Shown here: piece after piece, positions 1 to 64,000 of the stretch
Layout of the letters: every line of letters begins with the position of its first letter
Numbering within the stretch: position 1 is the stretch's first letter
Position numbers and translations under genes: made by a program
Notes under the pieces: model-generated
The model's input: the letters and a program-made list of their open reading frames with translations, nothing else
Told to the model about the DNA's origin: nothing
The model's database searches: none
From: a virus
Taxonomy: Duplodnaviria > Caudoviricetes
IMG/VR virus record: IMGVR_UViG_2896262711_000007
Location: 1-64,000 of that record
Reading direction: 5' to 3' (one strand)
Length of the DNA stretch: 64,000 nucleotides

Positions 1-1764
1 ATGTCGGAAATGGTCGCGGTTGAGGTGGCGAATGGACAGCGGAACAATCCGCCGGTTCATACCGTCGTAAGCCCCGCACTGGTACCGGTTGAGCCGGATG
101 CCGTGGAGTGGTGCTGCACGTTCTGGCGCTCAATGGCAGATCGGCTTCGCCGACAGGCGCGAGTGCATGAGCGGCAGTCGGATCACCTCGACCGGATCGC
201 CGCCGGGCTCTCCCTGTGGAGCACTCGCGAATTCCCATGGGCACATCCGGCGCGCACTGCCGCGCGGCTTGACAGCGTCAACGCTCGCGCGGCCGCTGCG
301 GTCTGTCGCGACGGTTTCGCCTTTGCCAGCGGTGTGCTGAAGGAGCTGACCCGCGTCGTCGAGCCGCCAGACGCTGGGGCAGGCGGCTCCGATCAGTGGG
401 ATGATGATGGCGGTGCACAGGTGGTACAGCCGGTCGAGCCGTTCTACGTGGAGGCCGACGTCCTCGCTCGTGCCGAGAAAGCGCCGGAAAGGGATGGCGC
501 TTGGACGTTGGGGCCCAGGCTGCCGCTGGAAGGCATTAACGAGATCCGCATCGTCGACGCGGACCGGATGGCCGTGCGCCGAGGTGACCTCGGCTTCCCG
601 CCGATTTTTGAACTTGCTGACCCCGACCATGCCGACAGTGCGGATGCCGGTCGCCATTCCCGATTCTTCCGCCTGGATGGTGCCGGTGACTGGCCCCGCA
701 TCATCGAGACCACCAAGGAAACCCGCTCCATGCTTGCGTTCCGAAATTCGTCGCTGCGCACCGCTGTCCGGTCGGAAGACGGGCGGCGGCGCGCTGTCCT
801 GATGGCCGCCGAAACAATGGAGCCGATCGATTACCGCAAGGACAAGACCGACCCGCTGGGCGGGGGGCGGCAGGTGGTGAACTACCGCCGGGCCGGCAAC
901 AGCGGCACCCTCTGCACAATGCTGGTCGATGCGGACGGTGAACGGGGGAGCCCGATAGGTGAGGTGCGGACGTCCCTCCAGCTCCTGCGCCGGGCCCACA
1001 GGATCGATGTTGGGCAATACACGGCAGGAGAGGTCTTTGCAGAACGCTTCGCTGAGGCGCAGTTCAATCTCGGCCGCGGGACCGACTATGGTCAGATCCG
1101 CGGCTCCGCCGGCGCAGCTGAGAAGGTGATCGGCAAGGAGGTGGAGGAGCAGCGCCGCTGGGTCTTCACCTTCCTCGATGCGCTTGGAGGCGCCGCATCA
1201 CCGGCCGCCATGGCGGTATGGTGCGTTGCCGGCGCACAGATGCCGCTGGACACCTTCGCCGTCTACCGTCACTTCCGCATGCCGGGCGGGCAGCGCTGGC
1301 TGACGCTGGAGGAGGCTGAGACCGTCCTGGTGCAGGGGCTCGCGGCGCTGCATGCACATCTCGAAGCCCCGTCGATTGAGCACAATCACCGCCGGCACGG
1401 GCTGAAAATCCGCGTTGCCGGGGCCGTGGAATTGTCATTCCTGGTCGGCTCCCGGCGCTTCAAGATGGCCTGCCGGTATGACCCGGCTCTGAAGGCCTGG
1501 ATCGGTGACCGTATGGCACCGAGAAAGCAACCGGTTCCGGGGAAGGCGGCTGAATTCCGGCACTGGGCGGTCCGGGCGCCAAATGTTGCGGAGTTGGTTG
1601 ACACATCGATTTCTGCCGCGTCGGGATACCTGCAAGCACTCAAGGCTGAAGCAACGAGGATAGTTACTTCCTCCACTCAGCGGGCAATGGAAAATATTTC
1701 ACGCGAGAATAATTCCACTAAAATCGAAAACGGTGAGGATTTCGGGTTGACCACATTCTCCTGA
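1..1764 (+). CDS. Phage protein with DUF6456-like domain (possible late-gene regulator)
   Basis: 587-aa ORF; segment LRRAHRIDVGQYTAGEVFAERF...AVWCVAG resembles alphaproteobacterial prophage DUF6456 proteins; lies upstream of the late operon. Confidence 0.5.
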   Translation: MSEMVAVEVANGQRNNPPVHTVVSPALVPVEPDAVEWCCTFWRSMADRLRRQARVHERQSDHLDRIAAGLSLWSTREFPWAHPARTAARLDSVNARAAAAVCRDGFAFASGVLKELTRVVEPPDAGAGGSDQWDDDGGAQVVQPVEPFYVEADVLARAEKAPERDGAWTLGPRLPLEGINEIRIVDADRMAVRRGDLGFPPIFELADPDHADSADAGRHSRFFRLDGAGDWPRIIETTKETRSMLAFRNSSLRTAVRSEDGRRRAVLMAAETMEPIDYRKDKTDPLGGGRQVVNYRRAGNSGTLCTMLVDADGERGSPIGEVRTSLQLLRRAHRIDVGQYTAGEVFAERFAEAQFNLGRGTDYGQIRGSAGAAEKVIGKEVEEQRRWVFTFLDALGGAASPAAMAVWCVAGAQMPLDTFAVYRHFRMPGGQRWLTLEEAETVLVQGLAALHAHLEAPSIEHNHRRHGLKIRVAGAVELSFLVGSRRFKMACRYDPALKAWIGDRMAPRKQPVPGKAAEFRHWAVRAPNVAELVDTSISAASGYLQALKAEATRIVTSSTQRAMENISRENNSTKIENGEDFGLTTFS

Positions 1765-1960
1765 CGAGAGAGTGTCAACCCGTGAGGGCGTAGTGTGTCT
1801 ACGCAAAAATGATCCTCCCGAGATTCCAACTTCCCTTCCGCCTTCTGACCTAATCGCTGACTGGTGGCTCAGGCCGGGCAGGGGATGTGTCTTTTGCCTG
1901 CGTGACGGCGCATTCACCGGCGCCTCCGCTTCCCACAATTTCAAATTCAGGATCGCACCG

Positions 1961-2158
1961 ATGGCGGATGGGAATCCCAGCCAGCCCAATGGGCTGTCAC
2001 AGGCGGGCGCCGAAATTCTGGCTGCCCGCATCAAGGAATATTGGGTCTCCCAGGGATACCCCAAGGTGGAGACCCGTATCGAGCCCTTCAACTTCGGCCC
2101 ACACCTGATCTTCAGCGTGCGGTCGAACATGGTCGGCGGCGTCCCGCCGCGCTGCTGA
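1961..2158 (+). CDS. Small phage hypothetical protein
   Basis: ATG 1961; LSQAGAEILAARIKEYW...VRSNMVGGVPP resembles a small alphaproteobacterial phage family. Confidence 0.55.
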   Translation: MADGNPSQPNGLSQAGAEILAARIKEYWVSQGYPKVETRIEPFNFGPHLIFSVRSNMVGGVPPRC

Positions 2159-2642
2159 ACATGCGGTGGAGTTCCTGAAACGTTCCAGACCCGGAGAGGG
2201 GGAATGGAGGGGCGATGAAGTAGCGCATGCGGGTGGCGCCCGCTGACCATAACCCCGCCAGCCCGGCACCGTGTCCGGGCAGCAGAACCAGCATCCCCAA
2301 GCGGAGCGTCGCATACGTGTCGGCACCGCGGGGACGATGACACCGGAAGGTACGAAGCGGGGCGTCGTGGCTCGCCAAGACCCGGTCCCAACATCCAGGC
2401 GCTGGCCTGGTGCGGTGACGGTGCGGATCGAGCCGGCCCCAGCTTCAATTCAACAGGAATTCAGCGCGACGCTATGCCGCTGCGCTCGCTCGCGCCTCAT
2501 CGGGAGGCGAGGGCTACTGGGGGCTTGCCGGCCCTCTTCGCCGCGTGAGTCAAGCACGCACAGCCTGACCAGAGCCGGTTGATCCGGCCATCCCGCCATC
2601 GCCTGCAGAGCGACGCGCGGATAGTTGCAGAGCTGTGAAGCA

Positions 2643-3314
2643 ATGTCACACAATAGTATTGCAACCCCGGCCAATCCGGGGCCTTGGAAGATCCGCATCG
2701 TCGCCTATCGGCTCATGCCGGTGGCGGAAATTCTCGACAATCCAAGAGCTTGGCGAACGCATCCTGAAAAGCAGCGCAATGCGCTGCGGGCTGCTCTCGA
2801 CCACGTCGGATTGGTCAAGCCGCTCATCTACAACGAGCGGACGAACCGACTCGTGGATGGCCGCGCCCGTCTCGATCTGGCCCGGCGGGACGGTCAGGAG
2901 ATGCTGCCAGTCATCATCGTCGACCTCAGCGAGGATGAAGAGGCGCTGGTCCTTGCCACGCTCGATCCGCTGACCGAACTGGCGGAGGTCGACACCGAAG
3001 CTCTCCAGCGTCTGCTTGCCGAGGTGTCAGTCACCGATACCTCGCTCATGGCGCTGCTGGCGGAGATCAGCGGGGATGTCGATCTCTCCAGCTTCGACGA
3101 ACAGCCGCAGGCTGGCGACCTTCTGGACGGGAACAGCGGTGGTCAGGCGCCTCCCTCGAACGCGGCTCCCCAGCAGCCAGCAAGCCCACCGCAGGAGCCT
3201 ACGCCACCGGCTGATTTCCCATCCTTTGGGGAGGACATCGAGACCCAGTACTGCTGCCCGAAATGCGGCTATCGCTGGTCGGGAAAGCCAAACGCGGGTG
3301 GGGGCGATGAGTGA
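2643..3314 (+). CDS. ParB/Srx N-terminal domain protein with C-terminal CPKCG zinc ribbon
   Basis: NPRAWRTH..Q, GLVKPLIYN, LVDGRARL motifs; YCCPKCGYRW; stop overlaps the MTase start, as in phage DNA-modification operons. Confidence 0.8.
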   Translation: MSHNSIATPANPGPWKIRIVAYRLMPVAEILDNPRAWRTHPEKQRNALRAALDHVGLVKPLIYNERTNRLVDGRARLDLARRDGQEMLPVIIVDLSEDEEALVLATLDPLTELAEVDTEALQRLLAEVSVTDTSLMALLAEISGDVDLSSFDEQPQAGDLLDGNSGGQAPPSNAAPQQPASPPQEPTPPADFPSFGEDIETQYCCPKCGYRWSGKPNAGGGDE

Positions 3315-4669
3315 GTGTCCGCATCTGGGTGGAGCGCGATGGAGGCCTCCCGTTGGGCGGCGATCAGTCACGGATACGGCGGTTTCCTGGGATTGCCCAC
3401 GAGTTCATCGAAGTCGCCGGTCGGCCGCTCCCCACTCTCACCACCAGACCGTTCCGCATTGTCATCGAGAGGGACGGGAAGGAGGAGCCTATGCGGCCTC
3501 CTGATGGCAAGCCTCCCTATCGAGTGCCCAGCATGGCAGAGGTTGCCGCGCTCCCGTGGAACGGCTTTTCCGTCGCCTCGACCTTCAGCGGCTGCGGCGG
3601 CTCGTCCCTCGGCTACCGCATGGCCGGCTTCCGGGTGCTCTGGGCATCGGAATTCATCGAGGCGGCGCGGAACACCTACCGGGCGAACGCGTCCCCCTAC
3701 ACGATCGTCGACCCGCGGGACATCCGGCAGGTCAAGGCATCGGATATCCTCGACGCCATCGGCATGAAGCCGGGAGAGCTGGACCTCTTCGACGGTTCGC
3801 CGCCCTGTGCCTCCTTCTCGACCTCCGGAAAGCGGGAGGCGGGGTGGGGCAGGGTCAAGAAGTACAGCGACACCGAGCAGCGTACCGACGACCTGTTCTT
3901 CGAATACGCCCGGCTGATCCAGGGGCTGAGGCCGAAGACCTTCGTGGCGGAAAACGTCTCCGGTTTGGTGAAGGGAACGGCCAAGGGGTATTTCCTGGAA
4001 ATTCTCCAGACGCTGAAGCGCGGCTACCGCGTCGAGGCCAAGCTCCTCGATGCGCAATGGCTCGGTGTCCCGCAAGCCCGCCAGCGGCTGATTTTCGTCG
4101 GCGTCCGGGAAGACCTCTGTTTCTCGCCGGCGTTCCCGAAACCGCTGCCGTTCAGGTACACGGTCCGAGACGCGATCCCTTGGATTTGCGGCATCGGCGG
4201 AATTCGGGAGAGCGGCTTTTCCGGAGAGCGAATGGTGTCGTCAAATTCCCCATGTCCGACCATCATGGCTGGCGGCGGGAACGGGATGAACACATCACAA
4301 TTCGGCGTCGAGGCGGAAACGGACATCAGCCGCTTCGCGATTGGAGAGGAATGGGACAAGCTGAAACCGGGGGAACAGTCCGACCGCTTCTTCCAGTTGG
4401 TCAAGCCGCCGCTCGACGGTCCCTGCCCGACGATCACGGCATCGGGTGGTAGCGGCTCGATTGCCGGCGTTGTCCACCCGACGGAAAAGCGGAAATTCAC
4501 AATTCCGGAACTTCGGCGGATTTGCGGATTCCCGGATGACTTCGTTCTGACCGGGACCTACCAGCAGCAATGGGAGCGGCTCGGCCGGGCGGTTCCGCCG
4601 GTGATGATGATGCACATCGCCGGGGCGGTGCGGGACGGTGTCCTTAGAAGGCTGCCCCGGGGCGCGTGA
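3311..4669 (+). CDS. C5 cytosine DNA methyltransferase-family enzyme (candidate carboxymethyltransferase)
   Basis: Motif I TFSGCGG, catalytic GSPPC, ENV, QARQRL, motif X variant LGRAVPP; alternative start ATG 3491 after GGAGGAG. Confidence 0.9.
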   Translation: MSVRIWVERDGGLPLGGDQSRIRRFPGIAHEFIEVAGRPLPTLTTRPFRIVIERDGKEEPMRPPDGKPPYRVPSMAEVAALPWNGFSVASTFSGCGGSSLGYRMAGFRVLWASEFIEAARNTYRANASPYTIVDPRDIRQVKASDILDAIGMKPGELDLFDGSPPCASFSTSGKREAGWGRVKKYSDTEQRTDDLFFEYARLIQGLRPKTFVAENVSGLVKGTAKGYFLEILQTLKRGYRVEAKLLDAQWLGVPQARQRLIFVGVREDLCFSPAFPKPLPFRYTVRDAIPWICGIGGIRESGFSGERMVSSNSPCPTIMAGGGNGMNTSQFGVEAETDISRFAIGEEWDKLKPGEQSDRFFQLVKPPLDGPCPTITASGGSGSIAGVVHPTEKRKFTIPELRRICGFPDDFVLTGTYQQQWERLGRAVPPVMMMHIAGAVRDGVLRRLPRGA

Positions 4670-4694
4670 GCGCCCCAGGGGTGGCAGGCGTTGA

Positions 4695-5324
4695 TCAGGA
4701 GGCGCGGACGGTGAAGATCATCCCCTCCTTGCTGATCATCGCCGCGCCTTCCAGCTTCCGGACACTCCGGCGGATCATCCCCTTCTGCTGCGTCGGGGCC
4801 AGCCTGGCGAAACCGCCATCCTCTTTCTTCCACCGGTCGCGAACCGCACCGAACTTGCAGGGGCCGATGGCCTTCATGAAGCCGAGAACCCGCCGGTCGT
4901 TCTCGTTCAGTTCCTCCTTCGGAGCGGTGCTGACTTCCGTCTCCGAGCCCTCGCCACCGGTCACCGCCACCGCACTTGGCGCTTCGCCCATTTCGGACGC
5001 CGCGCCAGCCTGAGCCTCCTCCTCCTGGGGGATGGCAACGGCCGGCGGCACGGTCACGGGATCGGACGGAGCCAACGTGGTTTCCGGTCCGGCCGGGATA
5101 TCGGTCATGTCGGCCTCGCTGAGGTCGCAGCCGGGAGGGAATTCCAGTCCGGCCGCCTTCATCGCCTTCAGGACGGTCGTCTGGTCCGCCTGCATCCTGG
5201 CGACCAGCTTGGTGATCCGGTCAACCCCGACGGTGTGGCTCTCGAAGCGGGTGATGGTCCCGCTGGACAGCTGATTGAAGAGCACGACCAGTTCCTTGGT
5301 AGTGAGCTTCGACAGGTCAATCAT
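4695..5324 (-). CDS. Hypothetical protein, possible C-terminal winged-helix DNA-binding domain
   Basis: 209-aa ATG ORF with AAAGGA RBS; acidic linker; basic helical C-terminus; inverted relative to neighbours. Confidence 0.6.
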   Translation of the reverse strand: MIDLSKLTTKELVVLFNQLSSGTITRFESHTVGVDRITKLVARMQADQTTVLKAMKAAGLEFPPGCDLSEADMTDIPAGPETTLAPSDPVTVPPAVAIPQEEEAQAGAASEMGEAPSAVAVTGGEGSETEVSTAPKEELNENDRRVLGFMKAIGPCKFGAVRDRWKKEDGGFARLAPTQQKGMIRRSVRKLEGAAMISKEGMIFTVRAS

Positions 5325-5526
5325 TGTAGCATCCTTTGCGTTGTGTGTTTCGCGATGATGCTACTATTTGGTGCGAATGCATCGCTGTACAGTGCAATGC
5401 AGGCCCCTGGTCTGGAAATTTCCGGAGGCAGGAACAGCCGCATTTCCAGGCTTTGCCGAGCCTCATAAAATCCTGCGTGAGCAAGCACGCGCGATCAGCT
5501 TTCCCCAACGGAAATTGGATCGTGCC

Positions 5527-6225
5527 ATGAACCCAAAACCTGAAATTCTGGAAACCGGGAAATCTGAAATTCCCAGCTTGGAGATTCCCCGCAACTGGAC
5601 CTTCGAGAAAGCGGGCATAGCCGCCGCCTTTGACCGCCATGTCCGGGAGCAGCTTCCCTGGTACGATCTTGCCACCGGCGCCATAGCCCACATCGCCAGG
5701 CACTACATCCCGGCTGGCGGGCTGGTCTACGATATCGGCGCCTCGACGGGGAATGTCGGGCGAGCTCTGGCCGAAACCCTCAAGGACCGCCGAGCCCGGC
5801 TGGTGGCCGTCGAATCCTCCGCCGAGATGGTTGCCCGCTATGATGGGCCGGGGGAGGTCATCCAGACCGATGCGCTCGCCTATGACTATGAGCGCTTCGA
5901 TCTCGGTGTCTGCTTCCTCCTGCTGATGTTTCTGCCGGTCTCTCGACGGGCCGCATTCATTGAGCGACTGCGGGAGCGGATCAAACCGGGCGGCGCGCTG
6001 ATCGTCTTCGACAAGTGCGAAGCTGCCGCCGGTTACCCCGCGACGGTCCTCTGGCGCCTGACGCTGGCCGGCAAGGTCTCGGCCGGTGTCGACCCGGCGG
6101 AGATCGTCGCGAAGGAGCTCAGCCTCTGCGGCGTGCAGCGCCCTATCACGGAGGATGTGATCGGCCGTGATGCCGTCGAATGGTTCCGCTTCGGTGAATT
6201 CGCCGGATGGCTGATCGAAGGGTAA
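5527..6225 (+). CDS. CmoA-like class I SAM-dependent enzyme (carboxy-SAM synthase family)
   Basis: NWTFE...FDRHVREQLPWY, VYDIGASTG, LMFLP, IKPGGALIVFDK, EIVAK, EWFRFGEF parallel the CmoA motifs DWTFD..F..M.QRSVPGY, VYDLGCSLG, LNPGGALVLSEK, WFQCFNF. Confidence 0.75.
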   Translation: MNPKPEILETGKSEIPSLEIPRNWTFEKAGIAAAFDRHVREQLPWYDLATGAIAHIARHYIPAGGLVYDIGASTGNVGRALAETLKDRRARLVAVESSAEMVARYDGPGEVIQTDALAYDYERFDLGVCFLLLMFLPVSRRAAFIERLRERIKPGGALIVFDKCEAAAGYPATVLWRLTLAGKVSAGVDPAEIVAKELSLCGVQRPITEDVIGRDAVEWFRFGEFAGWLIEG

Positions 6226-6399
6226 AGGAGGCGTCGCGGATCATCACGAGCCGTCACGCCGACCGCCTGAAACATCACGCTCGCGGGCCGGATCACGCCA
6301 GAGCGCACGGGCTAGAATGTTGAAATGATTGAATTGTGGCCGAAGGGGTCGGAAAGGCGTCACGGCCTCGACCTCGCGTGACATTCGGGAGGATCACAC

Positions 6400-7209
6400 A
6401 TGCCTCTGGCAAGAAGGAAAGAAGTCCCAAAGCCTCCGAAGGCTCCGAAAGCGGCCGTCAAGAAGGCCTACGTCGAGGGCATCCTTCAGGACGACGGCAC
6501 GCTGATCTATCCGAACACCGTGCAGTTGGCGAAGCAGTTCGGGCCGACGCGCGAAACCATCTCCCGGTGGATCAACAACGAAGGCTGGGCGTCTGAGCGG
6601 GCGATCTACCAGGAGCGGTTGGCGGAAGCGGCCGAGGTCCGGAAGGCGAAGATGCTGCCGAACGCACCGGGCGTCGAAGCCACGGCGCGGGAACTGAAGG
6701 AAGACCTGAAGGCTCAAGGGGTGACGGTCGAGCCGGCGTCAGAAGCGGAGCCGGGCAGCGTGCCGGACTTCCGGATGCACGTCATCGCAGGGGAGCGGGC
6801 GAAATTCGACACGACCTGCCTGACGCTGGCCAAGGCGCTCCAGGCGGAGGTCGCTGTCACCATCACCCGGTCCCGCAAGAAGGTGCCGGACGTTGCCACG
6901 GGCACAGCGGTCGATCCGAGCCCGCTGGCACCGAAGGAGCTGCTGAGCCTCGCTGGCACGCTGGAACGCTCCCAGCGGATCGGCCGGCTGGCGCTGGGGC
7001 AGACCACCGAGAACCAGGGCCACAGCGCGCCTGATGGCAGCTCAATCAAGGTGGATGCGGAGCACACGGTCGATGTCAAGAAATCCGGCTACACCAACAT
7101 GGACCCGGCTGAGCTTGCGCGACTCTATGCTGAGACGGTTAGAACTGGCCCAGCGGACGGCAGCGGACAAGAAGCTCCAGGCGCTGACGCTGGCGCACAT
7201 AAGCAATAG
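6400..7209 (+). CDS. terS: Terminase small subunit (putative)
   Basis: GGAGG RBS; N-terminal HTH (LAKQFGPTRETISRW); QRIGRLALG; overlaps terL. Confidence 0.65.
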   Translation: MPLARRKEVPKPPKAPKAAVKKAYVEGILQDDGTLIYPNTVQLAKQFGPTRETISRWINNEGWASERAIYQERLAEAAEVRKAKMLPNAPGVEATARELKEDLKAQGVTVEPASEAEPGSVPDFRMHVIAGERAKFDTTCLTLAKALQAEVAVTITRSRKKVPDVATGTAVDPSPLAPKELLSLAGTLERSQRIGRLALGQTTENQGHSAPDGSSIKVDAEHTVDVKKSGYTNMDPAELARLYAETVRTGPADGSGQEAPGADAGAHKQ

Positions 7210-8695
7210 CTGCGTCGACTTCGTCAACGACTGGTGCTGGACCTACGATCCTCGCGAGATCGGGAAGGGCAGGTCGCCTTACATGCCCTTCGACCTGTTC
7301 CCGAAGCAGGCGGAGTTCCTGCTGTGGCTGGAGGAGCGGGTAGATAAAGGCGATGAATGGCTGGTGGAGAAGTGCCGAGACGCCGGCGCCTCCTACCTGA
7401 CCGTCGCCTTCGCCCTTCATCGGTGGCTGTTTCGGGACGCCTTCAAGGTGACATTCGGTTCCCGCGTCGAGGATGCCGTCGACAAGGCGGGCAACCCGGA
7501 CACGATCTTCGAGAAGCTGCGGATCATCCTTCGCCGCCTGCCGCTTTGGATGCTCCCCGCCGGCTTCGATGAGCGGCGGCACAGCCTCTACATGCGGCTC
7601 ATGAACCCGGCCAACGGCAGCGTGATCAGCGGTGAAGGCGGCCCGAACATGGGCCGTGGCGGTCGCTCTGCCATGTATGTGGTCGATGAGGGCGCGCACA
7701 TCGAGCGGGCTGAGAAGGTCGAAGCGGCTATCATCGGCAACGCCGATTGCCGCGGCTGGATCTCGTCGGCCAACGGCATGGGCAACCTGTTCTATCGGAA
7801 GCGGCAGAACGACGACGTCAAGGTCTTCACCTTCCGCCTGGAAGATGACCCCCGCAAGACGCCGGAATGGATCAGCCGGAAGAAGGCGACGACGGACCCG
7901 GTGACCTGGGCACAGGAATACGAGATCGATTACGGTGCGTCGGCGGAGGGCGTCTTCATTCCCGGCCCGTGGGTCAACGCCGCGGTCAAGCTCGGGAAGC
8001 TGCTGGGCGACCGCCTCAAGCCGTCAGCCGTCGGCGTGGCCGGCTTGGACGTCGGTGGCGGCGGCAGCGGCAAGACCGTGCTGGTGAAGCGCATGGGGCC
8101 ATTGGTGCTGATGCCGAAGGCCTGGAACTCCGCGGACAACATCACCACGACGCACGAGGCGATCGAGGATGCCCGCGCCGCCGGCTGCGGCATCATGAAC
8201 TACGATTCCATCGGCGTTGGCAACACCGTCACCAGCACTCTGATGCATGCCGGAAAGACGGGCCTCAAGGTCTACCCGATCAACGTCGGGAACCCGCCGA
8301 CGGACGCCGAATGGCCGGACGGTCGGACATCGAAGGAGATGTTCGCCAACCTCAAGGCCGAATTGTGGTGGATGGTCCGGTGCGCCTTCCAGCGCAGTTA
8401 CGAGCTCGTGCAGTTCCTGGAAGGGGATTCGAAGGGCGTCGAGCATCCTCTGCAGGATGTCATCGTTCTGCCGGAAGGCAGTAAAGAACTGACCGGCCAG
8501 CTCCCCGTCCCGAAGATGCTGCGCAACGGGAGGGGGCTGATCGCCGTGGAGTCCAAGGACTCGCTGAAGCGCCGAGGCATCCCTTCTCCCGACTACGCCG
8601 AAGCGCTGGTGCTGTCCTTCGCACCGGAGCCCGTCACCGCATTCGTCCTGCCTTCGATCACCCCGATCTGGGGAGGGCGCCCGACCGTCGGCTGA
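7073..8695 (+). CDS. terL: Terminase large subunit
   Basis: WTYDPR, LFPKQ, EKCRDAGAS, GRGGR, Walker B VVDEGA, nuclease GLDVGGG and SPDYAEAL; start uncertain (7034, 7073 or 7127). Confidence 0.92.
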   Translation: MSRNPATPTWTRLSLRDSMLRRLELAQRTAADKKLQALTLAHISNSCVDFVNDWCWTYDPREIGKGRSPYMPFDLFPKQAEFLLWLEERVDKGDEWLVEKCRDAGASYLTVAFALHRWLFRDAFKVTFGSRVEDAVDKAGNPDTIFEKLRIILRRLPLWMLPAGFDERRHSLYMRLMNPANGSVISGEGGPNMGRGGRSAMYVVDEGAHIERAEKVEAAIIGNADCRGWISSANGMGNLFYRKRQNDDVKVFTFRLEDDPRKTPEWISRKKATTDPVTWAQEYEIDYGASAEGVFIPGPWVNAAVKLGKLLGDRLKPSAVGVAGLDVGGGGSGKTVLVKRMGPLVLMPKAWNSADNITTTHEAIEDARAAGCGIMNYDSIGVGNTVTSTLMHAGKTGLKVYPINVGNPPTDAEWPDGRTSKEMFANLKAELWWMVRCAFQRSYELVQFLEGDSKGVEHPLQDVIVLPEGSKELTGQLPVPKMLRNGRGLIAVESKDSLKRRGIPSPDYAEALVLSFAPEPVTAFVLPSITPIWGGRPTVG

Positions 8696-8738
8696 GCCGC
8701 GGCGCCGTCCCACAACCTCGACAGCCAGAGTTCCGCCG

Positions 8739-10835
8739 ATGACCGACCAACCCGCTTCCGCCCCTGCCGTGATCGAGAAGGCCGGCAGCCAAGCCGGGCT
8801 GCTGACCGAAGTCGGGCGCGGCGGCCTTCGGCATTGGGGCGGCTATGTGTATGACGACGAGGACACGAGGCTCCAGGGCCTGCAAGCCGTCCGGCAGTAC
8901 CGCAAGATGACCAAGGACCCGACGGTCGCGGCGATGCTGTTCGCTCTGACGACGCTGCTCCGGTCGGTCAACTGGCGCGTCGAGGCGACCGACGACACCC
9001 AGGAGCATAAGGACGCCCGCGATTTTGCTGAGGGCGTTCTCTTCCAGGACATGGAGCACACCTGGAACGACTTCATAGCCGACGCGGCTTCGATGCTGCC
9101 CTATGGCTTCGCCCCCTTCGAGATGGTCTACAAGAAGCGATCCGGCACCGCCAAGGGCATGGACCCGCTCAAGGGCAGCATCTACAACGACGGCCGGATC
9201 GGCCTGAAGAAGATCGCGCTCCGCCGGCAGGACACCGTCCAGCGCTGGTGGTTCGACGATGAGACGGATGACCTGCTCGGCCTCTACCAGCTCGACCCTA
9301 TGCGAGGCCGGGAAATTCAGGTTCCGATGGATCGGCTGGTGCTGCTCCGGACGACGCCGAACAGCGGCAACCCGGAAGGCAAGTCGATTCTGGAAGCGGC
9401 CATCCGGTCCTACGAGCAGCTTCGCGTGTTCGAGCACGCCGAGGCTTCCATTGCGGTCCGCGCGTCCGGCATCGTGACGCTGGGTATTCATGTGGATGCC
9501 TATAACGACCCGACCAAACTGGCGGTCTGGGAAAGGCTGGCGCAGCAGATCTCCGAGGACCGGGCCGGCTACATCGTTCTCCCGACAATCCTCAACAAAG
9601 ATGGGGAAAAAGTCGACGCCTACACGGTCAGCTACACCGTCGCCGACGGCAGGCGCACGGGCGACTTCACCCCGATCATCGCCCGGAAGAAGCAGGAGAT
9701 CACCGCCGTCGCGCTGGCGGACTTCATTTTACTCGGCCACAATAACAAAGGAGCGCTCGCGCTCAGCGTCGACAAGACGGACCTTTTCAAAGAGGCCGGT
9801 ACTGCGATCCTGGGTAGCATCAGGGACGCTGTGAACCGGATCGTCCTGCCGCGCATATGGGCGGTGAACGGCCTGCCGCGCGACACGATGCCCGCGCTTC
9901 AGCATGACGATCTCGACAACGAGAACCTTCAGGTTCTGTCCGCCTTCCTGTCCGCGATGACCGCGGCCGGCATGCAGATGGACGACACGCTGGAAGATGC
10001 GCTGCGCACGAAGGCGAACCTGCCGCTCAAGCCGCGCACGGCGGAGACGGGGCCGACAGACCAGCCGCCGCCGGGATCGCCGAGCAAGACGCCTCCGGCT
10101 AAGCCAGGACAAGCAGGCGGGGGCGATGAAGGTGACGGGCTTGCCGACGCCGCGCCGGAAGCAAGCGAGACCAAGCCGCCGGCCAAACGCTCTTCCAAGC
10201 CAGGGCAGGTCGCCAAGGCTGCGCCCGAAGACATCGAGACGCTTGGCCGGATGTTGCCGGACGATCCGGCATATCGGGAAGCGCTGGCGGTGCTGGCCGG
10301 CGGGCCGATCCCCGGCGGCATCGACGCTGAAGAAGGAGGCGCGCCCGCGGCTGGGCCCGGCCCTTTTCATCAGGCGCTGACGAAGCATAACCGCTACCAT
10401 GACGCCCGCGGCCGGTTTACGTTCGGGCCAGAAAATGGCGGCGGGAACGGCGACAGCGTGAAGGACTTCCTCGAATCTGATGCGTCCGGGCTGGTCGTGG
10501 TTGCCACGCTACCAGCCGACATCCAGGCTCATCTGGGGGCCAAAACGACCCGCGTGTTCCTCTCCTCGGACACCAGGGACAGTCACAAGAAGCACAAGTG
10601 GACCAGCGAGGATTTCGCTCTTCTCCAAGATCTTCTCGATCACGGGGAGGTCCGAACCGACCGAGACAACCATGTTGTGGTCGCGCACATCGACGGGATC
10701 TGGCGCTGCGCAGTGATCAAGGTGACGGGAGATCGGAAGGAGGTCTACCTGTCGTCCTTCCACCGCATGCGAGCGAAGCAGGTCTACGACTTCCCCAACA
10801 AGGGTAGTCTGATCCGAGCGGGACGGAAGGTTTGA
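8739..10835 (+). CDS. Portal protein (DUF935/Mu gp29-like) with C-terminal PBECR-like nuclease domain
   Basis: Follows terL; YRKM..DPTVAAML, NPEGKSIL, ADFILLGH, GALALS.DK; Pro/Ala linker, then HNRYHDARGRF and a ~120-aa domain ending VIKVTGDRKEVYLSSFHR. Confidence 0.85.
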   Translation: MTDQPASAPAVIEKAGSQAGLLTEVGRGGLRHWGGYVYDDEDTRLQGLQAVRQYRKMTKDPTVAAMLFALTTLLRSVNWRVEATDDTQEHKDARDFAEGVLFQDMEHTWNDFIADAASMLPYGFAPFEMVYKKRSGTAKGMDPLKGSIYNDGRIGLKKIALRRQDTVQRWWFDDETDDLLGLYQLDPMRGREIQVPMDRLVLLRTTPNSGNPEGKSILEAAIRSYEQLRVFEHAEASIAVRASGIVTLGIHVDAYNDPTKLAVWERLAQQISEDRAGYIVLPTILNKDGEKVDAYTVSYTVADGRRTGDFTPIIARKKQEITAVALADFILLGHNNKGALALSVDKTDLFKEAGTAILGSIRDAVNRIVLPRIWAVNGLPRDTMPALQHDDLDNENLQVLSAFLSAMTAAGMQMDDTLEDALRTKANLPLKPRTAETGPTDQPPPGSPSKTPPAKPGQAGGGDEGDGLADAAPEASETKPPAKRSSKPGQVAKAAPEDIETLGRMLPDDPAYREALAVLAGGPIPGGIDAEEGGAPAAGPGPFHQALTKHNRYHDARGRFTFGPENGGGNGDSVKDFLESDASGLVVVATLPADIQAHLGAKTTRVFLSSDTRDSHKKHKWTSEDFALLQDLLDHGEVRTDRDNHVVVAHIDGIWRCAVIKVTGDRKEVYLSSFHRMRAKQVYDFPNKGSLIRAGRKV

Positions 10836-10912
10836 GGGCGTTGGCCTGGGAGCGAAGCACCCCAGCGGACCCGAAGGCTACCCGGCATCGCAGCAATTTT
10901 CACCAACGCCCT
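10835..10912 (+). ncRNA. Candidate structured RNA directly downstream of the PBECR domain
   Basis: Perfect 10-bp closing stem AGGGCGTTGG (10835-44)/CCAACGCCCT (10903-12) enclosing CTGGG/CCCAG and CGG/CCG hairpins; no U-tract. Confidence 0.45.
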
Positions 10913-11178
10913 GTCGAGAATAATAGCGCCTGCGCTCCCTGAATTCAAGCCAAGGCGTCAGCATTCCCCACCGCCTGTCAAGCAGATTCCGGAGGGTAGA
11001 TGTTCCCACATCAGGATGGCGCCGAATCGGATCAGGGCGGCAACCGACCCACTAAATGTAGTTTTAGGAATGGGGTGTCGGAACGGGATCTTGGTCAACG
11101 CCTTGAGGAATCTGGTTCACAGAATTTCCATAAGGGCGCTTATGTGTTTTTGAGCGGATTCCATACCCGCTACCCTGA

Positions 11179-11457
11179 ATGAAGTCCGCGCGGCCATTCC
11201 AGCAGAGCGACGCCAAGACGACGAAATCGAGCAAACCGATTCGCCGCTCGAACTGCCTCGCCGTCGCTCTGGCAGCGTGGTGGCGCGATCCGCAAGGCGT
11301 CCGCATCAGCGTCACGCGTTCCGACTTCGGCGGCCCGCACGTCTATTGGACGGACCGCTCCGGCCGGTCCTGGCACTGGCAGGCCGCTGACAAGGCCCTG
11401 CCGCTCAGGCGGACGCTCCGGTTCGAAGGCCGGATCGCCCGGTACCTGCCGCGATAG
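11179..11457 (+). CDS. Small phage hypothetical protein
   Basis: 92-aa ORF with SNCL..A...WW and GPHVYW motifs; ends just before the MTase RBS. Confidence 0.45.
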   Translation: MKSARPFQQSDAKTTKSSKPIRRSNCLAVALAAWWRDPQGVRISVTRSDFGGPHVYWTDRSGRSWHWQAADKALPLRRTLRFEGRIARYLPR

Positions 11458-11499
11458 TCGAGTAGCCACCCCCCTCGCACCAGCCCTTCTGAGGCAGCC

Positions 11500-12723
11500 A
11501 TGTACAACGTCTTCACCGGCGACGTCCTGGACGTCCTGCCGACGATCCCTGATGCCTCCGTCGACGCGGTGCTGTGCGACCCGCCTTACGGGTTGAGCGA
11601 TCATCGGCACCGGGACGTGATCGCTTGCCTGACAGCGTGGCTGGCAGGGCAGCCGTATCGGCCGCGCAAGCGGGGTTTCATGGGCCGCGGCTGGGACGGC
11701 TGGGTGCCCGGTCCCGAGTGCTGGAGCGAAGTCCTCCGCGCTCTGAGGCCCGGCGGTCACGCGCTAGTGTTTGCTGGCACGCGGTCCATGGACTTGATGG
11801 TAGTGGCATTGCGGTTGGCGGGCTTTGAAATCCGCGAGTGCATCCGGTCGCTGAATGGGTCGGACCATTATCCAGCCTGGGTCTATGGCGGCGGACTGGC
11901 GAAGCATGAGGCGCAGATCAGGCCGGGATGGGAGCCTGTCATCATCGCACGCAAGCCGCTGGACGGTACGTTGGCGGGCAACATCGCCAAACACGGCACC
12001 GGAGGGCTGAACATCGAAGGGTGCCGCATCGCCCGCGGCGGCGATAAGGGTCAGCACCCGATCAACGTCATTCACGACGGGTCGGACGAAGTGGCAGCCG
12101 AGTTCGCCGCGCTGCCTGACACCAGCAGGCCTTGCGAGAAGCGTTCGAAGGGTGAGGATGACCGTAGGCCGGGAGGCACAGGGGTTGTCTATTCTGGTGG
12201 CTGGGGAGAGCGCCGCCGCAACCAAATCGAGAGCCATTATGATGACGCCGGGACCGCCGCCCGCTTCTTCTACGCCGCGAAGGCATCGGGACGTGATCGC
12301 TGGCTCTACTGCCGCATCTGCGGCACTGCCCATCCCAAGCGGGAGATCGGCGCACACGAGCACGGCCGGGATGACGCCGAACACATCGTCATGCACCCCA
12401 CTGTCAAGCCCACCAGCCTGACGGAATACCTCGCGCGCCTGGTCATGCCCATTGGCGTCAACCGTCCGCGCCGCATCTTGGTGCCCTTCGCCGGCAGCGG
12501 GTCGGAGATGGTGGGCGCCCTGCGCGCCGGCTGGGAGGAAGTGATCGGGATCGAGATGGACCCGGACTATGTAGCCATCGCCGCCGGACGCTGCGAGGTG
12601 GCAAAGGTGGAGCCGCTGCCGCTGAAGAAGGCCGGTAAGAGCAAACGCAAGGCAGACACCACGCCAGCCACGGCCCCTGAGACGCCCGTCGCCCCTGACT
12701 TGTTCTCGACGGCTGCCGAGTAA
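11500..12723 (+). CDS. DNA N6-adenine/N4-cytosine methyltransferase (beta class)
   Basis: CDPPY, HPTVKP, PFAGSGS, GIEMD; GAGG RBS. Confidence 0.92.
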   Translation: MYNVFTGDVLDVLPTIPDASVDAVLCDPPYGLSDHRHRDVIACLTAWLAGQPYRPRKRGFMGRGWDGWVPGPECWSEVLRALRPGGHALVFAGTRSMDLMVVALRLAGFEIRECIRSLNGSDHYPAWVYGGGLAKHEAQIRPGWEPVIIARKPLDGTLAGNIAKHGTGGLNIEGCRIARGGDKGQHPINVIHDGSDEVAAEFAALPDTSRPCEKRSKGEDDRRPGGTGVVYSGGWGERRRNQIESHYDDAGTAARFFYAAKASGRDRWLYCRICGTAHPKREIGAHEHGRDDAEHIVMHPTVKPTSLTEYLARLVMPIGVNRPRRILVPFAGSGSEMVGALRAGWEEVIGIEMDPDYVAIAAGRCEVAKVEPLPLKKAGKSKRKADTTPATAPETPVAPDLFSTAAE

Positions 12724-12728
12724 CGACA

Positions 12729-13832
12729 ATGCCCCTGCCCCACGACTACCTCAACCGCATCGCCGCCCGGCTTGGCCCCGGCATGCGAGAGGCGTTCCTA
12801 CGGTCGGTCGAAGGCCTCCGCGCCGGCGCCGATCCGGAGCGCATCGCCGCGCTGCTGGAAGCCAGCGATGTCGATGGGGTGATCGAGGTGCTGGGGCTGC
12901 GCGACCCGGCATGGCTGAACCGCTTCCGGGTGGCGGTGGCAGAGGTTTTCGTCGCAGGCGGCAAGGAGACCCACGCCGGCCTCGCCCAGGTCATTGCTGA
13001 CGCCATCGCCGAAGACGCCCTCCCCGCGGCGGCGGAGAACCGGATCGCGGTGGCCTTCGGCGTCCGCAACCTGCCGGCGGAGAAGGCGCTGCGGGATTAC
13101 GACCTGTCCCTGATCCGCGAGATCGACGACAACACGGTGGAAGGCATCCGCGCCGCTCTGACCCGCGGGATGGAGACCGGTCGGAACCCGCGTCAGGTGG
13201 CGCTGGACCTCTGCGGCCGCATCGGCGCTGACGGTCTGCGAGAAGGAGGCATCCTCGCGCTGACCGCCATCCAGGCCGGCCATGTCGAGAACGCCCGCAC
13301 CGAGCTGGCTTCCGCCGATCCGGCGATGCTCCGCCGCTTCCTCGGGCGTGAACTCCGGGACCGTCGGTATGACGCCGCGGTGCTGCGCGCCATCAACGCC
13401 GGTACCGCGCTCCCCGACGCGGTGCAGGAGAAGGTTGGCAACGCCTACGCCAACGCCTTCCTCCGGTACCGGGCGGAGACGGTGGCGCGAACGGAAGCAC
13501 TGCGGGCGGCATCGGTCGGGCAGGAAGCCGCGCTGCGGAACGCCGTCGCCACCGGTGCGCTGGAGGCAGGAAGCATCCGGTCCTTCTGGATCGACACGGA
13601 CGATGACCGCACCAGGCCGGCGCACCGGGAAATCCCCGGCATGAACCCGGACGGCCGGGTGCTGGGGGAGCCCTTCGACACGCCGCTTGGGCCGATGCTC
13701 TACCCGCGCGACCCGGCCGGCACCGCGGAGAACGTCATAGGGTGCCGGTGCTGGCGACAGGTCAGGATCGGCGGCAACGGGAACAAGTGGCTCGGCATGC
13801 TGGACGAGCCGCGGCCGGATCCGCCGGAGTAA
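12729..13832 (+). CDS. Minor head morphogenesis protein (MuF/gp7 family)
   Basis: RAETVARTE, W..T.DDRTRPAH, YPRDP...NVIGCRC. Confidence 0.9.
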   Translation: MPLPHDYLNRIAARLGPGMREAFLRSVEGLRAGADPERIAALLEASDVDGVIEVLGLRDPAWLNRFRVAVAEVFVAGGKETHAGLAQVIADAIAEDALPAAAENRIAVAFGVRNLPAEKALRDYDLSLIREIDDNTVEGIRAALTRGMETGRNPRQVALDLCGRIGADGLREGGILALTAIQAGHVENARTELASADPAMLRRFLGRELRDRRYDAAVLRAINAGTALPDAVQEKVGNAYANAFLRYRAETVARTEALRAASVGQEAALRNAVATGALEAGSIRSFWIDTDDDRTRPAHREIPGMNPDGRVLGEPFDTPLGPMLYPRDPAGTAENVIGCRCWRQVRIGGNGNKWLGMLDEPRPDPPE

Positions 13833-13844
13833 AGCCCCCGGCCG

Positions 13845-14036
13845 CTACTTCTTCCTGATCGCGCTCAGCAGCAGCCCCGCGGTGATCGTGTAGATCGTCT
13901 CCGCCGCCGCCCGCATCGCCGTGCGGGCAGCCACCGTCTCACAACGGTCCGCCTCAAGGCCGAGTTCATCGGCAATCGAAATCAGCCGCTCGTGCGCGTC
14001 CTGGTCGGTGATCGGGGCGGGTGGTGTCTCGTCCAT
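13845..14036 (-). CDS. Small hypothetical protein
   Basis: ATG ORF with helical composition, convergent on MuF. Confidence 0.4.
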   Translation of the reverse strand: MDETPPAPITDQDAHERLISIADELGLEADRCETVAARTAMRAAAETIYTITAGLLLSAIRKK

Positions 14037-14116
14037 GCCCGGCACCGTAGCACGTCGCCGCCTTGCGTCATCGCCCAATCGGCTCCCGCATTTTCCACTC
14101 TGGACGGATTTCCGCC

Positions 14117-14353
14117 ATGCACACTCCCGGCAAATTCACCGAGAACGACCGGCTCAATCTCGAACTGGAGATGGATCATGCCCGGCTGGCCAGCCTGACG
14201 GATGAACAGCTGTTGGGGACGACGCGATCTGTGCCCGGCATCAAGCATCCGGTGACGGTTCTCAGCGCCACCCTGAGCCGCGTCAGCGCCAAGATTCGCG
14301 CCAGCAGCGGCGCCTTTCTCCCGCACGCTACCTTCGCCGAGGACACGCACTGA
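14117..14353 (+). CDS. Small hypothetical protein
   Basis: ATG ORF with phage-like codon usage filling the gap before 14412. Confidence 0.4.
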   Translation: MHTPGKFTENDRLNLELEMDHARLASLTDEQLLGTTRSVPGIKHPVTVLSATLSRVSAKIRASSGAFLPHATFAEDTH

Positions 14354-14411
14354 CCGGTGCGCCCGGTCGGCCATTTCCCCTTTCCCACCCTCACCGACAT
14401 GAGGCCCCGCC

Positions 14412-15956
14412 ATGTTCAACATCACCGCCACCGGCGGCGATTCCCGCACGCTCGTTATCACCGACACGGAGACGGGCGCCGTTGTGCGCGATCCGATGCT
14501 CCAGAAGCTGACCGTCCAATTCCAATCCGACGGCCAGATCGTCGCGACCGGCCATATCGCGGTCTTCGCCCCCGATCTGGAGGCCGACCGCATGGACTGG
14601 GTGACGCTCCACCCGATCACCCGCCGGAGCGAGGCGCTGGCCGCGCTGGAGTTCCGGGACGGTGCCCGCATCGAATTCGCGGCCAACGGCGCGGCGGAGG
14701 TGAAGCCCGCGCCGTCCCCGGCGAAGGAAAAGCCCAGTTGCGACCTGTCGCGCGTCACGGCGCTGCTGACCAGCGACGCGTCGAGCGCCACCAAGACCAT
14801 CGCCGCGCTGGCGCGTGCGCAGCTCGCCGAAGGCCGCACCATCGTGGTGCTGGGAGGTCAGTCCGACAGCTACCGGATGGGCCGGCTGCTCGGCCTGGAG
14901 AACAACCGGTCGATCACGATCTTCGGCGGCTACAACGTGGACCACACCACCGCGCACGAGCAGATGTCCTTCGACGCGCTGCTGGTCGACAACGCCGCCG
15001 CCTTCAGCGTTCCGGACTTCCGCAAGCTGGTCGACTGGGCCACGCGCTGCGGCGCATCCCGGATCTTCGCGGTCAACCCGCCGGCCAAGCCGGAGAAGGT
15101 GACGGTCGCGCTGGAGGCGGTCTTCGATGCCCGCGCCATGCTGCACGCGGTCGCCAAGTCCATGTTCGGAGACGATGTCCCGGCGCCGGCGGACGATGTC
15201 TCGACCACCGAGATGACCGAGGCCATCGCCTTCCATCTGCGGCTGATGGCGACGCCAATCGACCCGCTGATGTTGGGGGCGCTGAGCATCAATGAACCAT
15301 TACTTGCCAATGGAACCGGCAAGGTAATACCGCCCGCCAATTTCTGGACGGTGATCCGGCCAGCGGCGGTGGCGCGGGATGCTCCGCTGGCGAAGGCGGT
15401 GACCACGGCCGAGGCCGGGTGGTCCAGAACGAATGCGCCAGTTGCCGACACGACCTTGCTGCCGGGCGGTCCGGATGCGTCGGTGCTGGTCTCATGCGTT
15501 GAAGGGGTCGCACAAAGCGGACGCGGCTTTATGGTTCTGAACGACCGGATGCAGGCCGCATGGTATGAGCGGAAATATCCCAACGCGCTGGATCTCGTCC
15601 TGGATGCGGCCAAGGCCGAGATGTGGAGCCGAAAGTCGAGCCTGTCCGGCGTCGACATGCCAGCTACCGGCCGCTGGGTCCGCATCGAGCGCTGTGGCAA
15701 GTTCTTTTCAGTCAGCACCAACCTGACCTCTGACGGAACATCCTGCGGCGTTCTCCCGACCGCACATTTCCAGAGCGTTCGTGATTTCGTCACCCAACAC
15801 CTGACGGGCGAGCAGCTGACCGGAGAAGCCTGGGTGGGGACCGCCAACACTGCCAGCGCCGCTGCGATCCCCATCGGCCCCGCCACTGGTCCGGCGGTGG
15901 CGGGCGTTTCCGTCGCCGGTGCGGCGGGCCCGACCCTCTCCGCCGTCAGCGCCTGA
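14412..15956 (+). CDS. Hypothetical multidomain head-region protein
   Basis: 514 aa, GAGG RBS, GC3-rich; VAKS and LAKA motifs. Confidence 0.7.
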   Translation: MFNITATGGDSRTLVITDTETGAVVRDPMLQKLTVQFQSDGQIVATGHIAVFAPDLEADRMDWVTLHPITRRSEALAALEFRDGARIEFAANGAAEVKPAPSPAKEKPSCDLSRVTALLTSDASSATKTIAALARAQLAEGRTIVVLGGQSDSYRMGRLLGLENNRSITIFGGYNVDHTTAHEQMSFDALLVDNAAAFSVPDFRKLVDWATRCGASRIFAVNPPAKPEKVTVALEAVFDARAMLHAVAKSMFGDDVPAPADDVSTTEMTEAIAFHLRLMATPIDPLMLGALSINEPLLANGTGKVIPPANFWTVIRPAAVARDAPLAKAVTTAEAGWSRTNAPVADTTLLPGGPDASVLVSCVEGVAQSGRGFMVLNDRMQAAWYERKYPNALDLVLDAAKAEMWSRKSSLSGVDMPATGRWVRIERCGKFFSVSTNLTSDGTSCGVLPTAHFQSVRDFVTQHLTGEQLTGEAWVGTANTASAAAIPIGPATGPAVAGVSVAGAAGPTLSAVSA

Positions 15957-15970
15957 CGGGAGGACAGACC

Positions 15971-16498
15971 ATGGCCCTGATCGTTGAGGACGGCTCCCTT
16001 CCCGCCGGGGCCAACGCCGCGGTGACGGTGGCGGAGGTCGACACTTTCGCCGCCGACAACACGATGACCGAAGGGGTGGCGGACTGGGCGGGCGCCACGG
16101 CCCCGTCGAAGGAAGCCGCCATCCGGCAGGCGACCCGCTACCTCGCCGGCTTGCACTGGCGGGGTGCTGCCCGCGGGCGCCTCGCCTTCCCGCGGTCCGG
16201 CTGCTCGGAACTGAATGGCCCTGCCATCGGCGACACCGAGATCCCTTGGCGGTACCAGGAAGCGGCGTGCCTGCTGGCGCTCAAGGCGCTGGCCGGTCCG
16301 CTGCTGGAGGACACCGCTACCGGCATCCACAGTGTGAAGGCCGGCCCGGTGGATGTCGAGTTCGAACCCGGCCAGAGCGTCAGTACTGAATTCACCGAGG
16401 CGATGTCGCTGCTGCGCCCTCTTCTTCAGTCCGGCACCGACTTGGCGACCGCGCCGATCTTCGGCCGGCCGGCGCCTCTTCCTCCCGACGTCTTCTGA
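15971..16498 (+). CDS. DnaT-like head-tail adaptor protein
   Basis: MALIVEDGS..GANA.VT, KEAAIRQAT.YL, LAFPR, IP..YQEAACLLA, KAGPVDVEF. Confidence 0.8.
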   Translation: MALIVEDGSLPAGANAAVTVAEVDTFAADNTMTEGVADWAGATAPSKEAAIRQATRYLAGLHWRGAARGRLAFPRSGCSELNGPAIGDTEIPWRYQEAACLLALKALAGPLLEDTATGIHSVKAGPVDVEFEPGQSVSTEFTEAMSLLRPLLQSGTDLATAPIFGRPAPLPPDVF

Positions 16499-16516
16499 AC
16501 CCGGAGCCGCTACCAG

Positions 16517-18013
16517 ATGGCCGATTCCTTCCTCGACGTGCTGAAGAGGTCGGGGGCCTCTTTCGCTGCCACGTCAACATCCCCTACCCCGCTGACCTTC
16601 GGCGCTGCGCTGTTGGCCAAGGGCCACTTTCGGCACGACGACGGCAAGTTCCGCGTCGGCAAGCCGGTACCGCTCGCTGACCTCTCCGACCTGGAAGCAG
16701 GTGTGCCGGCCGATGACCCAGGCCTGCTCGATGCGGTGGCGAAATACACCGCCGGGGAGACGCCGCCGCCCATCGATGTTGCGGTCGACCCCGACGGCAA
16801 CCGGGTGCTGATCCGCGGCAAGAAGCGGCTGGCCGCCGCCCGCGCCACAGGGCAGGAGACGATCCCGGTGCGCTTCACCCAGGTAGCGGAGCCGTTCGGC
16901 AAGGCGGGCAACAGCGCTGCTGCTCACGCGGTGTCGGCACGCGCCCTCCAACCGATCGACGACAAGACCAGCTACCCGCCCTTCCCCTACGACCAGACGG
17001 TGTTCGCCCGGTTGCGGCCGGATCAGGTGCCGCGGTTCCTGGGCGTGCTGACCGATCCCGAGCGCTGGCCGCTCCAGACGGTGAAGCTGTCCGACCTGCT
17101 GGCGATGCAGAACCGCGTCGACACCACCAAGGTCCAGGCCAAGGTGGAGAACGGTGGGGGTGGGCACGAGCCCATCGTCGTCGCGCTGGAACCCGGCCGG
17201 CTGCACATCGCGGATGGGCACCATGATCTCACGGCGGCGTGGCTGCGCGGGGAGGACGAGAAGGCCGTGCGCTTCGCCGATCTGACGCCCGTCACCAACG
17301 TGCTGAAGGCGGACATGCCGGTGGCGGCCGGCACGAAGGTGCGGGTGAAGCCGGAACATCGCGCCGACAACTGGTTCCTGGAGCGCGTTGGCGATGCCAT
17401 CGGCGAGGTGATTGCCTCCTGGGTGGTGACGGAGGGCGACAATGCCGGCGTTACGGCGCTGGCCGTCGAGTGGCTGGCGCCCGGCATCAGCGGCATGTAC
17501 CGCGGGCTCGATGCAGCGAAGGTGGATGTGGTGTCAGCACCAGAGGGCGCTGGCGAAGGCGTCGCGAAGGGCGGAACGGCCACCCCTGCGTTCACCCTCG
17601 ACGCCAAGATCTGCAAGGTCGACGACGACCAGCGGCTGGTCTTCGGCTGGTTCAGCATCGTCGAGATCGACGGCGAGGCGGTCACCGACCGGGAGGGCGA
17701 CCGCGTCGCTCCGGCGGAGCTGGAGAAGGCGGCCTACGGCCATGTGCTCGACGCCCGCGTGGCGTCCGACACCCACATCCTGATCGGCGTCGGCAACCTC
17801 GTGGAGTCCTGCATTTTCACCGTGGAGAAGCAGCAGGCGATGTTGGCATCTCTGCAAGCCATGGGCATCCCGGCGGTGCTGGACCTCCATTGCATCGGCT
17901 GGTGGGGTGGCTACTTCATCACCGACGACAGGGTCTGGGCCGAGATCAAGGCCGGCAACTACGTCAGCTTCAGCATCGGCGGCAACGGCACGCGAACGCA
18001 GGCCACCATTTAG
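16517..18013 (+). CDS. XkdF-like prohead serine protease with two N-terminal ParB-like domains
   Basis: C-terminal KVDDDQRLVFGW, DREGD, H, VES, GWWGG, W.EIKAG..VSFSIGG; N-terminal PPIDV..VLIRGKKRLAAA and PIVV..IADGHHDLTAA. Confidence 0.8.
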   Translation: MADSFLDVLKRSGASFAATSTSPTPLTFGAALLAKGHFRHDDGKFRVGKPVPLADLSDLEAGVPADDPGLLDAVAKYTAGETPPPIDVAVDPDGNRVLIRGKKRLAAARATGQETIPVRFTQVAEPFGKAGNSAAAHAVSARALQPIDDKTSYPPFPYDQTVFARLRPDQVPRFLGVLTDPERWPLQTVKLSDLLAMQNRVDTTKVQAKVENGGGGHEPIVVALEPGRLHIADGHHDLTAAWLRGEDEKAVRFADLTPVTNVLKADMPVAAGTKVRVKPEHRADNWFLERVGDAIGEVIASWVVTEGDNAGVTALAVEWLAPGISGMYRGLDAAKVDVVSAPEGAGEGVAKGGTATPAFTLDAKICKVDDDQRLVFGWFSIVEIDGEAVTDREGDRVAPAELEKAAYGHVLDARVASDTHILIGVGNLVESCIFTVEKQQAMLASLQAMGIPAVLDLHCIGWWGGYFITDDRVWAEIKAGNYVSFSIGGNGTRTQATI

Positions 18014-18021
18014 CTTATTCC

Positions 18022-18306
18022 TCAGTCACCGAGCTTTGCACAAGACGGCTTCAAGTAATTGATATCCGAGTCTGGCTGCCTGCATATGGCTAGCAAGCCA
18101 TGATTATCCAATATGAACGTCATTCCGCGATAATTTCCAGCGTTCGGTATCACTTGTATTACTTTGTAGCCGTTTACAAGAAACTGACGCATAGGTTGCT
18201 CATCCTTTACAAACCCTGTGGGCCAAGCTTCTTCTTTGCTCTGCGCATAAGCACCATGTGCAGTAAGAAAACCGAAGCACATCGCCAAAACAAAAATACG
18301 CATCAT
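18022..18306 (-). CDS. AT-rich moron, exported protein with signal peptide
   Basis: MMRIFVLAMCFGFLTAHGAYA signal peptide; GAGG RBS; low GC; antisense to the late operon. Confidence 0.6.
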   Translation of the reverse strand: MMRIFVLAMCFGFLTAHGAYAQSKEEAWPTGFVKDEQPMRQFLVNGYKVIQVIPNAGNYRGMTFILDNHGLLAICRQPDSDINYLKPSCAKLGD

Positions 18307-18476
18307 AACCTCGTGTGACGTTATATTCACGCTAAGCGTGTGTGCGCTGTCGTATATCATCCACACACGGCAAATCCAGCGAATTGATGGCCATAAGAAG
18401 GCCAGAAAAGAACGCATCACAGCTGATGCGACAATTCGACGCCAACCCTGTGCTCAAAATCCTGCGAGGCCCGCCG

Positions 18477-19931
18477 ATGTCGGAAAAGCCCGTCGCCGAC
18501 CTCTCCAACATGCAGATCACGGAAGTCGCCGTCTGCCGGCAAGGCATGAACCAGGGTGCCAAGGTGGCGCTCTTCAAGTCGGCCGACGGCACGCCATCCC
18601 CTTCCACCAGCAGCGAGGTTCCCTCGATGTCCACTGCCTCCGGCGCGGCACCGCCCGGCGCCATCTCCAAGAACGAGACTCCCGCCTTCACCCCTTGCAA
18701 CGACTGTCCCGATCCTGCTGCCTGCACCAAGGCCGGTGCCTGCTCCATCGAGAAGGGCAACTGCAAGGCCCCGGTGACTAAGGCCCCGGCCCTGGCCGTC
18801 CCCACCGCTACGCCCGTCGCCGATCCCCTCGCCAAGTCGGCGAAGGAGATCATGGACGACTTGTTCAAGGGCATCGCCAACCCGGCGCCCGGTCTCGTCG
18901 CGGGCGTGATGAAGGCGGTCGCCGACGCCAAGGACATCGGCGGTGCGGAGGTCAAAAAGGCTACCGACGCCATCGACACCGGCGCCGCCGCCCTGGCGAA
19001 GGCGGACGATGAAGACGCCAAGACGTTCAGCCAGGTTCTGCCCGCGGAACTGGCCTGGAACGAGATGTGGCGGATGAACGACGCCCTGAACACCTCGTTC
19101 GGTTCGATCCTGCGATCCACCGAAGACGATGCCTCCAAGATCCAGATGATCGAGGCGTCGCTCGACGAATTCCGGACCATCGTCGGCCGGCGCATGGCCG
19201 CGCTCATCGCCGCCGCCAATGCCGGCACCGACGCGCTGATCAAGTCCGGCCCGGCGGGCGCCGCCGGCGCACAGACGTCCCACACCACCCCCGTCAACAA
19301 GGGAGACATTGCCGTGAGCGGCAACGCCAACAACACGAACCTTTCCGACACTCTCGCCAAGGCCGCCACCGTCGACGACATCATCAAGGCCCTGCCGGAC
19401 GGCGCCGCCAAGCTGGTGACCGACGCAATCGCCAAAGGCGGCCAGACCACCCAGGAGGATCCGATCGCCAAGGCGCTGGCGACCGACCCCATCCTGAAGG
19501 CCCGCTTCGAGGCCATGCAGAAGACCATCGACGAAACCACCGCCCTCGCCAAGGCCGAGAAGGAAGCCCGCGAGCACACCGCCCGCGTCGCCAAGGCCGG
19601 CACCGATTACCCGCACCTGCCGACCTCGGCCGAAAACATGGCCGGCGTCCTGAAGGCCATGGAAGGCCTGGACGAACCCGTACGCAAGACGCTGGAGGAA
19701 GTCCTGAAGGCCGGCAACGAGGCCATCGGCAAGAAGGTGCTGGGCGGCGAAATCGGCAAGTCCGGCGGCAGCACGGCGGCGGCCGGCGAAGCGGAGACCA
19801 TCGTCAAGGCGAAGGCGGAAGAACTGCGCAAGGCCATGCCGAGCCTGACCGAGCATCAGGCCATCGCCAAGGTCTACAACGACCACCCCGACCTCTACAC
19901 CCGCGTCCAGGCGGAGAGCCGCCCCGGCTGA
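18477..19931 (+). CDS. Capsid scaffolding/assembly protein
   Basis: N-terminal ITEVAVC..GMN.GAKVALFKS; Ala/Lys-rich coiled coil; C-terminal QAIAKVYNDHPDLY; lies between protease and capsid genes. Confidence 0.75.
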   Translation: MSEKPVADLSNMQITEVAVCRQGMNQGAKVALFKSADGTPSPSTSSEVPSMSTASGAAPPGAISKNETPAFTPCNDCPDPAACTKAGACSIEKGNCKAPVTKAPALAVPTATPVADPLAKSAKEIMDDLFKGIANPAPGLVAGVMKAVADAKDIGGAEVKKATDAIDTGAAALAKADDEDAKTFSQVLPAELAWNEMWRMNDALNTSFGSILRSTEDDASKIQMIEASLDEFRTIVGRRMAALIAAANAGTDALIKSGPAGAAGAQTSHTTPVNKGDIAVSGNANNTNLSDTLAKAATVDDIIKALPDGAAKLVTDAIAKGGQTTQEDPIAKALATDPILKARFEAMQKTIDETTALAKAEKEAREHTARVAKAGTDYPHLPTSAENMAGVLKAMEGLDEPVRKTLEEVLKAGNEAIGKKVLGGEIGKSGGSTAAAGEAETIVKAKAEELRKAMPSLTEHQAIAKVYNDHPDLYTRVQAESRPG

Positions 19932-19989
19932 ACCCACTCCCTGGCGCCCGCTGACCCACCATTCCGCAGACCATAGGAGGACCTGACCC

Positions 19990-20379
19990 ATGGGTCTCGC
20001 TTACGAAGCAAACATGACCCGCATCGGCACGTTCGTTGCCGGCGAGGACATGACCGACCACCAATACAAGGCCGTGATACTCTCCACGACCGCCGACGAC
20101 ACCGCCGTCAAGCCGACCGGTCAGGGCGTCCGCTGCATCGGCATCCTGCAGAACGCGCCGAAGGCCGGCCAGCAGTGCGACATCTGCATCGCGGGTATCT
20201 CCCCGGTGATCGGCGGCGCCTCCGTTACGCGCGGCAGCACCGTCACGGTCAACGCCGCGGACGGTGAAGTCGGGCCCGCCAGTTCCGGCGACTATGTGTT
20301 GGGCATCCTGACGCAGAGCATCACCGACGGCGCCAAGCAGTCGATGCTCGTTCAGCCGCAGCTCGTGCCGCTCGCCTGA
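19990..20379 (+). CDS. Capsid cement/decoration protein (DUF2190-like)
   Basis: AGEDM..HQYKAV, IGILQNAPKAG, GASVTRG; AGGAGG RBS; immediately before the major capsid gene. Confidence 0.75.
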   Translation: MGLAYEANMTRIGTFVAGEDMTDHQYKAVILSTTADDTAVKPTGQGVRCIGILQNAPKAGQQCDICIAGISPVIGGASVTRGSTVTVNAADGEVGPASSGDYVLGILTQSITDGAKQSMLVQPQLVPLA

Positions 20380-20447
20380 CGGGCGCCCCGCCGACCTGAC
20401 CAAACCCAGCATTCAATCGGACCAATCGGATAAGGAGACTTTCCGAA

Positions 20448-21416
20448 ATGCCCTCGCCTACCCTGAACATGGCCCATGTGGACCGCCCGTTGACGAACAT
20501 GTCGATTGCCTACATGCAGTCGGCAACGGGCTTCGTCTTCAATCGGGTCTTCCCTCTCGTGTACGTCGAGAAGGAGAGCGACAAGTATTACGTCTTCGAC
20601 ATTGAGACCTTCCTGCGCGGTCGGGCGCGGCGTCGCGCTGACGGAACCGAGTCCGCTGGCGGCGGCTATAAGCTGTCGACTGACAGCTACTCGCTTGGCG
20701 ATCCGTTCGCATTCCACAAGGATGTGACGAAGCGTGAGCGGGACAACGCCGATAAGCCGCTCGATCCGGACCGGAACGCCACCGATTTCGTGACTCAGAA
20801 CATCCTGATCACCGCCGAGGAAGAGTGGGTCGGCAACTTCTTCAAGCCGGGTGTCTGGGACGGCCAGAAGATTGGCGGCGACACCACGCCCTTCTGGAAC
20901 GACTATGCGTCCAGCAACCCGATCACTGCCGTCGCGGATGCTCGGCTGTGGATCTGGAAGAACACCGGCCGCAAGCCGAACAAGTTCACCGTCGATCCGA
21001 CGACCGACGAGGTGCTGAAGAACCACCCGCTCATCCTCGACCGGACCGAGGGGCAGGTGATCGACGCCAATGTGCTGGCGAAGCTGTTCGAGGTGGATGA
21101 ATACCTCGTCGCCGGCGGCGTCCATCGCACCGGGGCGGAAGGGGTCGGCACCGGCGACTTCATCGCCGGGAAGCACGCCCTGCTGTCCTACGCTGCGCCG
21201 AATCCGGCGAAGGAGATGCCGTCCTGTGGTTACACCTTCGCCAAGACCGGCTCCGGCGTCGAAGGTGTCGACAAGGGCGTGCGTATCGCCCGCATCCCGA
21301 TGGACGTGCTCGGCATCGGCACCCAACGCATCGAGGGCGAGCTGTTCATCAACGCCAAGGTGACCGGCCAGCCGCTGGGCTTCTTCTTCGCCGACATTGT
21401 CGAGCAAGTGGCATGA
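20448..21416 (+). CDS. Major capsid protein
   Basis: HVDRPLTNMSIAY.Q, FP.V.V.KESDKYY, PSCGYTF; TAAGGAG RBS. Confidence 0.88.
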   Translation: MPSPTLNMAHVDRPLTNMSIAYMQSATGFVFNRVFPLVYVEKESDKYYVFDIETFLRGRARRRADGTESAGGGYKLSTDSYSLGDPFAFHKDVTKRERDNADKPLDPDRNATDFVTQNILITAEEEWVGNFFKPGVWDGQKIGGDTTPFWNDYASSNPITAVADARLWIWKNTGRKPNKFTVDPTTDEVLKNHPLILDRTEGQVIDANVLAKLFEVDEYLVAGGVHRTGAEGVGTGDFIAGKHALLSYAAPNPAKEMPSCGYTFAKTGSGVEGVDKGVRIARIPMDVLGIGTQRIEGELFINAKVTGQPLGFFFADIVEQVA

Positions 21417-22018
21417 TGAAGGAAGCCATTGGCCAGTTCGGTGGGAGGGTGCGCAAGCCCCTCCGCACTGGCATCGGTGTTCTCTGCATCGGCACGGAGA
21501 TCACCGCCGAACAGGCCGCGAAATGGCCCACGCAGAACCGCATGGCCATGGCCCGGACGGAGCATGTGTTCTGGTATCCGGCACCCTTCCAGAGCGAAGC
21601 CCCCACCGAAGGGACCGGCCCGGCGGACAGCGGCGCGCAACCCGAAACGGCGACGGCAACGGTCGCGCTGGGGGCGGGCATGGAGCCCGCGGTGACCAGC
21701 GTTACCTCCGCCGAGAAGGCGGATGGTGACACCTCCCCCACCGCGCCAACGGCTTCGTCGACCACGGCAACCAAAGGAGCCGGACCGGCGGGCACTGCAG
21801 AGCAGACGGAGCCGCCTCCGAGCGGTCAGCCTGCCTCACCACCTGCTGGCCCGGGCCTGCCGACCATCGACCCCGAAACGGCCGAGCGTGACGAGCTGCG
21901 CGCCTGGCTGATCAAGGCCGGTGACGAGCCGGCCCCGGCGCTCGGAACCGACAAGCTCCGTCAGCGGGTCCGCGACAAGCTCGCGCTCTCCTCCGGCGGC
22001 AGCAACCAGGAGGGATAA
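21413..22018 (+). CDS. Hypothetical virion-associated protein (low-complexity linker, short helical C-terminal domain)
   Basis: ATGA overlap with the capsid stop; C-terminal ERDELRAWL...LGTDKLRQRV. Confidence 0.65.
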   Translation: MMKEAIGQFGGRVRKPLRTGIGVLCIGTEITAEQAAKWPTQNRMAMARTEHVFWYPAPFQSEAPTEGTGPADSGAQPETATATVALGAGMEPAVTSVTSAEKADGDTSPTAPTASSTTATKGAGPAGTAEQTEPPPSGQPASPPAGPGLPTIDPETAERDELRAWLIKAGDEPAPALGTDKLRQRVRDKLALSSGGSNQEG

Positions 22019-22024
22019 GCCATC

Positions 22025-22372
22025 ATGAACGTCGAAAAGCGTTTCCAGGGAGGCATCGCCGTCGGCGGCATCCAGGTGGGCAATGGTACCGGGATCAAGG
22101 CGGTGACCATCTTCCATGCCCCGGTCGCCGCGAGCAACGTCGCTGCGGCATCGACAGCTACCAGCACCATCACGGCCACCGGTGTGAAGGCGGGGGACAT
22201 CCTGATCGGCTTTCAGCCCCCCGCGGTTGCCGGTCATCTGAAGCCGGTGACGGCGCGGGTTTCGGCCAATGACACCATCGAGGTGACCTGGGTGAACCCG
22301 ACGGCCGGTCAGCTTTCCTTCAACAGCGGCGTCGCGACGGCCGCCTTCACCGTGCTTCGACCGTTCGCGTAA
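22025..22372 (+). CDS. Hypothetical structural protein (decoration/fibre-like)
   Basis: GGAGG RBS; beta-rich TITATGVKAGD, ARVSANDTIEV. Confidence 0.7.
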   Translation: MNVEKRFQGGIAVGGIQVGNGTGIKAVTIFHAPVAASNVAAASTATSTITATGVKAGDILIGFQPPAVAGHLKPVTARVSANDTIEVTWVNPTAGQLSFNSGVATAAFTVLRPFA

Positions 22373-22468
22373 CGGCGGACTGCCCAGCACCGCGGCGGAT
22401 GCGGCTCCTCGGACCTCATCCGCCTCCTTCCTGCCGGCGGCGCCGGCACTTCTGGGAGAAAGACCGCC

Positions 22469-22969
22469 ATGCGCATCGCCGCACGCCTGACAATGGGGCT
22501 GCTGGTCGGCGCGATAGCCCTCATCGCCGTCGCCGCTGACGCTCAGCAGCAGCTTCCCTCACCGCCCATCCCTCAGCACATCGACAGCTTTTCGACCGCG
22601 GTTGGGTCGCTGCTGCAGATCCTCTACACCGGCGGGCCGCTGGTGATGATCGTCACCATCCTGTGCTTCTTCGCGACCACCGCGTGGCTGATCTACTGGC
22701 TTCGCTTCATCGTCAGACCCATCGGCTCACTGCTCATCATGTTCCGGCGGGGAACAACCGAGCGGGAGCAGGAGCTTGAGAGGAAGCTGGCCGCAGCGGA
22801 GCGGAAGCTGTCCCGCATGGAGGGGGTTGTCGAGAAGATGCAACACCAGCTCGAAGAGCAGGCCCGCATCCTCGATGCCATAGCCCCGTTCGTCGACCCC
22901 ACCAAGTTCGACCCAGAGGCTTTGCGCAACCTCTTCCGGGGAGCGGCACCGGTGCCGCAAGGGGCATGA
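22469..22969 (+). CDS. Membrane protein with signal peptide, TM helix and coiled coil
   Basis: Hydrophobic N-terminus, TM segment LVMIVTILCFFATTAWLIYW, heptad-rich C-terminus. Confidence 0.65.
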   Translation: MRIAARLTMGLLVGAIALIAVAADAQQQLPSPPIPQHIDSFSTAVGSLLQILYTGGPLVMIVTILCFFATTAWLIYWLRFIVRPIGSLLIMFRRGTTEREQELERKLAAAERKLSRMEGVVEKMQHQLEEQARILDAIAPFVDPTKFDPEALRNLFRGAAPVPQGA

Positions 22970-23556
22970 CCACCCGCCTCTTCCGAACCATCGCCCGGAC
23001 CGTCGCCAAGGCGGTCCCGGCCGCCGGCGCAGCCTATGACCTCCTCCTGCAGCAGGAGGTCAGCGGCACAGCAACCGTCGACGGAACCTTCTCCGAAGGC
23101 GCGGCTACGATCGACATCAGCGGCATCCCTGCTGGGTTCGGGCCCGGCCTTCTGATCGGCGACAAGCTGAAGGTCGGCGCCGATCCGACGACTTATACCG
23201 TGGTCGCTCCGGCCGCGGTGGCAACTGGGAGGGCAGCGGGAGTGGCCCTCTCCCCTCCCCTTTCCTACCAAGCGAACGACGGCGGCGCCGTCGACATCGC
23301 CCGGTCAGCCTCGCACTTCTGCAAGGGGCTGGAGACCGCCTTCGCCGCCTATTCCATCGCGCAAAGCGATGTGTGCGCCACGGACGTCAAAGTGCTGATC
23401 CTGGCAGGCACGCTGCCGGCTGGCGTCAGCCCTCAGCCGGGCGACCGCATCACCACGCCGAACCGGATCGTGACCATCGTCCCCGCAGGAACGCCCGGCC
23501 GCCCCGCGGTGGTCACTGACCCCGCTGGGGCTACCCATGAATGCCGGTGTGCCTGA
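22966..23556 (+). CDS. Head-closure/head-tail joining protein (putative)
   Basis: ATGA overlap; C-terminal DVKVLILA...PQPGDRI...DPAGATHEC typical of head-closure proteins. Confidence 0.6.
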   Translation: MTTRLFRTIARTVAKAVPAAGAAYDLLLQQEVSGTATVDGTFSEGAATIDISGIPAGFGPGLLIGDKLKVGADPTTYTVVAPAAVATGRAAGVALSPPLSYQANDGGAVDIARSASHFCKGLETAFAAYSIAQSDVCATDVKVLILAGTLPAGVSPQPGDRITTPNRIVTIVPAGTPGRPAVVTDPAGATHECRCA

Positions 23557-24011
23557 GCAGGCACCCTCCACAACCGGACCATAGCCATAATCGACCTCAC
23601 AAACCCGCTGTACACAGCAGCGTCAAGCTACGACGCCCGTCGCTCTGGGACGGGCTCCATCACCCGTCCCAACCAGCTCGGCCAGCCGTTTCCAAGGGGA
23701 CACCGCCGCACCTATGTTCATGCCGATGCGGAGCAGGTTGCCGTACTCGCTAAGCGTGTCTACGGCTTTGCCAAAGCCGTCTCCTGTCCCATCGTGCCGA
23801 GGAAACCGGCCCATGCGATCAGGAAAAATCCAGACAGATTGAAGCGAAGGTGATTGGAAGCGATGGTCGCGATTCAGAAAAGCGGCACATTGATTGAGGT
23901 ATTTATGTAGGAAATGAAATTCTTAGGAATGAAAGTTTTGAATTTAACTTGCAGCATTTTACTCATTTGGCATACGGTGAATATAGAAAAAGCATTCATT
24001 GGAGAGATGCC

Positions 24012-24452
24012 ATGGAAACCAATGCGCCGGTCAGCAAGGTGGAGTTGACGGAACTGACTGCAAAAATCGTCGCAGCCTACGTCAGTAAGAACACTCTGCC
24101 TCATGACCAGCTTCCGGCCGTCATCAGCACGGTCTACAGCTCCATCGCCAATGCAGGCCAACCGCAAATTACGGTGGTCGAGGCCAGCAGCAAGCCGCCC
24201 GCCGTGCCGATCAAAAAGTCGGTCGCGGCGGACTTCATTATCTGCCTGGAGGATGGGAAGAAACTGAAGATGCTGAAGCGGTATCTCCGGACGACCTACA
24301 ACCTCTCGCCCGAAGAATATCGCGCGAAGTGGGGCCTGCCGCCGGAATACCCGATGGTCGCCCCAAACTACGCAAAGGCGCGGTCGGAAATGGCGATCAA
24401 CCTCGGTCTCGGCCGCAAGGCTGGATCGAATGCGCCGCGCCGCGCAGCATAG
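24012..24452 (+). CDS. mucR: MucR/Ros family transcriptional regulator
   Basis: LTAKIVAAYVS.N, PAVPIKKSV, IICLEDGKKLKMLKRYL, YRAKWGLP.EYPMVAPNYA..RS.MA...GLG. Confidence 0.95.
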   Translation: METNAPVSKVELTELTAKIVAAYVSKNTLPHDQLPAVISTVYSSIANAGQPQITVVEASSKPPAVPIKKSVAADFIICLEDGKKLKMLKRYLRTTYNLSPEEYRAKWGLPPEYPMVAPNYAKARSEMAINLGLGRKAGSNAPRRAA

Positions 24453-24490
24453 CCGCAGCATCGCAGCTTAGGCCCAGTCCTCCCGGCTAT

Positions 24491-24532
24491 CAGGGGCGTC
24501 AACGGTTAGGCCGGGGACGCCCCTGCGTTTTT
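24491..24532 (+). terminator. Intrinsic terminator after mucR
   Basis: CAGGGGCGTC/GACGCCCCTG 10-bp stem followed by CGTTTTT. Confidence 0.6.
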
Positions 24533-24545
24533 GGGAGAGCCTTCG

Positions 24546-25004
24546 ATGACAGCCTTTACCATCCGCCCTGGATCAAAGGGCGGCCTCATCGACTTCAACG
24601 CCAACCTCAAGGCTTTTGCCGATTCCGTAGATGCCACCGTAGAGGTCGCCGCGCGCAAGATCGCGCAGGCGCTCTACAATGGCGTCGTGCAGCGGACGCC
24701 CGTCGACACCGGCTTCGCCCGTAGCCAATGGCAGATCCTTCTCGAAGGCGACGAGGTCGCAGTCCGTCCGGTCGGCGACCACACCGCGGAAGACCTTGCG
24801 AAGCTCTCGACCTTCACCACGGTTGGAACCGGCTCCATCCTGATCGCCAACGGCGCCATCTACATCAAGAAGCTGGAGTACGAGGGGCACAGCCAGCAGG
24901 CACCGGAGGGCATGGCACGCGTCACCCTGGCGGAGGTGCAGGCCCAGATGGACATGATCATGAAGGCTGCCGCTCAGGAAGCGGCCGGCCGCAGGAAGCC
25001 CTGA
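24546..25004 (+). CDS. Tail completion/neck protein (HK97 gp10-like)
   Basis: RTPVDTGFARSQW, N.A.YI.KLEY.GHSQQAP.GM. Confidence 0.85.
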   Translation: MTAFTIRPGSKGGLIDFNANLKAFADSVDATVEVAARKIAQALYNGVVQRTPVDTGFARSQWQILLEGDEVAVRPVGDHTAEDLAKLSTFTTVGTGSILIANGAIYIKKLEYEGHSQQAPEGMARVTLAEVQAQMDMIMKAAAQEAAGRRKP

Positions 25005-25006
25005 CC

Positions 25007-25465
25007 ATGGCGGTGACCAACGGCTACGGCGCCGAATGGCTGCTCCTCTTCGGCGTTCTGGAGACGGGCTGGATGAGGCGGCATCGGGAATTCCCGGTCG
25101 CGAAGCCATGGGGCAAGGAGGTGAACCGCGACATCGATTGCAAGGTCAATGGCCAGCCGATCCCATATCTGCGGCTGTCGCGCCGCGGTGCCGGCGGGCA
25201 GCCTATCGAGATCGGCAGCCCTGGGGCCAACTCCAGCGCATTCACTAGCCTCTGCATCGTCGACATCTTCGTGCCAAAGAATGACGGCGCCCCGCTCGCC
25301 TCCGCGTATGGGGACGAGCTCATGGACGACTTCGCAGCCTTCTTCCGCGAACCGGGTCTGCTCCGTCTCCGCCGGAGCCATTACAGCGACGTCGGAACGG
25401 AGTCGACCGGCGTCTGGTACCAGGGGTCGCTGACCATCACCTATGAGCGCCACCGCGCCCAGTAG
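25007..25465 (+). CDS. Tail terminator protein (putative)
   Basis: Between neck and tube genes; PYLRL, IVDIFVPKNDG, WYQGSLTITY. Confidence 0.7.
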   Translation: MAVTNGYGAEWLLLFGVLETGWMRRHREFPVAKPWGKEVNRDIDCKVNGQPIPYLRLSRRGAGGQPIEIGSPGANSSAFTSLCIVDIFVPKNDGAPLASAYGDELMDDFAAFFREPGLLRLRRSHYSDVGTESTGVWYQGSLTITYERHRAQ

Positions 25466-25566
25466 AGGGCCAGCACCCCGCCGCGCCCAACCACCGCAAC
25501 TGCACCACCACAGCGCCGCCGGCACCCGCCGCGCGGCTTTTTTTGTGCCCACAGGAGGGGCCACCG

Positions 25567-26772
25567 ATGGGAACCACCGGGATGAACACCGCGGCGGTCG
25601 AAACGACCGACGTCGTCATGTCCTACGGCCTGGAGTCGCAGTGGGGCGTTGCCCCCGCGACAACCTTCCAGGCGTGGCGCATGACCTCCGAAAGCATGGC
25701 GGGCAAGAAGACCCGCTCGCGACCGGATGAGATCAACGACTCCGCCCAGGTCAGCGCGGCCGTCACCACCCAGGAAGGGGCCGACGGCGCGATCAATCTC
25801 GCGCTCAGCTACGGCACCTACGACGATGCCTTCTGCTCGCTGCTGAACTCGTCCTGGTCGAACGCCCTGAACATCGCCGGCACCAGCGGCGACATCGCCT
25901 TCGTCGCCCAGGCCGGCGGAAACAAGATCACCAGCACGACGTCCAACAAGTTCCAGAACGTCGTGGCCGGCCAGTACATCAAGGTCATGGGCTGCGCCGC
26001 GGCGCCCGGCGGCAACAGCGCATCGTTCTTCGTCAAGGTCGACAGCAAGCCGGACAACCAGACGCTGATCGTCAGCGGCAAGGCGCTGGTGGCGGAAAGC
26101 CCAGCGGGCGCCGCGGTGACCATCCGCGGGTCGATGATCCGGAACAGCAACGTCGGCCAGACGCTGTTCGTCCAGAAGAAGCTGGGCACCGCCGGCTTCC
26201 TGACCTATCCCGGCAGTTTCGCCTCCGGCGGCAACCTCGACTGCCAACAGGGTCAGTTCACCACCGGCTCGATCAACTACATTTCGCAGATCGAGAACAA
26301 GGCGCTGGTCGACAGCTCCACCGGTGGCGTTCTGCCCGCGCCGACCGGCCCGGTCATCGATCCTGTCGCCGGCATGCAGAACCTGACGATCAACGGCACC
26401 GCCATCGCGGCGGCCGTGCAGTCGCTGAAGCTGCAATTCCAGAAGGAAGGTGCTGCGGCGCACTACGCCTTGATGTCGTCCGGCGCGGTGATGATCACGA
26501 AGGGCAAGCTGGCGGTCACCGGCACGGCCGAACTCTATTTCGCCAATTTCAACGAATACGACCGGTTCAAGTCCGAATCGATGGCGCCGATTTCCTACCG
26601 GCAAGTCGACAAGACTGGCGCGGCCTACGTGCTGACGCTCATCAACGCCGGCCTGATGAATCCGAAGATCACCGCCGGCGGGCCGGGCCGTCCGGTCGTC
26701 GCGTCCTTCGAACTGGAGGGCAACCCTGATCCGGTTACCGGCGCCACCTTCCAGATGGACCGCGCGGCCTGA
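25567..26772 (+). CDS. Major tail tube protein
   Basis: YGLESQWGVAP, RMTSESM, VTGTAELYF; GGAGG RBS; no sheath gene, so siphovirus. Confidence 0.85.
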   Translation: MGTTGMNTAAVETTDVVMSYGLESQWGVAPATTFQAWRMTSESMAGKKTRSRPDEINDSAQVSAAVTTQEGADGAINLALSYGTYDDAFCSLLNSSWSNALNIAGTSGDIAFVAQAGGNKITSTTSNKFQNVVAGQYIKVMGCAAAPGGNSASFFVKVDSKPDNQTLIVSGKALVAESPAGAAVTIRGSMIRNSNVGQTLFVQKKLGTAGFLTYPGSFASGGNLDCQQGQFTTGSINYISQIENKALVDSSTGGVLPAPTGPVIDPVAGMQNLTINGTAIAAAVQSLKLQFQKEGAAAHYALMSSGAVMITKGKLAVTGTAELYFANFNEYDRFKSESMAPISYRQVDKTGAAYVLTLINAGLMNPKITAGGPGRPVVASFELEGNPDPVTGATFQMDRAA

Positions 26773-26780
26773 GCGCCGGA

Positions 26781-27239
26781 ATGGAGAAGACAATGCAGAC
26801 CGAACAGACCGCCGTCCTGGCTCCGACCGGCAACCACACTTGGTCGATCACCATCGACGGCGTTACGGACGAGGCCTTCCGCGTCTTCTGGCACGGCGAA
26901 GGCCGAACCGAGTTCCGCCGGACCGAAGGCGGCGACGTCGAGCACGTCGTCGTGTCGGGGCTCCAGGACGACTTCCAGAAAACCGAGGCCGCGCTCGAAG
27001 CTCCGGTGCTGTCGCTCAGCCACCCCGAGATGTGGCAGAAGGCCGCGCCGGAGGATATCTCGGCGTCGCCCGCCCCTGATGAGGCCCTGAACGCGCCAGC
27101 CGGGTCCGCAACGCCTGCCACGCTGGCCATCACCGAGACCGCAGTGCCTGACCTGTCGACCTCGCGCCGCCGCCGTTCCACCGGTGGCGACAGCGACGCC
27201 CAGGCGACCGAAACCGCCACGGATACCCTGGAGGGCTGA
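26781..27239 (+). CDS. Hypothetical protein
   Basis: 152-aa ORF directly after the tube gene. Confidence 0.6.
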   Translation: MEKTMQTEQTAVLAPTGNHTWSITIDGVTDEAFRVFWHGEGRTEFRRTEGGDVEHVVVSGLQDDFQKTEAALEAPVLSLSHPEMWQKAAPEDISASPAPDEALNAPAGSATPATLAITETAVPDLSTSRRRRSTGGDSDAQATETATDTLEG

Positions 27240-27405
27240 CACCCTCCCCTCAGCAAATACCGAGACCCCGGCCCGACAGCCGGGAAACCTGCCAGCCAGC
27301 CGGCCGGCGGGGTGGTGGCGCGTGCCCATGATGGGAGCGCCACGAGGGGCGGTGTGTCGGCGCCGCCCCATCCCTCATCCAACCGACATTGGAAAGACAG
27401 AGACC

Positions 27406-27954
27406 ATGAACGCCTTCGCAAATACCGATCTCACTGCCGACGCCCTGGCCTCCGATGCGATGAACAACCGCGCCTTCTTCAATACCGACCCCGCCCTTGA
27501 GTCGGGGATTGGCATCAAGGTCTTCATCGGTGACTGGGGCTTCAAGACGAAGCGCGCCGGCGGCTCCAACAAGGCGTTCAGCGCCCGCATGACGATCGTG
27601 CGCAAGCCCTACGAGCGCCTGCTGTCGGCCAAGCCCGGCCCGAATGACGAAGCGCTGGTCATCCAGCAGCAGGAAATCATGCAGAAGCTGCTGATCCGCG
27701 CCTCGGCCGAGAAGCTGCTTCTGCCGGAGTGGGAGGGCGTCACCTTGGCTGACCTCCACGCCTCGCTGGAAGACGGCTCGATGCCAGAGGGCATGACCGC
27801 GTCGGATCCGGCCCCGTTCAGTATCGAGAACGCCGTGCTGCTGTTCAGCAGGTTCCCGGAGAGCTTCGACGAGTTCTTCGGTGAAGCGTCCAAGATGGGC
27901 AACTTCCGCCGGCAGCTGGTGCAGGATCAGGCGGGAAACTCCGCGAGCGCCTGA
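27406..27954 (+). CDS. Tail assembly chaperone (lambda G-like)
   Basis: TDPALE.G, KRAGGSNKAF, WEGV, PFS.ENA..LF..FP; ends at a slippery site. Confidence 0.85.
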   Translation: MNAFANTDLTADALASDAMNNRAFFNTDPALESGIGIKVFIGDWGFKTKRAGGSNKAFSARMTIVRKPYERLLSAKPGPNDEALVIQQQEIMQKLLIRASAEKLLLPEWEGVTLADLHASLEDGSMPEGMTASDPAPFSIENAVLLFSRFPESFDEFFGEASKMGNFRRQLVQDQAGNSASA

Positions 27955-27965
27955 GATGGGCGCTT
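27933..27965 (+). other. Programmed -1 frameshift signal (G GGA AAC plus hairpin)
   Basis: In-frame G GGA AAC at 27933-39; stem GAGCGCCT/GGGCGCTT at 27945-65; -1 frame open to 28265. Confidence 0.85.
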
Positions 27966-28265
27966 GATTGGGAGCCGAGACGGGGGTTCCTGGAGGGGTT
28001 GGTCCAATCGGGGATCGACCCCAACGCCCTCGACCATGAGCCGGATCCCGATCCGTATCTCGACTGGGTGTTCACCGCCTTCAGGCGGCTGAGCACCTGC
28101 CGGTCCATGGGCATGGCGGCGGGGCATATCCCCTGGACCGCCATCACCGCCTATGCAGCATCTTGCGGCATCGAAGATGAGGATGAGGTTGATGATTTCG
28201 TCGACCTCATCATTGCAATGGATGGCGAATACCTGAAGCCCAAGGACCATAAGGGCGGCAATTAG
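27939..28265 (+). CDS. Frameshifted C-terminal part of the tail chaperone (lambda T-like)
   Basis: -1 frame LRERLRWALDW...AFRRLSTCR.MGM..GHIPWTAI.AYA...I.AMD..YL. Confidence 0.8.
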   Translation, partial: LRERLRWALDWEPRRGFLEGLVQSGIDPNALDHEPDPDPYLDWVFTAFRRLSTCRSMGMAAGHIPWTAITAYAASCGIEDEDEVDDFVDLIIAMDGEYLKPKDHKGGN

Positions 28266-28329
28266 CTCTGCCGCCCTTTTCAAGAATGAATTACATCATC
28301 GTTAAAATATGTTTATCTCCGAGTTTATC

Positions 28330-28659
28330 TTATTCCTTCTTGGGATCATTTTTAGACCACAGGAAATCGTACCCCTCAGCTGCAATCTTCCTCTCCATCT
28401 GTCTTAGCAATGACGGACTTCTGATTGTTCTTTCTTCGTGTGGAAAAATCGGAGAATTGTAAATTAATATTTCATCAACACCGAAGATAAATTTATCACC
28501 AGCAAGCAATTTGATATCACTAATTCCCGAATCAAGACCATCCGCCATACGGCGCTGACCTTCAGCTATTACGTCGGCGAGAACATTACTGCCCATTTCA
28601 AATTGCTTATCGCCTTTCTTGTACCGAAGCTTAAACGGCATTTCTTCAGTCATTACCAT
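28330..28659 (-). CDS. AT-rich moron, hypothetical protein
   Basis: 109-aa ORF, AAAGGA RBS, low GC, antisense between chaperone and tape measure. Confidence 0.6.
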   Translation of the reverse strand: MVMTEEMPFKLRYKKGDKQFEMGSNVLADVIAEGQRRMADGLDSGISDIKLLAGDKFIFGVDEILIYNSPIFPHEERTIRSPSLLRQMERKIAAEGYDFLWSKNDPKKE

Positions 28660-28787
28660 TTCCTTTCAGTGCAGCGGTGCGCCTTGGGTAAAGCCGCAAA
28701 TCAGCGTCTCTGCGCCCACCCGCAATCGTATCGCGTGTAAATGTCTATGCCTACTCCCCGTTTAACCTAGCTGTTTGGAGTGCGCTC

Positions 28788-31700
28788 ATGCCCGATGCAG
28801 TTCTTTCCGTTGGCATTGAAACTTCCGAGACTGAACGTGGTTCCAGGGTCTTCCGCCGGGAAATGGCGGATATGGCCAACAGCGCCCGCGACGGCATGAG
28901 CGCGGTCGACCGCTACAACACCTCGCTGGGCGCCGGCGGCTCTGCTACCGACCTGTTCGCTAAGCAGACCGCCACCATGGCTGCCGGCATCAAGGCGCTG
29001 GAGGGCAACCTCGCAACGAGCACACGCGCCGTCAATGACCTGAGCCTGAAATTCGACGTCGTCCGGCAGGCGGCCAAGAATGCCGTCACCTCCCTTCAGG
29101 ACTTCGGACGCACCAAGTTCACCGGCGATGTCACGGCGCAGATGAACCGTCTCGCGGAAGACATGACCCGCGCCATGGATGCCGGCGGCAAGGGTGCTGT
29201 CTCCGCGGCCCGCGCTGCCCAGAAAGAGATCCTCACGCTCGCCCGCCAGCAAGCCGACGAACAGCTGGCCGCGGTCCGGGAGGCGGCACAGAAGCGCATT
29301 GCCGGCGCCCAAGAGGAATACGAGCGCATCAGGGAATTGCACAAGGGCGCGAAGACGGAGATCGCCGCGCAGGAACGCGCTGCAGCCCAGCAGGCGCTGG
29401 AGCAGGCCAAGGCATCCGCTGCATCCGACATCGCCACCACGAAGGCGGCGAACTCCGCCACCCTGAATGAACTTAAGGCTCGGACGAACGAGATCATCGC
29501 CCTGAAACAGCGGGAGTCCGTCGTCCAGAGCGAATATGAGCGAGGCCTGGGAGCGGTTGCCAAAGCGGAGCAGCAGCTCGACGGGGCGCTGACCCGGCTG
29601 ATCGCTACCGAGAAGGCGCATGCTACCCAGGCCGCCGCCAATTCGCAGGACAATGAGCGTCTGCTGGCCGTCGTACGCCGCGGCACGGAGGTTCGGAAAG
29701 CCAGTACGGCCGCGATCACCGCAGAGACCGCGGCGCTCCGTTCTCACGCCGACGCCACCCAGCAGAGCGGCCGCTACTCGGTGAGCAATGGCGGGCTGCT
29801 GGCGGCCAACGTGCCCGCGCCGGCATCCGTCAAACCCGTGCCAGCCTCGCAGTCCGCTACGGACCTGGAGCAGGAGAAGGTTGATGTCATAGCCCTGACC
29901 GATTCCCTCGATAAGCTGATCCTCCGTCACGATTACGAGTCCGCGGCCATCGCCCGGCGCAATGAAGCGCTGGACACCCTGCATGCTGCCCGCAAGGCCG
30001 GCATCATCGATGACGAAGACGAATATGACCGGCTGCGCAAACTGATCACCGGAGATGCTGCCAAGGCCGATGCTCTCTCCGCGCTGAAGAACCAGTACAG
30101 CGGCGTCTCGGAGGCCCAGCGCCGCTACACGGCCGAAGTCGAGCGCGCCACCAAGATCCTGGATGCCGCCGGCGCGTCCGATGAAGACCGCGCCGCGATC
30201 CTGCATGAAGTGGCGCAGGCCTACGATCCGACCATTGCCGCCCAGAAGAAGGCCATGGAGGATGCAGAGCGCCTGGCGGCGGAAAACGACCGCCTTGCCG
30301 CCTCCTACACCTCGCTTATGGGCAGCATCGATCCGGCCATCCGCCGGCAGGCCGCCTATGAGCAGGCACTGGCCCAGGTCGTCGCCTACCACACCAGCAT
30401 CGGCAGCAGCACCGAAGCCATGGCCGCCGACATGGACCGCGTGAAGAACGCCATGAGTCCCGCTGCGATCGAGGCGCAGAAGGAGGCCGATGCGGTTACC
30501 AAGCTTCTCGACCGCCTGGAGCCGACGGCAAAGAAGTCCCGCGAACTTGCTGCCGATCAGGAACTGCTCCGCAAGGCGATGGCTGCCGAAGGTGCCGATG
30601 TCGCCAAGCTGACCGCGGCGATGGAAAAGCTGAACGCTGAACAGGACCGGCTCGGCAAAAAGATGTCGAAGGGCGAGGCCCGCATGAACCAGCAGGTTCT
30701 GGGATCCGTCGGCGTCAACACCGTCCAGTCCCTGGCGTCCGGCATCCCGCTCGAAACCGTCGCGATGACGCAGGGCACCCAACTTCTGACCCTGCTCCAG
30801 GGCGGCAGCGTGGCATTGCTCGGCTATGCCGCGGCGGCAGTGGCGACGATTGGCCCCGTGGTGGCACTGGGCATCGCCGTCAAGAACTACACCGGCTCGC
30901 TGCGGGAACTGGACCGCGTCAACCGCCTAACCGGCAACAGCTCGGGCATGGCGACCCAGCAGATTGTCGCCCAGGCTGACGCGGCTGCGGCTGCCGCAGG
31001 CATCTCGCGCAGCGCCGCCCGTGATCTGGAAACCCAGTACGCCGGAACCGGTCGCATCGGCGGGCAGATGCTGGGTGAGGTCACGAAAGCCACCAAGGAC
31101 TGGGCCACCGCTACCAGCCAGGATATGGATTCAGCGAGCAAGGATCTCGCTGGCATGTTCACCGATCCGGCTCGCGCCGCGGAGGAACTGACCAAGAAGT
31201 ACGGGTTCTTTTCTGACGCGCAGTTGCAGGTCATCAAGAACTACCAGGCACAGGGCAATCTGGAACAGGCGCAGGCGCGGCTGCTCGATGGGATCAGCTC
31301 CCGAACGAAAGGAGCGGCTGAGAATGTGGTTTGGTATGCCAAGGCATGGGAAAAAGTCTCAAAGGTCGTTTCTGATGCCTCAGACGCTTCAGCCCGTCTC
31401 TTCGTCGACCAGGAGAGCGCTGCCGAAAAAGCAAGGCGCCTGACAAATGAACTGACGATCCAGCGCACCAGCCGTGGCGGCATCGTAAATGATCGCACCA
31501 CCGGCCCCTTGCCGCAAATGGTGACACGGATTACCGGCGGTCGTGGTGGTGGCGTCCGAACGCTTGAAGGCTCAAATGACGCCTGGAAGCGTCTCGAACT
31601 CATGAACGCTGAGGAGATGAATCGGCGTCAACTCCAGATGTCGAGCACGCAGAAGAACGCGGCAGATGCGAGGCGTCTCGAAGCACAGCTGATGGACTTC

Positions 31701-34700
31701 GTGCGCGCCACGGATCCCAGCATCAACGCCGCACAGAGCTTCGCTAACGCCGAAAAGCTGGTCAATGAAGCCGTCGCGAAGAATCCTGCACTCCAAGATC
31801 AGGCCACCCGTGCGCTCGGCATCTACAAGCAGCAGTTGATCGAGGCGATTGACCCGGCGAAGGTCTTCGCAATCGAAATGGAGCGGCAGGCCCGCGTCAT
31901 GGAAGCGGCGGCCGGCCGGGCGCGCGACTTTGAGCAGCAGCGGCAAGCTGTGCTCCAGAAGCGGGGTGCTCAGCCCGGCGACAGCCTCACGGCCGCAGAG
32001 ACCGCGGACATCAACCAGGGTCTGGACCGCAAGTATGCGGCCGAGGCGACTGACCGGCACCGCACGGCAGAGGAGGCAATCACCGACGCCCGCACTCTCG
32101 CGGCCGCCATCGCTTCGCTGTCGCAACCTGCCATCATCGCCGCACAGGCTCAGGCTGCTTACAATAAGGTGATCCGCGAGACGACGGACGCCACCCACCC
32201 GCTTGGGGACGTTCAGGCAGCTCAGCAGGCGCAGCAGGATGCCCTCACGAAGAGCACCATCGAATGGTCGGCGCAGGTCGATGCGTCGGTCGCCACCGCG
32301 AGCCTCGCGGTAGCCGCGTCCCAGCGGTTGGCGGCTGCCCAGGCCAAGGGCGGCGACATCGCCATGGCCCAGGCGCAGGCACAGAACGTCTATGCGGAGA
32401 ACATTGCCCGCGGTGTCGATCCGACCCGCGCGCTCGCCCTGGCGCAGGCCGACCTGAGCAAATCGGTGGCGACGTTGGCCGGGCAGCAGGCGGCCTGGAA
32501 CCGCGACATGCTGGAGCAGATCGATGCCGCTCACCGTCTCGCGTTGGCGGAGTCCGTCTCCAGTGCGGCAGTGGCGGAAGCAGCGATCCAGAACAAGACC
32601 AGGGCGCAGGCGCTGAAGGAAGGCGTCGGCCTGGAGTCCGACCGCGCGCAGGCCATCGAGGCTGCGACCCGCGCCTTGGAGGCGCAAAATGCCGTCGCGC
32701 GCGTCAACAATTCGATCCGGCAGGGTAACCAGGATCTGAAGGTCGCCCGCGCCGAATATGACCTGCTGGGCGCCACGAACGCCGAGCGGGAGCGCTCGGT
32801 CGCCGTCCTCAAGGCCACGCTTGAGGTCCAGAACTCCGCGGACTGGCAGGCCGTGCCGCAGGCGACCCGCGATGCCTGGATCGCACAGGCCGGCGCGGTC
32901 GCGGAATATAAATCCCGCGTCGCCGATGCGACCGAGACCAGCCGCGACTTTGCCAACGTCATCACCAAGGGCTTCGAGGATGCCCTGCTGGGCGGAGAGA
33001 AACTGTCGAGCGTGTTCAAGGCGCTGGCCAAGGATATCGAACGCGTGTTCCTGCGCAGCTTTGTCACGAAGCCGATGGAGGGCTGGATCCAGGGCACGAT
33101 GACGAAGCTGCTGTCGCCGACGCCGGCCAACGACAACATGGTGAAGGCGGTCAACGACAACGATCCAGGTGGTTACCGGGCTGCGTTCGAGCGTCTGGCC
33201 GGCAACGCCGGAGTCGGCTCGCTCGGTACCCGCGGCAATCCGATGATCGTGCAGTTCGCCGACGGCAACGCGGCGCTGAACCTGAGCACGGCAACCAGTG
33301 GCGGCCCTATGCCGGTCGCGATCAAGGACGGCGGGCAGGTCGTCGACATGCTTCGCTCGGAAGCCCGCGCCCAGGGCGTGCCTGAGGATGTCGTTCTCGC
33401 CATCGCCAAGATCGAAAGCGGCTTCAAGCAGTATCGCGACGATGGCCGGGTACTGACCTCGGATGCAGGCGCCATGGGCGTTATGCAATTGATGCCCGGT
33501 ACCGCGAAATGGCTGGGCGTCGATGCCACCGACACCCAGCAGAACATCCAGGGAGGCGTCAAATTCCTGGCGATGCTGGGAAGGCAATTCGGCGGGAACT
33601 GGACCCTCACGGCCGGCGCATACAATGCCGGGCCAACCCGCATGACGGAACACCTGCGGGACGGTCGGGCATTGCCCGCCGAAGCCGTCAAATACATGGG
33701 AGACTTCGGGGCCACCATCAAATCGGCCAACACGGACGTTGCGTCTCTCACCGCCCGCGTCACAGGAGCAACTCGCGCTACCGAAGGCGTCACCGCTGCC
33801 CAGGAGTCCGCGCTCCAGGCGCAGTTCGATGCGATCGACGCTCAGAAGTCGTCCACCAGCACGGTCCAAACCCTCAACGATTCCCAGCAGACGCTGGTGG
33901 ACTCAGTGCTGGGCATCTCCCACGCCAACGAAAACGCCAGCCAAAGCGCAGTCTCTGTCGCCAACGATCTGACCTCTGCCGCCGTCGGCGCCGTGACCTT
34001 CGGTGATGCGGCTGCGACGGGGGCAGACAGCTTCCTGGGCAGTATCAAGAAGCTGGTCAGCGGTGCGTCCGACTTCTTCGGCGACATCCTCGGTATCGGG
34101 CAATCCAGCCAGCAGAAGGTCATCAAGAACTCTGACGGGAGCACCAGCTTCGCGCCGGCTACCAAGGGTGTCGGTGGCTCGTGGCTGTCCTCTCCCGTGT
34201 TTGGGCAAAGCGAATCCGCCCGGCCAGATTCCAACTTCGTCGGCCCGATGCCTGGCAGGGCTGCTGAAGGGATCGGCGGGTGGAATCCGAGCTGGGGACA
34301 GGTGATCCAGGGAATCGGCGGCATTGCCTCGGGTGCCGCGATGGCAACGCAGAAAGGGGCCAGCGTTGGGCAGCAGATCGGCGGGGGCCTGACTGCGGCC
34401 GGCGGTATCGCCGCGATGATCCCCGGTGGCCAGATCGTCGGCGGCGTCATGATGGCGGCCGGCGCGTTGCTGTCGGCCGTTACCGGGGCGAAGGATCGAG
34501 GTGAGAAGTACAGCATCAGCCACATCACCTTGGGCGCCAACGGCAAGTATGCACTCGGCAGTTACGCCGAAGACAATGGGGGCGATCCGACAAGGTTTAA
34601 CAGCGACGCCACCAAAGTCGCCAAGGGGCTGAACGACATCATCGCCCGGCTGAACCTGACTGCGACTGGCAAGGACAGCTACATCGATAGCAAGAACAAG

Positions 34701-37700
34701 TCGGCTGAACAGGCCGCGCTTGATCTGCTGAAGGGGATGCGATCCGGTGTCCCTGAGATCGCATATGCGATTGCGCATGAAAGCGCCGTAATCCTTGAAG
34801 ATATGCTGTCGCACCTGGAGTTCGCGAACAGCTTCAACAACCAAGTCCAGTCGCTGCGCTCGTCCATCTCCGACCTCTTCTCGCAGTTCCAAACGGGGGT
34901 CGAAGCGGGTAACACACTCGGCCGCACCCTGCTGGATTTCGTCAACAACGCCCAGACGGTCTTTGCGGTCAGTTCCGGCGCCAAGCTGCCCGGCTTCGCG
35001 ACGGGCACGCTCTCGGCTCCTTCCGGGTGGGCCATCGTCGGTGAGGAAGGCCCGGAGCTGGTCCGCCTCTCTGGCGGCGAACGCATCTGGAACGCGCGGG
35101 AATCCGCCCAGATGTTGGCCGCGCAGGGTGTCGGAGCGGACACGCAACTGGTGCATGTCCGGTCCGATGAACTGGCCTGGATGGACCGCATGCTGGGCGG
35201 TCGCCGCACTAACCCAACAACCGGCCTCCCGATGTATCTGGAAGGCGACACGGGCGGGGTTGGCGACACCGGCGGTCATAGCGGCGGCGGCCACAATAGC
35301 AACGGCTCCGGGCCGACGGGCGGCGAGAATGCCGCCACTGGCTCGGCCTACGGCAGCACGGCTGACCGGGACGCGGCCTATGGGGGTGGCTGGGGCACCT
35401 CGTCCGGCGGTGGCGGTGGCGTGATCGACACCATCAGCGGGTGGGTTTCGGCCGTCACCGGCTGGATGTCGGAGCTTGCCGGCTGGCAGGCCGACACTGC
35501 CGAAAACACCCAGGCGCAGACGCAGACCATGGCCGCTGTTGCAGGCCTCGGCCCGACCGCCGTTGCTGCCGCCCTGTCGGCTGCCGCCCAGGTCGCCGGC
35601 ACCGGCCTGACCGGCATGCTGGAGGCCCTGACCGGCGAAAAGGGCACCGCCGCCGCAGTCAGCCATGACTACGGTGACCAGACCAGCGCCGTGTCGGGCA
35701 CCGCTGGCACCATCGGCGAGCGGGCCGTGGCCGCCAACGGTGGGCGGGGGTCCTTCGGAGCGTGGCAGGGCGCCTCCGCGACGGAGATCGACAGCACGTT
35801 GAAGGCGCTCGCCGATGCGCTGAAGGCTGATCCGACCGGCAAGCTGACGACCGAAATGGTCGGGGCTTCTCGTGTCGGCGATCCGGGCAGCGGCGGGATC
35901 AGTGTGCAGCAACTGGCCGACAACCCGTCGTGGATCATGCGTAATGAGGTGGGCGACCCCTCGTTGGCACTGAAGGAACTGGACACGGCGGCCCAGCAGC
36001 TTCTCGCCGCCACCGGTGCGATTCCGGAGGTGTTGCAGCGCGCGCTGGACGGAGCCAACGCAACGGCGGCTTCGTTCGGCATTCCGACCGCGACCGCCGC
36101 CCGGCAGGTTCAGGAGGAGGCGGAGCGGCAGAAGGCTGGGAAGCTTGAGGAACAGTTTAACGCCGTGGGGTTGGTCCGGAGCCGGGTGTCGGAGTTGAAC
36201 GACATCGTCACCTCGCTCGGCAACAACACCTTCAACGCGGTCGGCAAGGACTTCGACGCCCTGGCCGGCGACATGCGGAAAGCAGCCGACGCCTATATCG
36301 CCGCCGGGCAGGCGGTGCCCGACGGCCTCTATGGGGCCATGAAGCAGATGGAGGCCCTGGGCGCGGTCAAGAAGCGCCTGATGGATGAGGTATCGGGCGT
36401 CACCGTCGAGACATCACCCGAACAGAAGAAGGTCGAGCAACTCCGCGGCAAGTGGTCGAACACGGCCACGGATCTCGTTAAAGCCTTCGCGTCGGTGGGT
36501 ATCGTCGGCGACGAACTCGCTGCGAAGCTCAACGAAGGTTTCGCCAACGGACTGAAGAAGGAACAGGGCGATTACAGCGATACCCTGAATGTAGCTTTCC
36601 GGAAATCGAAGGGAGAGGAGGGATACGACAGCGCGGCCACGCTCATCAAATCATACAAGACCGCTGTCGATGATGTGAACGTGCTTTGGCCGGAAGGTGC
36701 CGCCCGCGCCGGACAGATGGCCAAGGTCACCGGCACGCTGACCAACGGCATGTCCGGCTTGGTCAAATCGGGCAGCATCACCAGCACCAGCTTGCAGGAG
36801 ATCATCTCCAACTTCTCGGACATGCCGGAGGTGGTCAGCGCGGCGAGCACAGCACTCCAGAAGCTGAACGATGCCACCGCAGAAGCGGTCAAGACGTTCA
36901 ATTCGGGCGTCGATTCCCGGATGTACGCCGCCTTGGGCAACAGTCGTGGGTCCGGGCTGATCACTCTTGATGAGCAGCAGCGCCAAGAACTGCTGAAGGC
37001 GAAAGAGGATGGGCGTGATACGAGCCAGCTGATTCAGGTCCAGGCGGCGGAGCGGGCCGCAAAAGCCTTCGAGCTGGCTCAGCAGGATGTGTTGGGTTCC
37101 TACGACCAGCAGATCAGCGCCCAGCAGGACCTGATCACGAACCTCCAGGAGGGAGCAGTCGCCGCGGCGAATGTCGCCCGGCAGTTCCGTCAGGCCTACG
37201 ACAGCCTGGCGCTCAACGACAACAGCCCGCTCTCGGCTTACGAAAAGCTGGTCGAATCCCGCCGGCAGTTCGAAGCCGCTTACACCACCGCAACCAGCAG
37301 CACCGCCACCGACACGGAGAAGACGGCGGCGCAGCAACTGCTTCAGCAACTCGGTCCGACCGTGGTCCAGTTGGCGAACGCATATTTCGCCAACAGCGAC
37401 AGAACGGACTACGACCGGGTCCGGACCGTGTTCGATCAACTTGGGACGGTCCCGACCAACGCCGATCTCGGAACGCCTGAGAAGCAGCTTCAGACGGCTC
37501 AGGACGCCTTGAAGGAGTTGCAGCGGCAGCGTGCCGAGGCTGCCCGGATCGGAGAGCGTCAGTATGGCGCGATGACCGGCCTGAAGGATGTCATGGACCA
37601 GAGCTATGCCGTCTGGCAGGCGGCCCTCGGCCCGCTCAAGGCACTCACCGGTACCAACGACAACACCCCACGCTACAGCGCGTCCGCAGCGGTGCAGACG

Positions 37701-38444
37701 GCTTGGGATGGGTTGTCGGCGGAGCAGCAACACGGTGTCGCCCGCGCCATGGGCTGGGGCGGTGATATCGACAGCGCCTTCAATCTCTGGCTGGCGACCG
37801 ACAAGACGCGCGCTTCAACCTTCGAAGCGAACGTCAGCACGGTCGGCGGTGGGGCGCGTTATGCAGCACCGGAGGACATCCAACGGGCGTGGGACGCCCT
37901 ATCCACCGCGCAGCAGGCCGCTGCGGTCAAAGCGGCCGGTTACGACGGTGGGGTTGACGCGGGTCTCAACGCCTGGGTCCGCCTGGGTCACGCCTCCTCC
38001 TTCGAGGCGGCCGTGCGGTCTGCTGCTCATGGTGCCGGTGTCCCAGGCTTTGCCACCGGCACCATGTCTACCCCGCCCGGTGCCGTGTGGGTGGGTGAAC
38101 GCGGGCCGGAGCTGCTGTGGCAGGGCGGCGGCGCGGCGGTCGCGGCGTCGGTCGATAGCATGCGGATCTACGACATGTGGCAGTCCGCGGCCAACGACCG
38201 CGTTTCGGCCGGCATCGCAGACCGTGGCTCGGCGCCGCAGGCACCGGAGCGCTTCGACCTGTCCCCGCTGGTCCGACAGGTCGCGGAACTCACCCGTGAA
38301 GTGAAGGAACTTCGGGCCGAGCGGAACAAGGATGCCCGCCGGAAGGAAGCTCTCGACGAACAGGCCATCATCATCAACCAAACCGGTCATGAGCGCACGG
38401 AAACTGCGCTCCGCCGGCAGAGAGACCGGGACCGCGCGGCATGA
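28788..38444 (+). CDS. Tape measure protein with lambda-type TMP domain and lytic transglycosylase (SLT) domain
   Basis: 3218 aa, Ala-rich helical; QSLASG.P..TVA.TQG.Q; SLT motifs IESG, GAMGVMQLMP.TA, AGAYNAGP (~33340-33700). Confidence 0.92.
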   Translation: MPDAVLSVGIETSETERGSRVFRREMADMANSARDGMSAVDRYNTSLGAGGSATDLFAKQTATMAAGIKALEGNLATSTRAVNDLSLKFDVVRQAAKNAVTSLQDFGRTKFTGDVTAQMNRLAEDMTRAMDAGGKGAVSAARAAQKEILTLARQQADEQLAAVREAAQKRIAGAQEEYERIRELHKGAKTEIAAQERAAAQQALEQAKASAASDIATTKAANSATLNELKARTNEIIALKQRESVVQSEYERGLGAVAKAEQQLDGALTRLIATEKAHATQAAANSQDNERLLAVVRRGTEVRKASTAAITAETAALRSHADATQQSGRYSVSNGGLLAANVPAPASVKPVPASQSATDLEQEKVDVIALTDSLDKLILRHDYESAAIARRNEALDTLHAARKAGIIDDEDEYDRLRKLITGDAAKADALSALKNQYSGVSEAQRRYTAEVERATKILDAAGASDEDRAAILHEVAQAYDPTIAAQKKAMEDAERLAAENDRLAASYTSLMGSIDPAIRRQAAYEQALAQVVAYHTSIGSSTEAMAADMDRVKNAMSPAAIEAQKEADAVTKLLDRLEPTAKKSRELAADQELLRKAMAAEGADVAKLTAAMEKLNAEQDRLGKKMSKGEARMNQQVLGSVGVNTVQSLASGIPLETVAMTQGTQLLTLLQGGSVALLGYAAAAVATIGPVVALGIAVKNYTGSLRELDRVNRLTGNSSGMATQQIVAQADAAAAAAGISRSAARDLETQYAGTGRIGGQMLGEVTKATKDWATATSQDMDSASKDLAGMFTDPARAAEELTKKYGFFSDAQLQVIKNYQAQGNLEQAQARLLDGISSRTKGAAENVVWYAKAWEKVSKVVSDASDASARLFVDQESAAEKARRLTNELTIQRTSRGGIVNDRTTGPLPQMVTRITGGRGGGVRTLEGSNDAWKRLELMNAEEMNRRQLQMSSTQKNAADARRLEAQLMDFVRATDPSINAAQSFANAEKLVNEAVAKNPALQDQATRALGIYKQQLIEAIDPAKVFAIEMERQARVMEAAAGRARDFEQQRQAVLQKRGAQPGDSLTAAETADINQGLDRKYAAEATDRHRTAEEAITDARTLAAAIASLSQPAIIAAQAQAAYNKVIRETTDATHPLGDVQAAQQAQQDALTKSTIEWSAQVDASVATASLAVAASQRLAAAQAKGGDIAMAQAQAQNVYAENIARGVDPTRALALAQADLSKSVATLAGQQAAWNRDMLEQIDAAHRLALAESVSSAAVAEAAIQNKTRAQALKEGVGLESDRAQAIEAATRALEAQNAVARVNNSIRQGNQDLKVARAEYDLLGATNAERERSVAVLKATLEVQNSADWQAVPQATRDAWIAQAGAVAEYKSRVADATETSRDFANVITKGFEDALLGGEKLSSVFKALAKDIERVFLRSFVTKPMEGWIQGTMTKLLSPTPANDNMVKAVNDNDPGGYRAAFERLAGNAGVGSLGTRGNPMIVQFADGNAALNLSTATSGGPMPVAIKDGGQVVDMLRSEARAQGVPEDVVLAIAKIESGFKQYRDDGRVLTSDAGAMGVMQLMPGTAKWLGVDATDTQQNIQGGVKFLAMLGRQFGGNWTLTAGAYNAGPTRMTEHLRDGRALPAEAVKYMGDFGATIKSANTDVASLTARVTGATRATEGVTAAQESALQAQFDAIDAQKSSTSTVQTLNDSQQTLVDSVLGISHANENASQSAVSVANDLTSAAVGAVTFGDAAATGADSFLGSIKKLVSGASDFFGDILGIGQSSQQKVIKNSDGSTSFAPATKGVGGSWLSSPVFGQSESARPDSNFVGPMPGRAAEGIGGWNPSWGQVIQGIGGIASGAAMATQKGASVGQQIGGGLTAAGGIAAMIPGGQIVGGVMMAAGALLSAVTGAKDRGEKYSISHITLGANGKYALGSYAEDNGGDPTRFNSDATKVAKGLNDIIARLNLTATGKDSYIDSKNKSAEQAALDLLKGMRSGVPEIAYAIAHESAVILEDMLSHLEFANSFNNQVQSLRSSISDLFSQFQTGVEAGNTLGRTLLDFVNNAQTVFAVSSGAKLPGFATGTLSAPSGWAIVGEEGPELVRLSGGERIWNARESAQMLAAQGVGADTQLVHVRSDELAWMDRMLGGRRTNPTTGLPMYLEGDTGGVGDTGGHSGGGHNSNGSGPTGGENAATGSAYGSTADRDAAYGGGWGTSSGGGGGVIDTISGWVSAVTGWMSELAGWQADTAENTQAQTQTMAAVAGLGPTAVAAALSAAAQVAGTGLTGMLEALTGEKGTAAAVSHDYGDQTSAVSGTAGTIGERAVAANGGRGSFGAWQGASATEIDSTLKALADALKADPTGKLTTEMVGASRVGDPGSGGISVQQLADNPSWIMRNEVGDPSLALKELDTAAQQLLAATGAIPEVLQRALDGANATAASFGIPTATAARQVQEEAERQKAGKLEEQFNAVGLVRSRVSELNDIVTSLGNNTFNAVGKDFDALAGDMRKAADAYIAAGQAVPDGLYGAMKQMEALGAVKKRLMDEVSGVTVETSPEQKKVEQLRGKWSNTATDLVKAFASVGIVGDELAAKLNEGFANGLKKEQGDYSDTLNVAFRKSKGEEGYDSAATLIKSYKTAVDDVNVLWPEGAARAGQMAKVTGTLTNGMSGLVKSGSITSTSLQEIISNFSDMPEVVSAASTALQKLNDATAEAVKTFNSGVDSRMYAALGNSRGSGLITLDEQQRQELLKAKEDGRDTSQLIQVQAAERAAKAFELAQQDVLGSYDQQISAQQDLITNLQEGAVAAANVARQFRQAYDSLALNDNSPLSAYEKLVESRRQFEAAYTTATSSTATDTEKTAAQQLLQQLGPTVVQLANAYFANSDRTDYDRVRTVFDQLGTVPTNADLGTPEKQLQTAQDALKELQRQRAEAARIGERQYGAMTGLKDVMDQSYAVWQAALGPLKALTGTNDNTPRYSASAAVQTAWDGLSAEQQHGVARAMGWGGDIDSAFNLWLATDKTRASTFEANVSTVGGGARYAAPEDIQRAWDALSTAQQAAAVKAAGYDGGVDAGLNAWVRLGHASSFEAAVRSAAHGAGVPGFATGTMSTPPGAVWVGERGPELLWQGGGAAVAASVDSMRIYDMWQSAANDRVSAGIADRGSAPQAPERFDLSPLVRQVAELTREVKELRAERNKDARRKEALDEQAIIINQTGHERTETALRRQRDRDRAA

Positions 38445-40258
38445 TCCACCTTGTTGAAATCGGCTGCTACGTCAACGCGACGTCGTCGAGCACACACACG
38501 GTCGGGATGGGGCTGAAAGGCTTCGTCCTGGCCGCCGGGCCGCAGGCCACCACCTGGATGACGCTCCGGGTGGTGGCGACCGACGGGTCCGGAGCATGGA
38601 TGGAGGGGCTGGTGGCGTGGACGGATGCCGCCGGCTTCGCGCTCAGCGTCAAGGCCACCGGCGGCAGCGGTACCCACACCGGGTGGCGGCTCGCCGCCGG
38701 CACGCTGCGCTTCTCCAACGAAGAATACGACGACTCATCGGCACCTGGGCCGTTTGAACCGGTCATCACCCCGGAGGGCTATGCACAGGGTTCCGTCAGC
38801 CTTCACGGCGACGGGAAGTCCTTCGGCGCGGCCGATGTCGAGAAGGGGTTGGTGAAGGTCATCAACGCCGGCCTCCGGGATCATCTCCGCCGCTACGCCT
38901 ATTTCGGCCGGCTGGCGCGGGAGTTGATCGTCACCGACTCCGATGCCGATTACAGCACCGCCACGGTGGTCCGGACCGGAACGGTTGAGCAGCCCGTGGT
39001 CAGCAAGGAGGATGTGCTGTTCCGCTGGCGTGGGAAGCTGTCCGACCTCGACAGCCGCTGGCAGGGTTCCACCTTCCCCGGCGGTACCGGCGCCGGCATG
39101 TCGACCGACGGCGCCGACGGGCTCAAGAACCTGCCCCGCCCCCGGCTTCGTGGATACCGGCCTCAGATCGAGCCGGTACCGACGAACGTCACCGGTGATC
39201 TCCGGCAGATCAGCGACAAACGCATCCATGGGGTCGAGAACGGACGTAACAGGGGCGCGGCGATCACCGTCGGCGTGAAATGTAACACCCTCCAGCAGCT
39301 GAAGGACTCCGCCCCGACCTCCGGCACCTTCAACTGGTATGACGGTTCGGGCGGCGACGGAGCCTGGTGCAAGACCACTTTCGGCAGCCAGGGCGGCGTC
39401 TTCACCCTGGCTGCCTGGGAAGGCGCGACCGCAACCGACAGAACCCTCGCCCAGGTCTGGCGCCGGGTCCTGATCGAGGACTGCGGCTATACGGATAGCG
39501 ACATCTCCGGGCCCGATGTCGTGGCGCTGGACACTGCCTGCCCGTGGGAGGCCGGTATCTGGGCCGGCACGTCGGAGAAGACCAAACGCGACGCGCTGAA
39601 CGACCTGTGCGATGGCGTCGCCGGCTACCACGACGACGACCTCGGCGTCTGGCGGATCACCTTCGACGGTGCCACCGCGGGGGCACCAGTGCTGACCTTC
39701 CGGGAACTGGTCGATGACGATGAGGACGCGCCGCTAGGACACGTCCCTTATGTCGACCTGGAACTGGTTGCCAGCAATGATGAAAGCCGCGGGTTGCCGG
39801 TCTGCGCTGTCGACGTTCAGTTCGCCCCGCGCGACCGGAAGCTGGATGGCGGCGACCTCGCTGGTGACTCAACATCTGCAACCGATCCGGTCGGCGGCGC
39901 CGACATGCGGACCCAGCTCTCCAGTGAGTACCTGACGGAGACATGGCCCGCGGCCGGTAAGGACCAAACGATCATCGACCTGTGGGGGGAGCGGCGGCTC
40001 ACGGTCAAGACCTCCCTCCGGTACCGGGCCGATGCCCAGGCCCTCGCCCAACGGCTATTCGCCATCCACTCCGTACTGAGGGACCGCTTTTCCCTCACCT
40101 CCTTCCTCAATGAAGAAACCCTGGCCGCCCGGCCGGGCGCCTGTGTCGCAGCGCGATCCAGCCGGTATGGCCTGTCCGCCGGAATGACCCTCCGCGTCAA
40201 CGGGCGTGAACTGGATGGGCAGTCGATGAAATTGGACCTGATGGAGGTCGCAGTATGA
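38441..40258 (+). CDS. Tail tip/baseplate hub protein (putative)
   Basis: ATGA overlap with TMP; GLKNLPRPRLRG..PQIEPV resembles alphaproteobacterial tail tip proteins. Confidence 0.65.
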   Translation: MIHLVEIGCYVNATSSSTHTVGMGLKGFVLAAGPQATTWMTLRVVATDGSGAWMEGLVAWTDAAGFALSVKATGGSGTHTGWRLAAGTLRFSNEEYDDSSAPGPFEPVITPEGYAQGSVSLHGDGKSFGAADVEKGLVKVINAGLRDHLRRYAYFGRLARELIVTDSDADYSTATVVRTGTVEQPVVSKEDVLFRWRGKLSDLDSRWQGSTFPGGTGAGMSTDGADGLKNLPRPRLRGYRPQIEPVPTNVTGDLRQISDKRIHGVENGRNRGAAITVGVKCNTLQQLKDSAPTSGTFNWYDGSGGDGAWCKTTFGSQGGVFTLAAWEGATATDRTLAQVWRRVLIEDCGYTDSDISGPDVVALDTACPWEAGIWAGTSEKTKRDALNDLCDGVAGYHDDDLGVWRITFDGATAGAPVLTFRELVDDDEDAPLGHVPYVDLELVASNDESRGLPVCAVDVQFAPRDRKLDGGDLAGDSTSATDPVGGADMRTQLSSEYLTETWPAAGKDQTIIDLWGERRLTVKTSLRYRADAQALAQRLFAIHSVLRDRFSLTSFLNEETLAARPGACVAARSSRYGLSAGMTLRVNGRELDGQSMKLDLMEVAV

Positions 40259-41127
40259 GCAGCGTCAACGCGATCATCGGCCTCGACAGATGGACGAGCC
40301 AGTTCACCTTCGAAGCCGGCGGCGGAGCCTGGGATCCTGACCGGCCGGTGAGCAACATCGGATCGATGCCGCTCTACCGCGTCGGTCGGACGGTGAGCGG
40401 GAACGTCTCGGACACCGTGTTCATCGCCCGCAGCCAGTCCCTGGTGCCGGTCGGGCTGATGGCGTTTGTCGGGCACGACGCCGATGCCTACGACACCTTC
40501 GATGTCGAGATGTTCTCCGACTACCAGATGCAGCAGCCAATCAACTCACTGATCGGAGAAGAGTTCTGGCCCCGCGTCTATGACCAATCAGCCATCCCCT
40601 TCGAGCACGAGTCGTTCTGGACGGGAAAGCTGTCAGCCCGACAACGAAAGAAGAAGCGGACGCCGATCCGGCCGATTTGGATACCGAGCCCGGTGCTGTT
40701 GCGATCGATCAAGGTGACGATGCGCCGATTTCAGCCATCGGTCGGCCCCTTCCGTCTCAGGATGTTCGAAATCTGCCTTGGTCATCAGGTATCGATCAAT
40801 CCCTCCTTCGGAATGAACTACGGGTTCAATTTCCGCACGACATCTCTCCAGGCCGCTTGTGGACACAAGGAATTCAATCGTCTCCCCAAGGCACAGACTT
40901 GGAAAGGGACCATCGACTACCTGCCAACCGACGAAGCGCGCCAGAGAATGTATGACGCGCTCGAAGAATACGATCTCGACACTCCGTTCCTATTTTTCCC
41001 ATTCCCAAGTCGGGAAGTTGACTGGCTTCGCATGTGCAACTTCGTACGCAATACCGATCCCGGATCGTACCGGATCGTCGCTGGAGAGCATGACGAGGTT
41101 CCATTCAGCTTCGAAGGAGTTCTCTGA
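40255..41127 (+). CDS. Tail tip/distal tail protein (putative)
   Basis: ATGA overlap; NPSFGMNYGF, PFLFFP; position in the tail tip module. Confidence 0.6.
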   Translation: MSSVNAIIGLDRWTSQFTFEAGGGAWDPDRPVSNIGSMPLYRVGRTVSGNVSDTVFIARSQSLVPVGLMAFVGHDADAYDTFDVEMFSDYQMQQPINSLIGEEFWPRVYDQSAIPFEHESFWTGKLSARQRKKKRTPIRPIWIPSPVLLRSIKVTMRRFQPSVGPFRLRMFEICLGHQVSINPSFGMNYGFNFRTTSLQAACGHKEFNRLPKAQTWKGTIDYLPTDEARQRMYDALEEYDLDTPFLFFPFPSREVDWLRMCNFVRNTDPGSYRIVAGEHDEVPFSFEGVL

Positions 41128-44100
41128 TGGTTCAACTTAGCGGCGCCACTTACAATAGCGCAGACTTCGAGAACTTTGGACATGCGGAGAAAACAGTCGC
41201 GGGCTCCGACGGTCAGGTCCGGCAACGCTGGGAAAACCTGATGGTCGACGCGAAGGCCGAGATGGCGACCAGCGTCTCTGCCGCCGCATCTCAGCAACAG
41301 CAGGCGTCAGCCTCTGCCACCGCCACAGCCGCCGACCGGCAGGCCGTCGCAATCGACCGTGCCGCGGTGGCTACTGACCGGTCGACGACCCAGAATCTGG
41401 TGACACAAGCACAGTCGTCTCAGACGGCCTCCGCCGCCAGTGCTGTCCTGGCGCAGCAGTTTATCGGCACCGCGACCAACACAATCGTCCCGGCGATCAA
41501 CTACCGGCTCGCGTCGGCCTGGGATGCGAACGGCCAGCCCACGGCCTATGCCTTGTCGGGTGTAGCCGCCGTCCACCGCTACGATACCCGGCTCGATTGG
41601 GACCGCGGCGCGTGGCGCAAGGGCAGGCTGGCGCGTCAGGCGTCTTGGTACAATGAAAGCCTCAACACGGCGACGCGCGGAGCAAAGAAGGAATTCCCGG
41701 TGGTCGCGCTCGTCGTGACCTGTGCCACTCGCGTCATCATCTACGACCTGCACGACCTGGATGCGAATGCCAGCCCACGCATGTGGATGGTGTTCCTGAT
41801 GGACGGGACGCGCGGCTATCGCGGATCGGGCAATAGCAACTCGTCCGCTGCCATGCGCGGCGGGTATCTGGTCATCGGTGACAATAATGCCAGCTTCGGC
41901 GGGCTGTATCTCCACGACTTCACCCGCGACCGCAGCTGGATGTATGACCAGAGCAATCTGGTGCGCTTCCCCGATCCGATTGCGTCTCGCAATGTGGGTT
42001 ATTCCTCCCTGCCTGCGGTGAGCGGAGGCATCCTTTCGCGGGCAATTTCGGGCGTCGATGTCCGCGTTCTGCCGGGCGCCCCGCTCGATCCTGTGACGCG
42101 CCTGCCGGTCCCGACGATTGCAGTGGCGACGGCTGGCGGCACGTCGGTAATCCACCCGACGGGCCTCATCGCCACCATCACGCGCGCCTCCGGGCACAAC
42201 TCTGTGAGAATCACGCCAGACAACCGCCTCTGGCTCGGTGCGGCTGGTGCCGATGCCTTCGACGTTGGCCCCATTCCCTACGCTACCGCGGCGAATACTG
42301 CATGGCGCAGCGTCTATTATGACCAGGGCACCAGTGGCCTTAAGATCGTGACGGGCGGGGGCAAGAACCTGCTGGCCGGAGGCGCGGTGGCTGGCAGCGG
42401 CGGTTTGACCATGCTGGCTGAAGACGCCGCGAACCCGGCCAACGGCATGGTCAGCTATGTGACCAAGGACTTTGCTACGGGCTGGCTGCCGGGCGATACG
42501 CGCCAGTGCGCCATCACGGAGGGGGCGGGCAGCAATGGGGCCAGCGGCGGCGAACTGGTCGCCAACGGGACCAACCTCACCAACACCGCCGGTTGGTCGC
42601 AGCGCAATGCGGCCACGCTGTCCGCGGTCAATGGTGCCCTGCGCGTCACAGCGACCAGCAGCACCAGTGGTCAGGGTGGCACGTACAGCCTCGCCACGAC
42701 CGCAGGCGTGCAGCACACAGTGAGCTTCGACGTGGTCGGTGGCGGCAACCCCACCGCCTATTACTATGTGGACGTCACGGACTCCGCTGAGGCGACGGTC
42801 CTGTCACCCACTGCGACGGCAGCCGCCAACGGCGTGGCCGGCATACGCATCAGCTTCGTTGCCACCGGATCGGTGTCGAAGCTGCGACTGTTCACCACCT
42901 CCACCTCGGGTCAGTACGTCGATTACGCCAACATTTCCTGCCGCAAGACAGGCACGTTCAGCGACGCCGTGACTGGCAGCGGCGAGCTGATCGTCAACGG
43001 TGATGGCAGCAGTGCGGTTGGCTGGACAGGTGCCAATGCCACGCCATCCGTTTCCGGCGGCTACCTCTGCAACACGGCGTCAGCCGCAGGCGGCGTCATT
43101 TCTGAGAGCATCCCCACCATTCCTGGTCAGACGTATCTTCTGGCGGGGACTTACATGGCGGGCACGTCGTCGGCCGCCCGTGTGATTGCGGTTGGCGCCA
43201 GCACAGTGGAGGTCAATACCGCAGCGACCACCGCCACGCCGTACCAGCTGCAATTCACCGCGGCTGCCAGCACGACGCAAATCCAACTGGCTGTCGGTAC
43301 GATAGGGACGGCCTTATTCAAGGTGTCCTGCAAGCTGGCCGTTCCAGATCGGAGCTACAAGAGCAAGGGGCTGATAGTCAACGGCACTCTGATGAGGGCG
43401 CCTGTCGCGACTGGGAGTGACCTGTATGCGTTGAGCGGTTGGTCGAATGGCTCTGGGGGTAATTTCCTGTATCGGCCCAACGACAGCGATCTGAACCTTG
43501 CGACAGCCGATTGGGCGTTTATCGTCTGGTCGAACGATGGCGGGTCGGCAACGTATAGCCTGATGAGCTATGGGCCTACTGGCTCTCTCACTGGTTCTTC
43601 GGTAGGCATGGAGGTGTGGAGCGGTCTTGCCCGGCTGTGGGCTTCTGACGATAGCGCAGCCACCCAGGATCTGGCCTCTTTCTCGTTCGCCGGCCAATCC
43701 GGTTGGCGCATGTGGGTCGGGGTTCGGAGAGGCAACACGCTGGAATTGTGGATGGACGGCATCCGCAGGGCAACTGCCAGCATCGTCAACGCCGATCAGA
43801 GCCTCACAAACGCGGCGGCGAGCATCTTCCTCGGGAAGAGGAGCGACAACGCTCCCGGTCTTGAGCACGAAGGTTCTCTGGCACTTTCTCGGGTGTCCGT
43901 TGGCTACGCTCCCACACCCGCACAGATCGCCCGGATGTACGCGGACGAGTCGGCGCTCTTCCAGCCCAACGCCAAAGCCTTCCTGGGCGGCGCCAGCAAC
44001 AGCGTGCAATCGCTTGCGCTGGATGAAGATGCCGGCTTGCTGCATGTGGGAACAGGGGACGGCGTGAGCCAGTTCGCGGGCTTGCGCCGTGTCGGCCGCC

Positions 44101-44639
44101 TCACCCAGGCGGCCGGAACCGCCTTCACCGTGCCCAGCGTGACCAGCCTGTCGGCCGGCGGCGGCGCGCTGCTGATCGGCACCGCCAGCGAGGCGGGCGT
44201 GGTGACCGAGCTGATGCCCGTGAAGGACGAACTGCGGCAGGCGTCCGTCGTGGCGAACAGCAGCGACCCGGTATTGACGGGCGTCACCACCGACGCCACC
44301 CCGCTGGATCTCGGCAAGATCTTTGTCGGGGAGGGCGAGTCCGTCCAGATCGAGGCGGACATCATGGCGACGGAGTATGGCCAGACGCCGACGGAGGGTG
44401 CGAGCTACACCGTGCGGGCGCGTGTCCGCCGGAACCTGGGCGGAAACGTCCAACTGGTCGGCTCGGCCTACCACGTCACGGTGGACGAAACCACGGCGAC
44501 AATGGACGCCACCATCATCGTCGACACCACCGCGCAAGCCTTTGCAATCAACGTCACCGGCGTAGCGTCCAAGCGCCTGATCTGGCGTGCGGTCCTGCGC
44601 CTCAACTGGATCTCGGAGACCCGCAATGCCGCTGCTTGA
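41127..44639 (+). CDS. Tail fibre/receptor-binding protein with carbohydrate-binding repeats and LamG-like domain
   Basis: TGATG overlap; YDTRLDWDRGAWR, RGAKKEFP; two GELxxNG..GW repeats; WRMWVGVRRGNTLELWMDG; PTPAQIARMY.DE..LF. Confidence 0.8.
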   Translation: MVQLSGATYNSADFENFGHAEKTVAGSDGQVRQRWENLMVDAKAEMATSVSAAASQQQQASASATATAADRQAVAIDRAAVATDRSTTQNLVTQAQSSQTASAASAVLAQQFIGTATNTIVPAINYRLASAWDANGQPTAYALSGVAAVHRYDTRLDWDRGAWRKGRLARQASWYNESLNTATRGAKKEFPVVALVVTCATRVIIYDLHDLDANASPRMWMVFLMDGTRGYRGSGNSNSSAAMRGGYLVIGDNNASFGGLYLHDFTRDRSWMYDQSNLVRFPDPIASRNVGYSSLPAVSGGILSRAISGVDVRVLPGAPLDPVTRLPVPTIAVATAGGTSVIHPTGLIATITRASGHNSVRITPDNRLWLGAAGADAFDVGPIPYATAANTAWRSVYYDQGTSGLKIVTGGGKNLLAGGAVAGSGGLTMLAEDAANPANGMVSYVTKDFATGWLPGDTRQCAITEGAGSNGASGGELVANGTNLTNTAGWSQRNAATLSAVNGALRVTATSSTSGQGGTYSLATTAGVQHTVSFDVVGGGNPTAYYYVDVTDSAEATVLSPTATAAANGVAGIRISFVATGSVSKLRLFTTSTSGQYVDYANISCRKTGTFSDAVTGSGELIVNGDGSSAVGWTGANATPSVSGGYLCNTASAAGGVISESIPTIPGQTYLLAGTYMAGTSSAARVIAVGASTVEVNTAATTATPYQLQFTAAASTTQIQLAVGTIGTALFKVSCKLAVPDRSYKSKGLIVNGTLMRAPVATGSDLYALSGWSNGSGGNFLYRPNDSDLNLATADWAFIVWSNDGGSATYSLMSYGPTGSLTGSSVGMEVWSGLARLWASDDSAATQDLASFSFAGQSGWRMWVGVRRGNTLELWMDGIRRATASIVNADQSLTNAAASIFLGKRSDNAPGLEHEGSLALSRVSVGYAPTPAQIARMYADESALFQPNAKAFLGGASNSVQSLALDEDAGLLHVGTGDGVSQFAGLRRVGRLTQAAGTAFTVPSVTSLSAGGGALLIGTASEAGVVTELMPVKDELRQASVVANSSDPVLTGVTTDATPLDLGKIFVGEGESVQIEADIMATEYGQTPTEGASYTVRARVRRNLGGNVQLVGSAYHVTVDETTATMDATIIVDTTAQAFAINVTGVASKRLIWRAVLRLNWISETRNAAA

Positions 44640-45291
44640 CGAATACAAGGATGACGGCGTGTGGCTGCGCCGGTGGCAGCTGGTCGCCGGCCGCCCGCGC
44701 TGCCTGCAGGATGCTGTGGCTCTGGATCATCCGGAGGCGAACGCCATTCGCGCCCGGAACGATCGGGTGCGCGATGCGCTCTGGATTGTCCGGGCCTATG
44801 AGGCGGCGCAGCGCCTGATCACGACGGTGGAGGCCGGCGACCCACTGGCCGAAACCATGGCCGTGCCGGTGATGGTCAAGGCGGTCCGACCCAACCCGGC
44901 GCATGCCCGCTACCTGGATGCGCTCGACCTGCTGACGGCAACCGCCGATGAGCCGCCGGAGCTGGTGGAGGTGGACGGCATGGGCGAGGTGCCCAACCCG
45001 GCCCGGTTGGCGTGGCTGGCAGCGCACGACGTCGTGGCGGCCGGCGAACCGCCGGAGACGGTGACGGTATTGGTGGACGGTACGGAAGAGCAGCCCAACC
45101 CGGCGTGGGCAACCTACCAGGAGGCGCTTGCCCTGGTCGCCGATGCTGACGACAGCACCCGCGCTCTTGCTCTGCTGCGCGCCACGGGCGAGCCGCCGGC
45201 CGAGCTGCTGGATGATGGTCAGCCCAACCCTGACCAGGTGGCATGGGATGCGGCGCTGGATCTGATGGAGGCGATCAATGCGGGTGAATAA
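44626..45291 (+). CDS. Hypothetical protein with four PNP(A/D) repeats (possible fibre chaperone)
   Basis: GGAG RBS; RPNPAH, VPNPAR, QPNPAW, QPNPDQ each followed by an amphipathic helix. Confidence 0.65.
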   Translation: MPLLDEYKDDGVWLRRWQLVAGRPRCLQDAVALDHPEANAIRARNDRVRDALWIVRAYEAAQRLITTVEAGDPLAETMAVPVMVKAVRPNPAHARYLDALDLLTATADEPPELVEVDGMGEVPNPARLAWLAAHDVVAAGEPPETVTVLVDGTEEQPNPAWATYQEALALVADADDSTRALALLRATGEPPAELLDDGQPNPDQVAWDAALDLMEAINAGE

Positions 45292-45745
45292 TCAGCTTGG
45301 CGTTCTCGCCGGCATGGGAGCGCCGACGGCCAGTGGCGAGTCCGCGCGGAAGGACGAGGTGGACGCCCTCAAGAACGGTGTCACCTTCTCGGGCCCGGCC
45401 ATCGTGGCGGATGCGCAGGGCGGCGGCATTGCCGGTGGCGCCACCGTCACCCCGGACGTCACCCCTCTGACCGGCAAGCAGTGTTTCAGCTACACGGTCA
45501 ACGGCAACTGCACCGTTGGTGCCCTGACCGGTACCGGCGCGATGGCTGCCGATACGGCGGTGGCTGGCTCCATCTATCTGACTTTCACCGGCCCATATAC
45601 CGTGACAATCGCCGCCTCCTACAAGTTGCCGAGCGGCGTGCAGAACAGCATCACCGGCGCCAACGGTGAGATTTGGCGACTGGATTTCCAGTACCGCAAA
45701 ACCGCCGGGCGCTGCTCGGCCGCCATCATCAAGGAGGCCACCTGA
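45278..45745 (+). CDS. Hypothetical tail-associated protein
   Basis: GGAGG RBS; overlaps both neighbours; beta-rich. Confidence 0.65.
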   Translation: MRVNNQLGVLAGMGAPTASGESARKDEVDALKNGVTFSGPAIVADAQGGGIAGGATVTPDVTPLTGKQCFSYTVNGNCTVGALTGTGAMAADTAVAGSIYLTFTGPYTVTIAASYKLPSGVQNSITGANGEIWRLDFQYRKTAGRCSAAIIKEAT

Positions 45746-46575
45746 TGTTTCCCGGTGGCATGCTGGGCGCAGCCCGCAAGCTCAAGCGCTATGGCTTCGA
45801 GCTGCGCGGCGGCGCCGGTGGCGGCGGTGGGGCTGATGGGGGCAACAGCGGCGGATCCGGTGGCGACGGCAACGTTGTCCGCTTCGACCTGATCGCCTAC
45901 CAGTCCGATGCGGTCGGCATCTCGGTTGGTGGCGGCGGCCTCGCTGGGTATCAACAGCCGTTCAGCATCTTGTCCTCTCCAATCGGCGGCCAAGCTGGTG
46001 GCTACCGCGGCGGCGGTGCCGGCGGCAACGCCGGCCCGGCCGGAGCCAGCGGCACCGGCGGCTATGGCGGCGGCTCCACTGGCGTGTCCTGGTGGGGGCA
46101 GACCATCGGTGTCGCCGGTGGTGGCGGCGGCGGCGGTGGCGGGTCCAGCGGTGCTGGTGGCAACGCTGCCTTTGGCGGCGGCACCAACCCTGCCGCCCGG
46201 CCAACCGACGGCACTGGCCAGGACGGCGAGTCCCAGGCAACCGGCGACGGAGGTGGTGGTGGCGGCGGTGGTGGTGGTGCGGACAGCACCTACCTGGGCG
46301 GCCAAGGTGGCAGCAGGGGCATCGACGGGCAGGCCAGTGCCGGCGGCGGCAGAAACGGCAGCAACTACACCCATGCGACTCTGGCCCTGCCCTTCACCGG
46401 CAGCGCCGACAACCTGAGTTCCTATGGACGCGGCGGCAACGGCGGCAACAGCAGCGCCAGCTACGGCTTCCGCGTTGGTGACGGTGGTAACGGCACCGCC
46501 GGCGTCGTCAAGATCACCGACTATGAGACGGGGCAAACCTACTACTCGACAGGTGGCAATTTCACCCTGCCCTGA
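45745..46575 (+). CDS. Glycine-rich tail fibre-like protein
   Basis: TGATG coupling, AAGGAGG RBS; ELRGGAGGGGG, VAGGGGGGG, GGNGTAGVVKI. Confidence 0.75.
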   Translation: MFPGGMLGAARKLKRYGFELRGGAGGGGGADGGNSGGSGGDGNVVRFDLIAYQSDAVGISVGGGGLAGYQQPFSILSSPIGGQAGGYRGGGAGGNAGPAGASGTGGYGGGSTGVSWWGQTIGVAGGGGGGGGGSSGAGGNAAFGGGTNPAARPTDGTGQDGESQATGDGGGGGGGGGGADSTYLGGQGGSRGIDGQASAGGGRNGSNYTHATLALPFTGSADNLSSYGRGGNGGNSSASYGFRVGDGGNGTAGVVKITDYETGQTYYSTGGNFTLP

Positions 46576-46660
46576 CCGACCGCGACAATACTCCAACGCC
46601 CGACCGCCTCGGCCGCCTCGGCCGCCTGTGAGCGGCCTTTTTCATGTCTGGAGCACCATC

Positions 46661-47269
46661 ATGATCCTGATGATCGACCAGCAGTTCGCGCTGCTGGAAC
46701 GGGCGGCGCTTGCCACTGCGCAGCGCTGGCCCGAACTGCTGGCCCTGTGCCTGCTGACCGCCTGCGCTCACCGGGAGCGGGGCAGCGAACACGACTGGCT
46801 CGGGACGCAGGGCGCCCGCGCGCTGTTCTGGGCCTGTCCGCTGACCGCCGCCGTCTGGTGGCTTGTGCCGGGCCTGCCGTGGGATGCCCTGGTTCGCGTG
46901 TGGCTCGCGTGGTTCCTCGGCATGGTCCTCCTGCCGCACGCCGCCGGCCAGAACCTGCCGGAGACCCCCGCGGCCTATCCGGCAAGCTGGACCGCCAAGA
47001 TCCCGCGCCCGCAGAAGCTGGGATACCTCTGGCTTGCCGGCATGGGGCGCCTAGTGCTTTTCGCTTGGGCCATCGAGCCGTGGCTGCCCCTGTCCGCCGG
47101 CTGGTCGGCGCTGGGCGGCCTCTACATGCCGGCCGGCTACCTGCTCGGGCTTCTGCCTCCCGCCTTGCCCTGGCGTCTGCGGAGCGAGGGGGAGTGGGGC
47201 GAGTTCCTGGCCGGGCTGCTGGTCGGTCCGGTGCTGTTCGCCGCCCTCGTCGTCACGTCGGCGGGCTGA
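46661..47269 (+). CDS. Multi-pass membrane protein
   Basis: GGAG RBS; several Trp/Leu-rich hydrophobic segments; EWGEFLAG. Confidence 0.65.
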   Translation: MILMIDQQFALLERAALATAQRWPELLALCLLTACAHRERGSEHDWLGTQGARALFWACPLTAAVWWLVPGLPWDALVRVWLAWFLGMVLLPHAAGQNLPETPAAYPASWTAKIPRPQKLGYLWLAGMGRLVLFAWAIEPWLPLSAGWSALGGLYMPAGYLLGLLPPALPWRLRSEGEWGEFLAGLLVGPVLFAALVVTSAG

Positions 47270-47274
47270 CCGCT

Positions 47275-47445
47275 ATGGCCGACACTCCATCACCGGCCGA
47301 GCAGGAGGTGCAGCGGGCGCTGGCGGAATGCGGTGGCAATAAGGACGCCGCCCTTCTGCTGCTCGCCCTTCTGCTGACCAATGCCCGCCGCGCCGTCTGC
47401 GGCGGGTTTCTCCGGCTCGGTCAGCCGGCCGAACCCAAGATCTGA
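47275..47445 (+). CDS. Small hypothetical protein
   Basis: MADTPSPAEQEVQRALAECGGNKDAALLLLA...; ATG 6 nt after the previous stop. Confidence 0.5.
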   Translation: MADTPSPAEQEVQRALAECGGNKDAALLLLALLLTNARRAVCGGFLRLGQPAEPKI

Positions 47446-47566
47446 AAAGGAAAAGGGCGCCAGCAGGCGCCCCGAGTAGAGGGAGGATTCCGAGACAACG
47501 TCGGACGCCCTCAGCATCCCGCAATCGCCTTTCCCATTCATCACCCGCCCAATGAGGAGAAACCCC

Positions 47567-48235
47567 ATGCCCAACACGCCCACCGGCGCGGCGATCCCGC
47601 GCGCCATCACCGTAACGCCGCTGACCCATCCCGAGGCGGTCGACCTGATCGTCTTCGCGGAGGTGACCAGCCGCCGTACCTATGAGGCCCGTTACGTCCA
47701 CCCTACATGGCCGGGCGGAGAGAGCGGCGTGACCATCGGCATCGGCTACGACCTTGCCCACCACGACGCTGACGACCTGGCGCTGGACTGGCCCACTATG
47801 CCGCCTGCCTCGCGTGCCCTGCTGGAGCAGGCATGCGGCGTCTCCGGCATGCCGGCCAAGGACGTGGCCGCGAAGCTGTCCACCATCATTGTGCCCTGGG
47901 ACTCGGCCTACGACTGCTTCCGAGACCGGACCCTGCCGAAGTACGAGCGGATGACCGTCGAGGTCTTCCCCGGTTCGGTCGACCTGCCGCCCCTGTGCTT
48001 CGGCCCGCTGGTCAGCCTCGTCTACAACCGCGGCTCCAGCATGGGCGAGCAGGGGAAGCCGTCCTGGGAGAGCCGCCGGGAGATGCGGGCTATTCGGGAT
48101 CTGATCGCCGCCGGGCGGCTGACCGAGGTGCCCGTGCAGCTCAGGTCGATGAAGCGCTTGTGGCCGGGCGTGGGCGGACTGCGGACCCGTCGCGATGCCG
48201 AGGCCGCCATGTGGGAGCGAGGCCTGTCTGCCTGA
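47567..48235 (+). CDS. Endolysin, lysozyme-like (GH24/pesticin-like)
   Basis: FAEV, PTWPGGESGVTIGIGYDL, LVSLVYNRG, MKRLWP..GLRTRRDAEA. Confidence 0.88.
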   Translation: MPNTPTGAAIPRAITVTPLTHPEAVDLIVFAEVTSRRTYEARYVHPTWPGGESGVTIGIGYDLAHHDADDLALDWPTMPPASRALLEQACGVSGMPAKDVAAKLSTIIVPWDSAYDCFRDRTLPKYERMTVEVFPGSVDLPPLCFGPLVSLVYNRGSSMGEQGKPSWESRREMRAIRDLIAAGRLTEVPVQLRSMKRLWPGVGGLRTRRDAEAAMWERGLSA

Positions 48236-48240
48236 CGACC

Positions 48241-48480
48241 TCAGTCGGACAGCAGCGCCGCTCGTGCGTCCCGTCCATCGGCGGTGAGCCGGCACACACC
48301 TGGGAAATGCCCTGGCGTCATAAGCCCCAGGTCTTCGCATTCACCGACGAGCCAGACCGGTATTTCGGCGCTCTCGGGATAGACATCACCGTCAGCATCC
48401 GCCGTCAGTAGACAGAGGATCTGATCCTGCGACAGCGTCGCTTGGACATGGATGCGGGCGCAGTACTGCGGTTTGGGCAT
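48241..48480 (-). CDS. Small hypothetical protein (paralog A of 51698-51943)
   Basis: LSQDQILCLLTAD...ECEDLGLMTPG..PGVCRLTADGRDARAALLSD; GGAGG RBS. Confidence 0.65.
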   Translation of the reverse strand: MPKPQYCARIHVQATLSQDQILCLLTADADGDVYPESAEIPVWLVGECEDLGLMTPGHFPGVCRLTADGRDARAALLSD

Positions 48481-48613
48481 GCTCGCCCCTCCCAAGCGGG
48501 GACCGTCGAGCATGCGCCCCTTTCCTCGCCACAGCAACCCCTCGCCCGCCTTTCACGCAGCAGCTTTTTACGTCCGCGAGAGAGGCCTCGCCGCCGGATG
48601 GCTGAACCGGCGA

Positions 48614-48721
48614 CTGGTCGGCACCAGACAGACAGCTACGTATGTAGTTCTTTACCAGCTGCAGAATGCCTTGGTTCTGGGATGTACAAACGAGGCGCTC
48701 CGTCTGGCTTGGCCCGCTAGC
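48614..48721 (+). repeat. Left arm of ~108-bp imperfect inverted repeat
   Basis: Aligns by eye with the reverse complement of 49289-49397; shared blocks TTACCAG, GAATGCCTTGGTTCT, GGGATGT, CAAACGAGGCG, GGCTTGG, CTAGC. Confidence 0.85.
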
Positions 48722-48898
48722 ATCAGAGTCGCGGCACTGATCGTCACGGAGTTGCTAGACATATCCACCCATGCGCGTATCGTGTTTGGAAGCGAAAGAG
48801 GATCAGAACCAAAAAAGCAGGACGTATCATTGCCCTCGACCATTGGTCCTTGCCTGTAACTGCGCCCTATTCTAGCGAGACCTTAGAAAGGGTAAATC

Positions 48899-49285
48899 AT
48901 GCCAAATCTGAAGGGAAAGGCAATAATTGTACTCGAACAGGACTTTCTTCTAAGACTCGGCATCACTGTTACGCTTGAGGCCTGGGGATGCCGCATTGTC
49001 TCCGGAACGTCGTTTGACGAGATTGTCAAAGACATCAAGGCAAGAGACCTGCGCCCTTCAGCGATGTTTATTCCCCCGTTAGATAAGCAGCAGACAGGTA
49101 TTGAACTGGCGAGCCGCTTTGAAGCCGAACTCGGCTATCCACTCCCATGGATCGGCATGACCGCGGATTCCGACCTGATCCAGCGCTGGAGAAAGGAAAA
49201 ACTCGACGGCGTACTCTTGGAAATGCCCTCCACACCCACCACAATCCGGGCCGCCCTAAGCAAAGCCTTGCGACAGCAGCAGTGA
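48899..49285 (+). CDS. Atypical (pseudo) response regulator receiver protein
   Basis: Receiver pattern IIVLEQD..LEAWGC...TG...PWIGMTAD; phospho-Asp position reads SAMFIPP and KP reads MP. Confidence 0.7.
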   Translation: MPNLKGKAIIVLEQDFLLRLGITVTLEAWGCRIVSGTSFDEIVKDIKARDLRPSAMFIPPLDKQQTGIELASRFEAELGYPLPWIGMTADSDLIQRWRKEKLDGVLLEMPSTPTTIRAALSKALRQQQ

Positions 49286-49288
49286 AAC

Positions 49289-49397
49289 GCTAGTAGTCCA
49301 AGCCGGACAGATCGCCTCGTTTGAACATCCCTAGAACCAAGGCATTCAGCGACTGGTAAGAAACGGTATACGTGACGGTCCGTCTGTTGCAGACCAC
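49289..49397 (-). repeat. Right arm of ~108-bp imperfect inverted repeat
   Basis: Reverse complement matches 48614-48721; fills the gap between two convergent stop codons. Confidence 0.85.
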
Positions 49398-49891
49398 TAA
49401 GCCCCAAGTACTTGGTCAGGATGCGGAAGTTGTCCACATCGATCTTCAGAAGGGGTCGAACTAAGTTGCGCCTTCTCGCATGCATGCCTGTATGAGAGCA
49501 TTAAAACTCCAATAGCGAATGCGGCATCATGTGATCTTTCATGGAAGCCATCATAAGCATCTAAAGAACCAATCGCCTGTTGCCAAAGAGATTGATCATC
49601 AAGAAACATCATATTCATAGACCACGCCCCAAAAATTCTACTATCTGCATTTTTATTCAAAAAAATCCTTTTTATTCTGTGATGCCTCTTGTCTTTAACG
49701 ATCCTTCTAAATGTCTTACTCAAGCTATTAGGGGTGCCTTCCAGAGACTGGATGAAAACGCCCCCGCATTCGACCATAAACCCTGTTATATTGCTGCGCA
49801 TATTCAACCTTGCAGATGAGAAGCAAATCTGCATAATTTGATCGTACGGCAAGATGGAAATTAATTCACTACGTATGATGAGTCTTTCCAT
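49397..49891 (-). CDS. BLUF-domain protein lacking the conserved Tyr
   Basis: LIIRS (canonical LIYxS), SARLN..NITG, FIQSLEG, I.KDKRH, RIFGAWSM; AT-rich. Confidence 0.85.
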   Translation of the reverse strand: MERLIIRSELISILPYDQIMQICFSSARLNMRSNITGFMVECGGVFIQSLEGTPNSLSKTFRRIVKDKRHHRIKRIFLNKNADSRIFGAWSMNMMFLDDQSLWQQAIGSLDAYDGFHERSHDAAFAIGVLMLSYRHACEKAQLSSTPSEDRCGQLPHPDQVLGA

Positions 49892-50460
49892 AGGAACACC
49901 TCTAGGTTTTCTTGAAATCTACCGCAAAATTCTAGTCAACGTATCATATTGAATTATGGATTTACTTTTTATTTCGCTATTGACAATAATCGCCCCTTGT
50001 TCTTCATTACTCAATTCGGTTCTGACCAGTACACAATTTCTCCTGATTTCAGGGGATGTAACTCATGTCGCCCCCATACAAGCATCATGCGTGTTCCCCC
50101 AGCGAAGTAACGTTGCTCAAGTAAAATCATATTTGGGGCAGGTGGGATATGACGGTCAATCCAATCGACTTCCAAGTGCTGACTTTCATAAGGAAAAATA
50201 GCTCGCGCCATAACAATCCTCCACATTGCCAAGATATAAATATTGATTTGCAGTGCATTATATAAAACCGAAATATATTTTCAACAACCTACAAGTCGTA
50301 ACCTAAAGTCTTACGTTATGCTAAATTTAACATAGAGCCCCTTTGCTGTTCAGGCAGATTCCTCACCACATCGCCGCTTGCCGTCAAAATCAGTCAACCG
50401 AAGTCGCCTCGGCGGTATGGTTCCAAGGGGGCCGGCAATGATCACACGGCTCGCGCGGCA

Positions 50461-50668
50461 CTGAAGTCAACGGCGCCGTCGGCCGAAGACGCTGGCCTCG
50501 GTTAACAGCGCCGACGCGGCCAGCCTGTGGCGCTCGGTCTTCGTGGCCCGGATCTGCTTCTACGGCAACCTGATCTCAGGCGACACCCGGAAGCGTGGCC
50601 GCACTGATGATCAAGCGCTCGACGCCGCCGGCTGGCTCAACCGGCTGGCCGAGTTTCTGGAAGCGTGA
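50461..50668 (+). pseudogene. Remnant of a GH108-type endolysin C-terminal peptidoglycan-binding domain
   Basis: Frameshifted NGAVG(P)KTLASVN followed by ARICFYGNLI...Q...GWLNRLAEF stop. Confidence 0.65.
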
Positions 50669-50871
50669 TCGTGTCGATCAATCCCCAAAACCTGCTTGCC
50701 CAGGTGCAGTCCAACCTGCGAGTGCTTGAGTCCTGTCCAGATCACGACTTCCACCGTGAGGACCGATACCCGATGCCTGGCTACCGCTGCCCCCGCTGCG
50801 GTGCCCAGGCAAGCCTCCAGTCCGTCAGCGGCTATGTGCAAGGCAGGGGGCACGCTGGCGCGACCAAGTGA
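50665..50871 (+). CDS. Small phage zinc-ribbon protein
   Basis: GTGA overlap with the endolysin remnant; C.DHDF and CPRCG. Confidence 0.55.
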   Translation: MIVSINPQNLLAQVQSNLRVLESCPDHDFHREDRYPMPGYRCPRCGAQASLQSVSGYVQGRGHAGATK

Positions 50872-51277
50872 TCACGCGTCCATACTTTTTAGATGCTGAA
50901 ATGATCAGGGAATAATCTTCTTTGAGAACGCCTCACGAATATTAAGGTTCCATTTGCGGAACCGCTCTGTTTATGGAAGAAAACCGCAGCAGGAAAGCGA
51001 ACGTTCTGAGAACTCCAACCCAACACGTTCCTCTGCGACTATCCTAGCGCGGGCCTTTCCTTCCAAAGAAGGCAACCCATTGCCGTAGCCATTCCCCTTG
51101 ATCACCGCGCCCCGAAGCCGCTGGCGGCAACCACAAGAGAAACTGTGAGTGGTCATGATGTTTCTAGATAAGGAACCGAATGCGGGTTTACCGCAAGTTG
51201 ATTTCAAGCGGAAAATATGCAATTTATTTCCATGCCGATGCACTCGCACTCGTTCTTATCCACGGATCACGGATGCT

Positions 51278-51670
51278 ATGATCAATTCCCAACATTTTCG
51301 GATCTTGATTGTGGAGGACGATGCTCTTGTCCAGTTGGCACTTGCCGAAACGTGTGAAGCCGTCGGTTACTCCGTTACCTGCACCCATAATGGACACGAC
51401 GGGCTAAGGGCGTTCGCCGCAGCGCCGTTCGATGTGGTGGTAACCGACCTCAACATGCCTGAATGCGATGGCCGACGCATGATCCGGGAACTGCGCGACA
51501 AATGGCCGCGCCTGCCCATCGTCGTGGTGACGGCCGACCCTCCGGTCGGCGGCGTGCGGGACCTGAAAGGCGATGCGCCCGGTGTGACCGTCCTATTGCA
51601 CAAACCCATGCACGCTAATGCCTTGCTTATGGCATTGCGGGCGATCTTTGAAACGAAGGACATTCCTTAA
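51278..51670 (+). CDS. Single-domain response regulator (CheY-like receiver)
   Basis: ILIVEDD, DVVVTDLNMP..DG, PIVVVTA, HKP all intact. Confidence 0.9.
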   Translation: MINSQHFRILIVEDDALVQLALAETCEAVGYSVTCTHNGHDGLRAFAAAPFDVVVTDLNMPECDGRRMIRELRDKWPRLPIVVVTADPPVGGVRDLKGDAPGVTVLLHKPMHANALLMALRAIFETKDIP

Positions 51671-51697
51671 CCGGCTTCGACGCGAGCTGTTCGTTTC

Positions 51698-51943
51698 TCA
51701 GTCAGCGAGCAGTGCCACCCGCGCGTCTCAACCGTCCGGACTGAGCTTCCAGACACCGGGACTCTCACCCGGCGTCACCAGCCCCAGGTCGTAACACTCA
51801 ACCAGAAGCCAGCCGGGTGGGATTGTGTCTCTCTGCGCACAGATTTCTCCCGTGTCCAGATCGGCCGTCAACAAACATAGGATCTGATCCTGCGTCAGGT
51901 AGCCCAAGGTGGCGGTTCGGCTGCTGCACTGGGGCTTGGACAT
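51698..51943 (-). pseudogene. Paralog B of 48241-48480 with an in-frame TGA near the C-terminus
   Basis: LTQDQILCLLTAD...PGVWKLSPDG, TGA at 51728-30, then DARVALLAD stop, matching paralog A DG-R-DARAALLSD. Confidence 0.7.
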
Positions 51944-52022
51944 GGCGGCCTCCTCGGTTGATCCACCTCCGTCAGCATGACGCCAAACTGTATGTCGCGA
52001 CAATTCACCCTTTGACAAGATC

Positions 52023-52050
52023 GCCCGCACCATTCGGTAGCGGGCTTTTT
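52023..52050 (+). terminator. Terminator-like hairpin upstream of the holin
   Basis: GCCCGC..GCGGGC stem followed by TTTTT. Confidence 0.55.
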
Positions 52051-52072
52051 GCTGCCCGAAAGGAGGCATCTC

Positions 52073-52480
52073 ATGGCCATTGCAATCCCGCTCATCACCG
52101 CCCTGACGCCGCTGCTGGCCGACCTGCTGGACAGGATCCCGGACCCCGACGCCAAGGCGAAGGCCGCCGCGTCGGCAAATGCACAGCTGATCGCCATGCT
52201 CCAGGCGGGCGACACGGCGCAGCTCGGCGTCAACACCGCCGAGGCCGCCAACCCCTCACTGTTCGTCTCCGGCTGGCGCCCGGCCGTCGGCTGGGTCTGC
52301 GTTCTCGGTCTGCTGGTCCAGACCGTCGGCTATCCGCTGATGGGCTGGGGCTTGTCGATCTGGTCGCCCGGCACGCCCATGCCGCAGATCGACACGGACA
52401 CGCTGATGGGGCTGCTGGTGCCGATGCTTGGCCTTGGGGCGTACCGGACCTTCGAAAAGGTCAAGGGCGTGGCGCGCTGA
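52073..52480 (+). CDS. Holin (3TM holin family)
   Basis: LLDRIPDP..KAKA, VN.AEA..SLFVSGWRPAVGWVC, MLGLGAYRTFEK.KGVA; AGGAGG RBS. Confidence 0.88.
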   Translation: MAIAIPLITALTPLLADLLDRIPDPDAKAKAAASANAQLIAMLQAGDTAQLGVNTAEAANPSLFVSGWRPAVGWVCVLGLLVQTVGYPLMGWGLSIWSPGTPMPQIDTDTLMGLLVPMLGLGAYRTFEKVKGVAR

Positions 52481-52650
52481 CCACCCTGGCCGTGGCGGTG
52501 GTCAGCTACCGGGTGGGCCGTTCGGCCAGCTCCGCGGAAATGCAAGCTGCCGACGAGCAAGGTGCCGAGGAAGTTACACCGCCAACCGGCACGGGGTAGC
52601 GGTACTGAATTGTGCCGGTTTGGACGCCCTGCGACAGGATCCCTAGCTTA

Positions 52651-52782
52651 TTAGGGATCATCATTGAAAAATATTTCGATAAATGGGTTCGGTATATCAA
52701 AAAGAAAAGAAAGTATACTTGTGATCAGGAACATTATTACAAGGTATACTGCGACGATTGCGGCAACGTCGTTAGCATGCAT
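52651..52782 (-). CDS. 43-aa single-TM membrane peptide (below the ORF track cutoff)
   Basis: AGGAGGAAGAG-ATG; MHANDVAAIVAVYLVIMFLITSILSFLFDIPNPFIEIFFNDDP. Confidence 0.55.
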   Translation of the reverse strand: MHANDVAAIVAVYLVIMFLITSILSFLFDIPNPFIEIFFNDDP

Positions 52783-52975
52783 CTCTTCCTCCTGAGCCTG
52801 AACTCGCAGGTCAAGGCGTTAAACCTCCCTTCCATTTTTCTTGCCGTTGATATTGGCTAACCAGCTTATCTGCCTTCGGTTCCACGTGGATCGAACAACC
52901 CGTAGACCCGGCAGAGGTGGTGCGTCAAGACGATCAATTCGGGACTAGCGGTACGGTGGTGGCGACATTGGGCTC

Positions 52976-53665
52976 TCAGGCTGGGTTGATGGGCTCGACC
53001 AAATCGGCCCGGTCATTTCGCACATTGCCCACATCCCGGTGGACCGGCCAAAGCCGCGTCTGGTCCGCCGGGTAGGGGCGCATCAGGGCGACCAACTCGT
53101 CGGCGCCCACCTCGTCCTCGCCCAGCCATGCGGCCCAGGCGGTGGGAGGCAGGATCACCGGCATACGGTCATGCACCTCGTTGGTGATCTCGTTCGCCTC
53201 TGTGGTCACGATGGTGAAGGTGTGCAGCCACTCGTCGCTCGACGGGTCCTTCCAGCCCTCCCATAGCCCCGCGAAAGCATCCGGCTTCTCGTTGCTGGTG
53301 GTGCCGATGGCGTAGGGCTGCTTGGTCTTGGCGTCGAGCTTCTTCCATTCGTAGAAGTTGTCGAATGGGACGAGGCACCGGCGCTTCTTGAAGGCGCTCC
53401 GAAATGCCGGCTTGTCCGGCACCGACTCGGCGCGGGCATTGATCATCCGTGCCGCACCGGTGGAGTCCTTGGACCAGACCGGCACCAGCCCCCAGCGGAG
53501 CAGCGCGAGCGTGCGCTCCTTCGTCTCCGGATGGGTTCGGATCACCGGCAGCATCTGCAACGGCGCCGCGTTGTAGCGCGGGCTGAACTCGGGTAGCTGG
53601 CCGACCACACCGAACCGGGTGGCGATCTGATCGGTCGGGCTGTGGATGGCAAATCGTCCGCACAT
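52976..53665 (-). CDS. SOS response-associated peptidase (SRAP/HMCES/YedK) abasic-site protein
   Basis: MCGRF, RYNAAP, RWGLVP, INARAE, RRCLVP..FYEW, HDRMPVIL. Confidence 0.95.
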   Translation of the reverse strand: MCGRFAIHSPTDQIATRFGVVGQLPEFSPRYNAAPLQMLPVIRTHPETKERTLALLRWGLVPVWSKDSTGAARMINARAESVPDKPAFRSAFKKRRCLVPFDNFYEWKKLDAKTKQPYAIGTTSNEKPDAFAGLWEGWKDPSSDEWLHTFTIVTTEANEITNEVHDRMPVILPPTAWAAWLGEDEVGADELVALMRPYPADQTRLWPVHRDVGNVRNDRADLVEPINPA

Positions 53666-53942
53666 GCCGTCAGGATGATCATCCGAGTATGCAACGTCAA
53701 CCCGGCCACCCGGCTTAACGACAGCCCAGCCTCGCCGTCGGCAGAAAGCGGCCTACGGCATTGCTGTTCTTGCTCCACCAGCAGTTCCGCCAAATATTGC
53801 GATAAAGATAATTAGTCTCAACATAGTGACTCTGCCAAACATTACGCCATGCGCACCAGCTGCCAATAACGTCGTCCTACACCTTGGAAAGTCCGGATAG
53901 CATGTCGCTCGCACTTGAGATAAATCTGAGGAACCAATTCTA

Positions 53943-55010
53943 TTGGATCGCCTGCGTGACGGATGTGGGGAGGGGGCATTGTCGTCGTTGTTGCGTAACC
54001 AGCCTGCTGAGCTTGCTCCAGTCATCCTCCTGGAAATCATCAAGGCGCAGACGGAGATCGTCAGGCTGGGACCAGACCTCGGTGGCGTCATCACCTGCGT
54101 GGCGACACAGGTTCAGCACCTGACCAAGGCTAGCGGCGCGATCGTCGAGTTGGCGGAAGGTGATGATATGGTCTATCGCGCAGCATCCGGCATGGCTGGA
54201 GCACAGCTTGGCTTACGCCTGCAACGCAAGGGAAGCTTGTCCGGCTTGTGTGTCGCCAGCAACCGGATCCTGCGCTGCGACGACTCCGAAACCGACCCCC
54301 GTGTCGATCGCGAGGCCTGCCGCAAGGTCGGACTTCGATCCATGGTGGTTGCGCCCCTTCGGCATAACGATGTTGTGGTTGGCGTCCTCAAGATTGCCTC
54401 CGTCGACCCGAACGGGTTCTCAGAATCCGATGTTCGAGTGTTGGAGTTGATGTCGGACATGGTCGGCAGCGCTATGTATCAAGCGGTCAGGTACGAAACG
54501 GATGAGCTTTATCACCGTGCGACCCATGATCCTCTGACGGGACTGGCCAACAGGGCGCTGTTCTGCGACCGTCTGCGCCAGTGTGTGGTGGCACCGGAGC
54601 GCCGGTCGAGCCAGACGGGACCCGGCGTTATCATCTTGGACATGGATGGCCTGAAGCTGATCAACGATACTCATGGTCACCGAGCTGGCGACGCCGCTAT
54701 CTGTGAAGCGGCAGACCGAATTTCCAGGGTTGTGCGTCCAACCGACACGGTCGCTCGATTGGGAGGGGACGAGTTTGGGATTGTGATGCCTGGAGCTAGT
54801 GATCGCCAAAATATGTCGTGCACCGCTGAGAGAATCATTGGAGAGGTGAGTTTGCCCTTCTGCTTTGAAGCTGCTGCGTTGAGGCTGAGCGTCAGTGCCG
54901 GAACAGCGATATTTCCGGAAGATGGCACTGAGATCGACGTGCTGATAGAAGCTGCCGATCAAGCCATGTACAAAGTCAAAAAAGGTCGCGTGAAGACTCG
55001 GCACTATTGA
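53943..55010 (+). CDS. GAF-GGDEF diguanylate cyclase
   Basis: GAF domain (DPRVDREAC..VGLRSMVVAPL); HDPLTGLANR, D.DGLKLINDTHGH.AGD, RPTD I-site, RLGGDEF; start uncertain. Confidence 0.92.
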   Translation: MDRLRDGCGEGALSSLLRNQPAELAPVILLEIIKAQTEIVRLGPDLGGVITCVATQVQHLTKASGAIVELAEGDDMVYRAASGMAGAQLGLRLQRKGSLSGLCVASNRILRCDDSETDPRVDREACRKVGLRSMVVAPLRHNDVVVGVLKIASVDPNGFSESDVRVLELMSDMVGSAMYQAVRYETDELYHRATHDPLTGLANRALFCDRLRQCVVAPERRSSQTGPGVIILDMDGLKLINDTHGHRAGDAAICEAADRISRVVRPTDTVARLGGDEFGIVMPGASDRQNMSCTAERIIGEVSLPFCFEAAALRLSVSAGTAIFPEDGTEIDVLIEAADQAMYKVKKGRVKTRHY

Positions 55011-55825
55011 TTGATGCCGTCACTGCAGTAGGCGTTTCGTCAATGACAGCAGCCAAGTGCAGAACCGTTTTCCTCCATCCCTGGGGAGACGCTAGTGGGC
55101 GGATCGAGATGCTCGTACAGCACCCGCATGACGCCAATGGTGAGCCGCGACCGGTTGTACTGCTGCGGCACGGACATCAGGAGCCGCCAAGGCAACCCGG
55201 CGCACGCTGGACGATCAGCCGAGGACATTTTCAGTCCGTTCTCGCCATGGGATATGTGTCAGCGGCAGTGTCCATGCCCGGTTACGGGTTGTCGGACGGC
55301 CCTCCGGATTTCTGTGGTCCTCGCACCCAGGAAGCGGTGCGCATCGGGTTGGAGCATCTGAGAAACATGCCGGGTATCGATCCGAATCGGATGGTACTCT
55401 GCGGCTGGAGCCGGGGTGCGGTAGTGGCCGCCATGGTCGCCACGCAGGAGCCGAGCCTTCGTGCGCTGATCTTGAGCTCTGGCAACTACGACCTGCGCGA
55501 CCGGCGATCATTCGCCATCGAGGGCATCGAAGAAGCCTATCTCCATGAGACTGTCGGCGAGGACTACGACACTGGAATCCGAGCGCGGTCTGCGGCGATG
55601 CATGCTGAGGATATCCGGGCTTCGACATTGATCCTGCACGGCGATCTGGATGATCGCACCCACCCGGTACAGGCAGGTGCATTTTTCAACCAACTGGTCT
55701 CTCTTGGCCGGCCAGCCAGGATGGTCATGTTCCCCGGTGTAGGGCACAACCTTCCGCCCTGGCAGGAAGGGGAAGCGATTTTGGACCATTTGCGCAAAAC
55801 ACTGGGTGGATCGACCATCAGGTGA
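55007..55825 (+). CDS. Alpha/beta hydrolase (S9 peptidase/esterase-like)
   Basis: HG, PGYGLS, GWSRG nucleophile elbow, LILHGDLDD, GHN. Confidence 0.85.
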   Translation: MIDAVTAVGVSSMTAAKCRTVFLHPWGDASGRIEMLVQHPHDANGEPRPVVLLRHGHQEPPRQPGARWTISRGHFQSVLAMGYVSAAVSMPGYGLSDGPPDFCGPRTQEAVRIGLEHLRNMPGIDPNRMVLCGWSRGAVVAAMVATQEPSLRALILSSGNYDLRDRRSFAIEGIEEAYLHETVGEDYDTGIRARSAAMHAEDIRASTLILHGDLDDRTHPVQAGAFFNQLVSLGRPARMVMFPGVGHNLPPWQEGEAILDHLRKTLGGSTIR

Positions 55826-56087
55826 TGGGGTTGCGATTGCGCTTCCATATAGGGGAATTCCCCTATACAAAAACAACCGCCACTGCGGAAGGCCTACATC
55901 CACCTGAGGGCTGCAACTGGATCAAGCGCTCCCCCAGGAGTGCTCCAGGCAGGGATAAATGCGCCTGCTGAGGGCGGTCGGGGGAATGAGCCGGCTGGGG
56001 CGCGAGCGCATAAGGGTGGTATCGCTCACCGGCGATGGGGTGCTCCGGACACCCCGCCGGCGTGCTCAGCATCTGACCTGTGATCGG

Positions 56088-56627
56088 TCAATTTCCCCGC
56101 CCTTCGTACAGCGCGGAGTGGTCGGCATGCGCATGCCAGTTGTCCGCATACTGGCCAGCGAGCTTGCTGTCCTGAAGGACAATCAGGTTCTCGGCATTCT
56201 TCTCCTGAGCGGCCTTCGTGAAGTTGAAGCTCCCGGTCAGCACCGTCGCGCCGTCGATCACCATGACCTTGTTGTGGGCGATGGCGTGGCTGCGGTCGAT
56301 CAGAACCGGGACGCCGCCATTCCTCAGAAAGTCGGCACCGCTGTATTTCCCGGTGACGTTGCTCTTGTCCAGCACCGCCTGCACGTCTACGCCGCGCTTC
56401 TTCGCGTCAACCAGAGCCTTCGCGATAGGGGCGCTGGTGAACGAATAGGCCTGCACCAGGATCTGCCGCTTAGCCTTGCCGATCTCCGAGACAATCTGGC
56501 CCTGGCAGTCTCCGCCGGGGGTAAAGCACACCACCGGGATCTCTGCATGCCCGGCCGCCGGCGTCCCGAGCAGCAGACACAGCAGACCAATGGAACGGAG
56601 CGCGGTTGGCATCGATAATGGGGTCAT
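56088..56627 (-). CDS. nuc: Exported phospholipase D-family endonuclease (Nuc-like)
   Basis: Signal peptide; FTP, QAYSFTS, HNKVMVID, TGSFNFT..A..KNAEN. Confidence 0.88.
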   Translation of the reverse strand: MTPLSMPTALRSIGLLCLLLGTPAAGHAEIPVVCFTPGGDCQGQIVSEIGKAKRQILVQAYSFTSAPIAKALVDAKKRGVDVQAVLDKSNVTGKYSGADFLRNGGVPVLIDRSHAIAHNKVMVIDGATVLTGSFNFTKAAQEKNAENLIVLQDSKLAGQYADNWHAHADHSALYEGRGN

Positions 56628-56785
56628 GGCTTGATCCTGAAGGCGAGACGCATGGCTGGATCTTGTCCGTGGACATGCCGGCCGTCAATCGGCAGTCATT
56701 TCCCAAGCCAGCCCCAGATCCCCATGGTAGCGGTTCCAACCGGCCATTTGCTGCATGAGCGATATGCGACAGCGCATGAAAATGG

Positions 56786-58093
56786 TCAGGCCCTGACGAT
56801 CGGCACATCATCGAACTGAGTGGTGTATCGCGGCGACCGGGCTTCTTGCTTGAGCCGCCATCCGGCGCCGGCTGAGAGTCCCGTCGCAGCCGGCTTCAAC
56901 GTTTCCCTGCCCATCCGCGCGTTGACTGCGTCCAGTGCCGCCATGAGCCGGGCACCGCGGGCTCGGTCGGTCGCCTGGAGCAGGTCCGGCTGCACTCGTT
57001 CCACCGGCACTAAGCCGGAGAGGATGACTCCAGCCTTCGAAAAGGCGAATCCATCACACCAGATGCGTCGTGCGCCGACGACCGCCGCCGTGATCAGCGC
57101 GAAGGTGTCGTTGGTCGCCGGCTGTAGCTCGACGACTGCGGCGTTCGAATAGGCTGGCCCGGCCCGGAAGGGGGCCCGGAAGGGGCTTGTGTGCATGAAC
57201 ACCTGGATGCTCTCCGCGGCGAGACCACAGGCGCCCTGCCCTCTCAGCTTCTCGGCCGCCCGGGTGGCATAGGCTGCGACCGCCTGGCGCATCGCCTCCC
57301 ACTCTGTCACCGGCTCGCCAAATGAGCGTGTCACCGCGGTGCCCTTCAGCGGTGCCGGCGCAAGGTCGAGCGGCATGCAGGCGATGCCGCGCAGCTCGTA
57401 GACGAGCCTCTCGCCGGTAACCGTCAGCAGCTGACGGGCCAGCCGCGGATCGAGGTCGCGTAGGTCGGCGGCAGTCTTGACACCGAGCATGCTGAGCTTC
57501 TCCGCCGACCGCCGGCCGATCCCCCATACCTCCTCCACCGGCACCGTATGGAGCACATGCTCGCGCGCCTCGTGGTTGGACAGGTCACAGACCCCGCTGT
57601 CGTTCAGCAGAGCCTTCTTCGCGCCGAAGTTGGCCAGCTTCGCAAGCGTCTTGCTGCTGGCAATGCCGACACATGTCGGGATGCCGGTCCATCGGCGGAC
57701 CGTGGTTCGGATCTCCCCGCCATATGCCACGAGGTCACGGCCGTCGAAACCGTTGAGATCGAGAAAGGACTCGTCGATGCTGTAGTTCTCAAGCGCCGGT
57801 GTGAAGCCACGCAGGCAGTCGGTCACGCGGGCGCTGAGATCCCCGTAGAGGGCATAGTTGCTGGACAGGACCCGGACATTGTGGCGGCGGACGAGGTCGC
57901 GCACCTCGAATAGCGGCTGGCCCATCGTCACGCCCAACGCCTTCAGTTCGGCGGACCGGGCTACAAAGCAGCCGTCGTTGTTCGAAAGCACGCCAACCGG
58001 CACGCCCTCTAGGTCCGGCCTGAACACGCGTTCGCAGCTAACGTAGAAATTGTTGCAGTCCACCAGAGCGATTGCACGCGACCGTGCGGTCAT
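56786..58093 (-). CDS. umuC: Y-family DNA polymerase V catalytic subunit
   Basis: [41 protein letters not shown]. Confidence 0.95.
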
Positions 58094-58539
58094 TTCCGGT
58101 GCATCCGGATCGTCGAATAGATCACACCCCAGACCTCAAAGCCGAGGCGATCCGTAACGTCCACAGGCCGATAAGCCGGATCGTCGGTGTCCGGGGCCAA
58201 GTAAGTCCGGCCGCGGCGGACAAGCAGGCGCTTGCAGACCAGCTCACCATCCAGCACCGCGACCACGACGTCATCATGGCGCGCCGTCAAGCTGCGGTCG
58301 ACCAGCGCAATGTCTCCGTCATGGATGCCGGCGCGGGTCATGCTGTGCCCGCTGATGCGCAGGGTGAAGGTCGCCGAAGGATGCGGTACCAAGACCTCCG
58401 CAAGGTCGATCCGCCCCTCCGCGTAATCGGCGGCCGGCGACGGGAAGCCTGCTGACACCTTGGCCTCAATCATCAGCACCTCACACGGGCTGATGATCAC
58501 TGGCTCCAGCCCCTGTTCAATCCTGCTCGCGATCCGCAT
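58090..58539 (-). CDS. umuD: DNA polymerase V accessory subunit (S24 peptidase)
   Basis: [32 protein letters not shown]. Confidence 0.95.
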
Positions 58540-58600
58540 TGCGCCCTCCCCCTGCTGCAGCGCCCACCTCGGGCATCAGAGCAACAATGTGCGGCGATGA

Positions 58601-58615
58601 GAACTTTTCAAGAAC
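58601..58615. promoter_or_regulatory. Alphaproteobacterial LexA (SOS) box
   Basis: GAAC-TTTTCAA-GAAC (GAAC-N7-GAAC) about 60 bp upstream of umuD. Confidence 0.8.
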
Positions 58616-58654
58616 ATTGATGGCTTGACACACAGGTGGGAACCGGGGGGGGTG

Positions 58655-59035
58655 TGGACTTTGGGGGCGCCCGGAGCTTCGTGTGGACTCTTGGGGCGCG
58701 CAAGTTCACCTGAGCGGATATCGAATGATCTGCCTCGGTTGAGGGTGTGTGGACTCTGGGGGCCCAAGCCTCGCTTCAGATCAACACCGCAACGGTCCAG
58801 CAGATGTTTGGACTCTAGGGGCGGATCCCGATTCGGTTTGGCGCAGCCCGATTCGTGCCAAGAACAACGAGCGCAGATGAGTTGAACACAAGTCATCCGT
58901 GGACTATAGGGGCAATCCCATGGACTCTGGGGGCGAGCGAATCGACGCGAATCGGGAAATCCCGTGGACTTTAGGGGCGAATCAAATAGTAAGATAACTA
59001 CTAGCTGTTCAAATAGCTTGCGCCCCCAGAGTCCA
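58655..59035. repeat. Iteron array/replication origin: 7 direct and 1 inverted copy of TGGACT(C/T/A)T(G/A/T)GGGGC with an AT-rich tract
   Basis: Copies at 58655, 58684, 58750, 58809, 58900, 58921, 58965 and inverted at 59022; AT-rich 58979-59020; directly upstream of repA. Confidence 0.9.
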
Positions 59036-59088
59036 ACTTGAAGAAGTTGGTGTCGGCCGTCATCCTGTCGCCGGATCAGGAGTAGGCC

Positions 59089-60021
59089 ATGGCTGAAATT
59101 CACCAGCTCATCATCAAGCACGGCCGTGATGAAGCCAAGCGGCTTGTCTCGGTCGAAGACCGTCAATATGTCGACATTGCCGCTCGGATGCTGGCTGAAG
59201 AGAATCCAGCCCTTGGCATCACCTACTCCGGGTTCTGCCTTACGGCTTTACCACATAAGCGCCTCGAAGATGACGCCGTCTGGCGTCGGCAGGGACATAA
59301 GGTCCGGCTGATCATCGAGCCTGGTCGTCTGCCCCTTCCCGGTGGTGAAGACAAGCTCTTCGGCGTCCCATTCGGCAGCCGTGCCCGCCTGATGCTGCTC
59401 TATCTCCAGACTCGCGCTATCCAGACCAGCTGCCCGGAAGTCGAACTCGGCCGGAGCATGCGTGAATGGATGAGCCGTATGGGCGTGCCCATCGGCGGAA
59501 AAAGCTATCGGGATATCAAAGAACAGGCAAATCGAATTTCCGCCTGCAATTTGACCTTCGTGTGGGATGACGATGGCCGCAAGGCCAAGTTCGCAAAGGA
59601 CTCAATCGTCAAGGGCGGCATCCAGCTTTACGAAGCTGACGATGACAACCAACCTCGTCTATGGGTCGACACCGTCAGGCTTGGCGATAATTTCTACAAA
59701 GCGCTGACGGACCACCCGGTGCCGATTGCAGAACCCGCGCTGAGGCATATTTCCAACCAGAGCATGGCGATCGACATCTATATCTGGCTTGCCTACCGCT
59801 TGCACTCCTTGGACAAGCCAGCCCCGGTCACCTGGGCAGCGCTGCACGGCCAGTTCGGCGCCGGTTATGACCGCATCCGAAAGTTCAAGGAGAGGTTCAT
59901 CGAGCCGCTGAAGGCTGCCCTGGCAGTGTATCCGGAAGCGGACGTCGAGATCACGGACGAAGCCGTGATCCTGAAGCCATCCGCGCCTCCGATCCCAGAG
60001 AAGCAGTTCCTCATCAGGTAG
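59089..60021 (+). CDS. repA: Plasmid replication initiator (RepA_C/IncW-like family)
   Basis: TALPH, GVPFGSRARL.LLYLQT.A, LGRSM.EW..RMG, HPVP, A.D.Y.WLAYRL, W.AL..QFG, VYP.A. Confidence 0.9.
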   Translation: MAEIHQLIIKHGRDEAKRLVSVEDRQYVDIAARMLAEENPALGITYSGFCLTALPHKRLEDDAVWRRQGHKVRLIIEPGRLPLPGGEDKLFGVPFGSRARLMLLYLQTRAIQTSCPEVELGRSMREWMSRMGVPIGGKSYRDIKEQANRISACNLTFVWDDDGRKAKFAKDSIVKGGIQLYEADDDNQPRLWVDTVRLGDNFYKALTDHPVPIAEPALRHISNQSMAIDIYIWLAYRLHSLDKPAPVTWAALHGQFGAGYDRIRKFKERFIEPLKAALAVYPEADVEITDEAVILKPSAPPIPEKQFLIR

Positions 60022-60032
60022 CATTCCAAGCT

Positions 60033-60064
60033 GTGGACTTTAGGGGCGCGCCCCCAGAGTCCAC
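60033..60064. repeat. Head-to-head iteron pair downstream of repA
   Basis: GTGGACTTTAGGGGC-GC-GCCCCCAGAGTCCAC; same repeat unit as the origin. Confidence 0.85.
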
Positions 60065-60192
60065 TCCCGCCCTGGATGGGAAGCTGCTCCAGGGTCGAAA
60101 TGTCCCGCCCCTATTGGCGTTGACACCGTCGGCATCGGTGCCGCACCTTCCCCCAACTGCGGGCGCTTCAATCGTCCGGTGTTGGGGGAACC

Positions 60193-60828
60193 ATGAAGAT
60201 CCTGTTGATCCTGAACGGCAAGGGCGGCGTCGGGAAGACCACGACAGCCCGGAACATGGCTGCGGCCGCCGCGGCGGCTGGCCTGAAAGTCGCCACGTTC
60301 GACACAGACCCTCAAGGTACGCTCACGAAGTGGTGGCAGAAGCGCCCGGAAGGGGCGCCGACAATCGACCACTACCAGGAATCGTTGGCTGACCTGGAGG
60401 GGCCGGTCGAGGCGCTGGAGGGTATCGACCTGCTGGTGATCGACACCCCGACGGCTATCGAAATGGCCGGCATCCGGCCGAACGCCGAGAAGCTGATCGA
60501 TCAGGCCGATCTGATCCTCACGCCCCTGCAGGCGACTCCCGAAGATCTGGAGTCCGTCCGCGGCACCCTCATGCTCATTCGCTCGCGCGGGAAGGCAACC
60601 ACCTTCGTCCTGAACAAGGTGAAGCCGCGGGTGAAGGAAGTGACCGACGCTCGGCGCGGGTTGGCCGGCGGTGGTGAAGTGGCACCCGTCGACCTTCCTG
60701 ATCTGGCGGAGGTCTATCGCAGCTTCTCGGCCGGGCTCGGGGTCGTTGAGGTTGCCGGCGCCAAGTCGGTCGAGGATTTTGTCGCTCTCTGGCAGTACGT
60801 GTCCGGCAAGCTCGGGTTCAAGTCATGA
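60193..60828 (+). CDS. parA: ParA-family partition ATPase (short type Ib-like)
   Basis: GKGGVGKTT, DTDPQG, VIDTP, ADLILTP, VLNKV. Confidence 0.92.
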   Translation: MKILLILNGKGGVGKTTTARNMAAAAAAAGLKVATFDTDPQGTLTKWWQKRPEGAPTIDHYQESLADLEGPVEALEGIDLLVIDTPTAIEMAGIRPNAEKLIDQADLILTPLQATPEDLESVRGTLMLIRSRGKATTFVLNKVKPRVKEVTDARRGLAGGGEVAPVDLPDLAEVYRSFSAGLGVVEVAGAKSVEDFVALWQYVSGKLGFKS

Positions 60829-61418
60829 AGAAGGCCACCAAGACCGCGGTGTCGGACATCCGATTCGACGACATCCAGGCACCCTCCCCTATTCCCGCTG
60901 GTGCCGTCAAATCTCTAGCCGGCGAGAGTTTTGAGGAGTCCATCAATCGCCTGTTGGAGGAGAGCCGGGAACGGTTCGTGCTTGTCGGCGAGATCCTGCT
61001 CGACTGGAAAGCCAGCGTACCGCATGGCCAATTCGTAAAGCTCATCAACGAGCGGATCGAAGCCGGCGCGCTGCGCAATCTCAGCTATCAGAGCGCCAAT
61101 CGGTACATGACGGTCGCCGCCGCGTTGCGCAATGGGTTCGTCGGGCCGGACGATCTCCCGAAGGAGTCGGAGGCCGCTTACCTGCTCACCTCACTCAAGG
61201 AGGATGAGCTGAAGATCGCCAAGAAGGAAGGGCTCGTCCGCTCGACAGTGCGGAAGGCCGAACTGACGGCGTTCCGAAAGCGCCTGCGGGCGCCCTCCCC
61301 CGCCTCGGCGCCCGACCGCCGGGCCGAGTTGCTGCGGGAGATCGAGCGTGCGAAGGACGAGGAGCGCCGGTGGGCCGAACGCCGGGCCCAGCTGGAAGCG
61401 GAGTTGGCTGCTCTGTAG
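60825..61418 (+). CDS. ParA partner with DUF3102-like domain
   Basis: ATGA overlap with parA; VGE.LL..K..VPHGQF, LSYQSANRYM.VA; C-terminal coiled coil. Confidence 0.6.
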   Translation: MKKATKTAVSDIRFDDIQAPSPIPAGAVKSLAGESFEESINRLLEESRERFVLVGEILLDWKASVPHGQFVKLINERIEAGALRNLSYQSANRYMTVAAALRNGFVGPDDLPKESEAAYLLTSLKEDELKIAKKEGLVRSTVRKAELTAFRKRLRAPSPASAPDRRAELLREIERAKDEERRWAERRAQLEAELAAL

Positions 61419-61506
61419 CGCCAGGGCTTAGTCGGTTGAACGGGTGGCCACGTCAGGCGGGTCTCCGCTCCTTTCCACCCTGCCCTTCTCCTCAGACTGC
61501 TGTGGC

Positions 61507-62370
61507 TCAGCCGCCCCCCGCGGCGTCGCTATTCGCCATCGGCGGGACGCTGGCCAGCCGACGGATCGTATCGAGCGCGTTCTCCGCTTGCCCGGCGATC
61601 CGGATCAAATCCGGCCCTGCCCCGCAGTTCGGACCGATGGCGCCAGATGCGATCATCTGGATTTCCTCCAGCGCCTGCGTCACCGCCTGAAGCGCGCCTT
61701 CCGCCCGCTCACGGGCGTGGGTTGCATTTTCCAGAGGACCGGCTGGTGACCGCATTTCCAGTTCGGTGAAGCTGTTGCCGAGGGCGATCTTGCTCAGCCA
61801 TGCGAGGGCCTTGCCGAATTGAGGGTCACAGTCACCGTTGGCGAAGTGCAGCAGTCGGGCGGCGCGGACGGCTTCCGCGCATAGCATTTCTGCCTTGGTG
61901 GCGCGGGCCTTCCATTCGTCGCGGTCGTGGCAAGCGACATGGAGCGCCGCGGCGTCCTTTTCGAATTGCGACCGTACGGCATCGGCAGAGGCTATTTCTT
62001 CCTGCTCGCCCTCACGCGCATCGTCCCGTTCGGCCGTCAGCCGCTTGATTTCCGCCTCCTGGTCTGCGATCTGCCGGGCCTGTTCGCGGATCATGGCGGC
62101 GGCGCGATCCAGCAATTCAGCATCGGCTCCGCCAAGTGCCTCGCACACTGGGTCAGCGCGGTCTTCAAGTTCGGACGCCAGTTCCTCTGGCGACAGGTCG
62201 GAGCCCCTGTGTGGCTGCTGACCGTTCGGGCGAGCGCAGGCCCCGTCCGCCATTGCTTGGCAACTCCAGCCGGCGCCATCCTGGAATCGGGCGCAGTCCG
62301 GGTGAGTGCAGGCGCGGACGCCGTGGGGATCGCGGTCCATCGGCATGTCAGTGGGTGTGGGGTCCGTCAT
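61507..62370 (-). CDS. Phage early-region coiled-coil hypothetical protein
   Basis: ATGA overlap with the upstream gene; heptad-rich core; N-terminal Cys cluster. Confidence 0.6.
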   Translation of the reverse strand: MTDPTPTDMPMDRDPHGVRACTHPDCARFQDGAGWSCQAMADGACARPNGQQPHRGSDLSPEELASELEDRADPVCEALGGADAELLDRAAAMIREQARQIADQEAEIKRLTAERDDAREGEQEEIASADAVRSQFEKDAAALHVACHDRDEWKARATKAEMLCAEAVRAARLLHFANGDCDPQFGKALAWLSKIALGNSFTELEMRSPAGPLENATHARERAEGALQAVTQALEEIQMIASGAIGPNCGAGPDLIRIAGQAENALDTIRRLASVPPMANSDAAGGG

Positions 62371-62558
62371 CGCGCGGGCTTCCGGTATTCGCAGCGGACT
62401 TCGATGGCCTGACCATTCCGAGCAGGCCACATCGCCAGCTTCTTCATCTCCTGGCAAACGGACGGTGTGGTGTCCTCGTCGATGACGACTTGCCGCTCAA
62501 GCTTGCCCGCGTCGTTCAGCACGACGAGCACAAGCAGAAGGTGGACGGTATGGGCCAT
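62367..62558 (-). CDS. Small phage hypothetical protein
   Basis: GAGG RBS; hydrophobic N-terminus; two Cys. Confidence 0.55.
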   Translation of the reverse strand: MAHTVHLLLVLVVLNDAGKLERQVVIDEDTTPSVCQEMKKLAMWPARNGQAIEVRCEYRKPAR

Positions 62559-62562
62559 GGCC

Positions 62563-62793
62563 TCATCCCTCCCCGCTCATAATCCGCCGCACTCGGAAGA
62601 TCGGCCGGCCGTACTGGTTCAGCAGTCCGGTGGGCTCTTCCGTCACCCACTCCCGAACTTCCGGCACCGGCGCCGGCCGAAGGAGCTTCTCCTCGAGCCC
62701 GTCTCCCGGACCGGTCAGCAGGCCGTTGGTGTGGGCATCGACCATCGACCGCAGAAGGTCGTGGCGCTGCTGCCTGTTGAATTCACAGCCCAT
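62563..62793 (-). CDS. Small phage hypothetical protein
   Basis: GGAGG RBS; TGLLNQYGRPIFRV motif. Confidence 0.55.
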   Translation of the reverse strand: MGCEFNRQQRHDLLRSMVDAHTNGLLTGPGDGLEEKLLRPAPVPEVREWVTEEPTGLLNQYGRPIFRVRRIMSGEG

Positions 62794-63820
62794 CGCTTGC
62801 CCCCTCCCCGCGCGCTGCATCCAGCACGGTCTTGCCTGCGTCTGTGAGATCCCACACGCTGTCGCCCGGCTGAATGTCCAGGTGCTTGGCCTCTTCGGCG
62901 GACGCGGGGTGTTGCGCGATCAGCCCCGCTTCCGCGAGCTGCGGCCCACAGATATGGCCTTCGCTGTCCTGCCAAGCATCGATCATGTCGGCCGGCGTGC
63001 TGATCTCGCTGACCGCGGTGCCCGGGCACCCTTCCCCGCCGCATTCGCCTTCCGCGCCAAGCTCGGTCGCGTCGCCCAGCCAGCCGCATTGTGAGCAGCG
63101 AACCGGCGTAGGAGACCGAGCACCCTGCCCTGCTGCCGTGAGGTTCTCTTGCGATGAGCTCGCGCGGGCTGCTGCAAGGTAGGCAGCCTTGGCGGCGCGG
63201 CTCATGTCTTCCCACATCTCGTGGGCATCGTCCCACATCGGCGGGGTATCGGCAGATTGCAGGGCCCATGCGATACGCTTGGCCTTCTCGGTCAGATCGT
63301 CTGGGCTGGTCGATAGCGCCGCACTCGACACGCCGTCGCCGCGATAGGCGTCCATGCGGCCGGCAATCTGCCGCGCGTCATCGACCCTGTCCGAAGCACC
63401 TCGATCCGCTTCCCGCAGGCCAGCCCAGCACCGAACAGCCTCAGCCGCGTTACGATCACGCCCCAGCAGGACGAAGAACGGCTCGCCGGGGCGCAGCTTC
63501 TGGAGGCATGGGTTGCCCGACACAGCGGAGAGAATGCTCTCTAACTCGTCCAACTTATCGAGGACGAGGTTGATGTTGTCCTGGCTTCCTGGACTGGTAG
63601 ACGCGAAGTGATACGTCTCCTCCAGCGCGGCGCGGGCCTCGGCGAAGGCCGTCTGTGCGCCTTCCGGAAGCGTCGGCGCCGGCAGGGTAACAGCGGGCGC
63701 GGCGGTGAGCGCAGCCTTGATGATCTCGTCGGCCTGGCTGGCGGGCAGGGCGATGCCCAGCCTTAACGCCGCGTCGGAGGCGGCAACGCACATGCTGGGG
63801 CTGACAGTGATAGTCGTCAT
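62783..63820 (-). CDS. Phage early-region multidomain hypothetical protein
   Basis: GAGGA RBS; PGEPFFVLLGRD..A..AVRCWA module; CSQCGW zinc ribbon. Confidence 0.7.
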   Translation of the reverse strand: MTTITVSPSMCVAASDAALRLGIALPASQADEIIKAALTAAPAVTLPAPTLPEGAQTAFAEARAALEETYHFASTSPGSQDNINLVLDKLDELESILSAVSGNPCLQKLRPGEPFFVLLGRDRNAAEAVRCWAGLREADRGASDRVDDARQIAGRMDAYRGDGVSSAALSTSPDDLTEKAKRIAWALQSADTPPMWDDAHEMWEDMSRAAKAAYLAAARASSSQENLTAAGQGARSPTPVRCSQCGWLGDATELGAEGECGGEGCPGTAVSEISTPADMIDAWQDSEGHICGPQLAEAGLIAQHPASAEEAKHLDIQPGDSVWDLTDAGKTVLDAARGEGASDGL

Positions 63821-63859
63821 GGTTTCATCCTCAGTGCCGATGGCACGGTTGAAGGGGAA

Positions 63860-64000
63860 TCAGCGCCCGCCGGCGAGCGGCGCGCCGAAGGTCCAGAAGG
63901 CAACGGAGCCGGATCGGAAATCCTGGTACCGGCGGGCGAGGGCAGGGCGGATCAGTTCTTCAAGCAGCCAGACCGGGATGCCGCGAGGGTCCATGTCCAT
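63860..64000 (-). CDS. Small hypothetical protein, possibly 5'-truncated by the window edge
   Basis: Frame open from 64000 (MDMDPRGIPVW...) to TGA at 63860. Confidence 0.35.
   Translation of the reverse strand: MDMDPRGIPVWLLEELIRPALARRYQDFRSGSVAFWTFGAPLAGGR

Follow-up and report, generated by a model that had tools for sequence, protein, structure and literature searches.

A predicted CmoA-CmoX cytosine carboxymethylation module without a recognizable amide ligase in a temperate phage

Introduction

Might a temperate phage of alphaproteobacteria encode both an enzyme that places carboxymethyl groups on cytosine and the synthase that provides the necessary cofactor? This question is raised by a stretch of 64,000 nucleotides (hereafter the window; positions 1 to 64,000 of IMG/VR record IMGVR_UViG_2896262711_000007). 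A first-pass annotation proposed that a cytosine C5-methyltransferase (MTase) carrying Arg in motif X uses carboxy-SAM (Cx-SAM) made by a neighbouring CmoA to generate 5-carboxymethylcytosine (5cxmC), probably as an anti-restriction measure. It also mentioned a report of a natural system of this type in a cyanophage. That system does exist: it is the CmoA-CmoX-CmoY system of Synechococcus phage S-B43 (Yang et al., Nat Commun 2025; PMC12783734). SpCmoA makes Cx-SAM with a kcat of 2.33 per s, and R350 of SpCmoX (PDB 8YF3) contacts the Cx-SAM carboxylate. Wild-type SpCmoX used Cx-SAM only, not SAM, and its R350N mutant used neither. DNA carboxymethylated by SpCmoX was resistant to HhaI in vitro (PMC12783734). 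The same paper cites one of the two engineered precedents that the annotation had named, M.MpeI N374K, as a C5-MTase redirected to Cx-SAM that yields 5cxmC.

Because the S-B43 system is already published, most of the novelty of the window module is removed, and we regard the module as a further example of the published CmoA-CmoX pairing and not as a new kind of system. Our case is built on homology, motif conservation, gene linkage and the lack of CmoA and CmoB of the canonical type from the genomes of related hosts; the carboxymethylation chemistry and the HhaI resistance were demonstrated for homologues rather than for the window pair.

Results and discussion

A CmoX homologue with arginine in motif X

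The features of the locus are as follows.

2643..3314, + strand: ParB-like protein (first ATG 2643; the ORF opens at TTG 2625; PHROG matches)
3311..4669, + strand: predicted CmoX-type DNA cytosine C5-carboxymethyltransferase, 452 aa from GTG 3311, start uncertain (PF00145 and 8YF3 homology)
3797..3808, + strand: predicted SPPC catalytic motif of CmoX, residues 163-166, nucleophile Cys166 (aligns with SpCmoX S95-C98)
4586..4588, + strand: CGG codon of CmoX motif X Arg426 (LGRAVPP), at the position of SpCmoX R350 and M.HhaI N304
4695..5324, − strand: orf209, conserved hypothetical protein of 209 aa, divergent from CmoA (GC3 0.84 versus GC2 0.49)
5443..5471, + strand: TTTCCA-17-TAAAAT, resembling a sigma-70 promoter, 56 nt ahead of the CmoA start codon
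5527..6225, + strand: predicted CmoA-like carboxy-SAM synthase, 232 aa from ATG 5527 (NCBIfam, PHROG, profile and fold)
6115..6141, + strand: CmoA motif K-E-L-S-L-C-G-V-Q-R with Glu197 (E. coli R199 position) and Arg205 (invariant alignment columns)

The 3311-4669 ORF matches Pfam DNA_methylase (PF00145) at 8.8e-51, as expected for a C5-MTase fold. When its product was searched against PDB sequences, the top match was 8yf3_A, the SpCmoX of S-B43 (E 3e-68; 44% identity), with M.HaeIII as the runner-up at 1.5e-23. The annotation had reported that motif I, the catalytic PC and ENV are kept and that motif X reads LGRAVPP with CGG at 4586-4588, and both the sequence and our alignments agree. This codon is in frame with 3311, HMMER and MAFFT both align Arg426 to SpCmoX R350, and in the PDB-search alignment Arg426 pairs with the Asn of M.HaeIII ‘IGNAVP’. 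Motif I, ENV with its cytosine-binding Glu and QxRxR with its cytosine-binding Arg are all retained. Furthermore, SpCmoX residues F25, E47, F48, D69, S95-P96-P97-C98 and R350 are invariant in a four-sequence alignment, and every named Cx-SAM contact of SpCmoX is present in the window protein. Judged by these alignments, the window C5-MTase is a CmoX homologue that appears suited to carboxymethyl transfer.

The target-recognition region of the window protein is longer than that of SpCmoX and divergent from it, and thus GC specificity cannot be assumed. The window protein may also carry an extra N-terminal extension of ~66 aa relative to SpCmoX. Two of 34 related viral loci (L045 and L069) conserve this extension from residue 2-3, and most align to window CmoX only from residue 39-67.

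A CmoA-like protein with a substituted carboxylate-binding position

The product of 5527-6225 is CmoA-like in sequence and is predicted to synthesize Cx-SAM. A longer ORF opens at TTG 5368, which we judge to be an unlikely start; a homologue annotated by RefSeq on plasmid p7 of A. argentinense is 230 aa long. The best NCBIfam matches are two CmoA equivalog models, TIGR00740 (9.4e-13) and NF011995 (4.4e-11), with scores that do not reach the equivalog cut-offs (48.4 versus 193.3 bits and 42.7 versus 285 bits, respectively). Among PHROGs, the sole match is phrog_4752 (2.2e-47), which is likewise the sole family matched by E. coli CmoA, SpCmoA and the proteins of Moraxella phage Mcat8, Streptomyces phage TurkishDelight and L037. 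A profile of 67 relatives, compared with the PDB, found 4GEK (7.3e-20), followed by 4IWN and 1IM8, with CysG at 7e-11. The same three structures are the top Foldseek matches of the AF2 model (pLDDT 84.8), at TM 0.74-0.77, although by fold alone the CysG/BelI methyltransferases are nearly as close (TM 0.74 versus 0.76 for CmoA 4GEK). Thus, by profile and fold, and with the N-terminal lid region included, the nearest relative is CmoA. Sequence identity is 24-31% to E. coli CmoA and 23-26% to SpCmoA.

Of the E. coli CmoA cofactor-binding residues listed by Byrne et al. 2013 (PMC3663124), Y39, D62, G64, S66, D117 and F137 are kept in the window protein. R143 and K198 of E. coli CmoA are kept as well. 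D89 is replaced by Glu and E164 by Asp, the latter being the sole alternative reported at that position by Byrne et al. N90 and N132 are absent, as they are from SpCmoA. The same paper presents Arg199 as the key residue for the cofactor carboxylate, and the first-pass annotation had cautioned that the window protein carries Glu there, which is borne out both by MAFFT and by profile alignment to 4GEK. The validated SpCmoA likewise has Glu at this position. Given that SpCmoA is active, Arg199 is not required for activity and the substitution is no longer a strong objection. There is also a pattern of covariation, wherein Arg or Lys is found eight residues after the Glu in all 86 Glu-type sequences and in none of the four Arg-type sequences. 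In the window protein this residue is Arg205, which is invariant across its clade.

Linkage of the motif X arginine to CmoA

If the motif X Arg is used to handle Cx-SAM, the annotation had reasoned, it should be associated with cmoA neighbours, and this association is borne out here. We surveyed 80 IMG/VR loci anchored on window CmoA and found a CmoX-type MTase in 34, all of which read G-R-[A/S]-V-P-P and carry SPPC, such that Arg and CmoA occur together in 34 of 34 CmoX-bearing viral loci. A different partner is present at 44 loci, and at the remaining two the upstream sequence is too short to decide. After dereplication at 97% CmoA identity, these correspond to 21 CmoX-type, 22 other-partner and 2 unresolved groups. 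A search with CmoX found seven bacterial genome loci: five have Arg and a downstream CmoA, one partial match reads LGNAVPP with no CmoA in 7.3 kb, and another partial match falls short of motif X. The gene pair is also present in the isolated phages Mcat8, TurkishDelight and Pseudomonas phage PaBG. In two CmoA-bearing records that lack CmoX, the C5-MTases encoded elsewhere are of the GNAV type.

At the 44 viral loci with another partner, these close CmoA relatives adjoin a ParB-fused protein with a non-C5 MTase fold.

Neighbouring genes and their arrangement

The protein encoded upstream of CmoX has a C-terminal CxxC...zinc-ribbon-like tail and matches phrog_498 (1.2e-17; the ParB part of a ParB-MTase family), phrog_620 ‘ParB-like partition protein’ (4.6e-15) and further ParB families down to 5e-6. 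NCBIfam noc is a weak match (1.3e-4), and Pfam, including the ParB N-terminal domain PF02195, yields nothing at E<=0.01. A homologue lies directly 5′ of CmoX in 33 of the 34 CmoX-bearing viral loci, the exception (L073) having just 179 nt available upstream, and annotated ParB-like nuclease genes occupy the same position in TurkishDelight and PaBG. We consider this protein a conserved accessory and assign it no role. Its proposed translational coupling to the MTase stands in so far as the stop codon TGA 3312-3314 overlaps GTG 3311 (GTGA), and is conditional on that GTG being the real start.

As had been noted, the CmoA-like gene begins less than 900 bp downstream (858 bp from the CmoX stop at 4669 to ATG 5527). 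This gap is not empty but is occupied by orf209, and with this divergent gene between CmoX and CmoA, co-expression is not guaranteed. The promoter-like match upstream of CmoA is the sole one in 2300-6500, where 0.5 is expected from shuffles, and is only a weak match to the consensus. A homologue of orf209 (45% identity) has the same place and orientation in the Azospirillum himalayense prophage L088, and a hypothetical CDS is annotated at this position on A. argentinense plasmid p7. Searches of Pfam, PHROGs and NCBIfam with orf209 gave no match; its best Atlas score, 0.81, is a lead only.

End product, proposed mechanism and alternatives

The annotation saw no amide-ligase gene in the window, and for Asn-synthetase-type enzymes, which are those covered by our searches, this holds for the full provirus record of 79,783 b (CheckV completeness given as 100). 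SpCmoY, TurkishDelight gp124 and Pfam Asn_synthase (PF00733) have no match at E<=1 in the whole record, whereas PF00733 was detected in 14 of 14 control genomes. Ligases are likewise absent at 19 of the 34 CmoX-type viral loci. Given that the provirus lacks a CmoY-type ligase, the predicted end product is plain 5cxmC, which is probably the final mark in the phage DNA.

Canonical CmoA and CmoB also appear to be missing from the host side. Nothing reaches the model cut-offs in A. himalayense and Caulobacterales genomes, whereas the E. coli control does, and the sole CmoA-model match in those genomes is the prophage gene itself. Their absence from these relatives in Azospirillum and Caulobacterales agrees with the cofactor being provided by the phage itself. 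The host of this temperate phage is probably Azospirillum.

We think it likely that the locus is a ligase-less CmoA-CmoX module for DNA cytosine carboxymethylation. The CmoA-like enzyme would convert SAM and host prephenate to carboxy-SAM. CmoX Cys166 would then attack cytosine C6 while Arg426 holds the cofactor carboxylate, and the carboxymethyl group would be transferred to C5 to give 5cxmC at recognition sites in the phage DNA. In a provirus without a CmoY-type amide ligase, 5cxmC would probably be left as the final mark and would most likely shield packaged DNA from restriction. We infer this anti-restriction role by borrowing from the in vitro HhaI test on SpCmoX-treated DNA, and we similarly infer the activity, target sequence and expression time of the window pair.

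It is nonetheless appropriate to ask whether 5cxmC might be an intermediate whose carboxyl group is tailored, as by CmoY, by an unrecognized phage enzyme (such as orf209 or another provirus gene) or by a host enzyme. In native S-B43 DNA the glycine amide was the sole form present and free 5cxmC was absent, several ligase clusters have been noted with unknown amine substrates (PMC12783734), and the conserved orf209 sits exactly at the ligase position of TurkishDelight-type loci. However, orf209 matches no enzyme family and lies on the opposite strand, neither the two CmoY types nor Asn_synthase could be found in the record, and at many of the 19 ligase-free loci CmoX abuts CmoA. The published survey, which includes CmoA, ligase and ParB neighbours, moreover lists 2,251 ligases against 5,615 CmoX candidates (PMC12783734). 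We consider such tailoring unlikely. Still less probable, in our view, is that the CmoA-like protein makes some other SAM derivative or is an ordinary methyltransferase, with the Arg-type MTase transferring another group. This possibility is raised by the sub-threshold equivalog scores, the Glu in place of Arg199, the almost equal fold similarity to CysG/BelI and the pairing of close CmoA relatives with a non-C5 enzyme. Against it, SpCmoA has the same Glu and yet makes Cx-SAM, the compensating basic residue eight positions on is universal among Glu-type sequences including SpCmoA, the profile favours CmoA over CysG (7e-20 versus 7e-11), and the Arg of the partner MTase corresponds to the carboxylate-binding residue of SpCmoX (PMC12783734).

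We attach very little probability to the view that the MTase simply makes 5mC from SAM in the usual way and is accompanied by an unrelated CmoA-like passenger. RefSeq does label the homologues ‘DNA cytosine methyltransferase’ and ‘methyltransferase domain-containing protein’, and the SPPC clade tolerates Met or Leu at the motif X position in phages without CmoA. However, SpCmoX does not accept SAM (PMC12783734), the motif X Arg goes together with CmoA in each of the 34 viral loci, five genome loci and four isolated phages examined, and relatives with Asn, Met or Leu have no CmoA nearby in the sequence retrieved around them. Least credible of all is that the module is a decaying remnant, neither expressed nor active in the provirus. 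The relative on A. argentinense plasmid p7 has IS256 between CmoX and orf209, with more IS elements around, and no RNA run is listed for the stretch, which counts neither for nor against. In the window, however, none of the four ORFs is broken and all show a strong GC bias by codon position, the catalytic and cofactor motifs are all retained, and the CheckV completeness is given as 100.

Relation to known systems

The predicted carboxymethylation module resembles that of S-B43 in that a C5-MTase homologue combines SPPC with the motif X Arg that binds the Cx-SAM carboxylate in SpCmoX, and in that the phage encodes a CmoA whose residue at the E. coli R199 position is Glu. The survey of Yang et al. 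also reported a ParB-domain neighbour on many contigs, and the window module has a ParB-like one. The two differ in several respects. S-B43 is a lytic cyanomyovirus, whereas the window belongs to a temperate alphaproteobacterial prophage; CmoY leads to a glycine amide in S-B43, whereas the window has no CmoY and plain 5cxmC is expected; and window CmoA is only ~23-26% identical to its S-B43 counterpart and is split from CmoX by a divergent gene.

As with M.MpeI N374K, a basic residue replaces the motif X Asn, with Cx-SAM use and 5cxmC formation known for the engineered enzyme (as cited in PMC12783734) and predicted here. That enzyme carries Lys, is CpG-specific and relies on the CmoA of E. coli itself, whereas the window enzyme is natural, has Arg and is accompanied by a dedicated synthase gene. 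The window protein shares the CmoA fold and SAM-binding residues with the E. coli CmoA/CmoB pathway for tRNA cmo5U (4GEK, 4IWN), and presumably also prephenate-dependent SAM carboxylation. It departs from that pathway in that CmoB is missing, the acceptor would be DNA and not tRNA, Arg199 is exchanged for Glu plus a basic residue eight positions on, and the equivalog cut-offs are not reached.

The isolated phages carry uncharacterized clusters of this type. Motif X is GR(A/M/S)V in Mcat8, TurkishDelight and PaBG, and TurkishDelight CmoX is 62% identical to that of the window. Unlike the window, TurkishDelight and PaBG have an extra Asn-synthetase-type ligase, PaBG CmoA keeps Arg199, and none of the three phages carries the divergent orf209. 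The CmoA and CmoX proteins of Mcat8 are 48% and 45% identical to their window counterparts, respectively, and its genes run in an order identical to that of the window: a hypothetical ORF (in the ParB position), CmoX, CmoA, a small ORF, terminase and portal.

A probable ligase-less form of a known DNA carboxymethylation system

The related cyanophage system mentioned in the first-pass annotation does exist, and the central discovery has already been published. Synechococcus phage S-B43 encodes SpCmoX (structure 8YF3), a DNA cytosine C5-carboxymethyltransferase that is reported to make 5-carboxymethylcytosine (5cxmC) from carboxy-SAM (Cx-SAM) (Yang et al., Nat Commun 2025, PMC12783734). The survey described there counts 5,615 CmoX candidates, recognized by SPPC and R350, from IMG/VR v4, UniProtKB and MGnify-derived phage sequences, with 4,257 CmoA, 2,251 ligase and 1,660 ParBc genes on the same contigs (PMC12783734). 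Our full-text literature searches found no other paper on natural Cx-SAM-dependent DNA modification.

The present case is confirmatory, and compared with the published CmoA-CmoX-ligase system the window module is the same system in a ligase-less form. We consider it likely that the phage CmoA would make Cx-SAM, that the Arg-type C5-methyltransferase (MTase) would then carboxymethylate C5 of cytosine, and that 5cxmC would be the end product of the module. This interpretation, in which the element supplies its own cofactor and writes 5cxmC, had been proposed from the sequence and is supported by the CmoX features of the MTase, the homology of the synthase to CmoA, and the linkage of the two genes. 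What the case adds is the probable setting in a temperate phage of Azospirillum, the absence of CmoA and CmoB from related hosts, a signature of Glu199 with a relocated basic residue, and a divergent gene, orf209, inside the module. With it, the range of natural DNA carboxymethylation would grow from a marine cyanophage to include a temperate phage whose host genus lives in soil in association with plants.

The window covers bases 1-64000 of an IMG/VR provirus record that comprises 79,783 b, with a stated CheckV completeness of 100. The four-gene module lies at the left end of the window, immediately upstream of the packaging genes.

Features of the module and the genes that follow it
2625/2643-3314, plus strand: ParB-like gene (ORF)
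3311-4669, plus strand: CmoX, a C5-cytosine methyltransferase homologue of 452 aa (Pfam DNA_methylase, 8.8e-51)
4695-5324, minus strand: orf209, an ORF of 209 aa (GC3 0.84)
ATG 5527 to stop 6225, plus strand: CmoA-like gene (ORF; best NCBIfam matches are CmoA equivalogs)
6400-7209, downstream of the module: ORF in the expected small-terminase position (no family match)
7034-8695, downstream of the module: large terminase subunit (phrog_2)
8739-10835, downstream of the module: 698-aa ORF in portal position (by position alone)
11500-12723, plus strand: beta-class N6/N4 DNA methylase (DPPY near the N-terminus; weak CcrM-model matches, ~1e-11)

The methyltransferase

The window MTase has SPPC at residues 163-166 as well as ENV and QxRxR, which, together with its Pfam match, bears out the first description of a C5-MTase retaining motif I, the catalytic PC and ENV. 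Its motif X is LGRAVPP, and the CGG codon at 4586-4588 that had been singled out is in frame and encodes Arg426. Among all PDB sequences the best match is 8yf3_A (3e-68), followed by M.HaeIII (1.5e-23), and the identity to SpCmoX is 44%. Counted along the HMMER alignment, Arg426 is aligned with R350 of SpCmoX, and a four-protein MAFFT alignment shows F25, E47, F48, D69, S95-P96-P97-C98 and R350 of SpCmoX to be invariant throughout. In the cyanophage enzyme Arg350 is reported to replace Asn304 of M.HhaI and to touch the carboxymethyl group of the cofactor; the wild type takes Cx-SAM only, and R350N takes neither cofactor (PMC12783734). Because the Arg426/R350 pair, SPPC and the contact residues all match, the window protein has every sequence hallmark used by the CmoX authors. 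Across the variable region the alignment to SpCmoX is poor and yields no target specificity.

The proposed translational coupling between the ParB-like gene and the MTase would hold if GTG 3311 is the true start. The ParB-like stop codon and this GTG do overlap, as GTGA. The N-terminal extension is kept from residue 2-3 in 2 of the 34 related viral loci, and most align only from residues 39-67.

The CmoA-like synthase and its residue-199 swap

The CmoA-like gene starts 858 bp past the MTase stop, within the 900 bp first estimated. The two CmoA equivalog models are its best NCBIfam matches, far below cut-off (48.4 versus 193.3 bits), and its sole PHROG, phrog_4752 (2.2e-47), is also the sole PHROG of E. 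coli CmoA, SpCmoA (the S-B43 synthase) and the homologues in phages Mcat8 and TurkishDelight and in viral locus L037. A profile from 67 relatives, compared with the PDB, matches E. coli CmoA 4GEK (7.3e-20), then 4IWN and 1IM8, with CysG at ~7e-11. The AlphaFold2 model (pLDDT 84.8, pTM 0.80) has its best fold matches in 4GEK, 4IWN and 1IM8 at TM 0.74-0.77, and CysG and BelI are so near (0.72-0.74) that fold alone cannot discriminate CmoA from them. A longer form starting at TTG 5368 was considered less likely than the 232-aa one: alignments with homologues begin at residues 2-24 of the latter, RefSeq gives 230 aa for the copy on the Azospirillum plasmid p7, and the only promoter-like site falls inside the longer ORF.

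Judged against the cofactor-contact residues listed for E. coli CmoA by Byrne et al. (2013, PMC3663124), the window protein keeps Y39, D62, G64, S66, D117 and F137; it has Glu for D89, and Asp for E164, which is the one alternative that the same paper reports there. N90 and N132 are absent from both the window protein and SpCmoA. The same authors describe Arg199 of the E. coli enzyme as key to its handling of the carboxylate on the cofactor (PMC3663124), and the Glu that the first-pass annotation had entered as a caveat is real by alignment, Glu197 of the window protein occupying this position. However, SpCmoA also has Glu at position 199 (E. coli numbering) in both MAFFT and HMMER alignments, and it is reported to make Cx-SAM at a kcat ten times the E. 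coli value (PMC12783734). Glu197 is therefore no argument against function.

An alignment of 91 sequences, made up of 85 CmoAs from the loci, that of the window and five reference proteins, places Glu at 199 in 86 cases, 85 of which come from one clade, making about two independent lineages. Eight residues on, all 86 are basic (Arg in 85, Lys in SpCmoA); the four Arg199 sequences have Val or Leu at this later position, and in TurkishDelight CmoA the two residues are Ala and Gln. The basic residue of the window protein, Arg205 (GVQR), is invariant in the relatives' alignment (A3). This covariation and invariance support the early suggestion that a nearby Arg might substitute, such that Arg205 may take over the role of Arg199, and they would provide a concrete rule for phage CmoA sequences, namely Glu at E. 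coli position 199 with a basic residue eight positions on. That the Arg199-to-Glu swap might speed product release is speculation.

Ligase search, orf209 and the predicted base

No amide-ligase gene had been seen in the window, and the same holds for the whole 79,783-b record, which was searched for Asn-synthetase-type enzymes with SpCmoY (the S-B43 amide ligase), TurkishDelight gp124 and Pfam Asn_synthase: none gave a match at E<=1, and the Asn_synthase control was positive in 14 of 14 control genomes. With no ligase found in the record, plain 5cxmC itself is expected as the final base, and this minimal form of the system should display it free.

The gene orf209 occupies, on the opposite strand, the space where TurkishDelight-type loci have their ligase. 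Its coding signature is strong, as its GC3 indicates, and Pfam, NCBIfam, PHROGs and Atlas searches gave no family assignment; its Atlas matches (best score 0.81; DUF3489, 0.78) are leads only. A single sigma-70-like match at 5443-5471 faces away from orf209 and is weak evidence that CmoA may have its own promoter.

Linkage of CmoX and CmoA across loci

The first-pass annotation staked its reading on an association between the motif-X Arg and cmoA neighbours, and this association is found in viral loci, in bacterial genomes and in isolated phages. Anchored on the CmoA-like protein, 414 of 415 IMG/VR pattern matches encode relatives, and the best 80 loci were analysed by tblastn with the window proteins and reference proteins. 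A CmoX-type MTase lies upstream of CmoA in 34 of these best 80 and a different partner accompanies CmoA in 44; the remaining two have <600 nt upstream and are too short to class. Near-duplicates collapse at 97% CmoA identity to 21 CmoX-type, 22 other-partner and 2 unclassed groups. Every one of the 34 CmoX-type loci has G-R-(A/S)-V-P-P as motif X plus SPPC, and 33 have a ParB-like gene directly upstream of CmoX. An Asn-synthetase-type ligase lies between or beside CmoX and CmoA in 15 of them (10 of TurkishDelight gp124 type, 5 of SpCmoY type), and the tblastn screen found none in the other 19.

Querying species-representative bacterial genomes with CmoX yielded seven loci, five of which (Azospirillum himalayense and Caulobacterales, Bacillota, Verrucomicrobiota and Phycisphaerae MAGs) have the Arg motif and a downstream CmoA-like gene. 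A partial Acidobacteriota locus has LGNAVPP and no CmoA within its 7.3 kb, and one partial match leaves motif X uncovered. Arg-type MTases also adjoin CmoA in Moraxella phage Mcat8, Streptomyces phage TurkishDelight and Pseudomonas phage PaBG. SPPC-clade MTases with Met (Flavobacterium phage FPSV-S2) or Leu (Methylophilales phage Melnitz-3) at the motif-X position have no CmoA in their 1.5-kb flanks, and both phages are absent from the 16 phage records matching the CmoA query.

Several phage loci deserve separate description. PaBG (L100:3186-7149) has a full cluster of ParB, CmoX (GRSVPP), CmoA, a hypothetical gene and asparagine synthase, with annotations that include ‘DNA cytosine methylase’, ‘tRNA (cmo5U34)-methyltransferase’ and ‘asparagine synthase’; unlike the window clade, its CmoA retains Arg199. 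FPSV/FpV phages of Flavobacterium psychrophilum have IGMSVPP (L101:1426-2493) and Methylophilales phage Melnitz has IGLMVAP (L102:1396-2613), with no CmoA nearby in either case. Erwinia phages contribute 48 records to the MTase matches, and gp43 of Erwinia phage Yoloswag (L103:163-2271) is an SPPC-clade C5-MTase with motif-X Arg as LGRVCVP. Right after its catalytic SPPC is an insertion of ~350 aa, ending in HN followed by Cys, which resembles an intein placed within the active site.

Probable host and source of the cofactor

Among named CmoA homologues the nearest are from Azospirillum, at 93% identity (Azospirillum sp. HJ39, on a plasmid) and 87% (Azospirillum sp. Marseille-Q6669). A related prophage in A. 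himalayense is 70% identical to the window in ParB, 73% in CmoX, 45% in orf209 and 78% in TerL. The same ParB-CmoX-orf209-CmoA module is present on plasmid p7 of A. argentinense (NZ_CP032328.1, 164 kb; L107:5089-9694), where an inserted IS256 separates CmoX from the orf209 homologue and copies of IS630 surround the module. RefSeq gives the genes of the p7 module generic names only, which leaves room for better annotation. Given that the nearest named CmoAs, the related prophage and the plasmid module are all from Azospirillum, the host is most likely a member of this genus.

Searched with the CmoA model, the A. himalayense genome and the Caulobacterales MAG gave no match at E<=1e-5 except the prophage copy, and nothing in them reaches the CmoA or CmoB cut-offs, which the E. 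coli control does reach. This absence, which applies to two relatives rather than to the window's own host, fits a phage that brings its own Cx-SAM synthase and would explain why it carries one.

A possible second partner for the synthase clade

The part of this analysis that could open something new is the ParB-fused partner in sister loci. The 44 other-partner loci of the best 80 (L006-L044, L047-L050 and L079; for example L037:3472-6657) have CmoAs ~50-67% identical to that of the window. Their gene order is a ParB-N protein, a ParB-ParB-MTase fusion, a 153-aa gene, CmoA and the packaging genes (terminase). The fusion protein (~504-530 aa) joins a pair of ParB-N-like regions to a C-terminal MTase domain of divergent class-I fold, with LDFGAG as motif I and an SSVLNSVPF motif, and it matches phrog_5475 (‘unknown function’) at 1.4e-105. 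The 153-aa gene is HAD/PNKP-phosphatase-like according to an Atlas lead (score 0.93-0.94). The fusion is seen in 42 of the 44 loci; the other two, which have little upstream DNA, show the 153-aa gene only. At least 681 proteins belong to the fusion family, named ‘ParB N-terminal domain-containing protein’ or hypothetical only, and the window's own record has no fusion gene.

None of the 44 loci has a CmoX-type MTase. Five whole records were searched: three, which are 58-65% complete, have no C5-MTase at all, and in the other two a C5-MTase lies far from CmoA and has the ordinary GNAV as motif X and GYPC or SPSC as the catalytic motif. The fusion-linked CmoAs nest inside the CmoX-linked ones in a FastTree tree (taken without its support values), and the CmoA of fusion-type locus L079 is 98.6-99.1% identical to those of CmoX-type loci L078 and L074. 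Judging from this nesting and near-identity, the same synthase has evidently switched between these partners.

As a candidate, the fusion could be a second Cx-SAM-dependent DNA modifier. For its C-terminal domain, the model (pLDDT 81.6) matches only small-molecule class-I MTases of a generic kind, with TM 0.31-0.45 among the matches listed, which gives no hint of the acceptor. By sequence, the representative fusion P0121 matched the PDB in its ParB part alone (0.0023). A relationship of P0121 to CmoB gained no support, as BLASTP against E. coli CmoB matched the motif-I region only (E 0.27). The published account mentions a preliminary search that gave no N6-adenine or N4-cytosine carboxymethyltransferase candidates tied to phage CmoA (PMC12783734). 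If the fusion partner uses Cx-SAM, it would represent a second, undescribed carboxymethyl-type DNA modification in phages.

These observations can be joined in a broader reading that we put forward tentatively and regard as somewhat doubtful as a whole. The Glu199-type CmoA clade would serve two interchangeable partners, CmoX or the phrog_5475 fusion, the latter always with the HAD/PNKP-like gene and, if it uses Cx-SAM, making a second DNA modification. In the window phage, which would be temperate in a host that makes no Cx-SAM, unligated 5cxmC would be both the final and the functional mark, the Glu swap with its relocated base would provide fast product release, and orf209 might time cofactor synthesis.

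Other features of the window

Among the sequencing runs listed for this sequence, none contains half or more of its sampled words, and no RNA run is among them. The provirus has a second DNA methyltransferase, the beta-class enzyme at 11500-12723, located after the 698-aa portal-position ORF. Farther downstream, among plus-strand ORFs, a single ORF of 3,218 aa at 28788-38444 (plus strand) has coding-type GC3 (0.79). ARAGORN reports tRNA-Arg(TCT) at 21665-21750 on the minus strand, which may be a false call; it lies amid plus-strand ORFs and overlaps the ORF at 21413-22018. Between 48000 and 52000 the G+C is 0.54-0.55, compared with ~0.64 in other parts, and ORF picking gave no long high-GC3 ORF from 48235 to 52049; this low-G+C region could be a module boundary or a foreign insert.

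Follow-up and report, generated by a model that had tools for sequence, protein, structure and literature searches.

The window analysed here is a 64,000-nt stretch of DNA from a virus of Caudoviricetes (positions 1 to 64,000 of IMG/VR record IMGVR_UViG_2896262711_000007). Its portal gene is followed by a small RNA gene on the opposite strand. The features of the locus are as follows, with the basis of each in parentheses.

8739–10835, plus strand: portal gene with a C-terminal nuclease extension, 698 aa (ORF list, Pfam Portal_Mu, phrog_113)
10047–10382, plus strand: Pro/Ala/Gly-rich linker of about 110 aa, from the portal core to the nuclease module (translation; GC and AT-skew peak)
10383–10418, plus strand: motif KHNRYHDARGRF, a module-boundary mark in polyvalent phage proteins (translation)
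10452–10832, plus strand: predicted PBECR3-like BECR-fold RNase domain, 127 aa, with conserved His (KKH) and Lys/Thr (IKVT) (phmmer, AF2 model, structural matches)
10835–10912, minus strand: small RNA gene of about 78 nt, read from 10912 to 10835 (covariance model R1, covariation, strand tests)
10912–10902 with 10845–10835, minus strand: closing stem P1 (conserved fold)
10891–10888 with 10855–10852, minus strand: pseudoknot helix Pb (conserved fold)
10884–10866, minus strand: hairpin Pc with a C(UUCG)G loop (conserved fold)
10865–10861 with 10850–10846, minus strand: hairpin Pa (conserved fold)
10920–10948, minus strand: sigma70-type promoter of the small RNA, with -35 TTGAAT at 10948–10943, a 17-nt spacer and -10 TATTAT at 10925–10920 (promoter scan)
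11129–11151, plus strand: AT-rich hairpin (CATAAG / CTTATG) followed by a T-run, a possible terminator closing the cassette (sequence)

The ORF at 8739–10835 matches Portal_Mu (PF06074) at residues 53–416 (85.4 bits against a cut-off of 23.9; 6e-24) and phrog_113, a portal family (1.9e-55), and is thus a Mu-type portal gene. The original prediction placed a low-complexity linker of about 120 aa and then the motif KHNRYHDARGRF behind the portal core. Both are seen; the linker, for which the Pfam search gave no match, is closer to 110 aa. The motif also occurs five times in P0025, four times in P0054 and eight times in P0092, where it heads successive modules. The MuF gene (12729–13832) is bare, as had been stated, with no additional domain found by Pfam.

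The C-terminal domain has 173 phmmer relatives at E<=1e-3, and among the 150 matches listed it is positioned at the C-terminal end in nearly all. Phage_Mu_F is carried by 41 of 97 aligned relatives, and a match to PBECR3 (PF18812) at E<=0.01 is seen in nine of the 97. In three relatives examined, the PBECR3 scores are 17.5–23.9 bits, below the gathering score of 30, and cover positions 17–114 of the 115 of the model. The window domain itself has no Pfam match at E<=10, and does not reach the 30-bit gathering threshold of PF18812. Alone, it gives nothing significant against PHROGs, and phmmer against PDB sequences returns only chance-level matches to IF-1. The AF2 model of the domain (pLDDT 94.5) consists of helices followed by four strands, which corresponds to the BECR fold, an N-terminal helix followed by a four- to five-stranded sheet. 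The structural matches of this model by VIA are led by BrnT (Z 6.5), CdiA-CT (Z 6.4) and colicin D (Z 5.4), followed by RelE, YoeB, colicin E5 and YafQ, with a range of Z from 6.5 to 4.2. Foldseek also ranks BrnT first, with a probability of 0.99. Nearly all of the best PDB matches are RNase toxins of the BECR/RelE type, with 72–83 aligned residues and 4–14% identity. Every Z-score is below 8, and therefore these matches are support for the fold rather than proof.

The residues expected for the active site are present. [quoted passage not shown] The window domain contains such a His (KKH; residue 82 of the 161-aa query) and Thr (IKVT; residue 126), both of which are invariant in alignments A3 and A4; in A2, an alignment of 48 sequences, conservation is 90% or more for this His and for the Lys before it. 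The contexts are also those of PBECR domains, which are found in portal, MuF or polyvalent fusions: the fusion is to a portal protein in the window and at locus L011, and to MuF at L027 and in the Phage_Mu_F-carrying relatives. The original prediction of a compact PBECR-like domain behind the motif is therefore supported by the predicted fold, the structural matches, the His/Thr pattern and the PBECR3 matches of the relatives. The domain can be considered a BECR-fold, PBECR-type (PBECR3-like) RNase-like domain, with the support described above, and with its conserved His and Thr it may well be catalytically active. The portal protein is a prophage protein that ends in a toxin-like domain, which would cleave RNA and would be toxic. 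Because this domain is fused to the portal C-terminus through a long linker, it is probably carried in the virion.

The fusion of PBECR to portal is not new. Fusions of PBECR to portal and MuF proteins were described by Iyer, Burroughs, Anand, de Souza and Aravind in 2017 (PMC5512222, section 19). The window protein resembles these fusions in its predicted C-terminal BECR-fold domain on a virion protein with the His and Thr pattern, in having MuF and solo-ORF relatives, and in that the best Pfam family of its homologues is PBECR3. It differs in that it has no Pfam match to PBECR, and its relatives score below the gathering score. Section 19 of that paper and those of its passages on immunity and portal that were considered here mention neither a linked RNA nor an immunity factor.

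No convincing immunity ORF had been recognized directly downstream, and the comparison with other loci agrees. ORFs 11000–11182 and 11179–11457 and the methylase gene have no tblastn match in any other locus compared, and the two ORFs have no supported Pfam or PHROG family. Either ORF as the immunity gene can be rejected, as neither has a homologue in the other loci compared. No protein-coding neighbour is conserved with the nuclease among these loci.

A perfect 10-bp inverted repeat (10835–10844 and 10903–10912) overlaps the last base of the TGA stop codon of the portal gene. It closes the 78-nt element that the original prediction had described there, at 10835–10912, and covariance model R1 scores this element with 95.3 bits on the minus strand. 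Folding of the single sequence does not rise above chance (MFE z = 0.08 for the plus strand and -1.16 for the minus strand). The window has 37 positions with perfect 10-bp inverted repeats (loops of 3–100 nt), where Markov simulations give 13.7 ± 4.8. The evidence for a structure comes from 22 sequences, the window and 21 related ones. In their alignment, 95.5% of the helix cells pair, and both partners vary in 19 of the 27 pairs. Covariation is scored at 0.548; shuffles give 0.160, with none of 500 as high, and sliding of the partners gives at most 0.103. Covariation is thus strong in the closing stem, in the two hairpins and in the pseudoknot helix. RNAalifold recovers the same nested helices. 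A smaller, structure-blind MAFFT alignment contains 96.3% paired cells with a covariation score of 0.374 against 0.154; of five covariation measures on this alignment, two do not reach significance. The element behind the nuclease is a genuine structured RNA.

The consensus fold consists of one closing stem, which encloses two hairpins and a pseudoknot, and differs from the single-sequence fold. It is not the cloverleaf-like shape originally proposed. ARAGORN finds only a tRNA-Arg at 21665–21750 in the window, and tRNA or cloverleaf identity can be rejected. Rfam 15 at E<=10 gives only three unrelated eukaryotic models (snoRNA, miRNA) in 10000–12000, all away from the element, and at E<=1 gives nothing at the element in six other loci. 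A description of this RNA was not found in the literature searched. As a structured RNA of phages and prophages, the family is new and well supported; its sources are Azospirillum genomes, IMG/VR viral contigs and metagenome contigs. Its 20-nt hairpin core looks invariant in part because this core was the search key. Mimicry of a stable host RNA by the hairpin was considered and is not supported: in one complete Azospirillum genome, with up to three mismatches, the core is seen only at two RNA genes and two 3-mismatch sites, against one match of a control pattern. The conserved, peptide-like sequence GPEGYPAS (the P0005 tail) was rejected as the mark of a coding extension or frameshift, since its frame relative to the nuclease ORF varies between loci and it lacks a start codon.

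The original prediction assumed that the RNA is part of the nuclease transcript, on the plus strand. The comparison indicates the opposite strand. The -10 box of the promoter ends 7 nt before P1, and the pattern TTG/16–18/TAnnnT is seen at this place in 15 of 22 family members, against none of 22 in the opposite orientation and at most two in 200 shuffles. When read on the minus strand, the helix cells contain 34 G.U pairs (13 without the invariant pair) and three A.C pairs. The invariant G.U pair is changed to C-G in the second copy at L011, and in the plus-strand reading it becomes an A.C mismatch of the inner stem in 21 of the 22 sequences. The minus strand is indicated by this promoter bias, by the G.U asymmetry and by the C(UUCG)G loop. 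The RNA is thus a separate minus-strand gene with its own promoter, convergent with the nuclease gene, and not the 3' UTR of the nuclease.

It follows that an action of the element on the plus strand, as a terminating, stabilizing or decoy structure in the 3' UTR of the portal mRNA, is very improbable. Such an action would fit the start of the element at the stop codon, its perfect closing stem, and the AT-rich plus-strand hairpin and T-run some 215 nt downstream; the promoter and the mismatched inner-stem pair contradict it, as does the position of T-runs. The window has no U-tract behind the element on the plus strand, as had been noted, whereas T-runs follow P1 on the minus strand at L022, L027, L031, L036 and L060. 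The RNA of the window itself has no U-tract, so that its 3' end is not marked. A block similar to the hairpin at 11129–11151 was seen by eye in the alignment of L003, L004 and L005, and reverse-complemented in L051; a terminator scan does not call this hairpin, and blastn finds no similarity to it. Read-through would be needed here, as a terminator and an antisense RNA would lie within a late operon, with portal on one side and MuF on the other; this speaks against the cassette proposed below.

It could also be speculated that the element acts as DNA and not as RNA, for instance in attachment, in recombination or as a palindrome bound by a protein. At L009 the element is at the very start of a predicted provirus, 1.3 kb from a 420-aa ORF for a putative integrase (judged from the C-terminal sequence alone), and contigs L004 and L005 end shortly past the element. 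Four helices, the pseudoknot among them, are maintained by compensatory changes, and the G.U asymmetry and the positioned promoter are signatures of a transcribed RNA; this explanation is extremely improbable.

Because the promoter is of the sigma70 type, the small RNA could be expressed in the lysogen. In a public RNA library, the sole RNA contig on the region covers 11312–11462, outside the RNA gene; the other runs are probably DNA.

DNA searches with the RNA alone recover the nuclease domain. Such RNA-only queries of public DNA gave 28 copies with at least 200 nt on the relevant side. In 19 of them, a convergent nuclease ORF runs into the RNA match or stops no more than 8 nt from it. Two of the others are second tandem copies, one has the nuclease 401 nt away, and six have no nuclease nearby. 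The linked nuclease is carried by portal (the window and L011), by MuF (L027) and by short ORFs elsewhere, and the linkage spans nuclease identities down to 18–38%. At L002 and L003–L005, whose prophage neighbours are broken or missing, the nuclease and the RNA still occur as a pair; at L003–L005, this pair lies beside ORFs which look like ordinary chromosomal genes, judged by their looks and not by library annotation. L006 has a truncated nuclease and no longer has the RNA. In nuclease comparisons, dN/dS is 0.10–0.29. Tandem RNA copies, two each, are present at L011 and L050, and both copies at L011 have their own promoter. Searches from the side of the nuclease found less. tblastn of the domain against phage records gave one match only, the distant MuF-nuclease of a Helicobacter prophage (L001), and this locus has no match to R1. 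A search for related loci in viral contigs with the domain or the whole portal found nothing, and alignment A11 as the query returned only the L011 contig.

The same 20-nt hairpin is also seen at loci of a short type (L007, L008, L010, L012, L013 and relatives), which have no nuclease in the DNA examined. There, and at L037, L040 and L042, which also lack the nuclease, it opens a leader of about 150 nt ahead of capsid-like genes. The complete records of three of these loci, which are fragments of 36–74% completeness, contain no nuclease either. The hairpin without a nuclease may therefore bind some other target. These leaders, together with the six RNA copies without a nuclease, would suit an independent phage or prophage RNA, regulatory or protein-binding (in head-gene control, in lysogeny or on a host target), that only shares with the nuclease a recombination-prone cargo slot behind portal or MuF. 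The cargo of the portal-MuF slot does differ, being ORF92 and the methylase in the window and other genes at L011. We consider such independence unlikely. The stop codon overlaps the RNA or lies within 8 nt of its end in most copies, the linkage holds over portal, MuF and short-ORF carriers and over distant nucleases, and the pair is retained where its prophage neighbours have decayed or are absent. A preserved spacing and orientation is not expected of a mere hot spot.

This tight linkage over many loci makes an RNA antidote the leading idea. The locus would be a two-gene cassette, composed of the BECR-fold RNase part and the convergent RNA gene of about 78 nt, with the 3' end of the RNA abutting the nuclease stop codon. 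In this cassette the small RNA would act as antitoxin or immunity factor. A producing or lysogenic cell would thereby be protected from the RNase domain, and the same nuclease could also be neutralized on arrival from a related phage by injection. Expression of the RNA and its function as an antidote are both presumed in this model. A cassette of a toxin domain and an RNA antidote is the best reading of the locus, and we hold it to be somewhat more likely than not. A more specific proposal is put forward tentatively: that the RNA confers immunity to a BECR RNase domain delivered by the virion, that the cassette hops among portal, MuF and solo carriers, that the orphan and tandem RNA copies give immunity against related phages, and that the UUCG hairpin, which is also present in the capsid-gene leaders, is the recognition module.

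The tight linkage and the conserved tertiary fold would also suit an RNA which is the substrate, cofactor or packaging partner of the nuclease, either processed by the domain or loaded as an RNP into the capsid with portal or MuF. The tandem copies at L011 and L050 point in the same direction, and RNA binding was suggested for inactive PBECR domains (PMC5512222, section 19). With its conserved His and Thr, the domain here seems to be active, and immunity genes are a simpler explanation for the RNA copies that lack a nuclease; a partner of this kind is quite improbable.

Two mechanisms can be considered for the antidote. In the first, the folded RNA would work like a type III antitoxin, binding to the domain and inhibiting it or posing as its substrate. 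In the second, the RNA would pair with the complementary 3' UTR of the nuclease mRNA, in the manner of type I systems with convergent 3' overlap. The first is favoured because of the invariant 20-nt hairpin, the pseudoknot and the copies without an adjacent nuclease.

In type III toxin-antitoxin systems (ToxIN, CptIN, TenpIN), an array of tandem RNA repeats, encoded upstream of the toxin gene and on its strand, serves as the antitoxin. This RNA inhibits the toxin protein by binding to it and is itself processed by the toxin. The present locus would be similar in the pairing of a putative endoRNase with a structured, pseudoknotted RNA that would neutralize it directly, and two loci have tandem copies. 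Unlike type III systems, the RNA gene is downstream, on the opposite strand and with its own promoter, it is a single copy and not a repeat array, and the candidate toxin is predicted to have a BECR/RelE-like and not a ToxN-like fold. Of the original proposal of a virion RNase with an RNA antitoxin in a type III-like arrangement, the linkage of RNA and domain at many loci is consistent with the pairing, but the type III layout (position, strand and repeat array) is not found.

Type I systems with convergent 3' overlap include txpA/ratA and bsrG/SR4 of Bacillus prophages, and the usual type I toxin is a small hydrophobic (membrane) peptide. The present RNA gene is also convergent, complementary to the 3' end of the putative toxin mRNA, and in a prophage setting. 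The antisense overlap itself is present, as a 1-nt overlap with the stop codon in the window and as the overlap or close spacing in the 19 copies, and the nuclease mRNA would run across the RNA gene. Unlike type I systems, the candidate toxin is a soluble BECR-fold enzyme domain of about 127 aa on a 698-aa structural protein; the conserved tertiary fold and the invariant hairpin of the RNA go beyond what plain antisense pairing requires, and copies without the toxin exist. RalR/RalA, named in the reference list of PMC5576092, is a further system for comparison alongside type I.

The MuF polymorphic toxins (Jamet et al. 2017, PMC5576092), as far as described in the parts of that paper considered here, share two features with this locus: a head protein of a temperate phage that carries a variable toxin domain at its C-terminus, and a cassette of a toxin domain and an adjoining gene that is mobile between carriers. 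Unlike these toxins, for which protein immunity is described, the conserved neighbour is an RNA gene, and the carrier is a portal protein. The solved RNase toxins BrnT, RelE, colicin D and CdiA-CT match the predicted domain best in structure (Z 6.5–4.2); for most of them, the title of the entry names a protein antitoxin, immunity protein or inhibitor in complex with the toxin.

Toxin-like domains, PBECR and others, are widespread on phage head proteins, and how the producing cell tolerates them is mostly unexplained. To our knowledge, the known immunity to polymorphic toxins is proteinaceous. A pseudoknotted RNA equipped with a promoter and travelling with an RNase domain offers a concrete and cheaply testable hypothesis of an antidote. 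If this is true, it would be an RNA antidote for a nuclease of the BECR/RelE fold, and polymorphic or polyvalent toxin cassettes of phages could use RNA in place of protein immunity. It would also add a new RNA family to the databases and, possibly, a case of RNA-based superinfection immunity. The new family of structured phage and prophage RNAs is itself well supported, whether or not the antidote idea proves correct.

The provirus record containing this stretch is 79,783 bases long and is rated 100% complete. Among public genomes, the closest relatives of the provirus are from Azospirillum. In the head-gene block, the portal gene is followed by a non-coding stretch of ~340 nt. The features of this block are as follows.

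7034–8695, + strand, large terminase (phrog_2)
8739–10835, + strand, portal (Portal_Mu)
10835–10912, − strand, candidate small RNA gene
10948–10920, − strand, predicted promoter TTGAAT-17-TATTAT, also listed by a promoter scan
11000–11182, + strand, small ORF
11179–11457, + strand, small ORF of 92 aa, no family
11500–12723, + strand, DNA methylase
12729–13832, + strand, MuF protein without extra domains

The 698-aa portal ORF matches Portal_Mu at residues 53–416 (85.4 bits against a cut-off of 23.9). The core is followed by a ~110-aa linker rich in Pro, Ala, and Gly, the motif KHNRYHDARGRF (from 10383), and a 127-aa domain (10452–10832). The motif, K-x-N-x-Y/H-H-D-x-x-G-R-F (10383–10418), has 4 to 8 occurrences in each of several giant phage proteins with many domains (P0025, P0054, and P0092), where module after module begins with it. 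It seems to mark the boundaries between modules, as a site of processing or as a linker signal.

The 127-aa domain has no direct Pfam match. A phmmer search against 1.84 billion representatives found 173 relatives at E ≤ 1e-3, and the domain is C-terminal in nearly all of the 150 relatives listed. Among 97 aligned relatives, Phage_Mu_F is seen in 41, PBECR3 (PF18812) in 9, and LPD13 in 5; the PBECR3 matches inspected are sub-threshold (17.5–23.9 bits against 30) and cover model positions 17–114 of 115. The AlphaFold2 model from 48 sequences has a pLDDT of 94.5, and its top Foldseek match is the RNase toxin BrnT (E 0.031, probability 0.99). A structure search independent of Foldseek gives BrnT (Z 6.5), CdiA-CT(NC101) (Z 6.4), a Salmonella TA toxin (Z 6.4), and colicin D (Z 5.4), followed by RelE, YoeB, colicin E5, YafQ, ParE, and HigB. 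The list consists almost purely of BECR/RelE-type toxins, though every Z is below 8. Colicin D is a tRNase that targets tRNA-Arg. The phage itself encodes a tRNA-Arg with the anticodon TCT (21665–21750, − strand); a tie between this tRNA and the nuclease domain, prompted by the likeness to colicin D, would be pure speculation. Conserved residues in the alignments of the domain include a His (KKH) and a Lys/Thr (IKVT). The His and the Thr fit the active site of PBECR domains, which consists of His plus Thr/Ser (Iyer et al., PMC5512222). The fusion of a portal with a PBECR domain is already known (PMC5512222).

The 10-bp inverted repeat reported in the original prediction is present at 10835–10844 and 10903–10912. 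About 14 positions per window are expected to carry such repeats by chance, and the fold z-scores of the single sequence, 0.08 (+ strand) and −1.16 (− strand), are not above chance. Comparison with relatives establishes that the element is real. A protein-based genome scan yielded five Azospirillum loci. In four of them, the ~80 nt past the nuclease stop codon are better conserved than the 3′ coding sequence, and the closing stem shows compensatory changes. At L005:4980–5480, the nuclease ORF is missing its normal stop codon and runs through the entire RNA gene; the resulting GPEGYPAS tail of its protein (P0005) was the first clue to the conserved DNA. Coding as the cause of this peptide-like conservation was rejected: the frame of the stretch relative to the nuclease ORF varies among loci, so the conservation is a by-product of nucleotide conservation.

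The window contains the invariant 20-nt core a single time. A search with this RNA sequence alone retrieved 8 viral contigs and 31 metagenome contigs. The covariance model R1 aligned 22 full-length, distinct sequences, in which 95.5% of cells are paired and both partners vary in 19 of 27 pairs. The alignment has a covariation score of 0.548; shuffles give 0.160 (0/500 as high), and slid partners give at most 0.103. RNAalifold returns identical nested helices. When 12 sequences are aligned with MAFFT, blind to structure, 96.3% of cells pair and the score is 0.374 against 0.154 (0/500 shuffles as high). Two count-type measures fail to reach significance in this smaller alignment (25/500 and 354/500 shuffles are as high as the observed value). 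The fold consists of the closing stem P1, the hairpin Pc with the invariant loop, the hairpin Pa, and the helix Pb, in which the loop of Pa pairs with the strand 5′ of Pc to form a pseudoknot. The RNA has no match in Rfam 15, tRNA finding gives no call at the element, and in one complete Azospirillum genome, with up to 3 mismatches allowed, the hairpin resembles no stable RNA of the host.

Four lines of evidence (promoter, wobble pairs, loop, and termination) point to the minus strand as the coding strand. In the minus-strand sense, a promoter of the form TTG(nnn)/16–18 nt/TAnnnT ends 4–7 nt ahead of P1 in 15 of 22 sequences; it is seen in 0/22 in the opposite orientation, and shuffles give a mean of 0.115 and a maximum of 2. 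Helix cells on this strand contain 34 G·U against 3 A·C, the latter being G·U on the other strand, or 13 against 3 when the single invariant G·U pair is excluded. L011, a locus with two RNA copies, has C-G in place of this pair in its second copy. Read on the minus strand, the invariant loop is C(UUCG)G. T-runs directly follow P1 in L022, L027, L031, L036, and L060; the window's copy has none. The element was originally taken as part of the nuclease transcript, and this placement as a 3′ UTR is not borne out. By the same evidence, the element is a small RNA gene in its own right, which converges on the portal-nuclease gene.

Linkage was scanned with the domain HMM on six-frame translations of every RNA-bearing locus. 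There are 32 RNA matches, 28 of them flanked by 200 nt or more of DNA on the side in question; the table includes duplicates (L043=L002, L017=L004, L044=L027, and L045=L036). In 19/28, a nuclease ORF lies on the opposite strand and either overlaps the RNA match or stops at most 8 nt away from it. The second copies of two tandem pairs (L011 and L050) are 126 nt away, one match is 401 nt away (L029), and six have no nuclease (L016, L022, L025, L030, L031, and L051). A relaxed core pattern adds one member with a variant core (L060), where a convergent nuclease ORF of 603 aa again lies 2 nt away. The carriers vary: portal (window and L011), MuF (L027), and short ORFs in others, and nuclease identity from one RNA-linked locus to another is as low as 18–38%. 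In Azospirillum chromosomes (L002 and L003–L005), the domain and the RNA are retained jointly despite broken or absent neighboring prophage genes, and in L003–L005 the pair adjoins ORFs that are ordinary chromosomal ones in appearance. L006 has a truncated nuclease and lacks the RNA. The RNA is absent from the MuF-nuclease locus of a Helicobacter prophage (L001). The dN/dS of the domain is 0.10–0.29, with dS saturated. The window's downstream ORFs have no homologue among the other loci compared.

Two tandem RNA genes lie behind a single portal-type nuclease ORF at L011:3828–4042 and L050:1374–1588, reminiscent of immunity-gene arrays. The L011 copies each have a separate promoter; the core of the proximal copy is a variant, with a compensatory switch from G·U to C-G. 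At L009:86–173, an RNA copy with a replaced promoter region lies at the extreme start of a predicted provirus. A 420-aa ORF 1.3 kb away (L009:1475–2737) is taken as a tyrosine integrase by its C-terminal sequence alone. This RNA gene may be an integration site or a neighbor of one.

The cargo slot between portal and MuF (10913–11500) also contains a 16-nt imperfect inverted repeat (10975–10990 and 11107–11122) and an AT-rich hairpin with a T-run (11129–11151); blocks similar to this hairpin are seen by eye in L003–L005 and L051. The sole RNA-library contig on the region, from a soil metatranscriptome, spans 11312–11462 with one difference; it overlaps the 11179–11457 ORF and lies outside the candidate RNA gene. 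Farther downstream, a very long ORF of 3218 aa (28788–38444, + strand) contains a tape-measure domain (TMP_2, residues 627–817) and an SLT transglycosylase domain (residues 1523–1625).

The first-ranked reading, which we consider slightly better than an even bet, is that the small RNA is the antidote of the RNase domain. It is ranked first because fixed spacing, convergence, carrier independence, and joint retention are predictions of a toxin-antidote cassette. The RNA could inhibit the nuclease protein directly, which the invariant hairpin, the pseudoknot, and the nuclease-free copies would favor. It could alternatively be antisense to the nuclease mRNA, which fits the convergent layout. Two observations count against the antidote reading: the Helicobacter MuF-nuclease locus without the RNA, and a second class of loci, which bears on the partner of the hairpin. 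In this "short type" (L007, L008, L010, L012, L013, L023, L034, L035, L037, L038, L040, and L042; e.g., L007:1611–1760), the same 20-nt UUCG hairpin begins a ~150-nt leader placed between scaffold-like and capsid-like genes in the same sense, with no nuclease in the DNA examined. A covarying hairpin and more GGUAGCC...GGUCC-like modules follow, and the element has no Rfam match. Since the same hairpin stands in these nuclease-free capsid leaders, its partner may be something other than the nuclease.

The RNA family is new to Rfam 15. Literature searches on PBECR domains, on BECR domains with RNA antitoxins, and on type III systems combined with RelE, pseudoknots, and prophages turned up no description of it, though an earlier mention may exist. 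RNA antitoxins as such are already known, in types I and III. If the antidote reading is true, this RNA would be a new variation on them, partnered with a BECR-fold domain that virion proteins carry.
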